Source of the DNA: a virus
DNA length: 64,000 bases
Strand: one strand, 5' to 3'
Virus record (IMG/VR): IMGVR_UViG_3300020183_000007
Location: 96,001-160,000 of that record
Shown one piece after another: positions 1-64,000 of the stretch (position 1 is the stretch's first letter; the number at the start of each line of letters is the position of its first letter). The notes under the pieces are model-generated. The model was not told the origin of the DNA. It searched no databases and was given only the letters and a program-made list of their open reading frames with translations. The position numbers were made by a program, and so were the translations under genes.

Positions 1-26
1 ACTGCACCAAAGAAAGGAGGTGTGCA

Positions 27-119
27 ATGTTGCAGATTCCGATGTACATCATCGGGATCAGCGTCATCCTCTTTGCACAGGTCACGTTTTTCGTGGATCT
101 GTTCAAGAAGAAGGACTGA
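27..119 (+). CDS. small membrane protein (30 aa)
   Basis: AAAGGAGG RBS then ATG at 27; MLQIPMYIIGISVILFAQVTFFVDLFKKKD; below ORF-track cutoff. Confidence 0.6.
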   Translation: MLQIPMYIIGISVILFAQVTFFVDLFKKKD

Positions 120-371
120 TCTGAAACTGCCACGACACGGGTGGCCAAGCAGTAGTGACGCTTGGGAACAGAATAATCACTAAAAGAAATTGGTTCCTTC
201 GGGAATCTTTTTCTTTGAGGATAGGCCATTCTCCTCATCTGGCTGCCGGAAGTTAGGCATAAGACCAGCGTCCCTTGTCAGGATGTAAGTGCACCCAGCG
301 TGCCTAAAAGACTACGTAATAATCACGTCCGGTACGTTAAGCCGAGACACTTTCAGATTCAGGAGGAATCA

Positions 372-677
372 ATGGGAGTAAAACTTCCTAGGTGCATCCG
401 TGCGCGTCGGATCGGGCATTGGAGCTATGGCTCCGACACCTTTTTCGACGCGAACGGGAACAAGGCGCCGGTGACCTGGACCTGCAACTGCGGGTCCAGG
501 ATCACCCTGGAGGTATACGACTGCCAGACCGGCGAGTACACCGACACCCCCAAGGAACTGCTGCAGGCGTTCCTGGCAGAGCACACGGCTTGTGTGGCCA
601 TGTGCTACAACTGCCGAAAGGTGGAGGTGGAGCGCCAGGGATACTGGTGCAACGAGTGCGAGGCCGAGCACTACTGA
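372..677 (+). CDS. Cys-rich (CxC/CxxC) hypothetical protein
   Basis: AGGAGG RBS before ATG 372 (track ORF starts at 300); several CxxC pairs. Confidence 0.7.
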   Translation: MGVKLPRCIRARRIGHWSYGSDTFFDANGNKAPVTWTCNCGSRITLEVYDCQTGEYTDTPKELLQAFLAEHTACVAMCYNCRKVEVERQGYWCNECEAEHY

Positions 678-682
678 CATCC

Positions 683-766
683 AGGCTGATGAGCCCAGCC
701 TGAAGAAAAGAGGAGTTCTCTCCTACGCATCCAGCGTAGGGGGAACTTCTTCTTTTGACAATAGAC
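683..766 (+). repeat. 84-bp intergenic module, copy 1 (copy 2 at 2035-2118): hairpin, terminator-like stem/T-tract, TTGACAATAGAC
   Basis: near-identical sequence at both positions. Confidence 0.9.
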
Positions 767-801
767 CTGCGAACAGCAAGTAACAGGTCGGAAAGGAAGC
801 C

Positions 802-1242
802 ATGAACGTCAATGCCATGAACCTTATCACCAAATACACAGGAGCCATCTCCATTGTTTGGGATGGTGAAGCGATTACTCAGGTAACCCTGGGTATCGGT
901 ACCAAGCACCAGAGGACGGTCTCCAGGTCGTACCTGGAGGACGGTCAAATCATCTTCTCACGGGAAGATGCCCCTTCCGGGACCATCTGGCCCTTGAGCA
1001 GGCAAGAGCTGGAGGAGATCGCCCTCATGGGTGGCGTCGTGATGCTCCATGCCGATGACCTGTATCGGCTCGTTGTCCTCCCTGAGTGGTGGACGGTGGA
1101 GTGCGAAATGGCCATTGAGGGTGAATGCCCTGAGTGGCCATTAGCAGAAGAAGAGTCCCCCAAGTCCCTTGGGGAAGTAATGCTTGAAATGATCCAGAGG
1201 ATCATTGAGGAGGCAGACGATCCAGATCAATGGGACAAGTAA
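802..1242 (+). CDS. hypothetical protein
   Basis: GGAAAGGAAG RBS, 146-aa ORF followed by terminator-like hairpin. Confidence 0.75.
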   Translation: MNVNAMNLITKYTGAISIVWDGEAITQVTLGIGTKHQRTVSRSYLEDGQIIFSREDAPSGTIWPLSRQELEEIALMGGVVMLHADDLYRLVVLPEWWTVECEMAIEGECPEWPLAEEESPKSLGEVMLEMIQRIIEEADDPDQWDK

Positions 1243-1250
1243 TGCTGAAA

Positions 1251-1289
1251 CCCCGGGGGTCGAAAGGTCCTCGGGGAATCTTTTTCTTT
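1251..1289 (+). terminator. repeated intrinsic terminator-like CCCCGGGG(A/G)TCGAAAGGTCCTCGGGGAA plus T-tract (also 3393, 7744 variant, 9818, 11437)
   Basis: GC stem-loop plus T run directly after stop codons; five related copies. Confidence 0.8.
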
Positions 1290-1330
1290 GAGGATAGGCC
1301 ATTCTCCTCTACGCAGAGCCTGAGCGTATA

Positions 1331-1436
1331 ATAAATCATGGGTGACGCAGCAGGAGCTAAATGCCTGACAGGTTATCTTACCTTGACAAAAGAGAAACGT
1401 AATCATCATGTTCGGTACGTTAAGCCGGACAACAAA
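1331..1436 (+). repeat. 106-bp leader module, copy 1 (copy 2 at 2959-3064); contains TTGACA and the CGGTACGTTAAGCCG hairpin
   Basis: near-identical duplication upstream of ORFs 1452 and 3081. Confidence 0.9.
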
Positions 1437-1451
1437 TGATTCGGAGGAATC

Positions 1452-2027
1452 ATGAACGAGTTCTTGTTCAAGGTCTTCGTGGTCTTTCTGACCACGCAGA
1501 CCAACCTAGCACGGGCCCCCTGGGCCAAGTGGCTAGGCCACTGCTGGGGGGAGACCACCCAGCACATCGTATACTACTTCGTCACGGGCAAGCACATGTG
1601 CTGCCCCTGGCGGGAAGTCCCACCGGTCGCATGTGGGCATGCGCCCACCTGCGACGAGTATTACTACCAGGCGCTGGACCTGGAGGTGGCCATGGAGGCC
1701 GCTTTCAAGTCCGGTGCCCTAGAAGAGTACACCTACGACAGCCTGATGGCTGCTCTAAGTGACCAGTACCTGGTGCTGAAATGCGCCAAGTTCTGGTTGG
1801 ACAAACAGGGCACCATCGCCGGTTTTCCGGCCATGGCCGCCCTGAACGAATTTTTGGAGGATAACAACATGATCCTCCGGGATAATGGCGGACTGATGTC
1901 GGGTGCCCCCCAGCATCAGTACGCCAAGAAGACATTGGTCTTCTCCTCGGACAAGGCGTTCGAGGAGGAGGCCAAGCTGTGGCTGAAGATCCACAGCGCG
2001 CAACTTAGGGGCTTCAACAACAGCTGA
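1452..2027 (+). CDS. hypothetical protein
   Basis: GGAGG RBS, 191-aa ORF. Confidence 0.75.
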   Translation: MNEFLFKVFVVFLTTQTNLARAPWAKWLGHCWGETTQHIVYYFVTGKHMCCPWREVPPVACGHAPTCDEYYYQALDLEVAMEAAFKSGALEEYTYDSLMAALSDQYLVLKCAKFWLDKQGTIAGFPAMAALNEFLEDNNMILRDNGGLMSGAPQHQYAKKTLVFSSDKAFEEEAKLWLKIHSAQLRGFNNS

Positions 2028-2153
2028 CCCAGAAAGGCTGATGAGCCCAGCCTGAAGAAGAGAGGAGTTCTCTCCTACGCAACCAGCGTAGGGGGAACTT
2101 CTTCTTTTGACAATAGACTTCTGAAACCAAAGTAAGAGGTCGGAAAGGTGACC

Positions 2154-2474
2154 ATGTTGGTCAATCTCACCCCCCACCAGATCACTCTGGTGGATGACCT
2201 GGGTAACATTATCCAGGTTGTTGAGCCGGAGGCAACTTCGGCTCGGTGCTCCTCGGAGCGCCAATTCGCCTTCGAGGCGGACAGCATCCGGGTCAACCGG
2301 ACTATGTTCGGAGAGGTTTCAGGCCTCCCGGACGAGGTAAACGGGACGTGGTACATCGTGTCACGTATCGTTGCCGAAGCGTCGGGCCGGTCGGACCTGA
2401 TCATCCCGGATGAAACAGTTCGGAATGCCGAAGGACAGATTATCGGCTGCAAGTCGTTCGCGACTTTGGGCTGA
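2154..2474 (+). CDS. conserved phage-type hypothetical protein (NLTPH...LP...YIVS family)
   Basis: LVNLTPHQITL, GLPDEVNGTWYIVSRIVA and DLIIPDETVRNAEGQIIGC motifs; GGAAAGG RBS. Confidence 0.75.
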   Translation: MLVNLTPHQITLVDDLGNIIQVVEPEATSARCSSERQFAFEADSIRVNRTMFGEVSGLPDEVNGTWYIVSRIVAEASGRSDLIIPDETVRNAEGQIIGCKSFATLG

Positions 2475-2512
2475 TCTGATGTCAAACAACAATTCACCGA
2501 AAGGAGGTGAAC

Positions 2513-2785
2513 ATGAAGAAGCATCCAAAGCGGGTGTACGTCTTTAGGCGTGCGCTCGTTCTGGTCCTGGCAGTTTTCTTTGCTGCAGCGGCCTACGGAA
2601 TGTACGAAGAGCTTACGGGCCCTTCGTACGAGTGCGAGCAAGCACCCGTGGTCGTTGGGCAGGGAGACACTCTCTGGAGGATCGCTGAAAAGCGATGCGA
2701 CGGAGATTTGCTGGAGGTCCGGTACAAGCTGGTGAAGTCCTACGGGACTAATATCCGGCCTGGACAGGTCATTCAGCTGCCCTGA
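2513..2785 (+). CDS. TM + LysM domain protein
   Basis: N-terminal hydrophobic helix, then VVVGQGDTLWRIAEKRC...IRPGQVIQLP LysM signature. Confidence 0.85.
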   Translation: MKKHPKRVYVFRRALVLVLAVFFAAAAYGMYEELTGPSYECEQAPVVVGQGDTLWRIAEKRCDGDLLEVRYKLVKSYGTNIRPGQVIQLP

Positions 2786-2796
2786 GACCAGAGCCT

Positions 2797-2928
2797 ACTG
2801 TGCACCTACAGACAACGATGATCTGTAGGGTGTAGCGGGGTTTTGCACCCTGGGAACAGAAGCGGGGGGGTCGGCAGTGGGCCGGCTCCCTGTTCTGTTT
2901 GAGGAAATCTCTTTTTTGAGGATAGACC
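2797..2928 (+). repeat. 132-bp structured module, copy 1 (copy 2 at 8074-8205)
   Basis: near-identical duplication ending in TTTTTTGAGGATAGACC. Confidence 0.9.
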
Positions 2929-3080
2929 ATTGTCCTTAGCGCAGAACCTGAGCGCTATATAAATCATGGGTGACGCAGCAGGAGCTAAATGCCTGACAGG
3001 TTATCTTACCTTGACAAAAGAGAAACGTAATCATTATGTTCGGTACGTTAAGCCGGACAACAAACGTTCACGGAGGAATC

Positions 3081-3347
3081 ATGAACGTAAACAAGAACAA
3101 GATCACCCTCGTGGTGACAGCAATCATCTGTGTGCTCCTCGTTCTGGAGCCCACCAGTGAGCTGACGGTGGGGATCATCTCCCTGCCGATCAAGGCCTTC
3201 TTCACGATCCTGGGCTTCGGCTTCGGCCTCGTGAACTGGCCCATGCTCACAGTCGTTGTGATTGGAGCGGGAATCGCCTTCGTGGCGAAAACCCGTACGG
3301 TCGATTGGACCGTCGTTAAGAGCTTCTTCCGCTCGGAAGAAAGCTGA
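3081..3347 (+). CDS. membrane protein
   Basis: GGAGG RBS; several hydrophobic segments. Confidence 0.7.
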   Translation: MNVNKNKITLVVTAIICVLLVLEPTSELTVGIISLPIKAFFTILGFGFGLVNWPMLTVVVIGAGIAFVAKTRTVDWTVVKSFFRSEES

Positions 3348-3414
3348 CTATACCTGGTGATGAGTCCACCAGATGAGCAATGGGATTGTTTTCCCCGGGG
3401 ATCGAAAGGTCCTC

Positions 3415-3470
3415 GGGGAAACTTTCTTTTTTACCAATAGGCCCCCGAACAACCGAAGGGGTCGGAAAGA
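3415..3470 (+). repeat. 56-bp module, copy 1 (identical copy at 3756-3811)
   Basis: GGGGAAACTTTCTTTTTTACCAATAGGCCCCCGAACAACCGAAGGGGTCGGAAAGA occurs twice. Confidence 0.9.
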
Positions 3471-3480
3471 GAGGAAGGTA

Positions 3481-3663
3481 ATGAACATCAAGGGCGTGGA
3501 GGTCCTCTCGTACGAGGAGTACGAGGGTATGCTCCATAAGGTGGTGACACGATACAAGGTCGTGGGCACGACCTTCGGGTTCAACCGCTTTCAGGCGGGC
3601 CCCTTCCAGACGAAGGGAGAGGCAGAGAAGTTCGCAGCTCTTCTGACTCTTCTGAGGGGCTGA
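3481..3663 (+). CDS. hypothetical protein
   Basis: RBS before ATG 3481; the track extension to 3373 runs through the repeat module. Confidence 0.65.
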   Translation: MNIKGVEVLSYEEYEGMLHKVVTRYKVVGTTFGFNRFQAGPFQTKGEAEKFAALLTLLRG

Positions 3664-3825
3664 CGAACTTTGTGGGGCACCGTCTTACCCGGCGCATCTG
3701 CTTAGACGGGTCATAGGGCAAGGATAGTTTTCCCCCGGGGTCTTAACGGACCCTGGGGGAAACTTTCTTTTTTACCAATAGGCCCCCGAACAACCGAAGG
3801 GGTCGGAAAGAAAGGAGAAATCCGC

Positions 3826-4203
3826 ATGAAAGTTGTAACATGGTTGTCGTCCACGATGGACCCAACCAAGGGAGTAGCTCCCGGTAAGTGCGTATTCACC
3901 GGTGAGTACCCAGGGGTGTTTTGTGTCCCCTTCGTAGAAGATGGGACGCCTGGAAAGGCACTCAATGATTTCTGGCACTCACCCCGGTATGCCAGAGATC
4001 TTCAAGTGATCCTTGAAGTTCCAGTGGAAAATCTCTTCTTCCGGCTCATGGGCCAAGAGAAGCCACTTCCGATTTACAAGGACGGACGAGTGGCCATCAA
4101 TCTCATCATCAATAAGTGTTTTGATGATGATAATGCAATAATCATCAAGAACTTCGATCCTGCGTGGATCGTTTCTATCAGAAAGGAAGAAAACAATGGA
4201 TAA
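3826..4203 (+). CDS. hypothetical protein
   Basis: AAAGGAGA RBS, 125 aa. Confidence 0.7.
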   Translation: MKVVTWLSSTMDPTKGVAPGKCVFTGEYPGVFCVPFVEDGTPGKALNDFWHSPRYARDLQVILEVPVENLFFRLMGQEKPLPIYKDGRVAINLIINKCFDDDNAIIIKNFDPAWIVSIRKEENNG

Positions 4204-5680
4204 CTACTCAGAGGGATGGAAGGCCCTCAAGGAGTTTGAGCAGAAGTTCTGCTCTGTCATGGCCTCCGAGGTCGAAATGTCGATCCGGGAGGGAGATTCT
4301 GAGGTAGTTGGCTCAGAATTGGTTTACAACCACTCCTACATGCCCATCCCCCAATACAGGAACGGAAGGGTGAGGGCCAACTTTGAGATGGGTGATAAAC
4401 TTCACCTGGTCCACCAGAGGCTGGAAACGCCCGGAAAGGGCAGGGTCAAGTGGGCTCTGCGAAGCTTCCACAGTATCCTCGAATGCGAGGATGGGCGCTA
4501 CATGCCCAAGAGTCGGTACCTGAAGGAAGTCAAATTCGCAGTCAATCCAACAGAGGATGGCTACCGATTTCAGATCCTGAAGACACAGGGTGGCAAAACT
4601 CGCGTTTACTGGGGGTATAACACCATTCATTCAGGACTCCTGCAAGAATTTGTCCATATCTCACTGCGAACAGCGGCAACGAAACTCATTGGTCAATATA
4701 TGGATCCGCAAAGGATTCATGCAGTGTTGCAGTGGTTTTCCTACGAACAAACAAAGTATCCCGAGTACTTTGCTAGTGACAACCCTGCGAGTCGTCAATC
4801 GCAAGAATTGCAACTTGGCGGACCGGGATGGTCCCGTATCCTGACCGGTAAGACCGGCGCAAAGGACATCCTGAACGGGATCTATGACCCCAAGGGTATC
4901 AGAAGGATTCCTAAGAATGCCTTCGGTGGCGTCGGGGAAATCAGGACTTTGGACCGTTTAGCCAAAGCGGTTTTCATGACTCGTGCGCTGCGCAGTCTTG
5001 ATCCGCACACCTTTGGCGAAGTTAGTAGTGTATGGCCAGACAGACCGATAAATTATAAGTATGAGGGATCATTTGAGAAGGCCGACAAGATTGATTGGCT
5101 TGTCAATAAACTTCCGAAACTCATTTCTGTAAAGAACATTCAGGAATGTCAGACTCCATATACATACATGGAAGACACAGTCAGGATGCTCAAGCAAATG
5201 CCACGAACACTGCGTTCTGCATGTTTGACTGAGATCCGCAGAAATGCAGCTAGAGGCATTGAATGGGCACACGACTTTGTCGCAACTGAACATGCAAAAG
5301 TTGGGAAAGAGAACAAGGACATCAATGTCAGTGCACTCAGTAAGTTTGAGGGAACTGTCAATGATGACATTGCGTGTGTAGTTCCCAAGTGCACTCACGA
5401 TTTGGTTCAGTGGGGCGCTGAGTACAACATTTGCATTGGCTCATATGCAGATGAAGTTTACAATGGCAGTACTTACTGCATGGGGTTCCAGAATCCCCAG
5501 ACTAAGACCTTTTATGGTTTTGCACAGGTCAACCCGTGGGACGGACATCTTCTCCAGCTATTGGGTAAGCACAACAACCATCTTCCTGATGTGGAGAGGC
5601 TTGCAATTGAGCGTTACCTGGTAACGCTTGGTGTCAATGTTGATAATTACTGGGGCAAGCCCCTTGTTGCACTTAACTAA
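4196..5680 (+). CDS. PcfJ-like domain protein, paralog 1
   Basis: C-terminal VVPKCTHDLVQWGAEYNICIGSYADEVYNG resembles the PcfJ motif (P...L..EG...hCV.SY); strong similarity to 6295-7734. Confidence 0.65.
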   Translation: MDNYSEGWKALKEFEQKFCSVMASEVEMSIREGDSEVVGSELVYNHSYMPIPQYRNGRVRANFEMGDKLHLVHQRLETPGKGRVKWALRSFHSILECEDGRYMPKSRYLKEVKFAVNPTEDGYRFQILKTQGGKTRVYWGYNTIHSGLLQEFVHISLRTAATKLIGQYMDPQRIHAVLQWFSYEQTKYPEYFASDNPASRQSQELQLGGPGWSRILTGKTGAKDILNGIYDPKGIRRIPKNAFGGVGEIRTLDRLAKAVFMTRALRSLDPHTFGEVSSVWPDRPINYKYEGSFEKADKIDWLVNKLPKLISVKNIQECQTPYTYMEDTVRMLKQMPRTLRSACLTEIRRNAARGIEWAHDFVATEHAKVGKENKDINVSALSKFEGTVNDDIACVVPKCTHDLVQWGAEYNICIGSYADEVYNGSTYCMGFQNPQTKTFYGFAQVNPWDGHLLQLLGKHNNHLPDVERLAIERYLVTLGVNVDNYWGKPLVALN

Positions 5681-5688
5681 GTCTGGCA

Positions 5689-5740
5689 GCCCCTACCCCT
5701 TAACTGGGGAGGCATAGTGGTTCGATTCCACATAGGGGCA
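5689..5740 (+). other. 52-nt truncated tRNA-like element
   Basis: GCCCCTA/TAGGGGC acceptor-like stem, GTGG-TTCGATT-CCAC T-arm, a single CCCC/GGGG hairpin between them. Confidence 0.45.
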
Positions 5741-5781
5741 CTGTTCGCAATCCCGCGGACTATAACATGATTGGAGAAATC

Positions 5782-6117
5782 ATGAAGAAGAAAGTTGAGT
5801 GGTGCGGATGCATGGACGTCCGTTCACCGAAAGAAGGGTTCAAGGACATCTTCTCGAAAGAGTTGGTGGACGGGAAACCACGAGGTGAACTTTGGGAGCT
5901 GATGGAAGTGAAGAGTTGGGAAGAGTTCAAGGATGAACTCTCCGACATTTCCTGGGGAATTGGCCGAATCATTGGCGGATTCCGTGGCAAGGCGTACGTG
6001 CGTGTGCCTGGGGATCGAATTCACTACGAGAAGGTTGTGAACCGAATTGAGGATTATGGCTGCATCCGCAGCAAGAGGTTCTTGATTGACGGACACTGCC
6101 CGAACGAGGGTAAGTAA
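5782..6117 (+). CDS. hypothetical protein
   Basis: GGAGA RBS before ATG 5782. Confidence 0.65.
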   Translation: MKKKVEWCGCMDVRSPKEGFKDIFSKELVDGKPRGELWELMEVKSWEEFKDELSDISWGIGRIIGGFRGKAYVRVPGDRIHYEKVVNRIEDYGCIRSKRFLIDGHCPNEGK

Positions 6118-6192
6118 AGAAAGAAAGGTGGCCCCGGGGAATTCGCCTCGGGGCCTTTGACTGAAAGGAGAACAGTAAGACGAACTACCGTA

Positions 6193-6257
6193 CTGATCAG
6201 AAAAAAGGGGTCTGTTCCCGGGGAGAAATCCCTGGGAACTTTCTTTTTTGAGGTTAG
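6193..6257 (+). repeat. ~65-bp terminator module, copy 1 (copy 2 at 10779-10841)
   Basis: CTGATCAGAAAAA..GGGTCTGTTCCCGGGGAGAAATCCCTGGGAACTT..TTTTTTGAGG(T/A)TAG occurs twice. Confidence 0.85.
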
Positions 6258-6294
6258 ACCTCTGAAACCAAAGTAAGAGGTCGGAAAGGTCGTC

Positions 6295-7734
6295 ATGACC
6301 GATTTCTACTCCAAGGGCTGGAAGGCCCTCAAGCAGTTCGAGCAGCAGTTCTGCTCGATCCCTGAGCGTGATGCCCAAGACACCATACTATCAGCACCCT
6401 TTCAGACATACTATCGGGGCGATACCGATGGGTCGACATTGGTGCACAACACCTCGTACCTGCCCACACCAGGGCCTTATGGTGTCTGTATGTGGGAAAC
6501 CGGTGACAGGATACACCTGATCCACACGCGGCTCGACCTTCAGCCGGCTGGCAAGGTCAAGTGGGCGCTGCGAAGCTTCCACGGCATCTTGCAAATGGAT
6601 CCGACCATAGGGCGCTACATGCCCAAGAGTCGGTACCTGAAGGAAGTCAAATTCGCAGTCAATCCAACAGAGGATGGCTACCGCTTCCAGATTTTGAAGA
6701 CACAGGGTGGCAGAACCTGTGTCTATTGGGGATATGATCCGGAGAAGTTGATGCAAGAAATCGGCGATCCGGAGATGTGGAGAGCGGCGCGCAACGTCGT
6801 TTACAAGTATCTGATTCCGGATCAGATGTATAAAGTGTTGCAATGGTTTCGTTCGGAAAACCCCGTAGAGGAAACCGAACAATTGCGACTTGGTGGACCG
6901 GGATGGTCACGGATTTTGACTGGTAAGACCGGCGCAAAGGACATCCTCAACGGGGTCTATGACCCGAAGGGTGTCAGAAGGATTCCTAAGAACGCCTTTG
7001 GTGGTGTAGGGGAAATTCGAACCCTTAACGCTTTGGCAAAAGCGGTCTTCATAACTCGTGCGTGGCGCAGTCTTGATCCGCACACCTTTGGCGAAGTTAG
7101 CAATGCTTTGTCAAAGGATTTTCGTCTTGTCTATAATGGGTCATTTGAACAGGCTGACAAAATTGATTGGCTTGTCAGTAGAATTCCCAAACTGCCTATC
7201 GGTAGGGAGGAAAACTTTGAATCTATTGACCTTTTGTCCATTGAGGACATGATCACAATGCTCAAGCAAATGCCCCGAGCTTTGCGTTCTGCGTGTTTGG
7301 CTGAAATACGCAGAAGCGCAAATCGGGGTATGCAGTGGGCACACGATTACGTTGTCCTTGAGTTTAACAAACTGAAAACAGCCGACAAGGTAATCGAGCA
7401 GGATGAGCTCAGCCGGTTCGAGGGAACTGTCAACGATGACATGATTTGCGTGGTCCCGAAGTCCACCCATGATTTGGTTCAGTGGGGGACTGAGTACAAC
7501 ATCTGTATCGGTTCATACGCAGATCGCGTGTACCGTGGAAACACCTTGTGTATGGGGTTCCAGAACCCTCACACCAAGAGTTTCTACGGTTTTGCGGAGG
7601 TCAATCCGCAGAACAAGAAGCTTGTCCAACTGCTGGGCAAGTACAACCACAGTCTTGATAATCTGGACAAGCTTGCCATTGAGTGTTATCTAACCTCGAA
7701 GGGAGTTGGTGTTGATTTCTATCGGGGTAAATAA
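6295..7734 (+). CDS. PcfJ-like domain protein, paralog 2
   Basis: long near-identical blocks shared with 4196-5680, e.g. GRYMPKSRYLKEVKFAVNPTEDGYRFQILKTQGG. Confidence 0.65.
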   Translation: MTDFYSKGWKALKQFEQQFCSIPERDAQDTILSAPFQTYYRGDTDGSTLVHNTSYLPTPGPYGVCMWETGDRIHLIHTRLDLQPAGKVKWALRSFHGILQMDPTIGRYMPKSRYLKEVKFAVNPTEDGYRFQILKTQGGRTCVYWGYDPEKLMQEIGDPEMWRAARNVVYKYLIPDQMYKVLQWFRSENPVEETEQLRLGGPGWSRILTGKTGAKDILNGVYDPKGVRRIPKNAFGGVGEIRTLNALAKAVFITRAWRSLDPHTFGEVSNALSKDFRLVYNGSFEQADKIDWLVSRIPKLPIGREENFESIDLLSIEDMITMLKQMPRALRSACLAEIRRSANRGMQWAHDYVVLEFNKLKTADKVIEQDELSRFEGTVNDDMICVVPKSTHDLVQWGTEYNICIGSYADRVYRGNTLCMGFQNPHTKSFYGFAEVNPQNKKLVQLLGKYNHSLDNLDKLAIECYLTSKGVGVDFYRGK

Positions 7735-7837
7735 CAAGTTTTTCCCCGGGGATCGGCAGAAATGCTGGTCCTCGGGGAAACTTTCTTTATAGGCATCCAG
7801 CCATGTCCACTAAACCAAAGAAAGGAGGTGAACAAAC

Positions 7838-8062
7838 GTGTTCAACACACGAATCCCTCTTTCGAACGGATCGTACATCTCGTTGGCCCAAAACGAAATG
7901 TGCGTCCTCAGAGAGGAGTTCGTCCCCACTCTGGAGTGGGCGGGTGTCGAAACGCAGGATGATATCCTGCGGTTCGATAACCTGTCAACACTCCGGACGT
8001 TGTTGGATAAGGCGGAAGCCTGGAGTCTGAAGACTCCGGATCCGTCTTCCGACAACTCGTGA
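7838..8062 (+). CDS. hypothetical protein
   Basis: AAAGGAGGTG RBS, GTG start. Confidence 0.6.
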   Translation: MFNTRIPLSNGSYISLAQNEMCVLREEFVPTLEWAGVETQDDILRFDNLSTLRTLLDKAEAWSLKTPDPSSDNS

Positions 8063-8272
8063 CGACGAACGCAACTGCGCACCTGCAGACAACGATGATC
8101 TGTAGGGTGTGCCGGGGTTATCCACCCTGGGAACAGAAGCGGGGGGGTCGGCAGTGGGCCGGCTCCCTGTTCTGTTTGAGGAAATCTCTTTTTTGAGGAT
8201 AGACCGACCGGGTCTACCTACGGTCCCAGCACAACAGGATCTAACCAATCCGCTGGGAGAAAGGGAGGCATC

Positions 8273-8545
8273 ATGCAGAAGCTGCCCAAGCGAGTGTACG
8301 TCAAAAGGCGTATCCTCGTGGCTGCTCTCACGGTGTTCTTTCTGATGGCCGGATGTGGCATGATCAAGAAAGTGACGAGCCCCTCGTTCACTTGCCCGGA
8401 TCGCACCCACACGGTTCTTCAGGGGGAAAGTCTCTGGACCATTGCTGAAAAGCATTGCGACGGAGACCTGCTCGCTGTACGTTACCATCTGACACAGGCC
8501 TACGGGCCCGTGATTCAGCCCGGTGACGTCATCGAGCTGCCTTGA
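8273..8545 (+). CDS. TM + LysM domain protein (paralog of 2513-2785)
   Basis: HTVLQGESLWTIAEKHC...IQPGDVIELP. Confidence 0.85.
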   Translation: MQKLPKRVYVKRRILVAALTVFFLMAGCGMIKKVTSPSFTCPDRTHTVLQGESLWTIAEKHCDGDLLAVRYHLTQAYGPVIQPGDVIELP

Positions 8546-8757
8546 CGGCAAGTCGGCTCACTGAACCAGCAGTAATCTGGGAAGTCGCAACACACGACTA
8601 AAGATAATAACTCATATGAAGTTGGCATTGGTTACTTGCCTTATATAAGTATGAGTGAATTATTATGTGTTTTATTTGTGGGGAAACCCCGGGACTCGTA
8701 TCGATCCGAAGGGCACACCGATGGGTGTGTAATTCGTGCGAGTTCTGGGGTTTTCTC

Positions 8758-9019
8758 TTTGAGGATAGACCGCATCCTCAAGGTGACCGTGCTTTAGTCA
8801 CACGCCCCTCGTTAGGGGAAGGGCCGTAGGGCCAAGACATCGCACAACTACCGACCCACAACCATGTGAGTGGGACCTAATGGGGAACTGATGGGAAAAC
8901 TGAGCCACATATTCGCTCAGCCAGAAGGAAACCAGAAGGTGAGAAAATCATGAGAAACGTGGAATCAGCCCTGTCCGGTACGTTAAGCCGAGACACCAAA
9001 GGAGGAGGTCCGCATGGAC
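8758..9019 (+). repeat. 262-bp leader, copy 1 (copy 2 at 9855-10116), extends through the first two codons of the downstream ORF
   Basis: essentially identical duplication; one A/G difference seen in AAATCATG(A/G)GAAAC. Confidence 0.95.
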
Positions 9020-9343
9020 CTGATCATAAAATTCGTCACCTACGTGGTGGCGGGTAAGTACAACGACCTGGTGGGTTTCGGCCCCCAGATCGTCGTCAAC
9101 GGAAAGCCGATCACGCTCGAGGCGTGGGTCCCCCGCAACAAGAAGGCTCGCAAGGGCTCCGAAGTCACGGGAACTCCCACCATCGAGGTTGAGGAGGGCA
9201 CTCAAATCACCAAGTCCTACACAAAGGACGGGGTGGAGGTGCTCCTGCCGGTCTGGAAGTTGCGGGTTGTGGTAAGCGGGGACTACGAGTTCTCGCAGCC
9301 GAAAACCGTGTCCCTCCAGGATTTCTTCAGGGACAACGTCTGA
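9014..9343 (+). CDS. hypothetical protein
   Basis: GGAGGAGG RBS; ends FFRDNV. Confidence 0.75.
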   Translation: MDLIIKFVTYVVAGKYNDLVGFGPQIVVNGKPITLEAWVPRNKKARKGSEVTGTPTIEVEEGTQITKSYTKDGVEVLLPVWKLRVVVSGDYEFSQPKTVSLQDFFRDNV

Positions 9344-9434
9344 CACCAATTCCGACGGTAAGCGGTCAACCGTCGGACAAGGAGGAGCCCCCTATCAAGG
9401 GGGTTTTCTCTTTGAGGATAGACCATTGGGGTCA
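9323..9434 (+). repeat. ~112-bp trailer, copy 1 (copy 2 at 10453-10565), starts inside the last codons of the ORF
   Basis: TTCTTCAGGGACAACG...CGACGGTAAGCGGTCAACCGTCGG...GAGGATAGACCATTGGGGTCA occurs twice. Confidence 0.9.
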
Positions 9435-9459
9435 ATCTACAACAGAAAGGACAAGGGTG

Positions 9460-9810
9460 ATGATGTGTAATCACTTTTTAATGCTGCAGATGATGCAGCA
9501 GGCGGTGGAGGTTCTTCGTGAAAGGAAGAGTCCTCCAAAGAAGTGTGTTTCCCCAACCACCGGTAAGTTGATGGTGGAGTGGGGCATCTGGCGTAAGTTC
9601 TACGCCAAGATGGGCGTTTCTTCAGTAGGAAAGCCTTACATCATGATCTCGTTCCCGAAGCCTGTAACTAGGCACGAGGATGGGCATGAATACGGCCACG
9701 ATTACATCATGTGGCTGAATCCAAAGCAAGGGTCCATGACCTGCCCGAATTGCAGGAAAAAGTTGATTGACAGCAAGCTCGTTAATGAGCTAAGTGAGGT
9801 TGTTCAATAG
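9460..9810 (+). CDS. hypothetical protein with C-terminal CxxC
   Basis: GAAAGG RBS; CPNC. Confidence 0.65.
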   Translation: MMCNHFLMLQMMQQAVEVLRERKSPPKKCVSPTTGKLMVEWGIWRKFYAKMGVSSVGKPYIMISFPKPVTRHEDGHEYGHDYIMWLNPKQGSMTCPNCRKKLIDSKLVNELSEVVQ

Positions 9811-10110
9811 AGGTTTTCCCCGGGGATCGAAAGGTCCTCGGGGAAACTTTCTTTTTTGAGGATAGACCGCATCCTCAAGGTGACCGTGCTTTAGTCACAC
9901 GCCCCTCGTTAGGGGAAGGGCCGTAGGGCCAAGACATCGCACAACTACCGACCCACAACCATGTGAGTGGGACCTAATGGGGAACTGATGGGAAAACTGA
10001 GCCACATATTCGCTCAGCCAGAAGGAAACCAGAAGGTGAGAAAATCATGGGAAACGTGGAATCAGCCCTGTCCGGTACGTTAAGCCGAGACACCAAAGGA
10101 GGAGGTCCGC

Positions 10111-10473
10111 ATGGACTACATCCACACCCTCATGGACATCTGGCGGGCGATCTGCTGGTCCATCCGCTTCGGCGGAGAAGGTCAGCAGAAACTCGACAAG
10201 AAGGGGCGGGAGTTCACCTCCTATTCCTTCGTCACCGAGGGCAACAGGGGTGTCCAGCCCAAGTCCGTGGTCGTGTACACGGGCAAGAAGGGGAACATCA
10301 CCGTGATGGCTAACATCAGCGCCCTGCGCAATGATGGCCAGCGGTACCCCAGGTCTGTCAAGTTCCTTCTCAAGAACTTGAACGAGGAGAAGTTCTTCCT
10401 CGTATGCGGTAAGACCCGCATGTACGACCACTACAAAGTGGATTATCCGGAGTTCTTCAGGGACAACGCCTGA
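10111..10473 (+). CDS. hypothetical protein
   Basis: GGAGGAGG RBS; ends FFRDNA. Confidence 0.75.
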   Translation: MDYIHTLMDIWRAICWSIRFGGEGQQKLDKKGREFTSYSFVTEGNRGVQPKSVVVYTGKKGNITVMANISALRNDGQRYPRSVKFLLKNLNEEKFFLVCGKTRMYDHYKVDYPEFFRDNA

Positions 10474-10587
10474 TCCACAATTTCGACGGTAAGCGGTCAA
10501 CCGTCGGACAAGGAGGAGCCCCCTATCAAGGGGGTTTTCTCTTTGAGGATAGACCATTGGGGTCAGTCCAAAACAGAAAGGAAAGTC

Positions 10588-10782
10588 ATGGCAAAGAAAA
10601 TCATGAAGCTGGGCGAAAACGCCGGAGAGTGCGTGATCGATCAAAAAGATCGGTACACGGTTCTCACCTTCGATCAGAAGGAAGCAGCCGACAAGTTCGC
10701 CAAGAGCAAGGGCGTTCAGGTTCAGACGAAGATCGTCGGCGCAGCGAAGGTTCGTTCCTTCGTCGTCATCGTCAAGAGCTGA
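10588..10782 (+). CDS. small basic hypothetical protein
   Basis: GAAAGG RBS before ATG 10588. Confidence 0.65.
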   Translation: MAKKIMKLGENAGECVIDQKDRYTVLTFDQKEAADKFAKSKGVQVQTKIVGAAKVRSFVVIVKS

Positions 10783-10881
10783 TCAGAAAAAGGGTCTGTT
10801 CCCGGGGAGAAATCCCTGGGAACTTCCTTTTTTGAGGATAGGCTACTGGGGCTAGTCCAAAAAGAAAGGTAAGGTTATGTC

Positions 10882-11418
10882 ATGGATAAAATGAAGAAAT
10901 TCTTCACAATCGTCGGAACTGGGTCTCGCAGCCTGGTGGAAGACGAAGAAAAGTTCAACAAGGTGCTTGCACACCTCACTGAACTTCTTGGCAAGGCAAA
11001 AGCCAAGCATGGAGAGAACCTTCTGGTCATCTCTGGCATGGCTGAGGGTTTCGATGAAGCCCTTGCCAAGGCTGCAATGGCAAACAGCGTTCAGCTGCTG
11101 GCAGCTATCCCCAATCGGGGGTACAGCAAGTATTACTGGAAGGATCACAGTATGACTGGTTTCGACCGGTACTCCTCTTTCCAGGAGCTGGCAAGGTATG
11201 CCAATGAAACAGGTGGGGTTGTTTACACCTGTGGATGCATCAAGGATCAACCCACAAAGTGTGGACACTGGGATGGGCGGATCTACAATTTCAAGCGAAA
11301 TGAATGGATGCTTGAGCGTGCCGACATTGTCTGGGTTTACAACCCGACGAGCAAGGGGACTGCTCACGCATACGGACTGGCTCGCAAAGCTGGTATTCGC
11401 ACCCACATCATTCAGTAA
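10882..11418 (+). CDS. SLOG superfamily (YspA/DprA-like) protein
   Basis: VGTGSR, VISGMAEGFDEALAKAA, RNEWMLERAD and SKGTAHAYGLARKAGI motifs. Confidence 0.75.
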   Translation: MDKMKKFFTIVGTGSRSLVEDEEKFNKVLAHLTELLGKAKAKHGENLLVISGMAEGFDEALAKAAMANSVQLLAAIPNRGYSKYYWKDHSMTGFDRYSSFQELARYANETGGVVYTCGCIKDQPTKCGHWDGRIYNFKRNEWMLERADIVWVYNPTSKGTAHAYGLARKAGIRTHIIQ

Positions 11419-11552
11419 AGGAGGACAAATGGTCGTCCCCGGGGATCGAAAGGTCCTCGGGGAAACTTTTCGTCTTTTGAAAGAGATAGTCCCAGAAATA
11501 TTAATTAATACCATAGTCCTTGAAACAAAAGTAAAGGATAGAAAGGAGAGTC

Positions 11553-11759
11553 ATGGCTTACAACTATGACAATCGCAATTGCAATAAGTGTGGTGAGTTT
11601 CACTACAAAGGTGAACTAAGGTACCACGGGTTCATACCCGGCAAGGGAGACTATTTCACCTGCAAGAAATGTGATGAAGTAAAAGCTGCCATCAAGAAGA
11701 ATGTGAAAATCAAGAAGGAACGAGAGGCCTTGAAGGCTTCTCAGCCTACATTGTTCTGA
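11553..11759 (+). CDS. zinc-ribbon protein
   Basis: CNKC...CKKC; GAAAGGAG RBS. Confidence 0.65.
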   Translation: MAYNYDNRNCNKCGEFHYKGELRYHGFIPGKGDYFTCKKCDEVKAAIKKNVKIKKEREALKASQPTLF

Positions 11760-11951
11760 TGCCAACGTCTGGTCCCGGGGGGTGTTTACTCCCCGGGATA
11801 AGGACTTTAACAAAGTGATAGATTTATAATTAAAGTTATATAGTTTTTGGACTAGAACCCTAGTCTTTAGTTTGCGGGCATGACTAGTCCGTATTCTAAA
11901 CTCGAGTTAGGGACAGACACAAGGTCGTCCTTTGAGCCCTAGGAGGGTGCT

Positions 11952-12353
11952 ATGAAGACATACCAAATCAACCATGCGAGTTGGGTCGTGGGGCCCTTCG
12001 GGGAGTTCGGGACCCTGCTTGCGAACCCGGTCGGGCACCGTGAGGAACAGCAGGTGGACAAGATTGCCATCAGGGTCAACGACAAGGAGACCTACAAGAC
12101 CGCACAAAGCTGGCTGGCGGAGCTGAAGGACACGGACTTGGTGCTGACCGCTACCGCGGAGTTCAACCCGGTGCACCTCAGCAACGGTGACATCGGATTC
12201 ACCAAGGATCGCTGGGAGGACAAGAAGACCGGCGAGAACCGCGTGCAGGCTTCGCTGTACATCGGGTTCGCCACCGAGCCCAAGTGGGACATCATCAAGA
12301 AGCCGAAGGTCAACACCCTCGGCAACCTCAAGGAGCTTCGGCGCCCCGAGTGA
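11952..12353 (+). CDS. hypothetical protein
   Basis: AGGAGG RBS; followed by hairpin GTCGGGGACCCTTCGGGGTTCCCGGC. Confidence 0.75.
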   Translation: MKTYQINHASWVVGPFGEFGTLLANPVGHREEQQVDKIAIRVNDKETYKTAQSWLAELKDTDLVLTATAEFNPVHLSNGDIGFTKDRWEDKKTGENRVQASLYIGFATEPKWDIIKKPKVNTLGNLKELRRPE

Positions 12354-12528
12354 GAGGCACAAGAGCAGTCGGGGACCCTTCGGGGTTCCCGGCTGTCTCA
12401 GCCTCAAAAAATACCATGTAGTTCCTTCAGTTCTAGCAGGGTCGTTGAATACGCGAGGTTTCGTTGAATACGCGAGGTTTCAGAAAGTTCTAAAAACTCA
12501 GTAGACCTACAAACGCTGGGAGGCGATC

Positions 12529-12702
12529 ATGACAAACAAGGAAATTCTGCAGGCTGCTCAAGCAATTCTAAATGAAATGCGAAAGCGTGAAGGCGGAGAG
12601 TCTCACAACATCTACGAGAAAGCAGAAGTTTTATTCATGGCAATCAGCAAAGCCTATCCCTGTGATATGGGAGAAGTGAAAGAAAAAGGAGGCTCACAAT
12701 GA
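12529..12702 (+). CDS. small hypothetical protein (57 aa)
   Basis: GGGAGG RBS; read manually, below track cutoff. Confidence 0.6.
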   Translation: MTNKEILQAAQAILNEMRKREGGESHNIYEKAEVLFMAISKAYPCDMGEVKEKGGSQ

Positions 12703-12842
12703 GCGACATTCAGGAAGCCCTCGAACAAAAGATCAAAGAGCTCCGCGAGATGGCACGAAATGCCAACTCCATCGCGGAGTCCCTCCGCCTCCACGCTGAG
12801 GCGTGCATCCTGGAGGAGCGACTCATCCACCTGGATGACTGA
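12699..12842 (+). CDS. small coiled-coil protein (47 aa)
   Basis: AAAGGAGG RBS, ATGA overlap with the previous stop. Confidence 0.6.
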   Translation: MSDIQEALEQKIKELREMARNANSIAESLRLHAEACILEERLIHLDD

Positions 12843-12945
12843 TCTCCCCCTTGCTGAGAGTTCCTCGGTATACCTTCGGGTGTATCGGGGAACTCTCCGC
12901 GTAAAAAAGCTCTAAAAACCCACTAGACTCATAAGGAGTACTGCA

Positions 12946-13266
12946 ATGACAACTTTCATTTGGACGTGCATAGCGTTTGCGCTTGGTTTCTTAAGCTACA
13001 TAGGATATTGCCAAGTCCGACATATTGTTTCAGCGCGACTCAACTACGGCAAGCCCGTGTTGCTTGACGGCGAAAAGATTGGTTCAGTCATTTCGCTCCG
13101 TCACGACGGTTGCAAACGATACGTATTTGTGGATTATGATTATTGCTTGAATACTGATGTGCTTTATTACACCGCAGACGATGCCACAAATGCAATCAAG
13201 TGTGCGTATATCGCAATCATAAACAAGCGAAACCGAACAGCAACAAAACTCCACCACGCCATCTGA
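12946..13266 (+). CDS. membrane-anchored hypothetical protein
   Basis: AAGGAG RBS; N-terminal TM segment. Confidence 0.65.
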   Translation: MTTFIWTCIAFALGFLSYIGYCQVRHIVSARLNYGKPVLLDGEKIGSVISLRHDGCKRYVFVDYDYCLNTDVLYYTADDATNAIKCAYIAIINKRNRTATKLHHAI

Positions 13267-13812
13267 TTCCAAACTCCACTAGGGGAGTATAAACCGATTT
13301 AAGCCTAGTGCGTTCCCCAGGTAACCCTGGGGAGGTATCTGAGTATCCACCTACATTCCAGTGTAGGCCCTCGCTCAAAGCCCCGGCGTTGAGAAAAATG
13401 GATAGAGATCTGGATAATCTCTATGGAATATTATAACATTTGACGGTCCCCAAGTGTTATAAGAACTCACTGTATCAGGCGGAAACCTGATCATATAGTG
13501 GATACAGGTATAATGTGGTATCAGTTCTGCATTATACCCACTAACGAACTGAAGGTCTCTCCGTAGATAGCTGACCAAAGCATTAGGGCATACCCCGATG
13601 TAGGATTGACGAATCCATTCTACCGTTGAAAATAATCTCAGGCAACGTATTACCTGAGTACCGGGAGTTCCCAGTCCCCGAAGGATGTCAGAGATTGTAC
13701 CAATATTGGTATAATCAACTGGGCGGTTCTAAAATTTTCCCTACCTTTGCATGGCGCCTCCCGGTGGTCCTGCTCGCTCCTATACCAGCGAGTGGGCCAC
13801 TGGCGCCATGAA
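13267..13812 (+). ncRNA. candidate large structured ncRNA (~550 nt)
   Basis: no credible ORF; many hairpins (13278-13310, 13315-13332, 13402-13424, 13431-13462, 13750-13810 and others); strand inferred from flanking genes. Confidence 0.5.
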
Positions 13813-13872
13813 TTTCACATTCTAAAAAATACTGCAAAGTCCTCAAATCTACAGCACAAACAAAGGAGCGTA

Positions 13873-14079
13873 ATGCGCGAACAAGCAAGAGCCCGTCCCA
13901 GATGTTCAGTAGAAACCTTAAACTTGCTACAGCAAGTCGAAATCGCTATTAGATTCTGGGAATCAGAAGGCGAATTAACGCACTTGATTAAAGCAATGGC
14001 AGAAAAAGAGCAACTTCTCAAGCAAGCGCTTGAAGAATCTCGTAACTGGGCCAAAGCTAATACTGCTATAAATATCTAA
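13873..14079 (+). CDS. hypothetical protein
   Basis: AAGGAG RBS before ATG 13873. Confidence 0.6.
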   Translation: MREQARARPRCSVETLNLLQQVEIAIRFWESEGELTHLIKAMAEKEQLLKQALEESRNWAKANTAINI

Positions 14080-14452
14080 TGTTTGAATTTCTATTTGGAT
14101 GGTTCTTTGATCTCATTGATTCCATCTTTGACGACAATTAAAGTAAAACAAAACACAGAAAGTAGACACGCATGAAACTCAATATCATTAAGAACACTGG
14201 CAAGATCACTGGTAAGTTGGTATCTGCAACCAAAGCAGCACCTACAAAGACCAAGAGTGGTCTGGCTTTCGCAAAAGACCAGTTCAAGAGTGGTTTCAAC
14301 GCCGGCGTTTCGTCCGATAGTTGACCATACAGAAACCTGGAGTTGGGTCTATCACAGGCCCTTCTCCAGGTTTCAGTAAATAAATAAAATTCAATAGTCC
14401 CCTTAGAAAAAACTTATTAGTAGATTTAGAAAAAGGAAGTGTATTTAACGTT

Positions 14453-15472
14453 ATGAGTAACTATACAGATTTCAATATTGATTTTGATTTATTCTCTGCC
14501 GTGGCCGACACGCCAGAGATGTTCGAATCAACTGGCAAGACCAGCACGCTTCGTGCAGGTCGCGAAATCTCCTTCAAAGGCAGTATCAACGGCATTGAAG
14601 TCCCAGCATCTGCTATTCTGCACGATGCCAAACTGACTCGCCTGACCCTACTGAAGCAAACCAGCCCCAACACCAACAACGAATATTTCTTGGTGACTGG
14701 TATCATGCGCCCTGTGCGTATGGACCTGTTTGTCACGGTGGATGGCGAAAAGATGAACCTCATTGATGTTCTTCTCCTTGCCGTAAACGAAAAGTCCATG
14801 AACAAGATCACTCGTGATCAGTTCTTGGATACTGCCCGCAAGATTGGTTTGAACTTGACGGACGGTATGCCTTACTTCTTCCAGCAGTTTGGTGCAAACA
14901 TCAACGGCTGGACGAAGGCTCGTGAGGCTTTCGTTGCCGCAGGTGCCAAAGATGTCATCGGTAAAATGAACAACCGTGGTCGCATTGAGGCTGCGTATCA
15001 ACACGATGAAGGTGTTCCGGTAACTTCGTTTGAAGTTGGCAGTGTCGACCGCGAAAAGTCTCGCACCAAGCAGGGCTTTCTAAATCTGATTGACGCAACT
15101 GTCCATAACTTTGAGCGCATCATCCAACTACGCAAGGAGAGCAAGCTTCTCCGTGTGAAAGTGGACAGCTCAAGCGGTTGGAGCCAAGAGAAGCAACAGA
15201 AAGCTCGCGATCATGCTGACCTTCTCGCAGCGATGAGCCGTCAGTGGGTATCCAACTGGTCCGGTGCGCAACAGCGTATCGTTGTCCAGCCCAATGGCAA
15301 GCAGGAAACCCAGAATGTTTGGGATCCGGTGAATGCTCCGTGTGGTCGGTTCACAATGGTTGTTGACAATTCTCCCGTCGAAGTTGATCTTTGGACCAAC
15401 TCGGCTCGTGCGAATACGTCAAATACAACTGTTGGCGGTTCCGACAACGGCGACGAGCCCGACCCCTTCTAA
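14453..15472 (+). CDS. hypothetical protein (339 aa, acidic C-terminal tail ending DPF)
   Basis: long ORF; the acidic tail is reminiscent of ssDNA-binding/annealing proteins but no family was recognised. Confidence 0.8.
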   Translation: MSNYTDFNIDFDLFSAVADTPEMFESTGKTSTLRAGREISFKGSINGIEVPASAILHDAKLTRLTLLKQTSPNTNNEYFLVTGIMRPVRMDLFVTVDGEKMNLIDVLLLAVNEKSMNKITRDQFLDTARKIGLNLTDGMPYFFQQFGANINGWTKAREAFVAAGAKDVIGKMNNRGRIEAAYQHDEGVPVTSFEVGSVDREKSRTKQGFLNLIDATVHNFERIIQLRKESKLLRVKVDSSSGWSQEKQQKARDHADLLAAMSRQWVSNWSGAQQRIVVQPNGKQETQNVWDPVNAPCGRFTMVVDNSPVEVDLWTNSARANTSNTTVGGSDNGDEPDPF

Positions 15473-15481
15473 CCCTCAAAT

Positions 15482-15510
15482 GAGTTTGCCCGTTCTCATC
15501 AAAAACGGGC
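15482..15510 (+). promoter_or_regulatory. 29-nt conserved hairpin upstream of tRNA-like RNAs (second copy 28310-28338)
   Basis: GAGTTTGCCCGTTCTCATCAAAAACGGGC vs GAGTTTGTCCGTTCTCGTCAAAAACGGAC; compensatory C-G/T-A change in the stem. Confidence 0.6.
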
Positions 15511-15514
15511 GCTA

Positions 15515-15589
15515 GGGGATGACAGGCGTCGACACAAGGAAAAGCCAAAGTGCACCTTGTGGAACTGGGTTCGAATCCCAGCATCTCCA
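15515..15589 (+). ncRNA. tmRNA-like tRNA-like domain without an mRNA-like domain (75 nt)
   Basis: 5' GGGGATGACAGGCGTCGAC resembles tmRNA 5' ends; acceptor GGGGATG/CATCTCC-A with G3:U70; T-arm CTGGG-TTCGAAT-CCCAG; only a CACAAGG/CCTTGTG hairpin in between. Confidence 0.65.
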
Positions 15590-15713
15590 CTGGGGGACTG
15601 CGTGTATAACGCGTCTTAAACGACACTGTGGTGCGCCCCAAATTCACTCAAATATACACTTATTTTTAATTTCATACAAAAGAGAAAAAACACAGTCAAA
15701 AGGAACAGTCTTT

Positions 15714-15980
15714 ATGAATCAGAACAACATGATCAATTTTGTTACGCTTACGGGCCTTGACGACGAAAGAACTGAAGTTAACCCAGCCAGCATCGTAATG
15801 ATGCAAAGAAGCACCTACGCCCAGTTGCCATGCACTAATGTGTGGCTAATGTTGGGCATCCCATATAAAGTAGTGTGTCGCGAGACACCAGAAGAAATTG
15901 TTCAATTGCAGATGGATGCAATTGGTAAACTCGTGAAAAAGTGCATCAATGTCTTTGAAGAATTAGAAAAGGAGATGTGA
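15714..15980 (+). CDS. FlbD-like family protein, paralog 1
   Basis: FVTLTGLD...EVNPASIVMM...VCRETPEEIV matches the FlbD pattern; paralog at 18185. Confidence 0.55.
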   Translation: MNQNNMINFVTLTGLDDERTEVNPASIVMMQRSTYAQLPCTNVWLMLGIPYKVVCRETPEEIVQLQMDAIGKLVKKCINVFEELEKEM

Positions 15981-16134
15981 TGGAATTTCATATTTGCGAA
16001 GCAGTAACATGCCGGCACAAATGCGAAAAAGAAGGGTGTGACAATCACATCCTGTATCACGACGAACCGTACTGTTTCACACACAGTCCGGATTCAGGCT
16101 CATCATTCAAAAACTATGACTCTAGAAAGGGAGG

Positions 16135-16365
16135 ATGGCAATGGTAACTGGAATCAAAATGACAACCATCATTACACCCAGGTGCTTCAAGTGCGGTCAA
16201 GAAGGCGAATTACAAATTCCTTCGGAAATCTGGTTCGCCGGCAAGAGAAAACGGGAACAAGGCGCTCTCATACAGGACGCCTGGCCCAGTCTCAATGCCG
16301 AGCAACGCGAGCAGATCATGACAGGTATTCACCCCCAATGTTGGCAACAGATATTCCCAAAATAA
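16135..16365 (+). CDS. conserved phage-type hypothetical protein
   Basis: CFKC...IQDAWPSLNAEQREQIMTGIHPQCW. Confidence 0.7.
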   Translation: MAMVTGIKMTTIITPRCFKCGQEGELQIPSEIWFAGKRKREQGALIQDAWPSLNAEQREQIMTGIHPQCWQQIFPK

Positions 16366-16376
16366 CATACCTACGC

Positions 16377-16420
16377 GAGAGGAGTATATGGATACCTTAT
16401 GGTGTCTGTATACTCCTCTC
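16377..16420. repeat. 20-bp inverted repeat (GAGAGGAGTATATGGATACC-TTAT-GGTGTCTGTATACTCCTCTC)
   Basis: seen directly. Confidence 0.8.
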
Positions 16421-16685
16421 TATGTATATAATAAAAAATATCTCAATAGTCTTTTGGGGGGGACCCGGCGAAGCCGGGGGGGACCCATATGATAAGATAT
16501 AATAAGCGCAGTAGCTATGGCTATTTGTGTAAAAAAAATAACAAATAGCCCTATAGCTGCAAGCGTATTTTTTATTTTATCTCAGAAAAAAATTCTCCAA
16601 AATAGGTTGCATTTCTCAACGAAGATGGTATACTGAAAGCCCGGAAGGAAAACTCAACACACATCTCAAAGGAGTACACAACAAG

Positions 16686-16901
16686 ATGCCTAAGCAGCAT
16701 CAATCAAAGTCCATGAAGCAAGTTTTCAAAGAACTTGAAAGACTTGGTTTCAATGTAATACATAAAAAGTCAGGATCCTACAGTATCTACCCTCCCTCCA
16801 CGATACAAGGACCCATGTATACAACTCATGGTACGGAGTCTGCACTCCACCCCATGAGACGTGACTTTAAGCGACTGTACAATATCGAGTTGACTGTGTA
16901 G
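16686..16901 (+). CDS. HicA-like small protein
   Basis: KELERLGFNV..KKSG...IYPP...YTTHGT pattern, 71 aa. Confidence 0.5.
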   Translation: MPKQHQSKSMKQVFKELERLGFNVIHKKSGSYSIYPPSTIQGPMYTTHGTESALHPMRRDFKRLYNIELTV

Positions 16902-17231
16902 GATTATCCTACCAACTGGATAGTCACGGTAGGGTTCAGGTGGTGTCCCTACCGTGACTTCTAGCATTTTTGTTTTATAATTGAATAAATTAAGACTTCT
17001 CGTGGGGGAACCCATACATAACTGCAGAATATATCACTTCTGCCCACAAAGATATCATATTATTACCCTTATTCTTCTGTATATACAATAAAGAGAGGAT
17101 AAGTATTCTTATTGATTATCTTTACTTAGGATATATTACCTAATTTTTTTCCCGGCGATTTTCTATCGCAATTAACATCACACAGGAAACCAGCTTGTTA
17201 CAGCTATTCAACTATTTATCTTTTATTTTCA

Positions 17232-26166: not shown

Positions 26167-26775
26167 ATGGAACAATATCTTAAAAAAATTTCTCCTTCTA
26201 CTCAAAAACTTATTGTTGATCATCTTAATGAAACAGTTTTACCGCATATGATCATTAATCCTCGTGGTTCTGCCAAAGGTCGTCGCCAAATATGGATTGA
26301 AACAGCAACTCCTATTCAGCCTTCTGCCAAGTTCCATGTTGGTTTTCAGGATGATCGTTTATTCAATTATATTAAGAAACTTGCTCCGGAAGGATTTACT
26401 CCCGAAACTATTTTAGTTACTAAAGGCGGAGTTATTCGTCGGCATCGTGACGCCAGTACATTGTCTTGGAAGGGCATGTCTATTAATCTTGGATCTGTTA
26501 CTTGGTATTATGAACGCAATTACCCTAATTATTTTTGGTCACCTGTTGATCACGAAACCATTCCTCCTGGACGGTGGGATTTAACAGGTGGAGAAGTCTT
26601 TATGTTCAACACCAAAAATGCTCATTGGGTTGAAAATGCACACCCTGAGCGTTGGGGCATTAATGTCTGGATGATCTCCGATAATGCTCGTTCAAAATAC
26701 GAGGAATTCTTATCTCAACGAATTGCTGGAACACTTTCTGAAGAACAGCTTAATTTTAAAAATGCAGGATATTAA
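26167..26775 (+). CDS. AlkB-like 2OG-Fe(II) dioxygenase
   Basis: IRRHRDAS (HxD), SINLG, GEVFMFNTKNAHWV (distal His). Confidence 0.65.
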   Translation: MEQYLKKISPSTQKLIVDHLNETVLPHMIINPRGSAKGRRQIWIETATPIQPSAKFHVGFQDDRLFNYIKKLAPEGFTPETILVTKGGVIRRHRDASTLSWKGMSINLGSVTWYYERNYPNYFWSPVDHETIPPGRWDLTGGEVFMFNTKNAHWVENAHPERWGINVWMISDNARSKYEEFLSQRIAGTLSEEQLNFKNAGY

Positions 26776-26803
26776 TATTAGATATTTTTAGAAAGGAGCC
26801 ACT

Positions 26804-27193
26804 TTGTCAAAATTATCTCAAGCTTTTCTAAATTGTCACGTAGTGCAATACGTCAATAATACAAATGATCTTATTGATGTATACAGTTTACAGCCTTTAG
26901 TTGAGATAACTAATCGTTATGGTGGTAAATTTCTTTCTATTCCAAATGGAACTATTTACGGTCATCGTTTGATTTCTCCTGCCACTCATGTAGGAGTTAT
27001 AGATCTTTACGATGAAAACGATCCTATTCTTATATACGGTTTTTCTTTTTCTAATACTCTTCCGAAAACCTATAATGTTGTGTCGGTTGATAAATATTAC
27101 ATTATTTTCAAACGTTATGTAACTAATTTTAATTTAATTATTTCTGAATATAGCAGTTTTTCTCAACAATACCGTTCAGATATTGTCAAATAA
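26804..27193 (+). CDS. hypothetical protein
   Basis: AAAGGAG RBS, TTG start. Confidence 0.6.
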   Translation: MSKLSQAFLNCHVVQYVNNTNDLIDVYSLQPLVEITNRYGGKFLSIPNGTIYGHRLISPATHVGVIDLYDENDPILIYGFSFSNTLPKTYNVVSVDKYYIIFKRYVTNFNLIISEYSSFSQQYRSDIVK

Positions 27194-27223
27194 TTTCGTA
27201 ATATTCAAAAAGGAACATTCGTT

Positions 27224-28246
27224 ATGAATAAGCCAATTAAACTAAATATTCAAAAAATTACTCCTACACCTTCGGTCACTAGAAAAACCAGAAAGGTCAA
27301 GGAAATTTCCGTTAATACTACTACTAAGCGTACCGCAAAAACTAAGTCTGTTGAAATTGACTCCGACGAAAATTTTGATACCGAGCTTGATCAATACGCT
27401 AATGTTGATATCACAGCTTATCTTCCTACTAATGCCAGCAAGCTTGATTCAAAGGTTTACCCTCGTGACATCCATATTGATCATTCTTACCAAAGACAAA
27501 CCAATCTTGCTAGGGTTAATCAAATTGTAAGAAATTTTACTCCTAACGCTATTGGCACTGTTTATTTGTCTATGCGTGACGATAGTACTCTTCACATCAT
27601 CGACGGTGCTCATCGACTCCTTGCTTTGCGTAAGCTCGGTCTTGATGATTATCCCATCAATGCCCAGGTTTTCTTTGGCTTGACTCCCAAAGAAGAAGCT
27701 GAGTTGTTTGTCATTATGAACGAAGCTCGTGTAAAGCCTCGTCGTCATGAACTTCATAAAGCTTCTGTTACAGCACAAGATCCTTTAGCAATAGAGATTG
27801 ATAATATTATTACTTCTCTTGGTCTTGTTCTTGTTGACGTTCCATTAGATAATCATGTTCGTGCAGTCAAAACTGTTTACACTCTTTACGCTAAAATGAA
27901 CAAGCGTTCATTTATCAATTTGTTTAAAGTGTTGAAGTCGGCTAACGGTTCTTCTTGTGACTCATTTTGTGTTCAATATCTCGTTGCTGTAGCTGTTATA
28001 CTAATTAAGTATCCTACTGTTGATATTGAACGTTTGATTCATGTTATTTCAAAAATGGGTCATCCTAAAGTTGTCATTGGCAATCTTACAGCTTCTGCCG
28101 GTGGAAAAATTACACTTTTGCAAATGCAGCTTGCTATTGCTAGCGTAATTGTTGACAACTATAATTCTCGCTTACGTAATGCTAGGCTTGATAAAACATA
28201 TATTATTACTTCCAATTACAAAACCTACTTAAATCCTGTTGTTTAA
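27224..28246 (+). CDS. ParB/Srx-like N-terminal domain protein
   Basis: IDHSYQRQ...IGTVYLSMR...IIDGAHRLLAL. Confidence 0.7.
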   Translation: MNKPIKLNIQKITPTPSVTRKTRKVKEISVNTTTKRTAKTKSVEIDSDENFDTELDQYANVDITAYLPTNASKLDSKVYPRDIHIDHSYQRQTNLARVNQIVRNFTPNAIGTVYLSMRDDSTLHIIDGAHRLLALRKLGLDDYPINAQVFFGLTPKEEAELFVIMNEARVKPRRHELHKASVTAQDPLAIEIDNIITSLGLVLVDVPLDNHVRAVKTVYTLYAKMNKRSFINLFKVLKSANGSSCDSFCVQYLVAVAVILIKYPTVDIERLIHVISKMGHPKVVIGNLTASAGGKITLLQMQLAIASVIVDNYNSRLRNARLDKTYIITSNYKTYLNPVV

Positions 28247-28347
28247 TTTAAATTTGCATACACGAACTTTACCTACTCAATCTGGTTGTTAGTTACTAAC
28301 CACACAGACGAGTTTGTCCGTTCTCGTCAAAAACGGACTTTACCTAC

Positions 28348-28451
28348 GGAGTACGGGATGTCCTAGCCAAAAGTCTAGCAAACACGCTGAGTAATAGAAG
28401 CAATCCGCAGACGCTGTGCTTTAGTAGATGGTTCGACTCCATCTAGCTCCA
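28348..28451 (+). other. atypical tRNA-like element (~104 nt)
   Basis: 3' TAGATGG-TTCGACT-CCATCTA-GCTCCA pairing with 5' GGAGT; interior is not a canonical cloverleaf. Confidence 0.35.
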
Positions 28452-28585
28452 CTTATTTTTGCAATAGACAAACGGCCCGCTCAAAATTGTTGAAATTCTC
28501 TTTAGTTCAATCAAAGTTTTAAAACAAATTCATTTGAATTGCTTTCTCAAAACGAAATAATTATTCAAAAACGAAAGGAAAATTT

Positions 28586-28936
28586 ATGAATATTTCTCTT
28601 AATCGAGATTGGATATCTTTTTTAAATTCTTCTTCCTATGATCTTTCTACTCATAATTATTTTACCACTTTACAAAATGACTTTTGTGATGTGATTATTC
28701 CAGAGAAAAAAACTCTTATTTATAAGTTTGGCAAAGTTTCTCGTAAATTTATTTCTTTTTTTCAAAAATCAGAAACTAAAGCAACAGCACTGCTTACTTA
28801 CTGGGCACTTGAAACCGTTTTGTTTGGGGCTATTATGATTGCAGCCGCAAACATTTATTCATTTCTTGCTGCTCTATTTCTTTATTCTTACGGTACTTAT
28901 GCTATTTTTAGTGCCATTAATACATTTGCGAAATAA
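28586..28936 (+). CDS. membrane protein
   Basis: GAAAGG RBS; C-terminal TM segments. Confidence 0.6.
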   Translation: MNISLNRDWISFLNSSSYDLSTHNYFTTLQNDFCDVIIPEKKTLIYKFGKVSRKFISFFQKSETKATALLTYWALETVLFGAIMIAAANIYSFLAALFLYSYGTYAIFSAINTFAK

Positions 28937-28941
28937 TTAAT

Positions 28942-29538
28942 ATGGCTTATGATCTAACTAAAATTAAAGAAGAATGTTTTATCATTGATGAAGAAATTAA
29001 TATTATTCAAAATGTATTGATGGAAACTTCATCACGTGGAGCAAAATATCATCCAACAATAACCTTTTTTCAAGACGGTAAAACTCGTCAAGTAGCTGTT
29101 ACGATACTATCTCAACCTACTTTTAGTGAAACACTAATTCGTATTGCTGAAACGTTACATCTTTATCCATGTTTACGTTCTAGTTGTGCTGTCGTTTCTC
29201 TTGATTCTACTATTCAAAATACTGATAATCAGTCTTTTGATTGTCTGCAAATTTTTCTAATTTCTGAATATCAAGGTTATATTATACAGCTTCCTTATAC
29301 TAAGAATCAAGATAATACTATTCTTTGGCATACTGATCAATTTCAAACTGAAAATCTTTTATCCACAAATTTTGATGGTTTGACCAAAGATATGATTAAT
29401 CTTTTTTTTACGTTTACCCATCTAAACGCTCCCACCTATACGGCCCACGAATGTTTATCTTATCTTAGTTATTCTGGGGCAGGTATAGCAGTTTTTGATT
29501 CCTTGAAAATTGCATATTACGATGCAGTTTATCAATAA
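28942..29538 (+). CDS. hypothetical protein
   Basis: 198-aa ORF. Confidence 0.65.
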   Translation: MAYDLTKIKEECFIIDEEINIIQNVLMETSSRGAKYHPTITFFQDGKTRQVAVTILSQPTFSETLIRIAETLHLYPCLRSSCAVVSLDSTIQNTDNQSFDCLQIFLISEYQGYIIQLPYTKNQDNTILWHTDQFQTENLLSTNFDGLTKDMINLFFTFTHLNAPTYTAHECLSYLSYSGAGIAVFDSLKIAYYDAVYQ

Positions 29539-29563
29539 TATAAACAAATAATATATAAGAACA

Positions 29564-29610
29564 ATTAGTAACATCCTTAGGGAATGAATCAAAAAAGACG
29601 ATTACTAACG
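29564..29610 (+). repeat. orphan TIGR-like unit
   Basis: ATTAGTAACA-TCCTTAGGG-AATGAATCA-AAAAAGACG-ATTACTAACG: same repeats, 9-nt spacers and 37-nt period as the main array. Confidence 0.8.
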
Positions 29611-29809
29611 ATGCAGTAAGTGCTATGGAAAATAAAAATATTAAATATATTGCTGCCAAAAAGTGCAGTGCAACAAAATATCAAATTCCTCATATAATAA
29701 AATCATATGTTATTATAGATCAGGAATTTGAAAATCGGATTAAAGATCTAATGGAATCCGAATATTATTTAACGGAATTAGAATTTAGTTGAACTGTAGG
29801 AAAAACAAT

Positions 29810-31483
29810 ATGTTGCAACTTAGACCATATCAGCAAGAAGCATTGAATTCTATTGTTTCTTTTGCTGATAAAGGAATAGTTCGTCAGCTTGTTGTTCTTC
29901 CTACTGGTTCAGGTAAAACTGTTATCTTTTCCCATCTTCCGCAGTTCAAACAAAAAAGCCTCCCTATGCTTGTTTTGGCCCATAGAGAAGAGCTTCTTCA
30001 CCAAGCTAAAGATAAAATAGCCTGGTCCAATCCTGATATTTCTATTGAAATTGAACAAGGTGATAATCATGCGGGATACTCCGATGTCGTTATAGCTAGT
30101 GTGCCTACTCTTGGTAGATCTCAGTCTACGCGCATAGAAAAATATTCTAGAGATTATTTTAAATCTATAATTATTGATGAAGCTCATCACGCTGCAGCTC
30201 CATCGTATAGACGTATTATAGATTATTTTTCTCCAGAATTTATTCTTGGTGTAACTGCTACGCCTCAGCGTAGTGACAATGTTAGGCTTACCGATATTTT
30301 TCATGAAATAGTTTATTATAAAACTATTCAAGATTTAATTGAAGACGGATACCTATCTCCTTTGATAGGATATAGAGTCCAAACCCAAACAGATATTTCA
30401 GGAGTAGAAACAAATGACGGAGACTACGTTCAATCCCAACTTCAAGATGTTATTGATAATCCTAATCGTAATGCTACCATTGTTGCTGCTTATAATGATT
30501 TGGTTCCTAATGCGAAAGCCATTGTTTTCGCTGCCGGCATTCAGCACGCAAACAACCTGGCCTTATCCTTTGGGCAAGCGAAAATAGCTACAGAGGTAAT
30601 CTTAGGTGATACTGACTCAGATGCTCGTAGAGATATTTTGGCGCGTTTTGCTAGCGGTCAAACACGTGTTCTCATCAATGTCGGCGTACTTACGGAAGGA
30701 TTCGACGAACCTTCCGTAGAAGCAATTTTACTTGCTAGACCTACCCGCTCTACATTGTTGTATACTCAAATTGTAGGCAGAGGTACTAGAATTTATGAAG
30801 GAAAACCACATTGTGCAATTTTAGATTTCGCTGATACCACGAGGGGCAAAAAACCAATTGGTTTACCTTCCCTCCTCGGTCTTCCACCAGATTTTGATCT
30901 ACAAGGTCAATCTCTTACAGATGTTGCAACTAAATATAAAGAGCTTGAAGATTATTGCCCTGGTGAAGCTGTACGTGTTTTATATCCTAATGATATAGAA
31001 CTTGCGTATAAACGCATTGATCTTTTTATGCCACCTCCTCCCAATGAGTTTGTTCAACAATATTCTAAATTTGTTTGGGCTGAAGTAGCAGAAAATGATT
31101 ATCATCTTGGTGTAGATAATTATAATTCTCTCAGAATTTATATTGATACATTAGGTAGGTGGACTGTTGAGCATAGACTTCGTAATTCTCATGAATTGAA
31201 AGTAACTCTTCTCGGTCACCCAGAAGATATGCGAGACGCTTTTGTTCGTAGTGACAAATGGATTATGAAAAGATTTGATACTAAACTCATTAATTCTGAT
31301 GCAGCCTGGAGATCTGATGGCCCAACTGATGCGCAAAGAAAACTTCTTAAGCGCATTGGTGTACCTATTACCTCAGATATGACTAAAGGCACAGCTTCTC
31401 AAATTATTAGTAAATATTATGAATCCAATCCTCGCCCTGCGTGGCTGAATAATAAAATCAAATATTCACGATCTAAGTGGTAA
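29810..31483 (+). CDS. superfamily II DEAD/DEAH-box helicase (Irc3/type III res-like)
   Basis: LRPYQ, LPTGSGKT, DEAHH, TATPQR, LTEGFDEP, QIVGRGTR. Confidence 0.92.
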   Translation: MLQLRPYQQEALNSIVSFADKGIVRQLVVLPTGSGKTVIFSHLPQFKQKSLPMLVLAHREELLHQAKDKIAWSNPDISIEIEQGDNHAGYSDVVIASVPTLGRSQSTRIEKYSRDYFKSIIIDEAHHAAAPSYRRIIDYFSPEFILGVTATPQRSDNVRLTDIFHEIVYYKTIQDLIEDGYLSPLIGYRVQTQTDISGVETNDGDYVQSQLQDVIDNPNRNATIVAAYNDLVPNAKAIVFAAGIQHANNLALSFGQAKIATEVILGDTDSDARRDILARFASGQTRVLINVGVLTEGFDEPSVEAILLARPTRSTLLYTQIVGRGTRIYEGKPHCAILDFADTTRGKKPIGLPSLLGLPPDFDLQGQSLTDVATKYKELEDYCPGEAVRVLYPNDIELAYKRIDLFMPPPPNEFVQQYSKFVWAEVAENDYHLGVDNYNSLRIYIDTLGRWTVEHRLRNSHELKVTLLGHPEDMRDAFVRSDKWIMKRFDTKLINSDAAWRSDGPTDAQRKLLKRIGVPITSDMTKGTASQIISKYYESNPRPAWLNNKIKYSRSKW

Positions 31484-31492
31484 TCTGATATA

Positions 31493-31975
31493 ATGGAACC
31501 CATGTCAAAATCTGTAAATTATTATTCTCGTCAAGTAAAAAACCCTTATACTGATTATCATTTTATTGATGATACTCTCAGTAACAATGATATTTCTTTT
31601 TTATCTGCTACTACTAAGATTGCTACAACGTCCCAATATCGTTTCCGCATTGCTGCTATGATTGTCAAATCCGGTAGAGTATTGGGCGCTGATGTTAATG
31701 TTCCTAAAATATCACCAAGTACACCCCCTAACAGAGTGAGCACTCATGCGGAAATTCGCGTTCTCAAAAACACACGTAACGTACGAGGAGCGACTTTGTA
31801 TGTTGCTCGTTTACGTTCAGAGAATATTCCTGCTTTAGCAAGACCATGTTCTTGGTGCATGCAACAAATTGCTAAAGCAGGAATATCGCGAGTTGTTTTT
31901 ACAACCAATGATGGCGTAGGTTCTTCCTTTTATACCGATATGATTACTTGGAAGAATCTTTCTTATGATTCTTAA
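31493..31975 (+). CDS. zinc-dependent cytidine/dCMP deaminase-like protein
   Basis: HAE...ARPCSWC motif. Confidence 0.85.
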   Translation: MEPMSKSVNYYSRQVKNPYTDYHFIDDTLSNNDISFLSATTKIATTSQYRFRIAAMIVKSGRVLGADVNVPKISPSTPPNRVSTHAEIRVLKNTRNVRGATLYVARLRSENIPALARPCSWCMQQIAKAGISRVVFTTNDGVGSSFYTDMITWKNLSYDS

Positions 31976-32411
31976 TCAACCTCATATTATGATTTCACCA
32001 GAATTTTATGATAATTCTGGTAAGGTGAAATCTTTACATATATCTCCGTTGATTAATCAAACTCCTTCTATCATGTATGATACATACGACAACGCTATAT
32101 CGTATGTATTCTCTTCTAGTAAAGTACAAATCTTACATCCACATCCGGATTTTTTAATCTGTTTTGATCCTCTTTTGCAATATTCTTTTCGTTATTCCAA
32201 TTATGTTGCCACTCAATTGTTAAGATATTCTTTTTCTACATATTTTGGAGCGACTGTCAACGATGCTGTATACGGTGATATACTTATTTTTGGTTCTTTT
32301 AATTATAAAACACAGTTTCATGATAATTATTTTCATTCTGTCCCGTATCATATAGTTGAACAGGTCACAAGAATATATGAAAATTCCGCAAAATATTCCA
32401 CGCACATCTAA
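31965..32411 (+). CDS. hypothetical protein
   Basis: 148-aa ORF overlapping the previous stop. Confidence 0.6.
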   Translation: MILNQPHIMISPEFYDNSGKVKSLHISPLINQTPSIMYDTYDNAISYVFSSSKVQILHPHPDFLICFDPLLQYSFRYSNYVATQLLRYSFSTYFGATVNDAVYGDILIFGSFNYKTQFHDNYFHSVPYHIVEQVTRIYENSAKYSTHI

Positions 32412-32617
32412 CAAAACTAAGCAATGTGTTGATTGTTCTGTAAAAGGTAAAGAAGTTTATTTTTCTAACAGATTTAAGAAAAATCTTTGTTTAAATTGTT
32501 TAACTAAAAATCTTCTTATTCAAATACGCCAAACTAAAAAGATTGATTAGTACAATCAAAAACAAGGGAGGGGGTTGTAGCAAATAATATAATATATATA
32601 ATGTAAAGGGAAATAAT

Positions 32618-32842
32618 ATGTCACTTGCAGTAATCATTGGCTCAGAAATCGAAGATATTAATAATATCGAAAATACTATTGAGCTTTTAAAATTTACAAA
32701 GAACATTGTTTCTGACAGTGTTCTGTCCATGCCTAACAATAATAATATTGATTCAGAAAAGTTGGATAGCATTATTACTTGGTATACTGGTATCCATAAT
32801 CTTCTTACAGACCCTAGTTCATTTCCTACACACGAAGAATAA
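32618..32842 (+). CDS. hypothetical protein
   Basis: AAGGGA RBS. Confidence 0.55.
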   Translation: MSLAVIIGSEIEDINNIENTIELLKFTKNIVSDSVLSMPNNNNIDSEKLDSIITWYTGIHNLLTDPSSFPTHEE

Positions 32843-32863
32843 AATAAGGGTTTCAAGGGTCTT

Positions 32864-32936
32864 GGGCCTGTAGCCCAACGGCAGAGGCAGAGGACTTAAA
32901 ATCCTTCCAGTGTGGGTTCGAAACCCACCAGGCCCA
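32864..32936 (+). tRNA. tRNA-Leu(UAA), short variable arm
   Basis: GGGCCTG/CAGGCCC acceptor; loop CT-TAA-AA. Confidence 0.88.
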
Positions 32937-32980
32937 CAGGATGGCAGGTTTCTACTCCTTCGGAAACCTGTCATCCGCCT

Positions 32981-33053
32981 GCCTCTTTAGCTCAGTTGGT
33001 AGAGCAGTGGACTTTTAATCCATTGGTCGCAGGTTCAAATCCTGCAGGAGGCA
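32981..33053 (+). tRNA. tRNA-Lys(UUU)
   Basis: cloverleaf; loop CT-TTT-AA. Confidence 0.93.
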
Positions 33054-33055
33054 CT

Positions 33056-33235
33056 ATGAAACCTAAACAATTTATTGATTTACCAGAAAATAAACAAAAA
33101 ATGCTAATTAAAAAAGCTTTTGATTATTTATGTCAAGAAGGTCTTGTCCCTTATGGTGTACAAACCGGTGATGATTGTACTTGGGACACTTATGATCCAG
33201 CTGTTGAATTAGCAGCAGAATGGTATGAAGAATAG
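33056..33235 (+). CDS. small hypothetical protein
   Basis: ATG right after tRNA-Lys; the track start at 32912 overlaps tRNAs. Confidence 0.55.
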   Translation: MKPKQFIDLPENKQKMLIKKAFDYLCQEGLVPYGVQTGDDCTWDTYDPAVELAAEWYEE

Positions 33236-33246
33236 GAGTTATTCTT

Positions 33247-33450
33247 ATGAAAGTTAAAGTTAATTTAGATCTTGTTATGCATATTCCTGGTGAATTCCAA
33301 GATGATGATTTAGCTGTCAAGCTTATTGATAGAGTTCTTCGTGACCAACTTTATGTTGGAGTAGAGTTTGATGATAATGATATGGACGATGTTCTTCCTG
33401 TTGAAGAACTTCACATTAGAATGTATAAACCATTAGCAGGGAAACTTTAA
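33247..33450 (+). CDS. small acidic hypothetical protein
   Basis: AGGAG RBS. Confidence 0.6.
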   Translation: MKVKVNLDLVMHIPGEFQDDDLAVKLIDRVLRDQLYVGVEFDDNDMDDVLPVEELHIRMYKPLAGKL

Positions 33451-33480
33451 TTACATACAGAGACATGGAAATCGTATATT

Positions 33481-33554
33481 GGGGCGGTAGCTCAGTTGGT
33501 TAGAGCAGGGGACTCATAATCCCTGGGTCGCGGGTTCAATTCCTGCCCGCCCCA
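33481..33554 (+). tRNA. tRNA with CAU anticodon (Met or Ile2)
   Basis: GGGGCGG/CCGCCCC acceptor; loop CT-CAT-AA. Confidence 0.9.
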
Positions 33555-34047
33555 CTGAATGCTGTCGCAATTAAACATAAACTTGATATAGATTAATTTC
33601 ATACCGAGATACGAAATCTATTATCATGCGCAATCAATTTCATAACGCGTTGCTTAAATTGTAACAGAATTTATAATTTTGGAAACATAATCAATCATGA
33701 GTTGACTGGTACTGTTGCATACAATAGTACCAACAAATGAAATTAATAGTTCATTAGATAACTCAAAGTGAATCTATTATTCAATAGGTCAAACTAGGGT
33801 ATTGTATTATATTTCCTGGCTATTACACAATACGTAAAATTTTTTATAGACACGAAAGGCACCGTGGGTGAAGTAGTGTCTATAAAAACCTGTAGTGTTT
33901 GTTGTAATAGTCAAAAACTAGGAGATAAAATGTCACTTGCTAAATTTAGAAAAGTATTTAAAGGTCATAAAAAACCTGATCCTCCTTCAACTAAGGTTTT
34001 TCCTGAAAATACTGATCAAAAAAAACAAGGTGACAAATAGTCTCCTA

Positions 34048-34122
34048 GCCGAATTAGCTCAGTGGTAGAGCAACCGCCTTGTAAGCGGTAGGTCCTCAGT
34101 TCAATCCTGAGATTCGGCTCCA
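34048..34122 (+). tRNA. tRNA-Thr(UGU) with encoded CCA
   Basis: GCCGAAT/ATTCGGC acceptor; loop CT-TGT-AA. Confidence 0.93.
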
Positions 34123-34239
34123 TGACAGTAGCCAATTTGCCTCAGTTCCCATAACTGGGGGGACGTGAAATCGTGTATAATGTTGGTGGACCCATATCTC
34201 CTCACGACTACTGTCACCTTATTTTGAAAGGTTAATAAA

Positions 34240-34662
34240 ATGAAGAAAATTATTTTTTTTACTCTTCTTTTAGTTTCTTGTATTTTTACTGCTTCTTGCG
34301 GTGCTAACAAATCTACAGATGAAACAATGCCACCTCTCACTACTGATCTGGATCGTGCATCTGATCAAACTGTCCTAATAACACAACCAATTATAACTTC
34401 TCCGTGGACTCATCGCAATGAAGCTTATTTAGATTATGTTTGGCAAAACGCCGATGTTCCTATCAGTGTTCTTGACTTTAATCTTATGAGCTATGCAGAA
34501 ATATGGTGCGATTTTATGCGTCGTGGAATGTCAAAAACTAATCTTCTTAATTGGATAAATGAAATGGCAACAGATCAAGAAGAAATTGATCTATGGCTTG
34601 TTACTGCTGAAGCTTCATCAATATTTGTTTGTTCTGATCAAGGATACAAATGGAATCCTTAA
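34240..34662 (+). CDS. secreted/lipoprotein-like protein
   Basis: signal peptide ending TASC. Confidence 0.65.
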   Translation: MKKIIFFTLLLVSCIFTASCGANKSTDETMPPLTTDLDRASDQTVLITQPIITSPWTHRNEAYLDYVWQNADVPISVLDFNLMSYAEIWCDFMRRGMSKTNLLNWINEMATDQEEIDLWLVTAEASSIFVCSDQGYKWNP

Positions 34663-35116
34663 TCGAATCAACCCGCTATAAACGAACCATTTCTTGGTTA
34701 GCTAACTATATCAAAACTAATCCTAACGCTGATATGCATTTTCGTACTATTTGTTCTGTTCTCAGACAAGAAAAAAATTATTATATTAAGTGTGTATTGT
34801 TAGACAATAAATATTTATACGGTTCATTTTTGGCTGCAGCTAGGGAAAGTATTAAAGAATGATTATTGTTACGGACAATCCAAATCACGCTGCAATCCTT
34901 TCTCATCGTAAGCCTGGTTATTTAGTTATGAAAGATAATTCTGTTATTAAATTTGACGAACTTTTATATTTTAATGACAATACAGAATGGATTGACCAGC
35001 AACCACCTTTTTATTATTATTGGAATAAAGCTGAAAATTTTCGTTCTGGAGTTTCTGTTTCCAATGTTCGATATATCTACTTTAAAGATGATCGAATATC
35101 CGAGGCTAGCATATAA
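34650..35116 (+). CDS. two small overlapping hypothetical ORFs (34650-34862, 34859-35116)
   Basis: ATGA-coupled ORFs. Confidence 0.5.
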
Positions 35117-35127
35117 ATTATTTGCTA

Positions 35128-35199
35128 GCCCTCGTCGTCTACTGGTTAAGACCCGACTCTTATAAAGTCGTTAAGGTGGTTCAATTCCACCCGGGGGTA
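35128..35199 (+). tRNA. tRNA-Ile(UAU)
   Basis: GCCCTCG/CGGGGGT acceptor, GTCT/AGAC D-stem, CGACT-CT-TAT-AA-AGTCG anticodon arm, GGTGG-TTCAATT-CCACC T-arm. Confidence 0.8.
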
Positions 35200-35201
35200 C
35201 A

Positions 35202-35465
35202 ATGAATCCTTTACAATATTTTGATGAAGAATATTCTTCATTTGAAAAATCTATTAATACTGTTCTTTCTATTTTGATGCAATCTCATGACATATACGCA
35301 AAGATACAGACCATACAAAAAAGAATAAAAGCTGTTGATGAAAATAGCAAGCTTTCATTTCATGAAATGTCTTGTTTTTTAGATGATTTATCTCTTTTAT
35401 CATCTTTGTCTTCCGAACTTTTATCTTCTATAGAAAAAATTAAATCTTCAATAGTTTTTAGATAG
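35202..35465 (+). CDS. coiled-coil hypothetical protein
   Basis: 87-aa ORF. Confidence 0.55.
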   Translation: MNPLQYFDEEYSSFEKSINTVLSILMQSHDIYAKIQTIQKRIKAVDENSKLSFHEMSCFLDDLSLLSSLSSELLSSIEKIKSSIVFR

Positions 35466-35472
35466 GAATTTA

Positions 35473-35922
35473 ATGAATTCTAATCCTGTTTCCCGTAGAA
35501 GTTTGCCTAAAAATATTGCTGACATTTACGATTCTTTTACCGATTTAACTTCTAAATGGAGAGAAAATGCTTTATGTAAAAATAGCGTTCTTTCTATGGA
35601 AGATTTCTTTTCTATCAATAGTGATAAAAAATCTGTCTATTCAGCTTCAAAAGCTATATCAATGTGTAATTCTTGTCCCGTTCAAGTTGAATGCCTACAT
35701 GAATCTATGAAATATAATTACGATGGCGTTTGGGGTGGGACACTATATCGTCAACGTATATATTTCATTAGAAACTATCTCAATAATGATCTTGCTAATC
35801 TGACTATGGAAAAAGCTAAAGAGTTCGTTCAAATGGCCAAAATCCAAAATCTTACACTTTTTAAAATTAAACGTAAATATCGCAGAAAGGCTGTACAGAA
35901 AGATGACTTACTTTCGCAATGA
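35473..35922 (+). CDS. whiB: WhiB-family Fe-S transcription factor
   Basis: WRENALC...CNSCPVQVEC...GVWGG. Confidence 0.9.
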   Translation: MNSNPVSRRSLPKNIADIYDSFTDLTSKWRENALCKNSVLSMEDFFSINSDKKSVYSASKAISMCNSCPVQVECLHESMKYNYDGVWGGTLYRQRIYFIRNYLNNDLANLTMEKAKEFVQMAKIQNLTLFKIKRKYRRKAVQKDDLLSQ

Positions 35923-36679
35923 CGATGATCTCTTTGATTATGACCCAGAGACAGATACCGATACAGAAGAAAGTGTTTCTGATTCACCTCAATCAGAACA
36001 ACACTTTTCATCATCCTCGAACAAAAACAAAACTTTAGAAGATTTCATTTCTTCTGCTAAAGAATTCATAAATGAAATATCTTCAACTGAAATTTCTGCA
36101 ATTGATGAGCGAAAGGTAAAACTTGCTACTAGTTTCCATGATGCTACTGCATTATATCATGAAAAAGTTCAAACTCCTGCTTACACTAAATCAGTAAGTA
36201 TTGTTCTAAATACTTTGACTAATGGAGACTTTACTAAAATTCTAATGTTCAATCATAAAGAAGCTCTTATTCTTCAAAGACTTCGTTATTTATCTATGAT
36301 GAATAAAATTTTTTCTCAGTCAAATTTAGATCAAAGCGTTATTAAGGAACTCTTTGAATTTATGAATGTAGAATATTCCGTTGAACATGTGCAAATATTT
36401 TATTCTTCTTCTGTCAATATTTCTCGTTTTTGTTTAAATCTTGATAGACTTATATACAAATATTTGGGTGAAAAACTTAATCTTCCCATTAAACAAGAAT
36501 TGCTTGATGACACTTATATAAACGAACCAGATAAGTTTTTTGCTCAGCTTAATACTTCTGTTGTTGACGATTATGCATCTCAATCATATGGTTCTCTTTA
36601 TGCTGAAATGGCAAATGATGGTATTTTGCAAGGTCTTTCTAATATTTATAATATACCATTCAATTATAAGGCTAATTGA
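35903..36679 (+). CDS. hypothetical protein
   Basis: 258-aa ORF. Confidence 0.7.
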   Translation: MTYFRNDDDLFDYDPETDTDTEESVSDSPQSEQHFSSSSNKNKTLEDFISSAKEFINEISSTEISAIDERKVKLATSFHDATALYHEKVQTPAYTKSVSIVLNTLTNGDFTKILMFNHKEALILQRLRYLSMMNKIFSQSNLDQSVIKELFEFMNVEYSVEHVQIFYSSSVNISRFCLNLDRLIYKYLGEKLNLPIKQELLDDTYINEPDKFFAQLNTSVVDDYASQSYGSLYAEMANDGILQGLSNIYNIPFNYKAN

Positions 36680-37140
36680 TGAAAAAAATAAAGCTTATTT
36701 TTCGTAAAGTTCCTAAAATTACATGGACTATATTTACTGCTTCCGCAGTGGCAGCAGTTAATTATTCTATAATTCACAGTTCATTTGTATTTTTCGCCAT
36801 GCTTGTTTTATTTACTCATGAAATAGCTCATTATTTTATGGCCAAAAAGCTTGGTTCCAACCCATCTTTTCCTCTTTTTATACCACTGCCATTATTTGCT
36901 ATAGCCTTTACTAGGGTTCCAGGTTTATCCAATGAGTCACAAATAAAAGTAGCCCTTTCGGGTCCTCTTGTAGGATTTTTAACTGCTTTTGTTTTATTTC
37001 TTTTAAATATTATTTTTAACTTCACTACTACAATAGGTCTCGCTGTATTAGCTATCGGTGAACTCTTTTTCAATTTTATGGGAACTGATGGCGCAAAATA
37101 CCGAACCGCAAAAAGGAATATTGCATTATGCATCTCTTAA
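36676..37140 (+). CDS. site-2 protease (M50)-like membrane protein
   Basis: HEIAH zinc motif, VALSGP, TM segments, terminal DG. Confidence 0.75.
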   Translation: MMKKIKLIFRKVPKITWTIFTASAVAAVNYSIIHSSFVFFAMLVLFTHEIAHYFMAKKLGSNPSFPLFIPLPLFAIAFTRVPGLSNESQIKVALSGPLVGFLTAFVLFLLNIIFNFTTTIGLAVLAIGELFFNFMGTDGAKYRTAKRNIALCIS

Positions 37141-37927
37141 TACTTCCCTTTATTTTAGCTGGTGTAAGTGCTAAGGTCATTAATAATAGACTGAAAAACA
37201 AAACCCCAGAAAAACAAATTGATATTATATTGGCTAGTTTCTTTACCACAGTAACACCACAACACTTTGGGGAATTCAATGAAAATATCCAAAATTCAAA
37301 TAAAACATCAAGAAGAAAGAGACAAAATACGCACTAAAATATCTAACTTTTTGGAAAATTCTTATTTTGACATACAGAGTCTCACTCCGGGAGCTGCAAT
37401 AGACGAACAGTATTTGGCTAGGGTACTTACAAAGTTAGCGATAGGATCTGCCACTGTATGGTGGTCTATACTAGAAATCAAAGATTTTATTGTTCTTCGT
37501 AAACTCACTAAAGGAGTTAAACGTGACATATCCCAATAATCTTCCGCCATCTTCTAAAATCGCTATGGACAATTTCAACTTTTCTTTCTCAATGGCTAAT
37601 AAAGCTAGTGTTGAAATACAAAAATCTTATGATGCCATTTCAGAAAGAATTCAAGCTATCGTAGAATCTGAAAAGTTTTATGTTTCTGGCATTCCTGTTC
37701 TCAAAAATATTCTTATGCTTGGCGGCACTAAGAATGATCTTAAAAAACTAGCCAAAGCTTTATCTCGTTTGGCGGATCTTGTTGATGTCCATGAAACTCT
37801 TGAAGGCAAAATGAGTCTTGTTAAAGTTATTAATGATGATCCTCATTGGTTTGCTTGGGCTTTTGGTGATTTTTCCAAAGACGTTGATGTGGGCATTGAC
37901 AAGATTTTTAAAGAATTAGACAATTAA
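37128..37927 (+). CDS. three small overlapping hypothetical ORFs (37128-37337, 37267-37539, 37490-37927)
   Basis: ORF run leading into the ubiquitin-like cassette; starts uncertain. Confidence 0.5.
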
Positions 37928-37947
37928 ATTTATTTAAGGATTAAACA

Positions 37948-39381
37948 ATGAGCAATGTACAATATTCTTTTGTTTCAACAGAAGAAGGGCATCTTACTTT
38001 TCGTTCTTCTGTTAATTCTTTTGGTCTAGACCATGTTACTGATAAGGACATGGTTTCTTTTTATACATCTTTCTCTAATTATGCCTACATTGATACTGGA
38101 TTGATGCCTGTTGATGGTTCAGGTTTATTAGCTCTTCGTTCCGCTGGCAATCATACCCAAATTGTTTATCAACATAAACCAGGTATGTATTATATTAACT
38201 GGGGTTCGCATGAGGGTGACAAGGATGCTGTTAAGTATTATGTTGCTCAACCTTATCGCATTGTTATTGCCGACCTTGTAGATGGAAACATTTACGGTGC
38301 AAGAACATTCTATACACCAATTCCTGTCACTTATCCTGATATACCACTCTATCACGTTAATCTTCCAAATATTAATTGCAAAGGGTATCGTGGCAATGCA
38401 GTAGGCTGGATTTGTTTGTACCATACTGAAGATATAACAAATTATCCTTTTGGAGAAAAGCTTGCCAAAGTTCTTGATCGTTGTTCTGGTACTGAAGCTT
38501 ACAACGATATTAATATGAATGAAACTGATGGTCCTCGTTTCTATTCCGAAAACGAAAAACCAAGTTTTCTTCATGATCCTTTTGAATGGCAAGAATATTC
38601 TCATAAGTATGGATATGAATGGACTCTTGATCCCGACCTATGGATCCCTGTTTTAGTTAAAAATCGCGACGATCAAGGCAAACACGATTATAGTGGTCAG
38701 CCATTAACTTTGGCTGATGCTATTACTGGTAATTATTCTGTTTATTATTCCGATACTGTCATACCCAAACCTGTTAATCAAATACTTCGCTCTGACTATT
38801 CTCTTCCTTCTTCTAAAGTTTTTGCTTGGTTTAAACAAGCTTACAATTCTTCTACCACTCAATCTCCTGTTATTAATGTCATTGAAAAATCTCAAACTAT
38901 TAAAGTAGATCAAAGCAATGCCCAACCAGTATTTGTACCAGAAGAAGATGTATCAGAAGAAGATGTATGGTACTGTGACAACTGTCAAGAAACCTTTTCA
39001 GTTCATGATTGTACTCCAAATACCACATATCATTCTGCCTTTATTTGCGCTCATTGCTTTGAAGATAAATACGTTTATGCTTTAAATACTAACGATTATC
39101 ATCATGCCGAATCTGAAAATATGTTGTGGTTAGCTATTTCGGATGCTTGGATCTATCTTCCCAAGGCATCTCCTGAAACCTACAAATATTGTAGCGATTG
39201 TGATACTGGTATCTATATAACTCACCAAAAATTTGATGAATTCCATATGGCTCCCAAAGAAGCAGATTTACCTGAAACTTGTCTTTCTTGTTATGAACAA
39301 TTTCAAGCTCAACAACATAACTATGAAAATTCTTTAATAGCTTTAGATGAAACGCCAGAAGAAAATACAACGCCTTTTTGA
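37948..39381 (+). CDS. prokaryotic E2 family D-like protein with C-terminal Cys/His-rich region
   Basis: DTGLMP; LYHVNLPNIN...GWICL resembles Prok-E2_D/PRTRC protein B (LY..P..N...G.IC); directly precedes JAB, E1 and Ubl. Confidence 0.65.
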   Translation: MSNVQYSFVSTEEGHLTFRSSVNSFGLDHVTDKDMVSFYTSFSNYAYIDTGLMPVDGSGLLALRSAGNHTQIVYQHKPGMYYINWGSHEGDKDAVKYYVAQPYRIVIADLVDGNIYGARTFYTPIPVTYPDIPLYHVNLPNINCKGYRGNAVGWICLYHTEDITNYPFGEKLAKVLDRCSGTEAYNDINMNETDGPRFYSENEKPSFLHDPFEWQEYSHKYGYEWTLDPDLWIPVLVKNRDDQGKHDYSGQPLTLADAITGNYSVYYSDTVIPKPVNQILRSDYSLPSSKVFAWFKQAYNSSTTQSPVINVIEKSQTIKVDQSNAQPVFVPEEDVSEEDVWYCDNCQETFSVHDCTPNTTYHSAFICAHCFEDKYVYALNTNDYHHAESENMLWLAISDAWIYLPKASPETYKYCSDCDTGIYITHQKFDEFHMAPKEADLPETCLSCYEQFQAQQHNYENSLIALDETPEENTTPF

Positions 39382-39434
39382 TATGACAAACATAAATATA
39401 CAAATAATTAAAATATTAATATTTAGGAGAAATA

Positions 39435-41138
39435 ATGTCTGAACAACTAGCTCTTCCTCTTGAGCAAAACGAAGAAGAATATCTTACATTGGAAGATCTT
39501 AATCCTCTTTGGATTACTCCTGATGGTCTTCCAACTTTTATGGCAGATAGATCTGACATTTGTGAATGTATTGAGTCTTTTGGTTTTAGCATTTATTATA
39601 TTATTGCTAACGAAGCAAAAGAAATTAAGCCTACAAATACTTCTTCTCACTACACTGGTACTGTTACATACAATAATACCAATAAAACAGCTGCCATAAC
39701 TCCTGTTCCTGTTATCGTTAGGTCTTCTCAAATCTATCGTGTTGTTAACAATTTTGTTGGTCGTTCTGTTGCGGCTGTTCGCCCAGAACTTACAAGCGAT
39801 TTTGTTGATATGGAAGAGGAGGCTATTTACAACATGCCTCCAATTCCTTATATTCTCATTGAAAAGCTTGATCAATTCTTTAGACTTGTTGAAGCTCAAC
39901 ATGGTACAGAATCTATCGTGATGCTTACATTTGACCAAGACAAACAGGAATCTGACGGCTGGGGCATACTTGTTCCCGATCAGTCCAATACTTCTGTTCA
40001 CTGCAATTACGATCCAGACAGTATCGCTCAGATTAAACCCGACAATGTCCTCATCGTTGGCTCTGCGCATAGTCATCCTGGAATGAGCGCTTATGCTTCT
40101 GGGACTGATCATGCAGATCAAGCTGATTTTGATGGTATTCACATTACTTTTGGCTGGCAAAAATCTGTAAACAACGGTGCAACTCAATATTATATTGAAA
40201 TGCAAATGGCTGGAAAAGCTTACAAGCTTGATCCAGAAGATGTTTTTGAAGGTTACAATATTGATAGGGCCCCAGATCCTGAAGTTGTAGGATGGACTGA
40301 TAAAGTAAAAAAAGTCAACCCCCCCAGTACGGGGGGTACAGTAACGGCAGTTCCTGGGCAACCTCTGCCCCAACCCCAGGCTCCTATTCAGGCTACTACG
40401 GTGGGTGGACCCAGTAGTAAAAAGCTTACTGGTTATATCAATTATTCCTCTCATATGTTAAATATTATAGATGAGACTATAAGTTATGAACACAAAGCTA
40501 TTCTTGTTTGCGAAGTAACTCCTGCAAATGATAAAACTAAGTTTCATTGTCCATCTTGCTTTTCTTATCTTCCTATCAGTTCTATAACTCGTGATTATTG
40601 TTGTTCTTTTTGTGACGTTCCCTTGTGTCTTCCGGACACTTCAATAGATCAAATAGTTTATGATATATCTAAATATTGTGAAGAAAGAAATATTTCTCAA
40701 GACGCTGTTTTATATATGCTCACTAAAGATATTCAAAATGAATACATGATTTTGAGACTTACTCCAGAGCTAATTACTGATTATCTTGATTATCAATGGC
40801 CAAAAAATAATTCTCCTATTAATGATGAACAGCTTACTCTTTGTTGTTCTCAAACTAAAGATCAATGTTTTTGTGAAGTTCAAATTCTAACTATGGATAC
40901 TTTTGATTTTGATAATTTTATGGGGAATTCTGATGTTTATTCACAACATTCTGATTGCTGGAAGTGTGAGCATTATTACACAGCTCACTGCCCTAGATAC
41001 ATAGATCTTGTAACCACTTTTATGTCTTCTCCTGACAAGAAAGAACCAAAGCAATATTCTGAAACTATTGTTTCAGACGGTTGTGCATATTATAAAGACA
41101 TATATGCATATGAAAGAGATACATATGAACCCCACTGA
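39435..41138 (+). CDS. JAB/MPN (JAMM) metallo-isopeptidase with C-terminal Zn-finger-like region
   Basis: TESIVML...HSHPGMSAYASGTD fits E-xn-HxH-x7-S-x2-D. Confidence 0.88.
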   Translation: MSEQLALPLEQNEEEYLTLEDLNPLWITPDGLPTFMADRSDICECIESFGFSIYYIIANEAKEIKPTNTSSHYTGTVTYNNTNKTAAITPVPVIVRSSQIYRVVNNFVGRSVAAVRPELTSDFVDMEEEAIYNMPPIPYILIEKLDQFFRLVEAQHGTESIVMLTFDQDKQESDGWGILVPDQSNTSVHCNYDPDSIAQIKPDNVLIVGSAHSHPGMSAYASGTDHADQADFDGIHITFGWQKSVNNGATQYYIEMQMAGKAYKLDPEDVFEGYNIDRAPDPEVVGWTDKVKKVNPPSTGGTVTAVPGQPLPQPQAPIQATTVGGPSSKKLTGYINYSSHMLNIIDETISYEHKAILVCEVTPANDKTKFHCPSCFSYLPISSITRDYCCSFCDVPLCLPDTSIDQIVYDISKYCEERNISQDAVLYMLTKDIQNEYMILRLTPELITDYLDYQWPKNNSPINDEQLTLCCSQTKDQCFCEVQILTMDTFDFDNFMGNSDVYSQHSDCWKCEHYYTAHCPRYIDLVTTFMSSPDKKEPKQYSETIVSDGCAYYKDIYAYERDTYEPH

Positions 41139-41889
41139 TTCCAAACGTTTCATTCTTGTTGGCGCTGGAGGAATCGGCACTTGGCTTGCCGCTGGTCTTG
41201 TTCGCCTTCTTGAATGGAAGTTTCCCAATTCTGCTCTTATCATTGTAGATGGCGATACTTACGAAGAAAAAAACAAAGAGCGTCAAGATTTTACTAAGCT
41301 CGGCAATAAAGCCGTTGTCAAAGCTACAGAATTAGTTCCACAATTTCCCAAAACTACAATTATCCCCGTTGCTAAATGGGTTGTTGATGATAATTTTTCT
41401 GGAATTGCGGACGAACAAAGTCCTAAAATTAAAGCTAGTGATCTTATCAGAGAAAACGATGTTATTTTTGCTGTAGTTGACAATTTTGCTGCAAGAAAAA
41501 TACTTTTTGATGCCGCAACAAAACTTAATAACGTTGACGTTTTTACAGGCGGAAATGACGATGCTTTATTTGGTTCTATTTATCATTATCAGAAACGCGA
41601 TGGCGTAGAGATTACTGTTCATCCAGCTGAATTTCATCCAGAATATCATAATCCTCCAGATAAAAATCCTGGTGAACTCAGCTGCCAACAGCGTTCTCAA
41701 ATTGAAGGCGGAACACAGCTTCTTGCTACTAATATGGCGGTTGCATCTTTTATTCTGGGTAGGGTTCAGAAAATTATAGTGTCCAATCAGAGTCCGGAAG
41801 AAACAGAAATTTTCTTCGATCTGGGCATAGGCAAATCTGAGCCGTACAACAGAATGCATTCATCCCTGAATGAAACAATTACAGTATAA
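41125..41889 (+). CDS. ThiF/E1-like ubiquitin-like activating enzyme
   Basis: VGAGGIG, IVDGDTYEEKNKERQ, AVVDNFAARK, candidate catalytic Cys in ELSCQQ. Confidence 0.9.
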   Translation: MNPTDSKRFILVGAGGIGTWLAAGLVRLLEWKFPNSALIIVDGDTYEEKNKERQDFTKLGNKAVVKATELVPQFPKTTIIPVAKWVVDDNFSGIADEQSPKIKASDLIRENDVIFAVVDNFAARKILFDAATKLNNVDVFTGGNDDALFGSIYHYQKRDGVEITVHPAEFHPEYHNPPDKNPGELSCQQRSQIEGGTQLLATNMAVASFILGRVQKIIVSNQSPEETEIFFDLGIGKSEPYNRMHSSLNETITV

Positions 41890-41910
41890 TATAAAATAGG
41901 AGATATTACA

Positions 41911-42165
41911 ATGGAAACCTCAAGTAGCAGTGAAGGACAGCCAAGCCGTTCTTCCGGTATGGCCAATATTCGTTATGGCGTTTACAATCAGCCTAGCAAT
42001 ATTGCCGGTAAGTCAATCAAGGAAGTTCGTGAGCAATTCAGCAAGATTTGGGGAATCCCCAATGATGCTGTCGCATACTGTGGCAAAGATAAGCTTGACG
42101 AGAACGCAGTAATTCAACCTGGTCAGAACGTCGAATTTCACCGTCGTGCTGGCGAGAAGGGCTGA
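41911..42165 (+). CDS. ubiquitin-like (beta-grasp) protein ending in Gly
   Basis: 84 aa, AGKSIKEVR...IQPGQNVEFHRRAGEKG*; follows E1. Confidence 0.8.
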   Translation: METSSSSEGQPSRSSGMANIRYGVYNQPSNIAGKSIKEVREQFSKIWGIPNDAVAYCGKDKLDENAVIQPGQNVEFHRRAGEKG

Positions 42166-42293
42166 TTACTCATATACGAACAGTTGTTTCTAACACTGTT
42201 CGGTAGGGGGAGGATACTCTTTATGGGTATCCTCCCCCTCTCATTTACTTCATTATTTAAAAATCCTACAACTAATATTACGGTGATAAGATA

Positions 42294-43898
42294 ATGTTTG
42301 ACAAAATTAAACTGGGATGTCCCAATCTTTGGCTTCAGTCTTCTGATTTTTCAAGGGTTACTGACATTATTACATCTACTATTTCTCGCAATTTTTACAC
42401 TATGGATTTTGTCAATGGATTTTCTAAGTTTGTTGATGGACAATGGAAACAAATTCTTGTACCTAATCCTGCTTACCCTGAAATGGCCACTGATTCACAT
42501 ATAATCACTTTTGATCCTCAAGTCGCTCTACATTATCTTACTACAGACAAAACTATTACTCGTTCTACATATATTATTAATGTACCTTCATCTCCGGCTG
42601 ATTCCATTACACCTTATTCTTCTATTCTTTACCATTTCAAATCTCTTTATCGCACAGCCTTTTGGGCAGACGATATAGCAGCAATGCCTTTGCAGTTTAT
42701 TTTTATTTCTGCTCTCGAATGCCCAGAAGATTTTGTTCATTTGTTTACTGTTCTAGAAGATTCTTATCCAACTCCGCAAGAACTTTCTACAATCGTTACT
42801 CATATTAATGAATCAGCTCATGACCGTCTTATTACTGGCACTACAGTAAAAGAGATTGTTAACGCTGGTATCGGCCTTTCCGAATCCCAGTTTATTGATC
42901 TGTGCCTAATGTCCGTTGTCAATAATTCTAAAATTGATCCCAAGTATATTTATGATGTCAAAATGGCTAATATAAAGAAGAATGGTATTCTTGAAATACT
43001 TAAGCCTACCATATCTTTTTCTGATATTGGCGGTCTTGATAATATTAAGGATATCATTCGTCGTACTGCTGTTTTGCGTAAAGATCAACATCGTGCAATT
43101 TCTTTTGATGTAGTGCCAATCAGAAGACTTCTTATGGTTGGTGTTCCTGGTACTGGCAAATCTGCTATTTGTCAAGCTACTGCTAAAGAACTCAATCTTG
43201 ATCTTGCACGCACTGGCATTAGCCAAGTTATGAATTCTTTCATTGGCCAATCAGAGGCCAATATGCGTGCAGTCTTTAAGCAGATCAGAGCCATGTCTCC
43301 TTTGTGCGTATGGATTGACGAGTTTGGTCGCGATCTTTCAGGTGGCACAAGTTCTTCTCATGTCGACGGTGGCACAACTGATCGTGTTCACGGTGAGTTT
43401 TTGACTGGTCTCCAAGAACTTCCTGAAGACACATTTTTGTTGTGTGCTGCGAACTCTCTTGATTCTCTGAAACCAGAAATGCTTCGTGCTGACCGATTTG
43501 ACAAAATTATGTTTGTTGGTTTACCTTCTTTTAGTGAACGCAAACATATTTTTCAAATTCATCTTTCTAAAATTGATACAGATCATTCTTTTGATTATGA
43601 TGCTATCGCTGATGCAACTCAGTACATGACTGGTGCTGAGATAGTCTCTTTGATTAAAGAAACTAAATTTTATGTTGTTTCTGAATCTTTGAGACCTATC
43701 GAAACAAATGATATTCTTACTTATGCTTCTAAAATTAAAAATATTATTTGGATGAAACATCATGAAACGGTTGTCTCAATGTACAAATATGCGTTGGAAC
43801 AGTGGGATTGGGCATCCACAGAACAAATGAACGATGCTACAATAATACTATCCAAAACTTCAACGCAAAAACAATCAACATCCGTAACATGGAAATAA
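42294..43898 (+). CDS. AAA+ ATPase (Ycf46-like)
   Basis: Walker A GVPGTGKS, Walker B VWIDE, SRH AANSLDSLKPEMLRADRFD. Confidence 0.9.
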   Translation: MFDKIKLGCPNLWLQSSDFSRVTDIITSTISRNFYTMDFVNGFSKFVDGQWKQILVPNPAYPEMATDSHIITFDPQVALHYLTTDKTITRSTYIINVPSSPADSITPYSSILYHFKSLYRTAFWADDIAAMPLQFIFISALECPEDFVHLFTVLEDSYPTPQELSTIVTHINESAHDRLITGTTVKEIVNAGIGLSESQFIDLCLMSVVNNSKIDPKYIYDVKMANIKKNGILEILKPTISFSDIGGLDNIKDIIRRTAVLRKDQHRAISFDVVPIRRLLMVGVPGTGKSAICQATAKELNLDLARTGISQVMNSFIGQSEANMRAVFKQIRAMSPLCVWIDEFGRDLSGGTSSSHVDGGTTDRVHGEFLTGLQELPEDTFLLCAANSLDSLKPEMLRADRFDKIMFVGLPSFSERKHIFQIHLSKIDTDHSFDYDAIADATQYMTGAEIVSLIKETKFYVVSESLRPIETNDILTYASKIKNIIWMKHHETVVSMYKYALEQWDWASTEQMNDATIILSKTSTQKQSTSVTWK

Positions 43899-43910
43899 AA
43901 AGGGGAAACA

Positions 43911-44552
43911 GTGACTAACAATGCTTATGATAATGTGGAAGATTTTTTATCTTCTATAGACGATGATGGTTCTCCTATTGAAACTATGAAGAATTCTGAT
44001 AACAAAGAATTTCATCAGGAGCTTTATAAGAAATGGTTTAGATCTAAAACTCAATCTGGCTTCTTAGCTATTCGCCCTTGGCATCAAGCTTTGAAGATGA
44101 AAATCGATATTGGTAAAACATCTCCGGAAGGCAAACTTGTTAGTAGTACCGCTGTTTTTGTTGATTCTATTGACTTTTCTGCTTATCTTAAATCCATTAC
44201 TACGGAAAATGCTGTAAACAATTATCCTAAAAACGACAAAATGGGCATTCCTACTGACGAAGGTTTTGTTTCTTATGGTGGCGCCGTCATTGATGGTAAG
44301 CCTATATCTAGAATATTTAAAGCCCATTATTGGCAGTTTGCAGAAACATATGACGCTACTGCTTTTGTTTGGAAGTGTGGCCACTTTGCTGCACGCAAAT
44401 CTGATAGTGGTGCCTTTATTCCCGATATGAAATCACCTTTATCTGTAGATCAAATTAAGGTAACTCGTCAAGATATCTGTTCTATCTCTTATCTTATGAA
44501 TTTATCTTTAATTTCTTATGTTGCAAATACTCAAGATTGGTATGAAATATGA
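43911..44552 (+). CDS. hypothetical protein
   Basis: 213-aa ORF, AGGGGA RBS. Confidence 0.75.
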   Translation: MTNNAYDNVEDFLSSIDDDGSPIETMKNSDNKEFHQELYKKWFRSKTQSGFLAIRPWHQALKMKIDIGKTSPEGKLVSSTAVFVDSIDFSAYLKSITTENAVNNYPKNDKMGIPTDEGFVSYGGAVIDGKPISRIFKAHYWQFAETYDATAFVWKCGHFAARKSDSGAFIPDMKSPLSVDQIKVTRQDICSISYLMNLSLISYVANTQDWYEI

Positions 44553-44935
44553 CGGATAGTAGCGAATATCTTGACAAAACCACTGCAGATTTTCTTACAA
44601 AATTTTTTCAAGATATTATAAACGGTTTAGCAGTTCAGATTGAAGATCGTCTTAAAACTGTAGAAACAGCTATTGAAGGCATTGAAAAGCAAGTTGCTAC
44701 ACTTGTTCTTAGTTATGGGGAACAGGCAGTTTTTACCGAAGCTTTAGTTGGTCAGATTGCTTTTGCCACCGACGAAGCACGTAAAGCCTTTCATGAAACT
44801 TTGCAGCAATCGCGCAAACAAATGCTAGAGGTAATGCAAAATGCATCAAAAGGAATCTTGGCTGACGAAAATCCTAGAGTTGCCTCAGCCGTTAACAACT
44901 TGGCTACAGAAAAGTTATTTGATACAAACTCCTGA
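44549..44935 (+). CDS. coiled-coil hypothetical protein
   Basis: ATGA-coupled ORF. Confidence 0.7.
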   Translation: MTDSSEYLDKTTADFLTKFFQDIINGLAVQIEDRLKTVETAIEGIEKQVATLVLSYGEQAVFTEALVGQIAFATDEARKAFHETLQQSRKQMLEVMQNASKGILADENPRVASAVNNLATEKLFDTNS

Positions 44936-46761
44936 TTTTTCTTGCGTTTTATTCGTAGATAATTATTCTGAAGTTTTATTGAAGAATTTAACTTATCTTA
45001 GTCAAATATATCCTTTAGCTAAATCTTTGTATCCAACAATTACGTCTTTGCACGTAGCTTCAACTACTCTTCAAGAGTTTATAAAAACTGGTAAAATTGA
45101 AATATATTCCATAGAGGTGAATTTATGACTGTGGTGCAACGCTTTGAAAATACAACACATTTATATAATTATTTTGTGTCTTCTCTTTCGTCTAATAATT
45201 TTGTAAAACTAAATCAAGACAATGTGCAACTTTTCGCTGAGACATATTCTCTTCATTCTTCTATTATTAATGAAGTTTCCCAGTCTCCTTATAATTTCTA
45301 TCTTTATACTTCTTCTAAAACTTCTTATCGTAAGAATGTTCATCCATATTTACCTAACGTTCTTTACAAAAGATTTTTTAATAGTCTAAAGATATTCAAT
45401 ATTATACGTGAAGCTTCTTCTTCAATGGTTCTTATTCACATGTTGCCTTTTAGTGAAGAACTATTTGATTCCATCAACAATTCTTCTAATTTAGATAATA
45501 TCAAAGTGCTTAATCAGATTATTGACAATTTTTCTAATGTATCTGCTGATAATCAGTATTACATTGATTATATTAAAACTTTAGAAGCAAAATGTTTAGA
45601 ACTTCAAAATTTAAACTCTAATCTTTTGGATCAAATTCAAAATTTTAAACTGACTACTTGGTACTGAATATTATGTCTGATGATTCTTTTACTTTTGATA
45701 GTTTTTCATTTGTAAATAATTTTAATAATTTTAACGATATTATTTTTAAACAAGATTCTAATTTAAGTTTAGAAGAATTTTTTGCCGATTTCAAAAAAAC
45801 AGTTTCTAAACTTACAAAAGAAAGTTTGATAGAAAAGGTAAATACTGACATGTCCAATTACCCAATTGTTCCTGTTTCCTCGGATCAATACAAGGCAGTT
45901 ATATACCCACATATGTCACCTGAAGGTAAACCCTTACATTTCAATTTATATATTAATCATGATCCTTCATTACCTTCTGATATTGTTGTTATAGACTACT
46001 TAAATTCTGGTGAATTGTTTTGTAATCTTTCTCAAATTAATCTTCAAAACACTCGTCCTTTACTTCAAAATCTATATGCCAGATATTTAAGTTCACCTGA
46101 ATTTGTTAATGACACCCATCCAATAGGATACACATCTACTATGATACCTTCCGCTGTAACATGTGTTTCTCCTGTAAATTCTGATTCTATAGCTTGGTCT
46201 TTTCCTCTGGCTAAACTTTTTGATTATACTCATGTTTCAAAGGATATTCCGGTTTGCCAGTATTACACTCATCAATCATTGGACGATTCTGTTCCAGTTA
46301 TTATTTCTTCTAAATATAAATACGCTAATGTAATTCCCGGCAATCATATGTGTTCTCATCCATCTGTGTCTCAGAATCCTTATAGTTGTTCATTTTTTAC
46401 TTTTTTCTCAAATTGTTCTATGTATTCTCCGTCCCAACAAGAAATATTATTTAAAACTGTGACATCACCTAATTCTTCGTCCACTCTTGATTTTGTGTTA
46501 ACTTACTCTCTTACTTCTTCGGGTAACCATATGTTCGTTTTAACGAATCAAACTATTGGTGAAGACGTTAATGTATTAGTTTATCCTCAAACTTATTCTT
46601 ATGATAAATGTTTAGAAGAAGCCACTTCAATATATAATCAATATATTGAACCGTATTCTTCTACTCTTTGCGTTATTTCTGAAAACCAAAAAATTAGTTC
46701 TTCTGATTCAACAAAATATGTAGAAAAAGAAAGTTATATTACATCTCTCTTGGTAGGTTGA
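44841..46761 (+). CDS. three hypothetical ORFs (44841-45128, 45125-45667, 45658-46761)
   Basis: overlapping ORF run; no family recognised. Confidence 0.6.
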
Positions 46762-46762
46762 A

Positions 46763-48400
46763 ATGTATTTAGATAATCAACATTTTACTAGTGAACAATC
46801 TTTTCTGAATTCAGATTCTTTTATTACTTATTCAATAAATTATTCTAATTCTAACATTGATCCTTTATTGGAATATTCTCGTTATGCACTAATTCTTTCA
46901 AGAAAAAATTTTATTCATCCTAGCACTTTAGATCTTTTTAAAGAAAAATATACTGCTTGCGATCCTGTTGTTCTTAACAATATAGATGAAATATTTTCTA
47001 AAGCTTTAGATCCTCACAAATATAATGATAATTATAATGACGATACAGGCTATCATTATTCTCCTCCGTATGTATTTTCTTCTGAAGCTTCTATTCTTTC
47101 CTCTATATCTATTGAAAACCTTGCGAATATTCATGCTAAATCTTTACAATCTTCTGTTCCTACCTCAACTTACCCCGTAGCAACAAGGTATGTTTCCTCT
47201 AATGGAACGCTGTTTATTGAGCGTCCGCCATTTCAGGCTACCATAGATTACAAACCTGGTAATGCTTCAACTAAAAAGGCAAAGTTGCCTTCCAAAACCG
47301 TATGGATACCTTGGACTATTTATGTATTTAATCCAAATTATCCAGGTGGATCTCAACACATGTATTTTTCCTATAAATCTTTGACTTCTATGTCAGATAG
47401 TTATTATCCTACTTATCTTCCAAATACTCATACTGATGGAAGAATATGCTATTCTAATAGTTTATCTACTCTTCCTATTCTCAGTTCTGATATTACTCCT
47501 GATTCTATGTATTCTTACATGATCAATGAGTTTTTTGCTGGTTCTTGGAATTCTGATCTTGTGAATCCCTGGTACTATATGTTTTATGAAAGACTTAGAA
47601 ATCATATAAAATATTATGAGTATTCTGATCTGGATAAAGAAGAATTTTCATATCGTATGCCTCTTTTGTTCAAATTATTTCATCCTTCTCCTGAAATAAT
47701 GCAACAAGCTGAACTTAACAAGATTCAGAAAATTTGGCAATATTATAATGAAAATATTCCTTCTAGGTTCTTTTATGATTTGCCGTCAGATTTATTTCAC
47801 TATTCTCTTTTGTCTTTATTATCTACTTTTTCTCTTAAAGAAATTCTTTCTGTTCAAGAAGAAGTACATTTGATCTACCAAGACGTAGAACTTAAAGGTA
47901 CAAATTCTATTTTTAATAATTTTCATAATTATCTTAATTTTAAACCTAAATCTTTTGAAGAGATATCTACGCTAAATACACATTTGCGTACAACAACACT
48001 TGTGTCTTCCCATGTTCGTGAGATTGTCAACTTAGCGTGTGCTGAAAATTCTCTTTTTTCTGAATTTGATTATAACAAACTTGACAGACAAATTATTGCT
48101 GTTAATGTTCCTCCTTCAAACACTCCATTCAATCATCTTTCATATCATGCAAGAAATACAGTTTATTTTAATTCAATTAATGAACTTCCATTTGCTCCAT
48201 CTTTTGTTATACCTATATATAATGTTGACAATTCGCAATCTTATTACCTAATTCCTTCTTCTGATATCTCTGTTGAACAACTTTATCTAGAAATGCTTAA
48301 AGTATATATAGATAATAGTCATTATTTTCCTTGTCAATCTACTCCTTTTTATGAAATCTTTCCTTTAAGAAGTGACATTTTATCTCTTAGTCAAGGATGA
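46763..48400 (+). CDS. E2 family D-like paralog 2
   Basis: LFIERPP...WIPWTIY...YYPTYLPNTHTDGRICY. Confidence 0.6.
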   Translation: MYLDNQHFTSEQSFLNSDSFITYSINYSNSNIDPLLEYSRYALILSRKNFIHPSTLDLFKEKYTACDPVVLNNIDEIFSKALDPHKYNDNYNDDTGYHYSPPYVFSSEASILSSISIENLANIHAKSLQSSVPTSTYPVATRYVSSNGTLFIERPPFQATIDYKPGNASTKKAKLPSKTVWIPWTIYVFNPNYPGGSQHMYFSYKSLTSMSDSYYPTYLPNTHTDGRICYSNSLSTLPILSSDITPDSMYSYMINEFFAGSWNSDLVNPWYYMFYERLRNHIKYYEYSDLDKEEFSYRMPLLFKLFHPSPEIMQQAELNKIQKIWQYYNENIPSRFFYDLPSDLFHYSLLSLLSTFSLKEILSVQEEVHLIYQDVELKGTNSIFNNFHNYLNFKPKSFEEISTLNTHLRTTTLVSSHVREIVNLACAENSLFSEFDYNKLDRQIIAVNVPPSNTPFNHLSYHARNTVYFNSINELPFAPSFVIPIYNVDNSQSYYLIPSSDISVEQLYLEMLKVYIDNSHYFPCQSTPFYEIFPLRSDILSLSQG

Positions 48401-49554
48401 GTATGCAAAATTTTAATTATCTTTCATTTACCCCTTATGGTTGCCTTATCAGACATCCTCTATATGATGATGAAATATTTGTTTCTAATTCAAACAATTA
48501 TCTTACCGTTAACGGATCTCAAACTGAAATTCCTGAACGTATAGTTAATCCTATTATTAATTATTTTAATTCTCTTTCTAGTAAATCTACTATTCAAGCT
48601 GACACCGGTATACTCCCACCCGGATTAATTCATGTGGATAATCAATATGTTATTTTTGAACGTCCACCGACTTATCAAAATATACAGTTAATTCCAGCAA
48701 CACTAGAACACATTGACGAAAAATCCTATAAAAAGTATATATTTAGACTTCCAATTCCCTGGACCGTATATTTCGTTTCATATTCCATTTACAATGGTGC
48801 CTATTACCCGTATCGTATAGCCATGTACTTCATGGCTAATTCTTTACAAGGATCAGCTTTAGATTCTCATCGGTTATATTTGCCACCTTTAGTTAATTTT
48901 TATAACAATTCTACTTTATGTAATCCTATGTTTGATAGCATGGATGAAGTAACTCGTTATGAAAATAATGTTTCTGGCGTTATCAACGCTGCTTATAATT
49001 GGATTTGGAACACTGGATCAAACCTTGATTTGACCACCAATATTGTTGAGTGTATTATTCAAGGTAATCAAAATTCTTATTTTCCATCTTCTCATCCCTT
49101 TCATATTAATAATATTGGTTTGTCAAATTACGCTATTTCTTCACATTCTTATTATATTGAATTCCCTTATATAGCTCGTGCTTTTCAAAATTGGGAAAAA
49201 ATATCTATAGATCAAATATCTTCAATTTCCTGGCCTAATCCTTGCACTTGTGAGCAGGTTCACCATCACATACATAATATAGGTACTTCAATGCTTCTTG
49301 ATTATTTTCGAGATCATGATATAGATCCTCTTTCGGTTGCTCTTTCCCCAGAAGAGTCTGAAGAAACTGGTAATCTGTATCATTATAATGAGTTCGCTTA
49401 TTATAATTATCTTCGCAAATTACAATCTCCTCCACTTTATTTTAATCAAGCAGCTGAAACATTTGCATCCAATACTCAAGTCACTTTTCAGGATGCTCTT
49501 TCTCTTGACAAAATCATTTCAAATGTTTTTTTAACTCTTTCTTCTCTTCTATGA
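48397..49554 (+). CDS. E2 family D-like paralog 3
   Basis: DTGILP...IFERPP...PIPWTVY...LYLPPLVNFYNNSTLC. Confidence 0.6.
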   Translation: MSMQNFNYLSFTPYGCLIRHPLYDDEIFVSNSNNYLTVNGSQTEIPERIVNPIINYFNSLSSKSTIQADTGILPPGLIHVDNQYVIFERPPTYQNIQLIPATLEHIDEKSYKKYIFRLPIPWTVYFVSYSIYNGAYYPYRIAMYFMANSLQGSALDSHRLYLPPLVNFYNNSTLCNPMFDSMDEVTRYENNVSGVINAAYNWIWNTGSNLDLTTNIVECIIQGNQNSYFPSSHPFHINNIGLSNYAISSHSYYIEFPYIARAFQNWEKISIDQISSISWPNPCTCEQVHHHIHNIGTSMLLDYFRDHDIDPLSVALSPEESEETGNLYHYNEFAYYNYLRKLQSPPLYFNQAAETFASNTQVTFQDALSLDKIISNVFLTLSSLL

Positions 49555-49618
49555 CTTGAATTATTCCTTATTTTTTGCTACTATATATTTGTATAAACAT
49601 AAATAAAGGTAGAAAAAA

Positions 49619-49915
49619 TTGACTAAAATAAATACTTCAGAACCAATTTTTACGAGATCTGATGTTGCTCAAATTCTTAATGTTACAACTCTTACTGTTT
49701 CCAATAGAGAAAGAAGCAAAAAGTATCCTCTTCCTCGTAGAGATTTAAATAATTATAGAATATACACTTTAAATGATGTGTTTAATCTTCAACTAATTAC
49801 ATACAACCACATCGACCCTAAGCCCATTATATCTATACTGTATGATAAGGGCTATAGTGACATAAAAGTGCTCGGTCAAATGATTGACACTGCCCTCTCG
49901 AAAAGAGTCAAATAA
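49619..49915 (+). CDS. MerR-like HTH DNA-binding protein
   Basis: FTRSDVAQILNVTTLTVSNRE...PRRDLNNYRIYT. Confidence 0.8.
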   Translation: MTKINTSEPIFTRSDVAQILNVTTLTVSNRERSKKYPLPRRDLNNYRIYTLNDVFNLQLITYNHIDPKPIISILYDKGYSDIKVLGQMIDTALSKRVK

Positions 49916-50151
49916 TGCAAGAAAATGATAATTCTAATTATTCACTCATAGATGAAAAGTCTGATTATGTCCCTACTGATATAATTATGGATCTAAAGTC
50001 TGGTATTTACAATTTATTTGTGTCTATGGTTAATCATAATATTATGAACCATGGTCCAGAAAAAGCTGTACCAATATCAGTTAATTATCTCAAAGCAATT
50101 ATACATCACTTTGAGGAAGCTATACAAACCAATGAACAGGAGCAATTATGA
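49915..50151 (+). CDS. hypothetical protein
   Basis: coupled ORF. Confidence 0.55.
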   Translation: MQENDNSNYSLIDEKSDYVPTDIIMDLKSGIYNLFVSMVNHNIMNHGPEKAVPISVNYLKAIIHHFEEAIQTNEQEQL

Positions 50152-50573
50152 TAGACCCCAATAACCTTATTAACATTACTGGAGGACTGGTCGCTGACCC
50201 AGAACTCGTTAACGGAAAAATACTTAAGATCAGAATAGGAGTTGATTATTCAGGTTCTGATAAGGATACTGAAAACAATTCAGGTTATTTTGACGTAGTT
50301 TATTATCTCAAAGATGCTTCTGGATTTGTTAGCAAAAATGCCAATTTTGTTGCTAGCCAACTTGATCAAGCAAAGCTAAAAAAGGGTTCTACAATTTCTA
50401 TTGTAGGACGTCTTGTGCAAGAACGTTGGAAGCAAGACGATCAATCTCGTTCAAGAATAGTTATAGTTGCTGAACATCTTACTTACTCTGGCAGAGCCCC
50501 CAAGACCTCTTCAGATGCAGCACCCAAAGCTTCAGCTCCTCAAAGTAGTACGTCAGTTCCCTCGAGCTTCTAA
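50148..50573 (+). CDS. ssb: single-stranded DNA-binding protein
   Basis: INITGGLVADPEL...KKGSTISIVGRLVQERWKQDDQSRSRIVIVAE; ends PSSF. Confidence 0.85.
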   Translation: MIDPNNLINITGGLVADPELVNGKILKIRIGVDYSGSDKDTENNSGYFDVVYYLKDASGFVSKNANFVASQLDQAKLKKGSTISIVGRLVQERWKQDDQSRSRIVIVAEHLTYSGRAPKTSSDAAPKASAPQSSTSVPSSF

Positions 50574-51307
50574 TGGAAGATTTCGATGAGCTAGATCTTC
50601 AAAAGCTTATCGAAAGTGCATTAGCCCAAAATCCAAATCAACATCCATTTGGGGGCTCGGAAACGTATCTCGGACTTGCTGAAACAGATATTTTATCTAC
50701 GATTTATTCTCGTTTAGAAAATAAATTGACAATATCTGAAATAACTCAATTATTTCATAATATTCGTGTAGATATTTTGTCTAGAAAAATTTCTACAAAT
50801 ATTAGAGATCTTCATACAGTTACTAAAAATTGTAGAAGATGCAATATTGATTCTGCCCCTGAGCTTCCAAAATGGAATGTTGAAAATCCAGATGTCGCTA
50901 TAGTTATAGATTCTCCATCTATTTCTTCTGAAGCAGTTACTTTAATGATTAATGCCTTCAAAGATTCTGGATTTTCTTCAAATCAATTATGTTTAACATA
51001 TGTCAACAGATGTCCTCTCAAAAGAAAGTATGATGAACAAGAAATTATTAATTGTTCTCCATATCTTCATTTAGAACTTCAACTGTTAAATCCTAAGTTG
51101 ATTTTGTGTCTTGGTGCTACGCCCGCTTCTATTCTTTTTGGTTCTCCAATAAAAATCAAAGAGTTAAGAGGAAAAATTAACTGGTTAGGTTACTGGCCAA
51201 TACTTGTAACGTATTCTCCAATGTATATACTAAAGTCTGGTGGGACTACACCGGAACATTTTTCTATTGACATAAAACAAGCTTATGATTTTATTCATAA
51301 GCGGTAA
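50573..51307 (+). CDS. uracil-DNA glycosylase family 4-like protein
   Basis: CRRC, YVNRCP, EIINCSPYLHLELQLLNPKLILCLGA. Confidence 0.8.
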   Translation: MEDFDELDLQKLIESALAQNPNQHPFGGSETYLGLAETDILSTIYSRLENKLTISEITQLFHNIRVDILSRKISTNIRDLHTVTKNCRRCNIDSAPELPKWNVENPDVAIVIDSPSISSEAVTLMINAFKDSGFSSNQLCLTYVNRCPLKRKYDEQEIINCSPYLHLELQLLNPKLILCLGATPASILFGSPIKIKELRGKINWLGYWPILVTYSPMYILKSGGTTPEHFSIDIKQAYDFIHKR

Positions 51308-51315
51308 GGCAAACA

Positions 51316-52159
51316 ATGACTGACATATGGAGTACCTCACCGATATCTGAATTGACCGATGATGATCTTAAATCTTTTCAAGAAATAGTTTTGCGTCATG
51401 TCAAAAACAAACCTTGTACTTCTGAAGAAAAAACTATACTTTTCAATAATCTTGATTTATGGCTTTTTTGTCTTCGCAATCTTCGTAAAGAATTAGAACT
51501 TCAGCTAACTCAATTCAAAGTTAATACTAAAGCTGAAATTAAAATTATGCGAAATAATTATGCTTCTCAAGATCAAATTGAAGAATATATTATTGAAGAA
51601 AGTCAATGGAGAAATAATGCTATAAAGTTTCTTACAGCTATTGAGCGTAAAACTTTATATGTAAAACTTATGATTTCTTCAGAGTAAAATAATGATAGAT
51701 CCTTTAATAAAGACACTACATACAGTTCATCTCGTTGAATCTGATATAGATGAAGAGGATTCTCATGCACATCTTCAGTATAATTATTTAAACAATTATT
51801 TGTATTATAAATATAGTGCTCCAGATGTATATACTTTTGATGAAATTGATAAAATGTCTTCTGAATTTTGTTTATTTTTTGGCAAAGTTAAAGACAAAAA
51901 TAACCAATACATTCATTCTCCTATACCTCTTTTTACCTTTCGTTATCTGATGTTGGAAGATGGATCTTATTCTTCATACTATGCTGTTAAGAAAAAAGAG
52001 GGTTATGTTGTTGAAGGTTTTTCTTGGTCAAATGGTTTAACATATCAAGTTCGTCAAGATGTTAAAACTATTAATGGTGAATATGTTACTCCTTTTGAAA
52101 TATATCAAAGAATTTTGTATGTTGATCATATAACTAAAACTCTTCACAACTACCCTTAG
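51316..52159 (+). CDS. two hypothetical ORFs (51316-51687, 51692-52159)
   Basis: ORF track. Confidence 0.65.
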
Positions 52160-52167
52160 GATTTTTC

Positions 52168-52464
52168 ATGGCTATTTATACACAACAATCTAAAGACAGT
52201 TCTTTTATAAAATCAGTTGCCTGGAATTCTAAATCCATGATTTTAATTGTAAATTTTAAAAGTGGTTCTGTTTGGGCTTATTACAGAGTCCCTAAGAAAG
52301 TTTATCAATCTTTAATATCTTCTTCATCTATGGGTAATTATTTTAATATATCTATAAGAGACATTTATTCTTGTGAAAGACTATCTTTTGCATCTGAAAA
52401 TTCAGGGTCGGTGAGCATTGGGCAAAAAGCGGAGCAAAAAGAGGAAATTGAATTACAAGAATAA
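52168..52464 (+). CDS. KTSC domain protein
   Basis: SSFIKSVAWN...VNFKSGSVWAYYRVP..VY..LI.SSSMGNYFN. Confidence 0.85.
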   Translation: MAIYTQQSKDSSFIKSVAWNSKSMILIVNFKSGSVWAYYRVPKKVYQSLISSSSMGNYFNISIRDIYSCERLSFASENSGSVSIGQKAEQKEEIELQE

Positions 52465-52625
52465 TTGTTCTATTTCTTTAAATTTCAGTACTTCTCATGA
52501 AATTCATGATATAGCAGTACTTGTTTTTGGCACAACTCATTATATAAATTATGATTCTTTGACAAAAACTCGCTAGTTTAATGGTATAATATATTTTTAC
52601 AGCTATATTAACCCAGGAGATCAAT

Positions 52626-52991
52626 ATGTCAAAGAAAATTGAAACATCCCAATTTTCTGCTCAAATACCGCCTACTCTTGATAAGTCAAAACAAAAAAAA
52701 GTTAAATCTCTTGTTAAAAAAGAAAAATTAAAACCATTAATAAAAAATGCTCCTGTTTATCATATTGTTTGGAGAGATGCTTTTTCCGAAACTGATGAGT
52801 GGCATGATTGTTCCTCAATAGAATCAGGAGATTATATTTGTCATACGATTGGATATCTTATTTCTGATAATTCAAAACCTAATTATTATACTATAGCTTC
52901 TACTGTTACTATAGATGATCATTTTTGTATGGTGATTAATATACCTAAAGCTATGATAATATCAAAGGAAAAAATATCTTTTCCTCGTTAA
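52626..52991 (+). CDS. conserved phage-type hypothetical protein
   Basis: IVWRDA...W...CHTIGYL...IPKAMI pattern. Confidence 0.7.
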   Translation: MSKKIETSQFSAQIPPTLDKSKQKKVKSLVKKEKLKPLIKNAPVYHIVWRDAFSETDEWHDCSSIESGDYICHTIGYLISDNSKPNYYTIASTVTIDDHFCMVINIPKAMIISKEKISFPR

Positions 52992-53004
52992 TTAAAGGAT
53001 CTTT

Positions 53005-53379
53005 ATGGAGGAAGAACTTATTTGCAAGTCTTGCTCTTCTACCTGGAAAAGAACAAGACTTCGTGGGAGAAAGCCGTTATTATGCCCTGCATGCTCCTCT
53101 CTTCAATCTCATCAGCTGATTGCCAATCAATCTGTTAAATCTTTTATTTCTCAGTCTTCTGTTACATCGTCTGACTTATCTGTGTCCAAAATACACGCTC
53201 AACTTCACCCTAAACCAGCAAATTATCAAGAGTTACAACAATCTACTAAGAATGGTTCTACTTGGAAATGTCCTGGTTGTGGTTATGTTCTTAAAATGTT
53301 TATTTCATTGATTGCGCCTCCAACGCATCGTTGCACTCCAGATACTGTTACTCTTAAGGTTATGCAAAGAATTGATTAA
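53005..53379 (+). CDS. zinc-finger protein
   Basis: CKSC, CPAC, CPGC, HRC. Confidence 0.7.
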   Translation: MEEELICKSCSSTWKRTRLRGRKPLLCPACSSLQSHQLIANQSVKSFISQSSVTSSDLSVSKIHAQLHPKPANYQELQQSTKNGSTWKCPGCGYVLKMFISLIAPPTHRCTPDTVTLKVMQRID

Positions 53380-53553
53380 ACAAATTAAAGGACGAACATG
53401 CCACAAAATTTTTTATCAAAGATTAAATTGTTTTTGAAAAAATTAGTGAGAGCTATCAAAGAATTTCAACAAATTCTTAAACTTTTTGAAATGATAATTT
53501 CTTTAATATTATTTTATATTACTAAAAAAAAACTTACTTTTTCTTAAATTTAT

Positions 53554-53626
53554 TCCGAGATAGCTCAGTTGGCAGAGCAGCTGACTGTTAATCAGCGGGT
53601 CGCAGGTTCGAGCCCTGCTCTCGGAG
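53554..53626 (+). tRNA. tRNA-Asn(GUU)
   Basis: TCCGAGA/TCTCGGA acceptor; loop CT-GTT-AA. Confidence 0.93.
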
Positions 53627-53649
53627 CATTTACTGTAGGAGAAATAATT

Positions 53650-54126
53650 ATGGGTATGGATGTTTATGGTAAGAAACCTAAGAAAAAACAGGGAGAATAT
53701 TTTCGTAATAATGTTTGGTATTGGCACCCTTTATGGGATTACTGCTGTTTTGTAGACGATTCTCTTATAGAAAAAGTTCCATATGCTCACAGTAATAGTG
53801 GCGATGGTTTGGGTGCAGTACAATCTCGTAAATTGGGTTTTAAGTTATTACAAACAATTAGAGATGGTTCGGCAGAACTATATGTAAAAAATTATTATGA
53901 TCATGTGCAATCTTTGGAAAAAGAGCCTTGCTTTTGCACTAAAATTCAATATATTTCTACCGATCTTCATGATCCAAATGAATCTAATCCTCCTAATAAA
54001 GACTGTAAAATTTGCCAGGGATCTGGATTAGTAGATAATTTTCTTAATCATTATCATATAACAGTAGATAACATAAAACTATTTGCAGAATTTCTTCTTG
54101 ATTGCGGAGGATTCTCAATATGTTGA
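53650..54126 (+). CDS. conserved phage-type hypothetical protein
   Basis: AGGAGA RBS; MGMDVYG...YFRNNVWYWHPLW. Confidence 0.75.
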   Translation: MGMDVYGKKPKKKQGEYFRNNVWYWHPLWDYCCFVDDSLIEKVPYAHSNSGDGLGAVQSRKLGFKLLQTIRDGSAELYVKNYYDHVQSLEKEPCFCTKIQYISTDLHDPNESNPPNKDCKICQGSGLVDNFLNHYHITVDNIKLFAEFLLDCGGFSIC

Positions 54127-55017
54127 ATCCGCCAATATGTCCGCGTTGTCTAGGTTATATTCCAAGTAATGCTTTTGCCGGTGAATATCCAGGAGCTATA
54201 TCTCGCATAGATAATAAAACTGAGATATGTTCAGACTGCGGTACAGAAGAATCAATATTAGCTTTAATTGAACGCAAACAATGGCCTATTATTATTTACG
54301 AACATCCTGCGACAATTGATGCTAAAGAACGAGTTAAAACAAGACTCATGATGGAGGTCAATGCTTGTGGCTAAAAACGCTGATAAATTTTATTTATTTG
54401 TATTTTTGACATCCATAGCTTTGTTATTGTCTATAATTGGTGTCCGTATAACTACTGCAATTAGGGAGTATTAATGGACTATTTAGCCATGAAACAAGCA
54501 ATCATAAACGCGTTGACACATAAGGTTTCTGTCTTAGAAAAGAATAATGAACACTATTTTGTTCAAATAGAAGATTCTAATTTGATTATGAATGCCCTAG
54601 CAAGTGCTCTCCAGTTAGCGCTTGATTCTTACGAAAATGGTCATCTTTTAACTGATGACGATATTGCCTATTCTCGCGAGGTACTTAAGATATATTCACG
54701 ATATCATAATGATCTTCCTACAGTAGATAAAGTTACCGATCTTCATAATCAAATAGTTAAATTAGTTAGCAGATACAATGACTGATGACATCATAGCTCG
54801 ACTGCGAGATGCTGCCTGCATTAGTTGCTACGAGTGCACTTGTGGTTATTGTGAGATTCTAGCCGAAGCTGTTGACGAAATTAAGCGACTACGAACCGAC
54901 CTTGACAAGTGGAAGTGTATTTCTGATAACTTATACGATTGGACAACAGATGTCCTCCGTTTATACATTAACGCACCATCAATCAAAGCATACCGACGAG
55001 AAGTGCATGATAACTAA
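54102..55017 (+). CDS. three small hypothetical ORFs (54102-54374 with CPRC/CSDC, 54474-54785, 54778-55017)
   Basis: ORF track, RBS-like GGAG. Confidence 0.6.
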
Positions 55018-55849
55018 CCTAATCAAATTCCATATGTTTATATTAATTTTTTTTATTAGTTTATTTTTCTATTTTTTTTTCACATCAAACGTTTTGGCTT
55101 ATAATTTTACTTTAAATAATTCTCAAAAAGTATGTGTTACTTCTGGATCAAATACACCACCTTCTCAAGGAACTCTTTATTGGGTTAATTATTCTAATCC
55201 TCCTGCAAATCCAGCTTACACATATATTTCTTTAGATTCTTGGGATTCTTTATCAATTGATCAAAAGTTTTATATCAAACCTTCTTGGACTTTTATTTTT
55301 TCTGGAAATTGTAGTTCTTTAAATGTTACTTATGTATTTTCGGATAACAGTCCTTCTACTACTATTTTTCAATCTATCCCTTCTACTACTGTCATTCCCT
55401 TTATTCCTTCTACTACTATTTTTCAATCTATTCCTCCTTTTACTACCATCCCTAATCTTACTCCTACTACAGAAATTTTGTTGCCTCCAGTTTCTAGTGT
55501 AGAACCTTCTATTCCAACTACTGATACAATTGTTGACAACGAAAAACAAAAGTCTGTCCCTGTTGCCAATACTTTACCTAATTATAATAAAGTTACTACT
55601 ACCATTTTTGAATCTACAACTACATTAGCTTATCATTCTGATACGACTCTTACTGATCAAAAAGATCAATCAAAAATTTTACCTCTTGATGATCAACCTA
55701 GTCAATATGATCCAAAATATGTTGCTCTATACGCACTTATAGCTTTTCTTGTATTTCTTTTACTTAATAATTTTATTAAATATACCCAAATTTATAAGTA
55801 TGGCCATGAAACTTGGCCTCAAAGAATATGGAGGGTTTTTTTCAAGTGA
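55007..55849 (+). CDS. secreted/membrane protein with Thr/Pro/Ser-rich linker
   Basis: signal peptide, PSTTIFQSI repeats, C-terminal TM. Confidence 0.7.
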
Positions 55850-57006
55850 AAAAAATTTATAAGATACCTTTATTATTTATAGTAATTTTTTTGTTCGTTT
55901 CAATATCTTATGTTAAAGCTTCTAATACAAATTCAACGCCAACTTCTGTTTTTATACCTATTGCTCCAACAAGAATATTAGACACTCGTTCTTCTTACAA
56001 AGTTGGTTCTCTTGACGGTTCTTCTAGTCCATATATTCTTCAGGTTTCTGGATCAATATCTATTCCTCAATCTAATGTTCAAACTATCGTTCCGTTAAAT
56101 AGTTATGCAGTTTCCTTAAATTTAACGGCTACTCAAACTCAAGCTAATAATTTTGGTGGATACATTACAGTATATCCTTGCGGCGAAAGACCCGATGTTT
56201 CTAATATAAATTTTATTAACGATCAAACAATAGCCAACTCTGTTTCGGTCCCACTATCTGAATCTGGGAGTATTTGCATATATGTTTATGGAAGATCTCA
56301 CATACTTATAGACATTGCTGGATATTATCAAGTTATATCTTTTACTGGAGGTCAACTTGTTAGGGGTCCAGCGGGTCCATCAGGTCCACAAGGTCCAGCA
56401 GGTGCTACGGGAGCTACTGGTGCAACTGGTGCAACTGGTCCTACTGGCCCAACAGGGGCTACAGGTGCAACCGGACCGACTGGCCCGACAGGAGCAACGG
56501 GAGCAACAGGGGCGCAAGGACTTCAGGGCCCAACTGGACCACAAGGTTTACAGGGTTTACCCGGCCCTCAAGGTCCCGCTGGAAATAGTTATACAGTAAT
56601 GCCTATTTTAGCTCAAACGTACAGTAATTCTTATTATGACATATTAACTTTTAATGCTTCCTCCGATCAAATAATTCTTGGAGTTAAGTGTCAAAAAGAT
56701 CTTGGTAGTGATATCGTAAGACATTATGTCAGAACATCTACACCAACTAATTCAATTATACAAGGCTATTATTTATCCAATCGATTTACATATAACAATT
56801 CTTCTGCATCGGGCTCTGTTCTCCACGGTATAAACGCTTTTCCTGGTTCAAATAAAGAAATAGCTATTTGGAACGGTGGAGAGACATCTTACGATGGTCA
56901 CTATGAAATTCATATTATGACTCAAACTAATTTTATAGAAATACAATTATTTGTTCAAATTACTTCAAATAATTGTAAATATTCTGTTGCTTATACAGTT
57001 TCTTAA
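55813..57006 (+). CDS. collagen-like protein with actinobacterial-type N-terminal surface domain
   Basis: [11 protein letters not shown]...AVSLNLTAT...GYITVYPCG...QTIANSV...[10 protein letters not shown], then about 24 Gly-X-Y triplets. Confidence 0.85.
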
Positions 57007-57049
57007 TGTTAATTAATTATACTAAACTTATAAATTTATAGTCCATACA

Positions 57050-58000
57050 ATGATTGAGGATGTTACCATGACCAACAGAGACACTTATGATATTGAGCAA
57101 TATCAAAAAGAGCAAGCTCTTACAGGAACCAATATACAAATTGCCACGCTAGTCCAGGCAATGATGGAAGCTGAGCCATGTCTTTTCTATAATAAAGAAG
57201 AAAACCTTATGGCAAATCGCCTTGCCGAAACCCGCGGTGTCGGAGAACAGATAGACATAACCCAGCAATATAACAATCTTTATGCATTTCGTGGAGCTCA
57301 CCCTGAGTATCCATCTACACAGAAGTGAGAAAAATTTAATGAAATCTAGAAAGACACTTTTTATTACAACGCTTCTTGCCGCCGCAGTCAGCCTTGGAGT
57401 CAGTGTCGGTTTGTATTTTTCAAACAACGCATCAGAAACCGACAGACTCAACGGCATTTTTGTCGGCGTATGGGTCCCGTCTATTCTTGCTCTCGGTAGC
57501 TTTGTTATCAACGCATCTTCGTCAGAAGGCAAGAAGTAAATGTCGCAAGTTTCGTTGTTTATTTTTGGCTCGATAATCTTCTTTATCGCCGTATACGGAG
57601 CATTTGTTTACTTGGTTCAACAAGCCAAGGAATGGGGCCAACGGGACTCCTACGAAAATTCTCAAAGTTCTTTCTATTATGCTGATTCTAAAGGAACTAT
57701 TTCTAAATCTACCCATAATGAGCCGTTGAAGCATTACTGATCAATACAAATCTAAATAAATTTTTTCTAGGAGAAATAATGTTTCGTGAACCTATTGAAG
57801 AACCAGAGTATATTGCTCCCACAAAGGATAAGTTTGACGAGCATGATTTGCTAGACGATGTTTCTCGTAAGTGGGGTCCGTATGGCGCTCATGCTGATTT
57901 AGTTAAATTTATGATTAGCGAAATTTATTTTCTTAGAGAAAAAATTAAAGACCTAGAATCTGAAAAAGAATCTTGGCAAAGATTGTATGCATCAAAATGA
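57050..58000 (+). CDS. four small ORFs (57050-57328, 57282-57539 membrane, 57540-57740 membrane, 57779-58000)
   Basis: ORF track; hydrophobic segments. Confidence 0.55.
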
Positions 58001-58356
58001 AAAATAATAATAAAAATAGGAGATATTTATGAGCTTTTTTGCCGGATTCTTTTTCGGTACAACTATAGTACTTGTTAATATTTTTCTTATTAAGTACTTT
58101 TTAAACAAAGATATTTTTACATCTGGTAAAAAATGAAAGTATACAAAGATCCTGCAGAAGAAGCCGCTGCTAAAGCAAATGAACAAATAAAACAAGAACG
58201 AATTGCTTATCACTACACAATGGCTCCCCTTCAAGATATCAATGATACTCTTAAAGATATCAAATTGTTGTTAAACGATATTCTGGTACTTTTAAAAAAA
58301 CGAGTTTAATTTATTATTACAACTATAAAACAACATAATTCATTAAGGAGAAAATA

Positions 58357-58698
58357 ATGGCTATGCGCCCAAGCGTTGAGACTCAGATAGAAACAAACCC
58401 ACGCAAGTTTGCCATAACTGAGCCAACTAAATTACTCACCCGTATTAACGGTGAGCCACCCATTGGTAGCGGCAAAGGTCGCCGTCGTAATCCAATAATT
58501 ACAAACATTTACAATGAGTTGATAACTAATCGTAATGTTTGGTTCCATGTTAATATACCAATTACCTCAAAGCAGCAGCTTGCTTCAATACGTATGTCGC
58601 TTTATTTTCGTGCTAAGAAAGATAATTTGACTTTGTCAACATCTTCTCTTTACAATGAAAAGATTAAGATGTTTGATCTGTGGGTTCTTTTGGCCTAA
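58357..58698 (+). CDS. basic hypothetical protein
   Basis: AAGGAG RBS. Confidence 0.7.
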   Translation: MAMRPSVETQIETNPRKFAITEPTKLLTRINGEPPIGSGKGRRRNPIITNIYNELITNRNVWFHVNIPITSKQQLASIRMSLYFRAKKDNLTLSTSSLYNEKIKMFDLWVLLA

Positions 58699-58892
58699 TT
58701 CATTACTATTTTCTTTGAATTTCTAAATTCAGGGAAGATAAATGACTAAATATTTAGTTAGCGTTACAAGGACACTCGCTATAGAAGCTCAAACACTTAA
58801 AGAGGCTACAACGATGTCCTTGTACGCTACCTATTATCCAGAATATCTTAATGGTATTGAAAATTTATACTGTGACGTAAAGGTATTGTCAA

Positions 58893-59114
58893 ATGAAAAT
58901 CAATCCATTTCAAACTTTTCAAATTGGCCAGAGAATAAAAGCAATACAGATTAATGATCCGTACACCAAAATTCAATCTGGAGAACACGGAACAATTAAT
59001 TTTATTGATGATTTTAATACTATACATGTTAATTGGGATTCTGGGTCAACATTGGGAGTTATTCCAGAAATTGATGAATTTGAAATCATAGCTCATCAAA
59101 CTCAAACATTATGA
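58893..59114 (+). CDS. DUF4314-like protein
   Basis: GQRIKAIQINDPYTKIQSGEHGTINFIDDFNTIHVNWDSGSTLGVIPEIDEF. Confidence 0.75.
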   Translation: MKINPFQTFQIGQRIKAIQINDPYTKIQSGEHGTINFIDDFNTIHVNWDSGSTLGVIPEIDEFEIIAHQTQTL

Positions 59115-59467
59115 TATAATATTATTATCTTTATATAAAGGATTATATTATGATAGCGCAGCAATCACCAACTATATTTAGTATTGTTTTTACTTTTGTT
59201 GCTATTCTTGTTACTTCCGGTGTTGTAATAAAAGTATTATCCCTTTTCTTTAGAGAGGATATTGATGATGATTGATCTTATTATTGGTATGGGAATTGCT
59301 TCTTTTGTTATATTAATTGTCCAATTTGTTAAAATAACATAATATATTTTTAAAAAATAGACCTTAGATCGGGGCCCCACGATATATACTAATTAATATG
59401 GTGATATTCACTTTTTTGGTACACTAAGTTACTATAAATGACAGTTTACTGTTTTTAAAGGACTTTT

Positions 59468-59794
59468 ATGCCCGGTTTTGGACAAAGCTACCTATCGAGA
59501 GCTGGTATGAGAATGGTGGCTGCATTCCAGGACACGTTGTCCCCTGGGGGCCAAGGCGGGAGAGCCATTCATCAGTTTTTGGATCAAACAACCGGACAAT
59601 CTCGGAAAATGCCAAGAAGCTCTATAAGCCCCAATACTATGATGACAAGGACTCCACGTGGTCGCGGAGGCATGTTCGGCTCTACAACCACTTATGATAA
59701 CCCTAACTTCCTAAAGACAGACATAAATAGGGGCCTTTTTGGAATGGGTGGTCGCAGCAGTTCTCTGCAAATTCGCAGACCCCCTATGGACTAA
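59468..59794 (+). CDS. Gly/Arg/Met-rich low-complexity protein
   Basis: AAAGGA RBS; GC-richer than its flanks. Confidence 0.6.
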   Translation: MPGFGQSYLSRAGMRMVAAFQDTLSPGGQGGRAIHQFLDQTTGQSRKMPRSSISPNTMMTRTPRGRGGMFGSTTTYDNPNFLKTDINRGLFGMGGRSSSLQIRRPPMD

Positions 59795-59845
59795 ATCTCT
59801 ATATAGGGTAAAATTAGAAAAAAATTTTGAGGCCTATTTTCATTT

Positions 59846-60631
59846 TTAGAAAATGTTTAAATCCTTGAATCGTTGATCAATCTGATCCGAGTATTGAGTA
59901 GAGATCTCTACCACGTAATGCTGTATGAGATGATTCTTTTGTCTCTGCGCTGTAGAAGGATTAATGTGCTGTTTATACAATAACTTTTTAATATGATAAA
60001 ATTTTGTATCTAAAAATGTTCTGACAACTAGCTCGTAGTCATCAGCGATTTCATATTTAGCATTGTGCCCGCCTAGTTTATGATAGACATTTGATCTCCA
60101 TGCTCTAACATGATTTGGAGCAGAAACAATATGTTTCATAGTTGTAGGATTTATTTCCGGCGAAGACATAACCCATACTTCATATTCTTGCGACCAATAT
60201 TCCGAACCATATCCAAATGCCCAACCCTTAGGATATACGCCTGACTGTCCATCGGGTAAAATCTCGCACCAATCTGAGTAGACGAAACCTACCTCAGGAT
60301 TGTCTCGGAATGCCCCGTTAATCTCTTCCAGAGCGTCTGCAGTAAGCTCATCGTCATGATCTAGCTCAACAAGTATATCTCCCTCTGCAAGCATAAATCC
60401 ACGTCTCTTATTGCGACCTATGTTGCCTGAATGAACATGACTTTTATACATCTGAATTTTATATCTTTCATCTGCACAAAAGCCATAGACTTGATGCCAT
60501 ACATTGTCATTGGTTGAATCATCTATTATGATCCATTCCCAATCTTTAAATGTTTGAGCTTTTAGAGAAGCCCATGTACGAGAAAATACATTCTTATCTG
60601 TATTATACGTAGGTGTTATTATTGAAATCAT
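59846..60631 (-). CDS. glycosyltransferase family 2
   Basis: ISIITPTYN, WIIIDDS, ELDHDD, FVYSD. Confidence 0.9.
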   Translation of the reverse strand: MISIITPTYNTDKNVFSRTWASLKAQTFKDWEWIIIDDSTNDNVWHQVYGFCADERYKIQMYKSHVHSGNIGRNKRRGFMLAEGDILVELDHDDELTADALEEINGAFRDNPEVGFVYSDWCEILPDGQSGVYPKGWAFGYGSEYWSQEYEVWVMSSPEINPTTMKHIVSAPNHVRAWRSNVYHKLGGHNAKYEIADDYELVVRTFLDTKFYHIKKLLYKQHINPSTAQRQKNHLIQHYVVEISTQYSDQIDQRFKDLNIF

Positions 60632-60924
60632 ACGAAATGCTTAATTATTGCTGCGCTTGCTAGAAAAACCCATAGAACATTAAATAATATAATTGTTGGC
60701 AGTGTTTTTTTAGTAGAAGACCATATTAAACTTAGGCTTGACGCAATAGCAAAAATATATAACCACCACCATTGTTTGCCAAATAAAAGTCCTGGAAATA
60801 TAATAGCTATCTTTGTTGCAAAACCCCAAGCTTCAACTGAATTTGGTTTAGTCCAATAAGATTTATTTGACATTTGTTTTATGGCATCTATGACTTTATA
60901 GAAAAATATTTTAATTTGATTCAT
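60628..60924 (-). CDS. membrane protein
   Basis: three hydrophobic segments. Confidence 0.7.
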   Translation of the reverse strand: MNQIKIFFYKVIDAIKQMSNKSYWTKPNSVEAWGFATKIAIIFPGLLFGKQWWWLYIFAIASSLSLIWSSTKKTLPTIILFNVLWVFLASAAIIKHFV

Positions 60925-60930
60925 ATCTTT

Positions 60931-61584
60931 TTACTGTTCTCTATATGTTTTCGATAAGTATTTGTATATTTTTCCTTGATGTTGTTTGCGATCATTAACT
61001 ATTATATCTTGATACTCTACACCTTTAGTGAAATACCAGTGATCTGGTTCGGCAAAATGAAAAAATATCATTTCAACTTCGTTATTTGCTGGATCAGGAA
61101 ATTTATTTCGCCAATGATATTGATCTTCTCCGTAATAACATACAGCTTGATTTGGTTCCAGAATAAATTCTTTATTATTTATATAGATTGGCCAATTTGT
61201 TTTGTATGATATGCACAAATCAATTGTATAAGTACAGGCATTATCATCGACATGATAAGGTAGATTAGCTCTTGTTCCATGATACATTGAGTACACACAG
61301 TATGTAGGAACTAAACTATTAGAATTAAATATACTTTTAGCCATGTTGGTAAGAAGCAATTGTTCTTCTGAGAGGAACTCCTCATCAGGAATACTATATC
61401 TTCCTAAACCTGAATTGTATTCTAATAATGAATTATTTTTTTTATAAATAATTCTATTTTTTAATTCAAGAAATTTTTCCTCTGAAAAGACATTGTTTAA
61501 AATAAATGGTTCGGGTCTTACGGTCAGCATTCTATTTGTATAATAATCATAAACTTTATTTGTCATTACATTTCTTTTTTTCAC
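60931..61584 (-). CDS. 2OG-Fe(II) oxygenase
   Basis: LPYHVDDNACTYT (HxD), GEDQYHWR, IFFHF. Confidence 0.85.
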   Translation of the reverse strand: MKKRNVMTNKVYDYYTNRMLTVRPEPFILNNVFSEEKFLELKNRIIYKKNNSLLEYNSGLGRYSIPDEEFLSEEQLLLTNMAKSIFNSNSLVPTYCVYSMYHGTRANLPYHVDDNACTYTIDLCISYKTNWPIYINNKEFILEPNQAVCYYGEDQYHWRNKFPDPANNEVEMIFFHFAEPDHWYFTKGVEYQDIIVNDRKQHQGKIYKYLSKTYREQ

Positions 61585-62269
61585 TAACCTGAGTTTCAGT
61601 TTCTATTATTTGATTATCGAATTGGTTATTATTATCTTTTATAGTTTGTATAAAAGTTGATATAATCCATTTGTCGCCCGATATTGGCACGCAACCCTGA
61701 TGTGGATAGGTCCAATGTGTGGGGAATAAACATATTGAACCAGCTTTTGCTGGAACTTTCAACTCATGTTCCCTAAAGTATGTTTCCCCGCCCATTTCAA
61801 CATCGTTTAAATAAATGATTGCAGCCAACACTCTGTCTTTTGTGGTGGGAGTATGATCCATACCACCATCAATATGCTCTCGATAATATCCAACTCCCTT
61901 TTTGTATTCCTGTACTCTAAATCCAGTATCTTGAATATTAACCCAGTCCCATAACCATCTAAACTCTTCTCTATATTTTGCTATAGATAAAAATAATTTT
62001 TCAACTATTGCGTTTTCGCAAGTATCTAACTTATCTGTTGGTAAATTATACTCAACAAGTGTATGGTGAGACCAATTTATATCCATGCTATTTTTAATAG
62101 AAGTTAAGACACCACTAATAGTAGGACCAGGAGAAGCCATTATGTTGTAATACTTTTTTAACTCACTTAATGTTAAGTTACATATTTCTTTATCTATAGC
62201 ATTTTCTGCAACCATTATTGCGGCAGATCTACCAGCTGGCCAATGAAAACTTATATTACTCATTATCAT
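61556..62269 (-). CDS. 2OG-Fe(II) oxygenase (prolyl-hydroxylase-like)
   Basis: YYREHIDG, IYLNDVEMGGETYF, FPTHWTYPHQG, KWII. Confidence 0.9.
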   Translation of the reverse strand: MIMSNISFHWPAGRSAAIMVAENAIDKEICNLTLSELKKYYNIMASPGPTISGVLTSIKNSMDINWSHHTLVEYNLPTDKLDTCENAIVEKLFLSIAKYREEFRWLWDWVNIQDTGFRVQEYKKGVGYYREHIDGGMDHTPTTKDRVLAAIIYLNDVEMGGETYFREHELKVPAKAGSICLFPTHWTYPHQGCVPISGDKWIISTFIQTIKDNNNQFDNQIIETETQVSEKKKCNDK

Positions 62270-62278
62270 CCTTTTGGT

Positions 62279-62530
62279 TTAACTATTTAAAAGTTTTTCG
62301 TAAGCGTTTAATACTTGTTTTAATCTTTTTTCAACAATAGTTTTCCAAGAATCGCCTAAAGCTTCGTTGCCAGAAAAAGTTGGTTGCCAAGTAAATTTGC
62401 CATCAACTACCTCTAATGATTCTGGATCTATGCCAACCATTATAGCAGCTGAATATATTTCTAGCTCCAACTTTTTACGAGCACTTGACCTTAGTGCTGC
62501 TTTCTCATTGCTGGATAATATGAAGTCCAT
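62279..62530 (-). CDS. hypothetical protein
   Basis: 83-aa ORF in the minus-strand operon. Confidence 0.65.
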   Translation of the reverse strand: MDFILSSNEKAALRSSARKKLELEIYSAAIMVGIDPESLEVVDGKFTWQPTFSGNEALGDSWKTIVEKRLKQVLNAYEKLLNS

Positions 62531-62539
62531 CTTTTACTC

Positions 62540-63349
62540 CTAGTTTCTATTAAAAATTTTATTTAAAAAAGTTTTCTTTTCATTATCAATAGATTCATCA
62601 AGTTGTCTTTGAAGTTTTTTGTATTTACTTTTCTGTCTTTTTGGCATAAAAGGGCCACCAAAACCTCTATACTGCAATAGGTTATAGGCTATACTATCCC
62701 CCCATAATATGTCTAAAGACTTTTGTCTCTTAAAGGGAATGACGTGCCACATAGGTGTTCCCATTTCTATTTCAAATGGTTGATCTGTTAGAATATTCAT
62801 AACAATATGTGCGTTATGATAATAGTCAGTATTAACTACGGCTGGTAACATAGTATAATTTGGGTTGGGATTCCATAATGGTGGAAGAAATAGCGAAGAC
62901 CATCCTGGAGCTGTTTTTGTTAACCATGGATTAATTACTTTGACATAATTAGCTTTTTCAATTTTTCTAACTTTTGTAACTGGACATTCTCCAGTTTGTC
63001 CATAGCTAAACTTTTCTATTCCAAAATTGCCCATATCTGTTGAAAGATCAAATTGACCCTCCCAAAATTTATGGTCAACTGATGGCCTAAACATTAATTT
63101 AGCCCAGAGTGGAATAGTGAATCCAGTTGCAATATAATCAGAAGTTCCAGAACAACGTTTTAGGCTACCCTCTTCTCCACTAAGTTGTTTCCACCAATCT
63201 GGCCAATTACCAAGATTTTGGTATGGCCTACATTCATCGTCCATTAATTGTGGGACATGAGGCGTCAATAATACTTGGCCTTCTTTAATTTTTGGAATAT
63301 CATTAAATACTTTTGGACTAACTATTTGCAATTTTTCTGAGTTCTTCAC
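62540..63349 (-). CDS. hypothetical protein (dUTPase-fold-like family common in phage oxygenase clusters)
   Basis: KRCSGTSDYIATGFTIPLW, KVINPW..KTAPGWSSLFLPP, LPAVVNTD, GTPMWHVIPFKR. Confidence 0.55.
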   Translation of the reverse strand: MKNSEKLQIVSPKVFNDIPKIKEGQVLLTPHVPQLMDDECRPYQNLGNWPDWWKQLSGEEGSLKRCSGTSDYIATGFTIPLWAKLMFRPSVDHKFWEGQFDLSTDMGNFGIEKFSYGQTGECPVTKVRKIEKANYVKVINPWLTKTAPGWSSLFLPPLWNPNPNYTMLPAVVNTDYYHNAHIVMNILTDQPFEIEMGTPMWHVIPFKRQKSLDILWGDSIAYNLLQYRGFGGPFMPKRQKSKYKKLQRQLDESIDNEKKTFLNKIFNRN

Positions 63350-64000
63350 CGTGATCTACCAACTTTTGACTAAGTAGTTGTTTTGCTATATTGTTTATAT
63401 CTTTAATTCCCGGATATCTGGCACTATAAGCATCTAATTGAATTGATGCTATTTCTGGGTTAAGAACACCTTGACCCTGAGCTACGTGCCATAAATGTCC
63501 TGCCGCAAAAAGCTCATATCCAGTAGATGGAACATCATGTACTTCTGGACACCTAATATTCCAAAGTTGCAAAAGATGTTCAAGAAGTTCTGGTTTTTCT
63601 GCTGATTGTTGCGCCAACCACATATCAGTATCTTTTCTATCAGAGATATAATGTAATGATATCATACATAATATGTTATTCATAATGGAATCCATTATTC
63701 TATGATATTCTTTTATGCCATATGTTCTATCCTCGGAAAATGTCGGCAAATACGAGCACAAAAGCCTAGCCTGTTGAATTGTTGTTGATATAGAAGTGGC
63801 TTCCAGCGGCTCAACAAAACTTGCAGCCAGTCCAACAGCAATACAATTATTCTTCCATGTTTCTTTAAAATATCCAGAAGTAAAATCAATTACTTTAGAT
63901 GGTTCAACTTCAAAACCATGTATTATAGAGGCTTCCCGTATAGCTTGTAGGGATGAACAGTAATCAGAAGAAAACACATATCCATTACCTCTACGATTTA
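63318..64000 (-). CDS. tryptophan halogenase-like flavoprotein, 3' part (5' end beyond the window)
   Basis: RRGNGYVFSSDY, NCIAVGLAASFVEPLEATSI; frame stays open to the window edge. Confidence 0.85.
   Translation of the reverse strand, partial: NRRGNGYVFSSDYCSSLQAIREASIIHGFEVEPSKVIDFTSGYFKETWKNNCIAVGLAASFVEPLEATSISTTIQQARLLCSYLPTFSEDRTYGIKEYHRIMDSIMNNILCMISLHYISDRKDTDMWLAQQSAEKPELLEHLLQLWNIRCPEVHDVPSTGYELFAAGHLWHVAQGQGVLNPEIASIQLDAYSARYPGIKDINNIAKQLLSQKLVDHGEELRKIANS

Follow-up and report, generated by a model that had tools for sequence, protein, structure and literature searches.

A phage mini-tmRNA reduced to its tRNA-like domain, a probable competitor of host trans-translation, lies behind a compact pseudoknot

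Between two protein genes of a large phage lies a stretch of 75 nt that reads like the two ends of a tmRNA joined to each other with the mRNA-like part left out. Whether this element is a tmRNA, a tRNA, one piece of a split tmRNA or a relic, and what a tmRNA without a tag might do for a phage, are the questions raised by the locus. The sequence-only reading had taken it for a mini tmRNA consisting of an alanine-acceptor tRNA-like domain (TLD), and had proposed that it serves as a decoy for SmpB and AlaRS or as a tag-less ribosome rescuer. The window analysed here is the 64,000-nt stretch formed by bases 96001-160000 of a 179.6-kb IMG/VR record whose completeness is estimated at 85%. The boundaries proposed for the RNA hold exactly, with G1 at 15515 and A73 at 15589, and its parts and immediate flanks are as follows.

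15511..15514, + strand: spacer GCUA, 4 nt, between an upstream pseudoknot and G1 (read from the sequence)
15515..15589, + strand: TLD-only (tag-less) mini-tmRNA, 75 nt, G1 to A73 (Rfam RF00023, covariance model R1, MFE fold)
15515-15521 with 15582-15588, + strand: acceptor stem, 7 bp, GGGGAUG / CAUCUCC (alignment to tmRNA)
15517 with 15584, + strand: G3:U70; the discriminator A73 is at 15589
15522..15532, + strand: degenerate D-region analogue, 11 nt, with GG and UCGA motifs (Rfam tmRNA consensus alignment)
15533-15539 with 15555-15561, + strand: helix P2, 7 bp, CACAAGG / CCUUGUG, with a 15-nt apical loop at 15540-15554
15562-15564, + strand: junction GAA
15565..15581, + strand: T arm with CUGGG, UUCGAAU loop and CCCAG; 5-bp stem (tmRNA alignment)
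15590..15647, + strand: 3' trailer, CUG followed by a GC-rich hairpin region (missing in the alignment of relatives)

Several observations identify this RNA as the tRNA-like domain of a tmRNA. With Infernal, the Rfam tmRNA model RF00023 gives 54.6 bits over 15515-15592 (E ~1e-19), above its gathering score of 47, and the alignment runs over model positions 1-374 with 310 internal positions skipped, in agreement with the earlier proposal that a single hairpin replaces the pseudoknot and tag region. P2 and its loop thus stand where tmRNA has its mRNA-like and pseudoknot domain of ~300 nt. The MFE fold of the 75 nt is exactly the TLD structure (-26.2 kcal/mol, z = -2.6), with no D-stem, and all 19 of the 19 stem pairs are intact. 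The features that mark tmRNA are present, namely G3:U70, A73, a degenerate D region, a junction of the GGAC type and the T arm; the D-region analogue corresponds to the part of tmRNA that SmpB contacts, and the junction takes the variant form GGAA rather than the commoner GGAC, GAA being found in 8 of 58 rows of the family alignment described below. G3:U70 together with A73 bears out the alanine identity claimed at the outset, and the CUG that follows A73 means that CCA is not encoded, also as first read. Pseudoknots PK1-PK4 are absent between the TLD halves, the interior being deleted in the Rfam alignment, and there is no resume codon, tag reading frame or stop, with only the 15-nt loop between the strands of P2 and no tag reported by ARAGORN. 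The fold of the 3' trailer (-18.1 kcal/mol, z = -1.5) is not significant. An interpretation of the apical loop as a relic of helix 2 was dropped, as there was no convincing similarity to the full-length tmRNA of Streptomyces phage Sushi23.

The architecture is shared by a large family of viral RNAs. The viral contigs of IMG/VR were searched with a pattern in which only GGGG, GA, GG, UCGAC and the T loop were fixed and the T loop followed UCGAC at a distance of 15-45 nt; the search returned 74 loci with 56 distinct RNAs. The GG and UCGAC motifs are invariant across the family, but the pattern itself fixed both. Other elements were left free by the pattern and are nevertheless found in every RNA: a 3' strand that complements the 5' acceptor strand, a U at position 70 facing G3, and A73 (A73 in 56/56; G3:U70 in 58/58 distinct aligned rows). 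Covariance model R1 was built from 24 viral homologues, with the window RNA and that of mycobacteriophage DS6A both left out, and so the 73.2 bits that it gives to the window RNA lie far above chance. In the R1-based alignment of all matches, 97.6% of cells are paired, compared with 47-56% in controls with slid partners; changes on both sides are seen in 14 of the 19 pairs, and none of 500 shuffles reaches the observed values. All seven pairs of P2 show changes on both sides, and in the T stem four of five pairs covary with 100% of cells paired. The fold, the membership in this family and the selection on structure are therefore matters of direct observation.

Family members occur on contigs of 29% to 67% GC, have a tRNA within 1 kb at only 12 of the 74 loci, and encode CCA in 14 of 56 cases. 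Most carry an N-A-A-R bulge on the 5' side above P2, followed by a mini-hairpin of 3-5 bp, and a minority have a plain apical loop of 2-9 nt. The window RNA, whose nearest family members are 78% identical, belongs with L011, L012, L019, L031, L037 and L062 to a subclass with the apex GCC-R-AAG-Y-GC, in which covariation of R with Y (G:C, A:U, G:U) suggests a tiny triloop hairpin. The form found in L012 and L019 is on contigs of 64-65% GC at three of its four loci. When ORFs up to 3 kb from 99 mini-tmRNA loci were clustered, no recurrent neighbour protein emerged, the largest cluster accompanying six distinct RNAs. The same pattern, applied to bacterial and archaeal contigs with one genome per species, gave about ten strong R1 matches under labels from several phyla; MAG contigs, in many cases short, account for most of them, and two come from isolates, Actinomadura violacea and Cellulomonas massiliensis, where they sit on large scaffolds. 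At four loci on alphaproteobacterial MAG contigs (L083, L084, L089, L091) the pattern matches 45-nt stretches that R1 does not recognise, and since these lie inside homologous ORFs they are probably coding sequence, not mini-tmRNAs.

Tag-less mini-tmRNAs escape the usual annotation tools, and ARAGORN misses the copy in the window, calling neither a tRNA nor a tmRNA at 15515-15589. It does call a tmRNA at five family loci. The three of these calls that were inspected (L007:2976-3318, L021:10221-10616, L071:1042-1390) were all rejected because a real 3' domain had been joined to a bogus upstream 5' domain; the tags at these loci are implausible and carry the remark 'Tag not identified'. Where counts of phage tmRNAs in the literature depend on ARAGORN, they may contain such artefacts.

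An alanine-type acceptor stem and T arm would also be expected of an ordinary tRNA-Ala and of the piece of a two-piece (permuted) tmRNA that carries the acceptor, and both readings are almost certainly wrong here. The anticodon arm of a tRNA is missing, ARAGORN is silent, and among related Rfam families the tmRNA model, not that of tRNA, scores best at the site, which upholds the earlier assignment in the Infernal comparison that had been suggested for it. R1 in turn leaves all seven true tRNAs in the window unmatched at E < 0.01. The permuted-tmRNA model RF04321 has a cut-off of 47 bits but reaches only 14.3 at the site, and its best score over all 179.6 kb of the record is 18.8; the two halves are contiguous and in the standard 5'-to-3' order, and a search of the record for a separate mRNA-like piece found no other piece of tmRNA. 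A two-piece tmRNA is refuted for the 179.6 kb of the record, with ~15% of the genome lying outside it. The model of mitochondrial CDS-less tmRNA, RF02544, finds no match in the record at E up to 1. BLAST of the locus gave no match, that of the 78-nt RNA gave only T-arm fragments in cultured phages, and that against E. coli genomes gave nothing, a query this short being uninformative.

The TLD-only type of tmRNA is already known and is common in phages, and the window RNA is a further member of it. Mycobacteriophage DS6A was listed with a 'TLD only' tmRNA by Hudson, Lau and Williams in 2014 (PMC4131195), and the same RNA appears in the tmRNA database paper of 2025 (PMC11915505; tmRNA Website tmID 11587 / Phage__Mycobacterium.9). 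R1 finds it at 28478-28560 of DS6A with 65.4 bits, and as both RNAs are matched by a model that contains neither, the window RNA is a member of the DS6A kind. The two have in common the 7-bp acceptor stem, G3:U70, A73, the GG and UCGAC D region, the T arm, a single P2 with a short apex, the absence of a tag frame and an unencoded CCA. They differ at the apex, which in DS6A is the mini-hairpin CCGCACGCGG and in the window the 15-nt loop of its subclass, and in the GGAA junction and the preceding pseudoknot, both of which the window RNA has in this comparison. The phages themselves are unrelated: DS6A is a 60.6-kb mycobacteriophage with a tyrosine integrase, whereas the window phage has ~180-200 kb at 38% GC. 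As reported in PMC4131195, which cites Mao et al. 2009, a similar TLD molecule strongly inhibits tmRNA in E. coli whether it can be charged or not, perhaps through titration of SmpB; PMC4131195 and PMC11915505 disagree over the identity of the inhibitor tested, which is either the DS6A RNA or 'a similar molecule'. The roles proposed at the outset for the window RNA, decoy for SmpB or tag-less rescuer, are those already published for the RNA of DS6A (PMC4131195, PMC11915505).

Relevant comparisons come also from laboratory constructs, organelles and other phages. The TLD crystallised with SmpB (T. thermophilus, PDB 2CZJ) consists of 25 nt of the 5' end and 34 nt of the 3' end joined by a loop (PMC3985003). 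Such a fragment suffices for SmpB binding (PMC3985003) and, in the account of Mao et al. 2009 given in PMC4131195, inhibits tmRNA in vivo. Engineered TLD fragments thus share the architecture of the window RNA, ~25 nt of 5' and ~34 nt of 3' end plus a loop; they are laboratory constructs, whereas the window RNA is a natural gene whose binding to SmpB is predicted. CDS-less tmRNAs of jakobid and other mitochondria (RF02544) and of Mallomonadaceae plastids, the latter of ~65 bp (PMC11915505, PMC3590771), are like the window RNA natural, reduced to the tRNA-like domain and devoid of a tag frame. However, the organellar forms replace the full tmRNA and have a dedicated SmpB, whereas the phage RNA would work beside the tmRNA of the host. 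Full-length phage tmRNAs, as in Bxz1-type mycobacteriophages, Bacillus phage G and Streptomyces phage Sushi23 (annotated length 281 nt), and the two-piece tmRNAs of marine phages (PMC4131195, PMC9004378), complete the picture; the full-length forms share phage coding and the TLD ends with the window RNA but have retained what it lacks, namely the resume codon, the tag frame and the pseudoknots.

The genome that carries the RNA has 37.9% GC over the whole record and eight tRNA genes, seven of them true tRNAs within the window. Its helicase is at best 37.7% identical to a known sequence, from an Acidobacteria phage, which is too low to infer a host. Every gene in the region of the mini-tmRNA is on the + strand, and the genes on either side of it are the following.

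14453..15472, + strand: upstream gene, 339 aa, stop TAA at 15470-15472 (ORF list)
15714..15980, + strand: downstream gene, 88 aa, with an AAGGAA ribosome-binding site upstream

Neither product belongs to a Pfam or PHROG family. The 339-aa protein has counterparts with 89-90% identity in three related phage contigs of ~78-194 kb. For the downstream gene the likeliest start is 15714, preceded by its AAGGAA ribosome-binding site; a 5' extension of its ORF to 15519 overlaps the mini-tmRNA and is without family support, as are the ORFs of 153 aa (+) and 98 aa (-) that overlap the RNA. A scan for sigma-70-like promoters and intrinsic terminators found none near the mini-tmRNA gene, and a search of the whole phage record found no SmpB gene. 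No integrase is near, the closest gene of mobile-element type being a transposase-type ORF 9 kb off (309 aa, window 24707-25636, PHROG transposase family, E = 3.5e-39).

Immediately upstream of the mini-tmRNA is a second structured element, copies of which recur in the window and in related contigs.

15480..15510, + strand: compact H-type pseudoknot, S1 15480-15484/15495-15499, S2 15488-15494/15504-15510
L106:1752-1782, L107:5033-5066, L111:1309-1339, L112:9353-9383: copies of the pseudoknot in relatives

The pseudoknot combines a 5-bp S1 and a 7-bp S2 with a UUU loop and a second loop rich in A, and 4 nt separate it from G1. Six distinct copies are known, two in the window (15480-15510 and 28308-28338) and four in relatives. 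Across these six, 97.2% of cells are paired and changes on both sides occur in 5 of 12 pairs and in both stems; no shuffle of 500 is as good, and slid partners give values near zero. Both pseudoknots of the window, and copies of the L106 and L111 type, lie 4-9 nt upstream of a tRNA-like RNA. As an observation in its own right, the second window pseudoknot stands 9 nt before an element at 28348-28453 of 106 nt, which is again tRNA-like and anticodon-less, with a 5-bp acceptor stem, A3:U70 and a 7-bp T stem; a ParB-like gene lies upstream of it, and at the 3' end it is similar to the 3' end of the RNA described next.

The closest relatives of the phage retain the pseudoknot and the downstream flank, and between them carry in place of the mini-tmRNA a different, AT-rich RNA of 133-138 nt.

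L106:1789-1923: RNA in the slot of a relative
L107:5385-5521: RNA in the slot of a relative
L108:1785-1917: RNA in the slot of a relative
L112:9704-9841: RNA in the slot of a relative
L111, L113, L114 and L117: further copies

This RNA has an acceptor stem of the GGGGCUA type, G3:U70, a T arm and covarying internal hairpins; it is without UCGAC and GGAC, has G73 in four of eight copies, and is matched neither by R1 nor by any Rfam family. Since the content of the slot differs and its flanks are kept, some 135 nt (15511-15647) behave as a swapped cassette, to which the 3' trailer at 15590-15647, missing in the relatives, also belongs. In itself the window copy of the mini-tmRNA is ordinary, and the local interest and novelty are in its link to the pseudoknot and in the swappable slot.

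What might such an RNA do? We consider it probable that the locus is a genuine phage gene for a TLD-only, tag-less tmRNA of the DS6A kind, which competes with host tmRNA in ribosome rescue and tagging. The biochemical steps of this mechanism we infer from homology, conservation and gene context. The RNA would be transcribed within a polycistronic RNA of the + strand, as suggested by the lack of a promoter or terminator nearby. Both tmRNA and tRNA have their 5' ends processed by RNase P (PMC3985003), and the host enzyme would cleave after 15514, directly before G1 and 4 nt past the pseudoknot. The 3' trailer would then be trimmed and CCA attached by the host nucleotidyltransferase. Encoded CCA is absent in six of the eight phage tRNAs, which indicates that the host adds it, and so an unencoded CCA is no obstacle for the mini-tmRNA. 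Host AlaRS would alanylate the RNA through G3:U70 and A73, to judge from their strict conservation, and host SmpB would be bound by the degenerate D region and the T arm, as homology predicts. Because there is neither an SmpB gene in the phage nor a recurrent neighbour gene in the family, the mini-tmRNA must rely on host factors. Having no resume codon or tag frame, it would rival host tmRNA for SmpB, EF-Tu and stalled ribosomes, and the competition would block SsrA tagging and normal trans-translation during infection.

The alanine identity bears most directly on how such competition would work. That G3:U70 and A73 are invariant beside pairs that covary freely indicates that charging is under selection, and its strictness suggests that the mini-tmRNA must be charged; it may be an SmpB sponge, a poison that enters the ribosome or a tag-free rescuer. 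A pure sponge for SmpB has no need of G3:U70 and A73, given that inhibition was seen 'whether or not chargeable' in the wording of PMC4131195; charging and entry into the ribosome therefore seem to matter. From sequence comparison we favour a competitor that would reach stalled ribosomes as an alanylated RNA together with SmpB and EF-Tu.

A productive version of the same encounter has to be weighed against competition. Here the alanylated mini-tmRNA with SmpB and EF-Tu would enter ribosomes stalled on broken mRNAs, such as those cut by RNases of host or phage, take over the nascent chain and free the ribosome without a degradation tag, so that phage translation gains and the host is not merely poisoned. 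The conservation of G3:U70 (58/58) and A73 (56/56), with U70 and A73 unconstrained by the search, points to selection for alanylation and fits such a role as well; mitochondria with a CDS-less tmRNA have retained SmpB as well, and the pair presumably helps to deal with incomplete mRNAs (PMC11915505), and in the accepted mechanism the A site takes up an alanylated TLD bound to SmpB, to which the peptide is then passed (PMC3985003). However, an RNA with neither resume nor stop codon has no known route to termination and recycling after peptidyl transfer and would need a second factor, either an ArfB-like factor or peptidyl-tRNA hydrolase, and the sole experiment cited for this type of molecule, in PMC4131195 and PMC11915505, shows inhibition and not rescue. 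We regard productive rescue as unlikely, though the selection for charging leaves room for it. The remaining question is whether the locus has a function at all, for it could be non-functional, either what is left of a full-length phage tmRNA after decay or a piece of host ssrA carried at an attachment site. Phages that integrate into ssrA do carry 3' fragments of it (PMC9004378), and with the nearest family member only 78% identical there is no near-identical homologue to display purifying selection directly. Yet a remnant would hardly keep 19/19 stem pairs; no integrase is near, both TLD halves are in the correct order, unlike an attachment-site fragment, and 56 distinct sequences share precisely this architecture and show compensatory changes in it. 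Decay is on these grounds very improbable.

A further alternative shifts the function from the RNA to the transcript in front of it. The element may be mainly a handle that acts in cis, where the RNase P cut leaves the upstream mRNA ending 4 nt past a protective pseudoknot and the small RNA is a by-product; in that case one RNase P substrate would do as well as another. The pseudoknot at 15480-15510 is backed by covariation and recurs 4-9 nt before three different tRNA-like RNAs, the slot RNA is exchanged with flanks that are still 85-90% alike, and neither a terminator nor a promoter is close by; further processing elements, a Pistol ribozyme (13273-13340) and a 52-nt tRNA mimic (5689-5740), are in the same operon region. 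In addition, as the slot RNA of the relatives is without UCGAC and GGAC, conservation at this locus may reflect a substrate of RNase P and not SmpB binding. On the other hand, RNase P needs none of G3:U70, A73, UCGAC and the GGAA junction, all of which are intact here, and a strict motif search found the pseudoknot at none of the other 74 viral mini-tmRNA loci, from which it follows that the RNA family is maintained independently of it. A mainly cis-acting role is in our judgement unlikely, but a processing handle has to be taken seriously as a rival or an added function; the pseudoknot itself is a candidate cap for the 3' end of the upstream mRNA after RNase P cleavage, and a role as a processing handle can coexist with one in trans. 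The two might be united in a modular device of 110 nt, made of the pseudoknot and an interchangeable RNase P substrate, that serves both to form mRNA 3' ends and to manipulate the host; we see this combination as conceivable but rather doubtful. If it is true, the upstream mRNA gains a pseudoknot-capped 3' end, the released and alanylated mini-tmRNA acts on ribosome rescue in the host, and the RNA cassette of the pseudoknot module can be exchanged between phages.

MALAT1 and mascRNA form a eukaryotic module in which a long transcript terminates in a triple helix followed by a tRNA-like substrate of RNase P. The comparison with the window concerns only the way of working, in that a structured element is placed just upstream of a tRNA-like RNA in both, in the window a predicted RNase P substrate; the window has an H-type pseudoknot where MALAT1 has a triple helix, and the mascRNA model, with only 16.7 bits, stays below its cut-off of 42.5. 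Within the literature searched, tag-less mini-tmRNAs are represented by a single phage example, and the family points to a widespread phage strategy against bacterial trans-translation, which is also an antibiotic target.

Other features of the surrounding DNA were observed. Positions 1-16000 of the window (genome 96-112 kb) form an island of 48-54% GC in a genome of ~35% GC, as does genome 165-168 kb, and the end of the first island approximately coincides with the position of the mini-tmRNA. Low-GC DNA on either side of the island argues against a simple end-to-end assembly chimera. It encodes two PcfJ-like proteins (4196-5680 and 6295-7734), and its remaining ORFs are of no recognised kind. 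The 52-nt tRNA mimic at 5689-5740 has a 7-bp acceptor stem, a small hairpin, a T arm and no anticodon arm, and folds with -24.3 kcal/mol (z = -2.6). The Pistol self-cleaving ribozyme at 13273-13340 (+) scores 48 bits with a cut-off of 34.5 and is located 2.2 kb upstream of the mini-tmRNA in the same string of + strand genes; its counterpart in a relative (L107:2897-2964) scores 65.3 bits. At least the last ~2.5 kb of the island, from the Pistol ribozyme to the 339-aa gene, is common to the relatives.

Follow-up and report, generated by a model that had tools for sequence, protein, structure and literature searches.

A putative ubiquitin-like protein-conjugation cassette in the conserved core of a clade of large lake-water phages

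The window analysed here is a 64,000-nt stretch of a viral genome (positions 96,001-160,000 of IMG/VR record IMGVR_UViG_3300020183_000007; all coordinates below are those of the window). At 37948-43898, five contiguous plus-strand open reading frames encode an E2-like protein, here called E2L (37948-39381, 477 aa), a JAB/JAMM peptidase (39435-41138, 567 aa), a ThiF/MoeB-type E1 (41068-41889 as opened, 273 aa, or 254 aa from the ATG at 41125 that relatives indicate as the start), a ubiquitin-like protein (Ubl; 41911-42165, 84 aa), and an AAA+ ATPase (42294-43898, 534 aa). The initial annotation of this DNA had described the five genes by their motifs, all of which are present and conserved, and had proposed that they form a complete conjugation set in a phage core region. 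Both proposals hold up: matches to the individual components, the predicted fold of the Ubl, and remote homology of the E2-like protein agree with a full E2-JAB-E1-Ubl set, and the block is kept across a phage clade, with an identical five-gene order in 23 related IMG/VR viral loci whose E1 proteins are 67-95% identical. The order is also kept in the distant metagenome contigs L025, L026, L045, and L046, with no AAA gene within 2.8 kb in L026. Since the order is kept in 23 loci and dN/dS is 0.03-0.16 across the cassette genes, indicating strong purifying selection, the arrangement is not due to chance. The phage, which is large and uncultured, was seen again in 20 metagenome runs from lake water, and the cassette is a conserved core block of a clade of lake-water phages of roughly 180-270 kb.

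Several further genes travel with the five. Directly 5' of the E2L gene in nearly all related loci (by tblastn) is a plus-strand gene without assigned function (37490-37927, 145 aa), which has no significant family match in scans of Pfam, NCBIfam, PADLOC, and PHROGs. Two more conserved plus-strand genes without assigned function (43911-44935, 213 and 128 aa) always lie 3' of the AAA gene by synteny and gave no family or ESM Atlas match. Beyond them, also on the plus strand, are two paralogs of E2L, which we call E2b (46763-48400, 545 aa) and E2c (48397-49554, 385 aa). The wider neighborhood consists of early or middle genes (a WhiB-like regulator, tRNAs, a helicase, a dCMP deaminase, a single-stranded DNA-binding protein, and a UDG-like protein) rather than of recognizable virion genes, a setting that suggests a function within the infected cell. 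At 27224-28246, 10 kb upstream of the cassette and not adjacent to it, is a DGQHR/ParB-like gene. The 180-kb record yielded no proteasome-family protease, and no paper describing this phage cassette was found in the literature searched.

The 84-aa Ubl is predicted to be a ubiquitin/SUMO-like beta-grasp modifier with an exposed C-terminal glycine. Its AlphaFold2 model (pLDDT 78) has 17 disordered N-terminal residues, a core with the bb-a-bb-b element order of a beta-grasp, and a flexible tail ending in RRAGEKG-COOH, and the top Foldseek matches to this model are ubiquitin, SUMO1, NEDD8, ISG15, and FAT10 (probability 1.0, TM 0.55-0.68), in line with the beta-grasp fold that had been proposed. 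The tail EFHRRAGEKG is invariant in 15 aligned sequences, and a G-x-K-G ending (GEKG or GQKG) persists in very diverged relatives. Sequence-profile comparisons link the Ubl neither to PRTRC_C nor to any PDB chain. PRTRC, the ParB-Related, ThiF-Related Cassette, is found on plasmids, integrative and conjugative elements, and Bacteroidota chromosomes; its NCBIfam models are TIGR03735 (PRTRC_A, the JAB protein), TIGR03737 (PRTRC_B, equivalent to Pfam Prok-E2_D), TIGR03738 (PRTRC_C, the Ubl), and TIGR03736 (PRTRC_ThiF).

The peptidase and the activating enzyme both exceed Pfam cut-offs, as their earlier assignment would lead one to expect: JAB matches Prok-JAB (PF14464) with 26 bits against a cut-off of 25 (E 8.8e-6), and E1 matches ThiF (PF00899) with 46.3 bits against 28.1 (E 3.8e-12). 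In the JAB core (residues ~100-295, followed by a Cys-rich C-terminal domain), the full E...HxH-x7-S-x2-D metal-binding and catalytic motif is present, and E159, H212-x-H214, S222, and D225 are all invariant. In E1, a single-ThiF-domain protein of 251-269 aa in relatives, the Rossmann loop GAGGIGT, the Arg finger (R53/Q54), and the Mg-binding D119 are invariant; the sole invariant cysteine, C187 in PGELSCQ, is one that we infer to be the candidate catalytic residue from its position after the adenylation core. The best NCBIfam matches are PRTRC_A for JAB (E 3.8e-4, 20.1 bits against a cut-off of 101.8) and PRTRC_ThiF for E1 (E 8.3e-6, 25.3 bits against 144.75, covering the Rossmann half only), and E1 also matches PADLOC CBASS E1-E2 models weakly in its Rossmann part (E 1.2e-6). 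Because the Ubl of this phage already ends in glycine, the initial annotation had confined JAB to deconjugation, a restriction that relatives call into question: in five loci (L013-15, L023, and L026) two residues follow the glycine, giving GSL, GNI, or GSK, so JAB probably matures the tag as well, and very probably does so in those lineages.

The E2 assignment calls for more indirect arguments. E2L has no direct match to any Pfam, NCBIfam, or PADLOC model, and Prok-E2_D (PF14460), the family that had been proposed for it, finds nothing at E <= 10 in E2L, in 60 members of its family, or in the whole 180-kb record; neither E2L, E2b, nor E2c has a direct HMM match to any E2 family, and a weak direct Prok-E2_D match is found in the L025 ortholog of E2c. 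The E2 call rests on remote homology and fold, together with a motif of the LY..PN...G.IC type, which was recognized at the outset and stands. In the motif LYHVNLPNINCKGYRGNAVGWICLY, N141, G153, W154, and C156 are invariant in an alignment of 60 diverse members of a large family (213 clusters at 50% identity), and H136, N138, and P140 of an HxNxPN motif are at least 90% conserved among them; as in HPN-type motifs, an Asn (N141) precedes the candidate catalytic Cys (C156). This cysteine lies in a conserved domain (residues 1-290) followed by four CxxC pairs in a zinc-ribbon-like region (residues ~340-450), whose length varies in relatives (455-679 aa for the whole protein). E2b and E2c carry the motifs PN.H.DGRIC and LP.L.NFY...LC with invariant cysteines C229 and C175, respectively.

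Profile comparisons with hhalign connect the three proteins to each other and to PRTRC_B. E2L matches E2c (97.5%, E 5.4e-12), and E2b matches E2c (98.8%, E 4.9e-17), E2L (79.8%), and PRTRC_B (73.5%, E 2.9e-5). A merged E2b and E2c profile matches PRTRC_B at 86.9% (E 4.2e-6) with the cysteines aligned, and E2L matches this merged profile at 96.4% with C156 on the conserved cysteine; the chain thus runs from C156 of E2L through the invariant cysteines of E2b and E2c to C167 of PRTRC_B. Five neighboring genes used as controls all gave at most 1.3%, and the direct comparison of E2L with the PRTRC_B profile was at noise level (2.5%). To judge from these alignments, E2b and E2c, which lie 3 kb downstream and were missed by the initial annotation, belong to the conjugation system. 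In the ESM Atlas, E2L adjoins viral clusters with Prok-E2_D in 13-15% of their members. Its AlphaFold2 model (pLDDT 93.8) has a secondary-structure order that fits the UBC topology; UBC, UEV, and RWD chains made up 22 of the 50 matches listed for residues 40-230 in a wide structure search and about 38 of 50 in a second one. Over this stretch almost no match falls outside the UBC/RWD fold superfamily: nearly all are nearly full-length UBC enzymes, with a few RWD, UEV, and FTS chains of the same superfamily. These matches are weak (Z 3.5-4.2, rmsd 5-6 Å), too weak for a fold assignment by themselves, and Foldseek returned no significant match for the E2L model.

The ATPase has an N-terminal domain without assigned family (residues 1-230) followed by one classical AAA module, with matches to Pfam AAA (PF00004, E 1.2e-23, above the Pfam cut-off) and the lid domain AAA_lid_3 (PF17862), to the NCBIfam models of CDC48 (E 5e-33) and PAN (E 1.4e-32), and to PHROGs phrog_8638 (E 2.4e-66). 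A Walker A motif (GVPGTGKS), a Walker B motif (WIDEF), and an F-I-G pore loop can be read off the sequence. The module is closest to the D2 ring of Cdc48/VAT, and the best PDB sequence matches are Cdc48/VAT as well. Past the stop codon of the Ubl gene lie two plus-strand hairpins (42177-42239), the second of them G-rich with a 15-bp stem and followed by a T/A-rich run; the region folds at -43.5 kcal/mol (z = -6.0), and the GGGGGAGG...CCTCCCCC stem with its T-run appears at the same site in relatives with differing loop and stem letters. The hairpin pair probably terminates transcription or forms the 3' end of an RNA, and the conserved hairpin with its T-run at this site hints that the AAA gene is transcribed as a unit of its own.

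The explanation that we favor, at a probability of roughly 0.7, is that these genes encode a ubiquitin-like protein-conjugation system belonging to the phage, a distant and much elaborated relative of PRTRC that forms part of the core of the clade. Reasoning from the protein families involved, the short ThiF-type E1 would adenylate the C-terminal Gly84 of the tag, with a thioester at Cys187 probable, and the tag would be handed to the invariant cysteine of one of the E2-like paralogs (Cys156 of E2L, Cys229 of E2b, or Cys175 of E2c). Target lysines would be the final site of the tag, and targets may be chosen by the differing C-terminal extensions of the E2-like proteins, including the variable zinc-ribbon arrays, with no recognizable E3, as in Bil systems. 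JAB/JAMM would clip the two-residue tail in some lineages and could strip the tag from conjugates. In the least certain step, the adjacent Cdc48-like single-ring AAA unfoldase may process tagged proteins. A bolder version holds that a widespread clade of large freshwater phages runs its own ubiquitin-style pathway within its core infection program, with one E1 and one tag feeding three target-specific E2s, JAB maturing and erasing the tag, and a dedicated Cdc48-like unfoldase acting on tagged host or phage proteins; if so, Ubl tagging would be a tool of viral takeover in bacteria and not only of host defense. This version we put forward tentatively, as less likely than not. The proposals in the initial annotation that tagged host or phage proteins are extracted or unfolded, and that host Ubl or pupylation-based defenses may be countered in this way, found no support in the analysis.

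The coupling of the ATPase to the rest of the cassette is plausible, and it is the least certain part of the scheme. The core could instead be E2L, JAB, E1, and Ubl with the two distal E2 paralogs, the ATPase being an unrelated neighbor that, for example, remodels replication or assembly complexes, which we regard as a real possibility while rating it below even odds. Two points speak against such separateness. Of 25 loci with sufficient flank, 24 have the AAA gene, which the initial annotation included in the cassette, 3' of Ubl, the very distant L046 among them; and eukaryotes, archaea, and actinobacteria as a rule combine their Ubl systems with unfoldases of the Cdc48, PAN, or Mpa type. In favor of separateness are the conserved hairpin and T-run that follow Ubl and a likewise conserved A/T-rich segment ahead of the AAA gene; L046, where another gene intervenes between the two; L026, where genes for an HNH endonuclease and a ParB/DGQHR-like protein follow the Ubl gene and no AAA gene lies within 2.8 kb; and the fact that the ATPase alone among the cassette proteins matches a PHROGs family.

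Two other explanations differ from the phage-encoded conjugation system in its purpose or its chemistry. The genes could form a Bil-like defense or superinfection-exclusion system carried by the phage, tagging the proteins of competing phages, given that the bacterial relatives characterized so far, Bil and type II CBASS, act against phages and Bub has been proposed to do so (PMC11601596), and that an arms race over targets could account for the presence of three E2s whose C-terminal domains vary. Defense cargo is usually patchy, however, whereas this block is present, syntenic, and under purifying selection in every sampled relative and is embedded among replication and transcription genes; nor is there a PADLOC system model match beyond generic E1 and AAA similarity, and we consider this explanation unlikely. 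Still less probable, in our view a slim chance, is that the E1 and the beta-grasp protein form a ThiS/MoaD-type sulfur-carrier pathway or perform another non-protein modification, and that the E2-like proteins are not conjugating enzymes. The E1 is indeed a short, single-domain, ThiF/MoeB-like enzyme with similarly weak NCBIfam scores to MoeB, ThiF, and the SAMP-activating E1, and the fold evidence for an E2 is weak, but an intact JAB gene is tightly linked, each of three E2-like paralogs has an invariant cysteine aligning to that of PRTRC_B, and in structure the Ubl is matched best by ubiquitin and SUMO rather than by ThiS or MoaD. Moreover, no rhodanese, no cysteine desulfurase, and no gene of thiamine or molybdopterin metabolism turned up in Pfam and NCBIfam scans of the cassette and flanking genes.

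To our knowledge, the characterization of bacterial Ubl conjugation (Bil, type II CBASS, and Bub) is recent, dating from the last few years, and has dealt with it solely as anti-phage immunity. If our favored explanation is true, the same conjugation chemistry, in a complete set inherited vertically within a phage clade, would be used from the viral side, with the phage set adding three diverged E2s and an adjacent unfoldase. Such a system would offer a compact, E3-free setting for studying how E2s choose targets, made up of small proteins with clear predicted catalytic residues, and the relatives with tag precursor tails would provide a direct JAB assay.

Among known systems, the pairings of ubiquitin with Cdc48 or the 26S Rpt ring, archaeal SAMP with PAN or Cdc48, and actinobacterial Pup with Mpa/ARC likewise set a C-terminally activated tag beside a classical-clade AAA protein with an aromatic-hydrophobic-Gly pore loop, but the phage ATPase is a single module with an unrelated 230-aa N-terminal domain. 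Type II CBASS and Bub are, like the phage cassette, bacterial E1/E2/JAB-type machineries related to ubiquitination. In type II CBASS (Cap2/Cap3), E2 and E1 are fused in Cap2, which attaches a CD-NTase and not a free Ubl; the phage E1 and E2 genes are separate, and no CD-NTase match was found among the cassette and flanking genes scanned. Bub (6E/DUF6527) systems form Ser/Tyr oxyesters, have no catalytic cysteines, and use a DUF6527 protease (PMC11601596); membership in this group is rejected, as the phage enzymes keep invariant cysteines in both E1 and E2 and the scanned cassette and flanking genes gave no match to DUF6527. Bil (BilABCD, types I and II), a bacterial system of anti-phage Ubl conjugation, shares with the phage cassette a Ubl, a stand-alone E2, a JAB/JAMM peptidase, an E1, and the lack of an E3; target selection in Bil is attributed to the E2 (PMC11601596). 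Because the E1 and E2 cysteines are conserved in the phage, thioester chemistry is expected, as in Bil. The phage cassette is nonetheless not BilABCD: its E1, a single ThiF domain of 251-269 aa, differs from the Bil architecture (PMC11601596), it has three E2s rather than one, it is a core block and not a host defense system, and no sequence-level match between the two was seen.

The only GenBank phage relatives found are the JAB-ThiF pairs of the Bacillus jumbo phages vB_BceM_WH1 (gp215-gp216) and Edson, which have the same order, JAB then E1, and E1 proteins 26-28% identical to ours; the homology of WH1 gp215 to our JAB (hhalign 94%) extends beyond the JAMM core into the region N-terminal to it. 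They differ in having no Ubl after ThiF, where the next gene is annotated as a NADAR family protein, and no adjacent AAA gene. No E2L relative was detected in WH1, gp213 giving no signal, and tblastn of E2L was empty in 50,697 phage records.

The resemblance to PRTRC noted in the initial annotation is real and distant. In both, a Cys-containing E2, a JAB protein, a short single-domain ThiF-type E1, and a tag of ~70-85 aa are each encoded by a gene of their own, and the last four residues of the tag fit G-x-K-G, with GTKG for PRTRC_C and GEKG or GQKG for the phages. A ParB/DGQHR-like gene lies two genes after Ubl in L026; in the window such a gene is 10 kb upstream and not adjacent. The gene order differs (E2-JAB-E1-Ubl in the phages, Ubl...E2-E1 in PRTRC), as does the number of E2 paralogs, three in the phage and each much larger than the ~240-aa PRTRC_B; Cys-rich C-terminal domains on E2L and JAB, a linked AAA unfoldase, and a replicon that is a large phage of lytic type also set the phage cassette apart. 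The phage E2-like proteins and Ubl have no direct match to the PRTRC or Prok-E2_D models, and the JAB and E1 scores given above fall far below curated cut-offs on models where true Bacteroidota members score ~130-250 bits. With PRTRC_A and PRTRC_ThiF as best matches at such scores, the phage cassette is a distant PRTRC-like relative and not a member. The PRTRC literature among the matches listed consists of genome-annotation and transcriptome reports, none addressing function, and the phage cassette would offer a tractable and strongly conserved relative through which the biochemistry of this uncharacterized family could be approached.

Five co-oriented open reading frames occupy positions 37948-43898 on the + strand, as the initial annotation had described for a putative ubiquitin-like conjugation cassette: an E2-like protein (E2L, 37948-39381), a JAB protein (39435-41138), an E1 (41125-41889), a ubiquitin-like protein (Ubl, 41911-42165), and an AAA ATPase (42294-43898). 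The source IMG/VR record, whose bases 96001-160000 form the window, is 179,608 bp long and 85% complete by estimate, and near-identical DNA is present in 20 lake-water metagenome runs. The HMM searches put forward with that description recovered Prok-JAB and ThiF but not Prok-E2_D (PF14460), and gave no family match for the Ubl. The 567-aa JAB protein matches Pfam Prok-JAB barely over the cut-off and has PRTRC_A, of the ParB-Related, ThiF-Related Cassette, as its top NCBIfam match; E159, H212, H214, S222, and D225 are invariant across 13 relatives, and a Cys-rich domain lies C-terminal to the JAB core. The E1, whose start was placed at ATG 41125 by comparison with relatives to give 254 aa, matches ThiF at E 3.8e-12, with PRTRC_ThiF as the top NCBIfam match and weak matches to the PADLOC CBASS E1-E2 models. 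Its invariant positions comprise the nucleotide loop, R53/Q54, D119, and one Cys only, C187; searches of its sequence against the PDB, by single sequence or profile, returned nothing meaningful. The 534-aa AAA protein, a member of phrog_8638, consists of an unassigned N-terminal 230 aa and one classical AAA module with lid that is nearest to Cdc48/VAT D2 and PAN and carries an F-I-G pore loop.

E2L belongs to a sharply bounded family: searching 1.84 billion representatives in full with HMMER yielded 213 clusters, 185 of them at E < 1e-30. The N-terminal 290 residues are held in common, the C-terminal CxxC arrays vary, and 60 diverse members show no change at N141, G153, W154, or C156. Neither E2L itself, searched against Pfam, NCBIfam, PADLOC, and PHROGs models, nor the PF14460 model, searched against the whole phage record at E <= 10, gave any match; the 60 family members matched no E2 family in Pfam, and single-sequence and profile searches of E2L against the PDB found nothing meaningful. 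The AlphaFold2 model (pLDDT 93.8) has no significant Foldseek match in the PDB. With VIA-align, the chains matched by residues ~40-230 are chiefly UBC enzymes, UEVs, and RWD domains, in many cases along the full length of the E2, at a Z of just 3.5-4.2 and an rmsd of 5-6 Å against UBC-type chains, which taken by itself is suggestive of a UBC-like fold but not decisive. Residues 1-46 of the model (37948-38085) resemble PC4/Pur-alpha/Whirly-type nucleic-acid-binding units (Z 4.3-4.9, rmsd 1.8-3.6 Å over 43-53 residues), a match too weak to interpret.

The relationship of E2L to known E2 proteins emerges through two further genes, E2b (46763-48400) and E2c (48397-49554). BLASTP of E2L against either is not significant, and the paralogy is visible in profile comparisons only. 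Orthologs of E2b and E2c were aligned and the profiles compared with hhalign, using as the PRTRC_B reference ten true Prok-E2_D proteins from Bacteroidota genomes (both of the two scanned match TIGR03737 PRTRC_B). E2L matches E2c at 97.5% (E 5.4e-12) and E2b at 79.8% (E 1.5e-5), and E2c matches E2b at 98.8% (E 4.9e-17). Against PRTRC_B, E2b scores 73.5% (E 2.9e-5), E2c 27% (E 6.7e-4), and E2L 2.5% (E 0.018), which is at noise level; five unrelated neighbouring genes compared with the same profiles as controls gave similar values, at most 1.3%. The merged E2b and E2c profile reaches 86.9% with PRTRC_B (E 4.2e-6), with the G-x-[IV]-C motif in register, and 96.4% with E2L (E 1.4e-9), where C156 of E2L falls on the shared Cys once a 7-residue E2L-specific insert, CKGYRGN, is allowed for. 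Two further lines of evidence are that E2L adjoins viral clusters in the ESM Atlas with PF14460 in 13-15% of their members, and that the E2c ortholog in the related locus L025 has a weak direct PF14460 match. From this chain of profile matches, its controls, and the Atlas and L025 matches, we conclude that the phage encodes three putative E2-like paralogs, each with an invariant Cys (candidates Cys156, Cys229, and Cys175 in E2L, E2b, and E2c) and each probably a distant relative of PRTRC_B.

The 84-aa Ubl has no match among Pfam, NCBIfam, PADLOC, or PHROGs families, nothing meaningful in single-sequence and profile searches of the PDB, and no hhalign signal against PRTRC_C. An AlphaFold2 model built from an alignment of 15 orthologs (pLDDT 78) shows a beta-grasp whose N-terminus is disordered and whose C-terminal tail is free, and its best Foldseek matches are ubiquitin variants, SUMO1, NEDD8, ISG15, and FAT10 (prob 1.0, TM 0.55-0.68). 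The tail EFHRRAGEKG is invariant in the 15 aligned orthologs, the very diverged ortholog in the distant locus L046 terminates in GQKG, and in genuine PRTRC_C proteins the last four residues are GTKG, a recurrence across phages and PRTRC_C which suggests that the terminal Gly and its G-x-K-G tail are the conserved functional end. In some relatives the protein continues for two residues past the Gly (SL or NI in loci L013-L015 and L023, and GEKG-SK in the more distant L026), which points to a processing step in those lineages.

The order of the cassette and its flanking genes (g37490-E2L-JAB-E1-Ubl-AAA-g43911-g44549...E2b-E2c) is the same in 23 IMG/VR loci, at 67-95% E1 identity, and L025 likewise keeps the cassette order. 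Of the more distant loci, L046 reads E2L-JAB-x-ThiF-Ubl-x-AAA and L045 reads WhiB-x-E2L-JAB with the WhiB-like gene at L045:2573-3070. L026, the full relative that is most distant, retains E2L-JAB-E1-Ubl, and directly after the Ubl gene come genes for a homing endonuclease of the HNH type and for a ParB/DGQHR-like protein (L026:7723-9363), the AAA gene being absent from the remaining 2.8 kb. A ParB link near the cassette would be reminiscent of the "ParB-related" part of the PRTRC name; the window has its own DGQHR/ParB-like gene at 27224-28246. Rough estimates of dN/dS, with synonymous sites near saturation, are 0.03-0.07 for E1 and 0.07-0.26 for the other cassette genes against three relatives, and 0.04-0.05 for the Ubl against two, the third being saturated at synonymous sites. 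In one record, IMGVR_UViG_3300042868_009074 (267,766 bp), the entire cassette occurs twice, as diverged copies ~215 kb apart (L019 and L021, whose E1 proteins share 76% and 72% identity with the query); the record probably represents two related phages joined in a chimeric or concatenated assembly, not a true duplication.

Among 50,697 GenBank phage records, megablast and tblastn with the cassette and tblastn with E2L found no match, and the JAB-ThiF pair is the sole part with distant homologs there, in two jumbo phages of Bacillus, vB_BceM_WH1 and Edson. In WH1, the product of gp215, a hypothetical protein by annotation, is homologous to the phage JAB (hhalign 94%), and its gene lies directly before the ThiF gene gp216 (record positions 182508-184817); Edson carries the same ThiF, and gp213 of WH1 gives no E2L-like signal. 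Both are cultured phages, in which the JAB-E1 pair at least could be studied. A scan of 185,579 species genomes produced two matches only, each on a short MAG contig that is probably mis-binned phage DNA and carries no reliable host information. Clues to the host disagree: these MAG bins, together with one protein label, favour Bacteroidota and Gammaproteobacteria, whereas a WhiB-like regulator gene lies ~2 kb upstream of the cassette (35473-35922, +; Pfam Whib E 2.9e-11). WhiB-like genes are typical of actinobacteria phages, and this one may be either a clue to such a host or a regulator of the block.

The cassette is surrounded by non-structural genes, with tRNA, helicase, and dCMP deaminase genes upstream and genes for SSB and a UDG-family protein downstream. 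Seven tRNA genes (Arg-TCT, Leu-TAA, Lys-TTT, Met-CAT, Thr-TGT, Ile-TAT, and Asn-GTT) are spread over 18714-53627, and five of these form a cluster at 32864-35200, shortly before the cassette. Base composition shifts sharply, from 46-54% G+C with positive GC skew at 1-16000 to 30-42% at 16001-64000, which is unusual inside one phage genome; the high-GC part contains a Pistol ribozyme (13273-13340, +; Rfam 48 bits, gathering 34.5) and a short match to the tmRNA model (15515-15592, +; 54.6 bits, gathering 47). Collagen triple-helix repeats (Pfam Collagen E 4.3e-14) mark the 397-aa product of an ORF at 55813-57006 (+) as a possible fibre or structural protein. Within the cassette, two hairpins lie 3' of the Ubl stop codon, the second with a G-rich 15-bp stem. 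The region folds at -43.5 kcal/mol (z = -6), and in relatives the same stem and T-run recur with the letters changed, so that the element resembles either a terminator or a 3' end under protection. This conserved hairpin suggests that E2L-JAB-E1-Ubl form a single transcription unit and that the AAA gene opens another.

Read alongside the gene content, motifs, conservation, predicted folds, and remote homologies documented here, the known families suggest a pathway in which E1 would adenylate Gly84 of the Ubl, possibly forming a thioester at C187, and the Ubl would then pass to the E2 cysteines. Extensions specific to each E2 could pick targets without an E3, and JAB may both mature the Ubl and take it off. 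Action of the AAA unfoldase on conjugates is speculative, as are the nature of the targets and any counter-defence role of the cassette. PF00227 finds no proteasome-type protease in the whole phage record, nor does Pfam among the ORFs downstream of the cassette, and the conserved 213-aa gene that follows AAA has no usable match in the ESM Atlas.

A literature search found no paper on a Ubl conjugation system in a phage core; for phage-encoded E1, E2, JAB, and Ubl it returned only papers on bacterial defence and a report of an E1 in an Asgard virus. Among the bacterial systems, Bil differs in its E1 architecture, Cap2 has the E1-E2 fusion and CD-NTase that the phage cassette lacks, and Bub is set apart by the cysteines that the phage retains. 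The nearest named system is PRTRC, although the phage proteins fail every curated-score membership test for it. Judged by its remote homologies, the phage cassette appears to be a distant PRTRC relative with another gene order, several E2s, extra domains, a linked AAA gene, and a different replicon.
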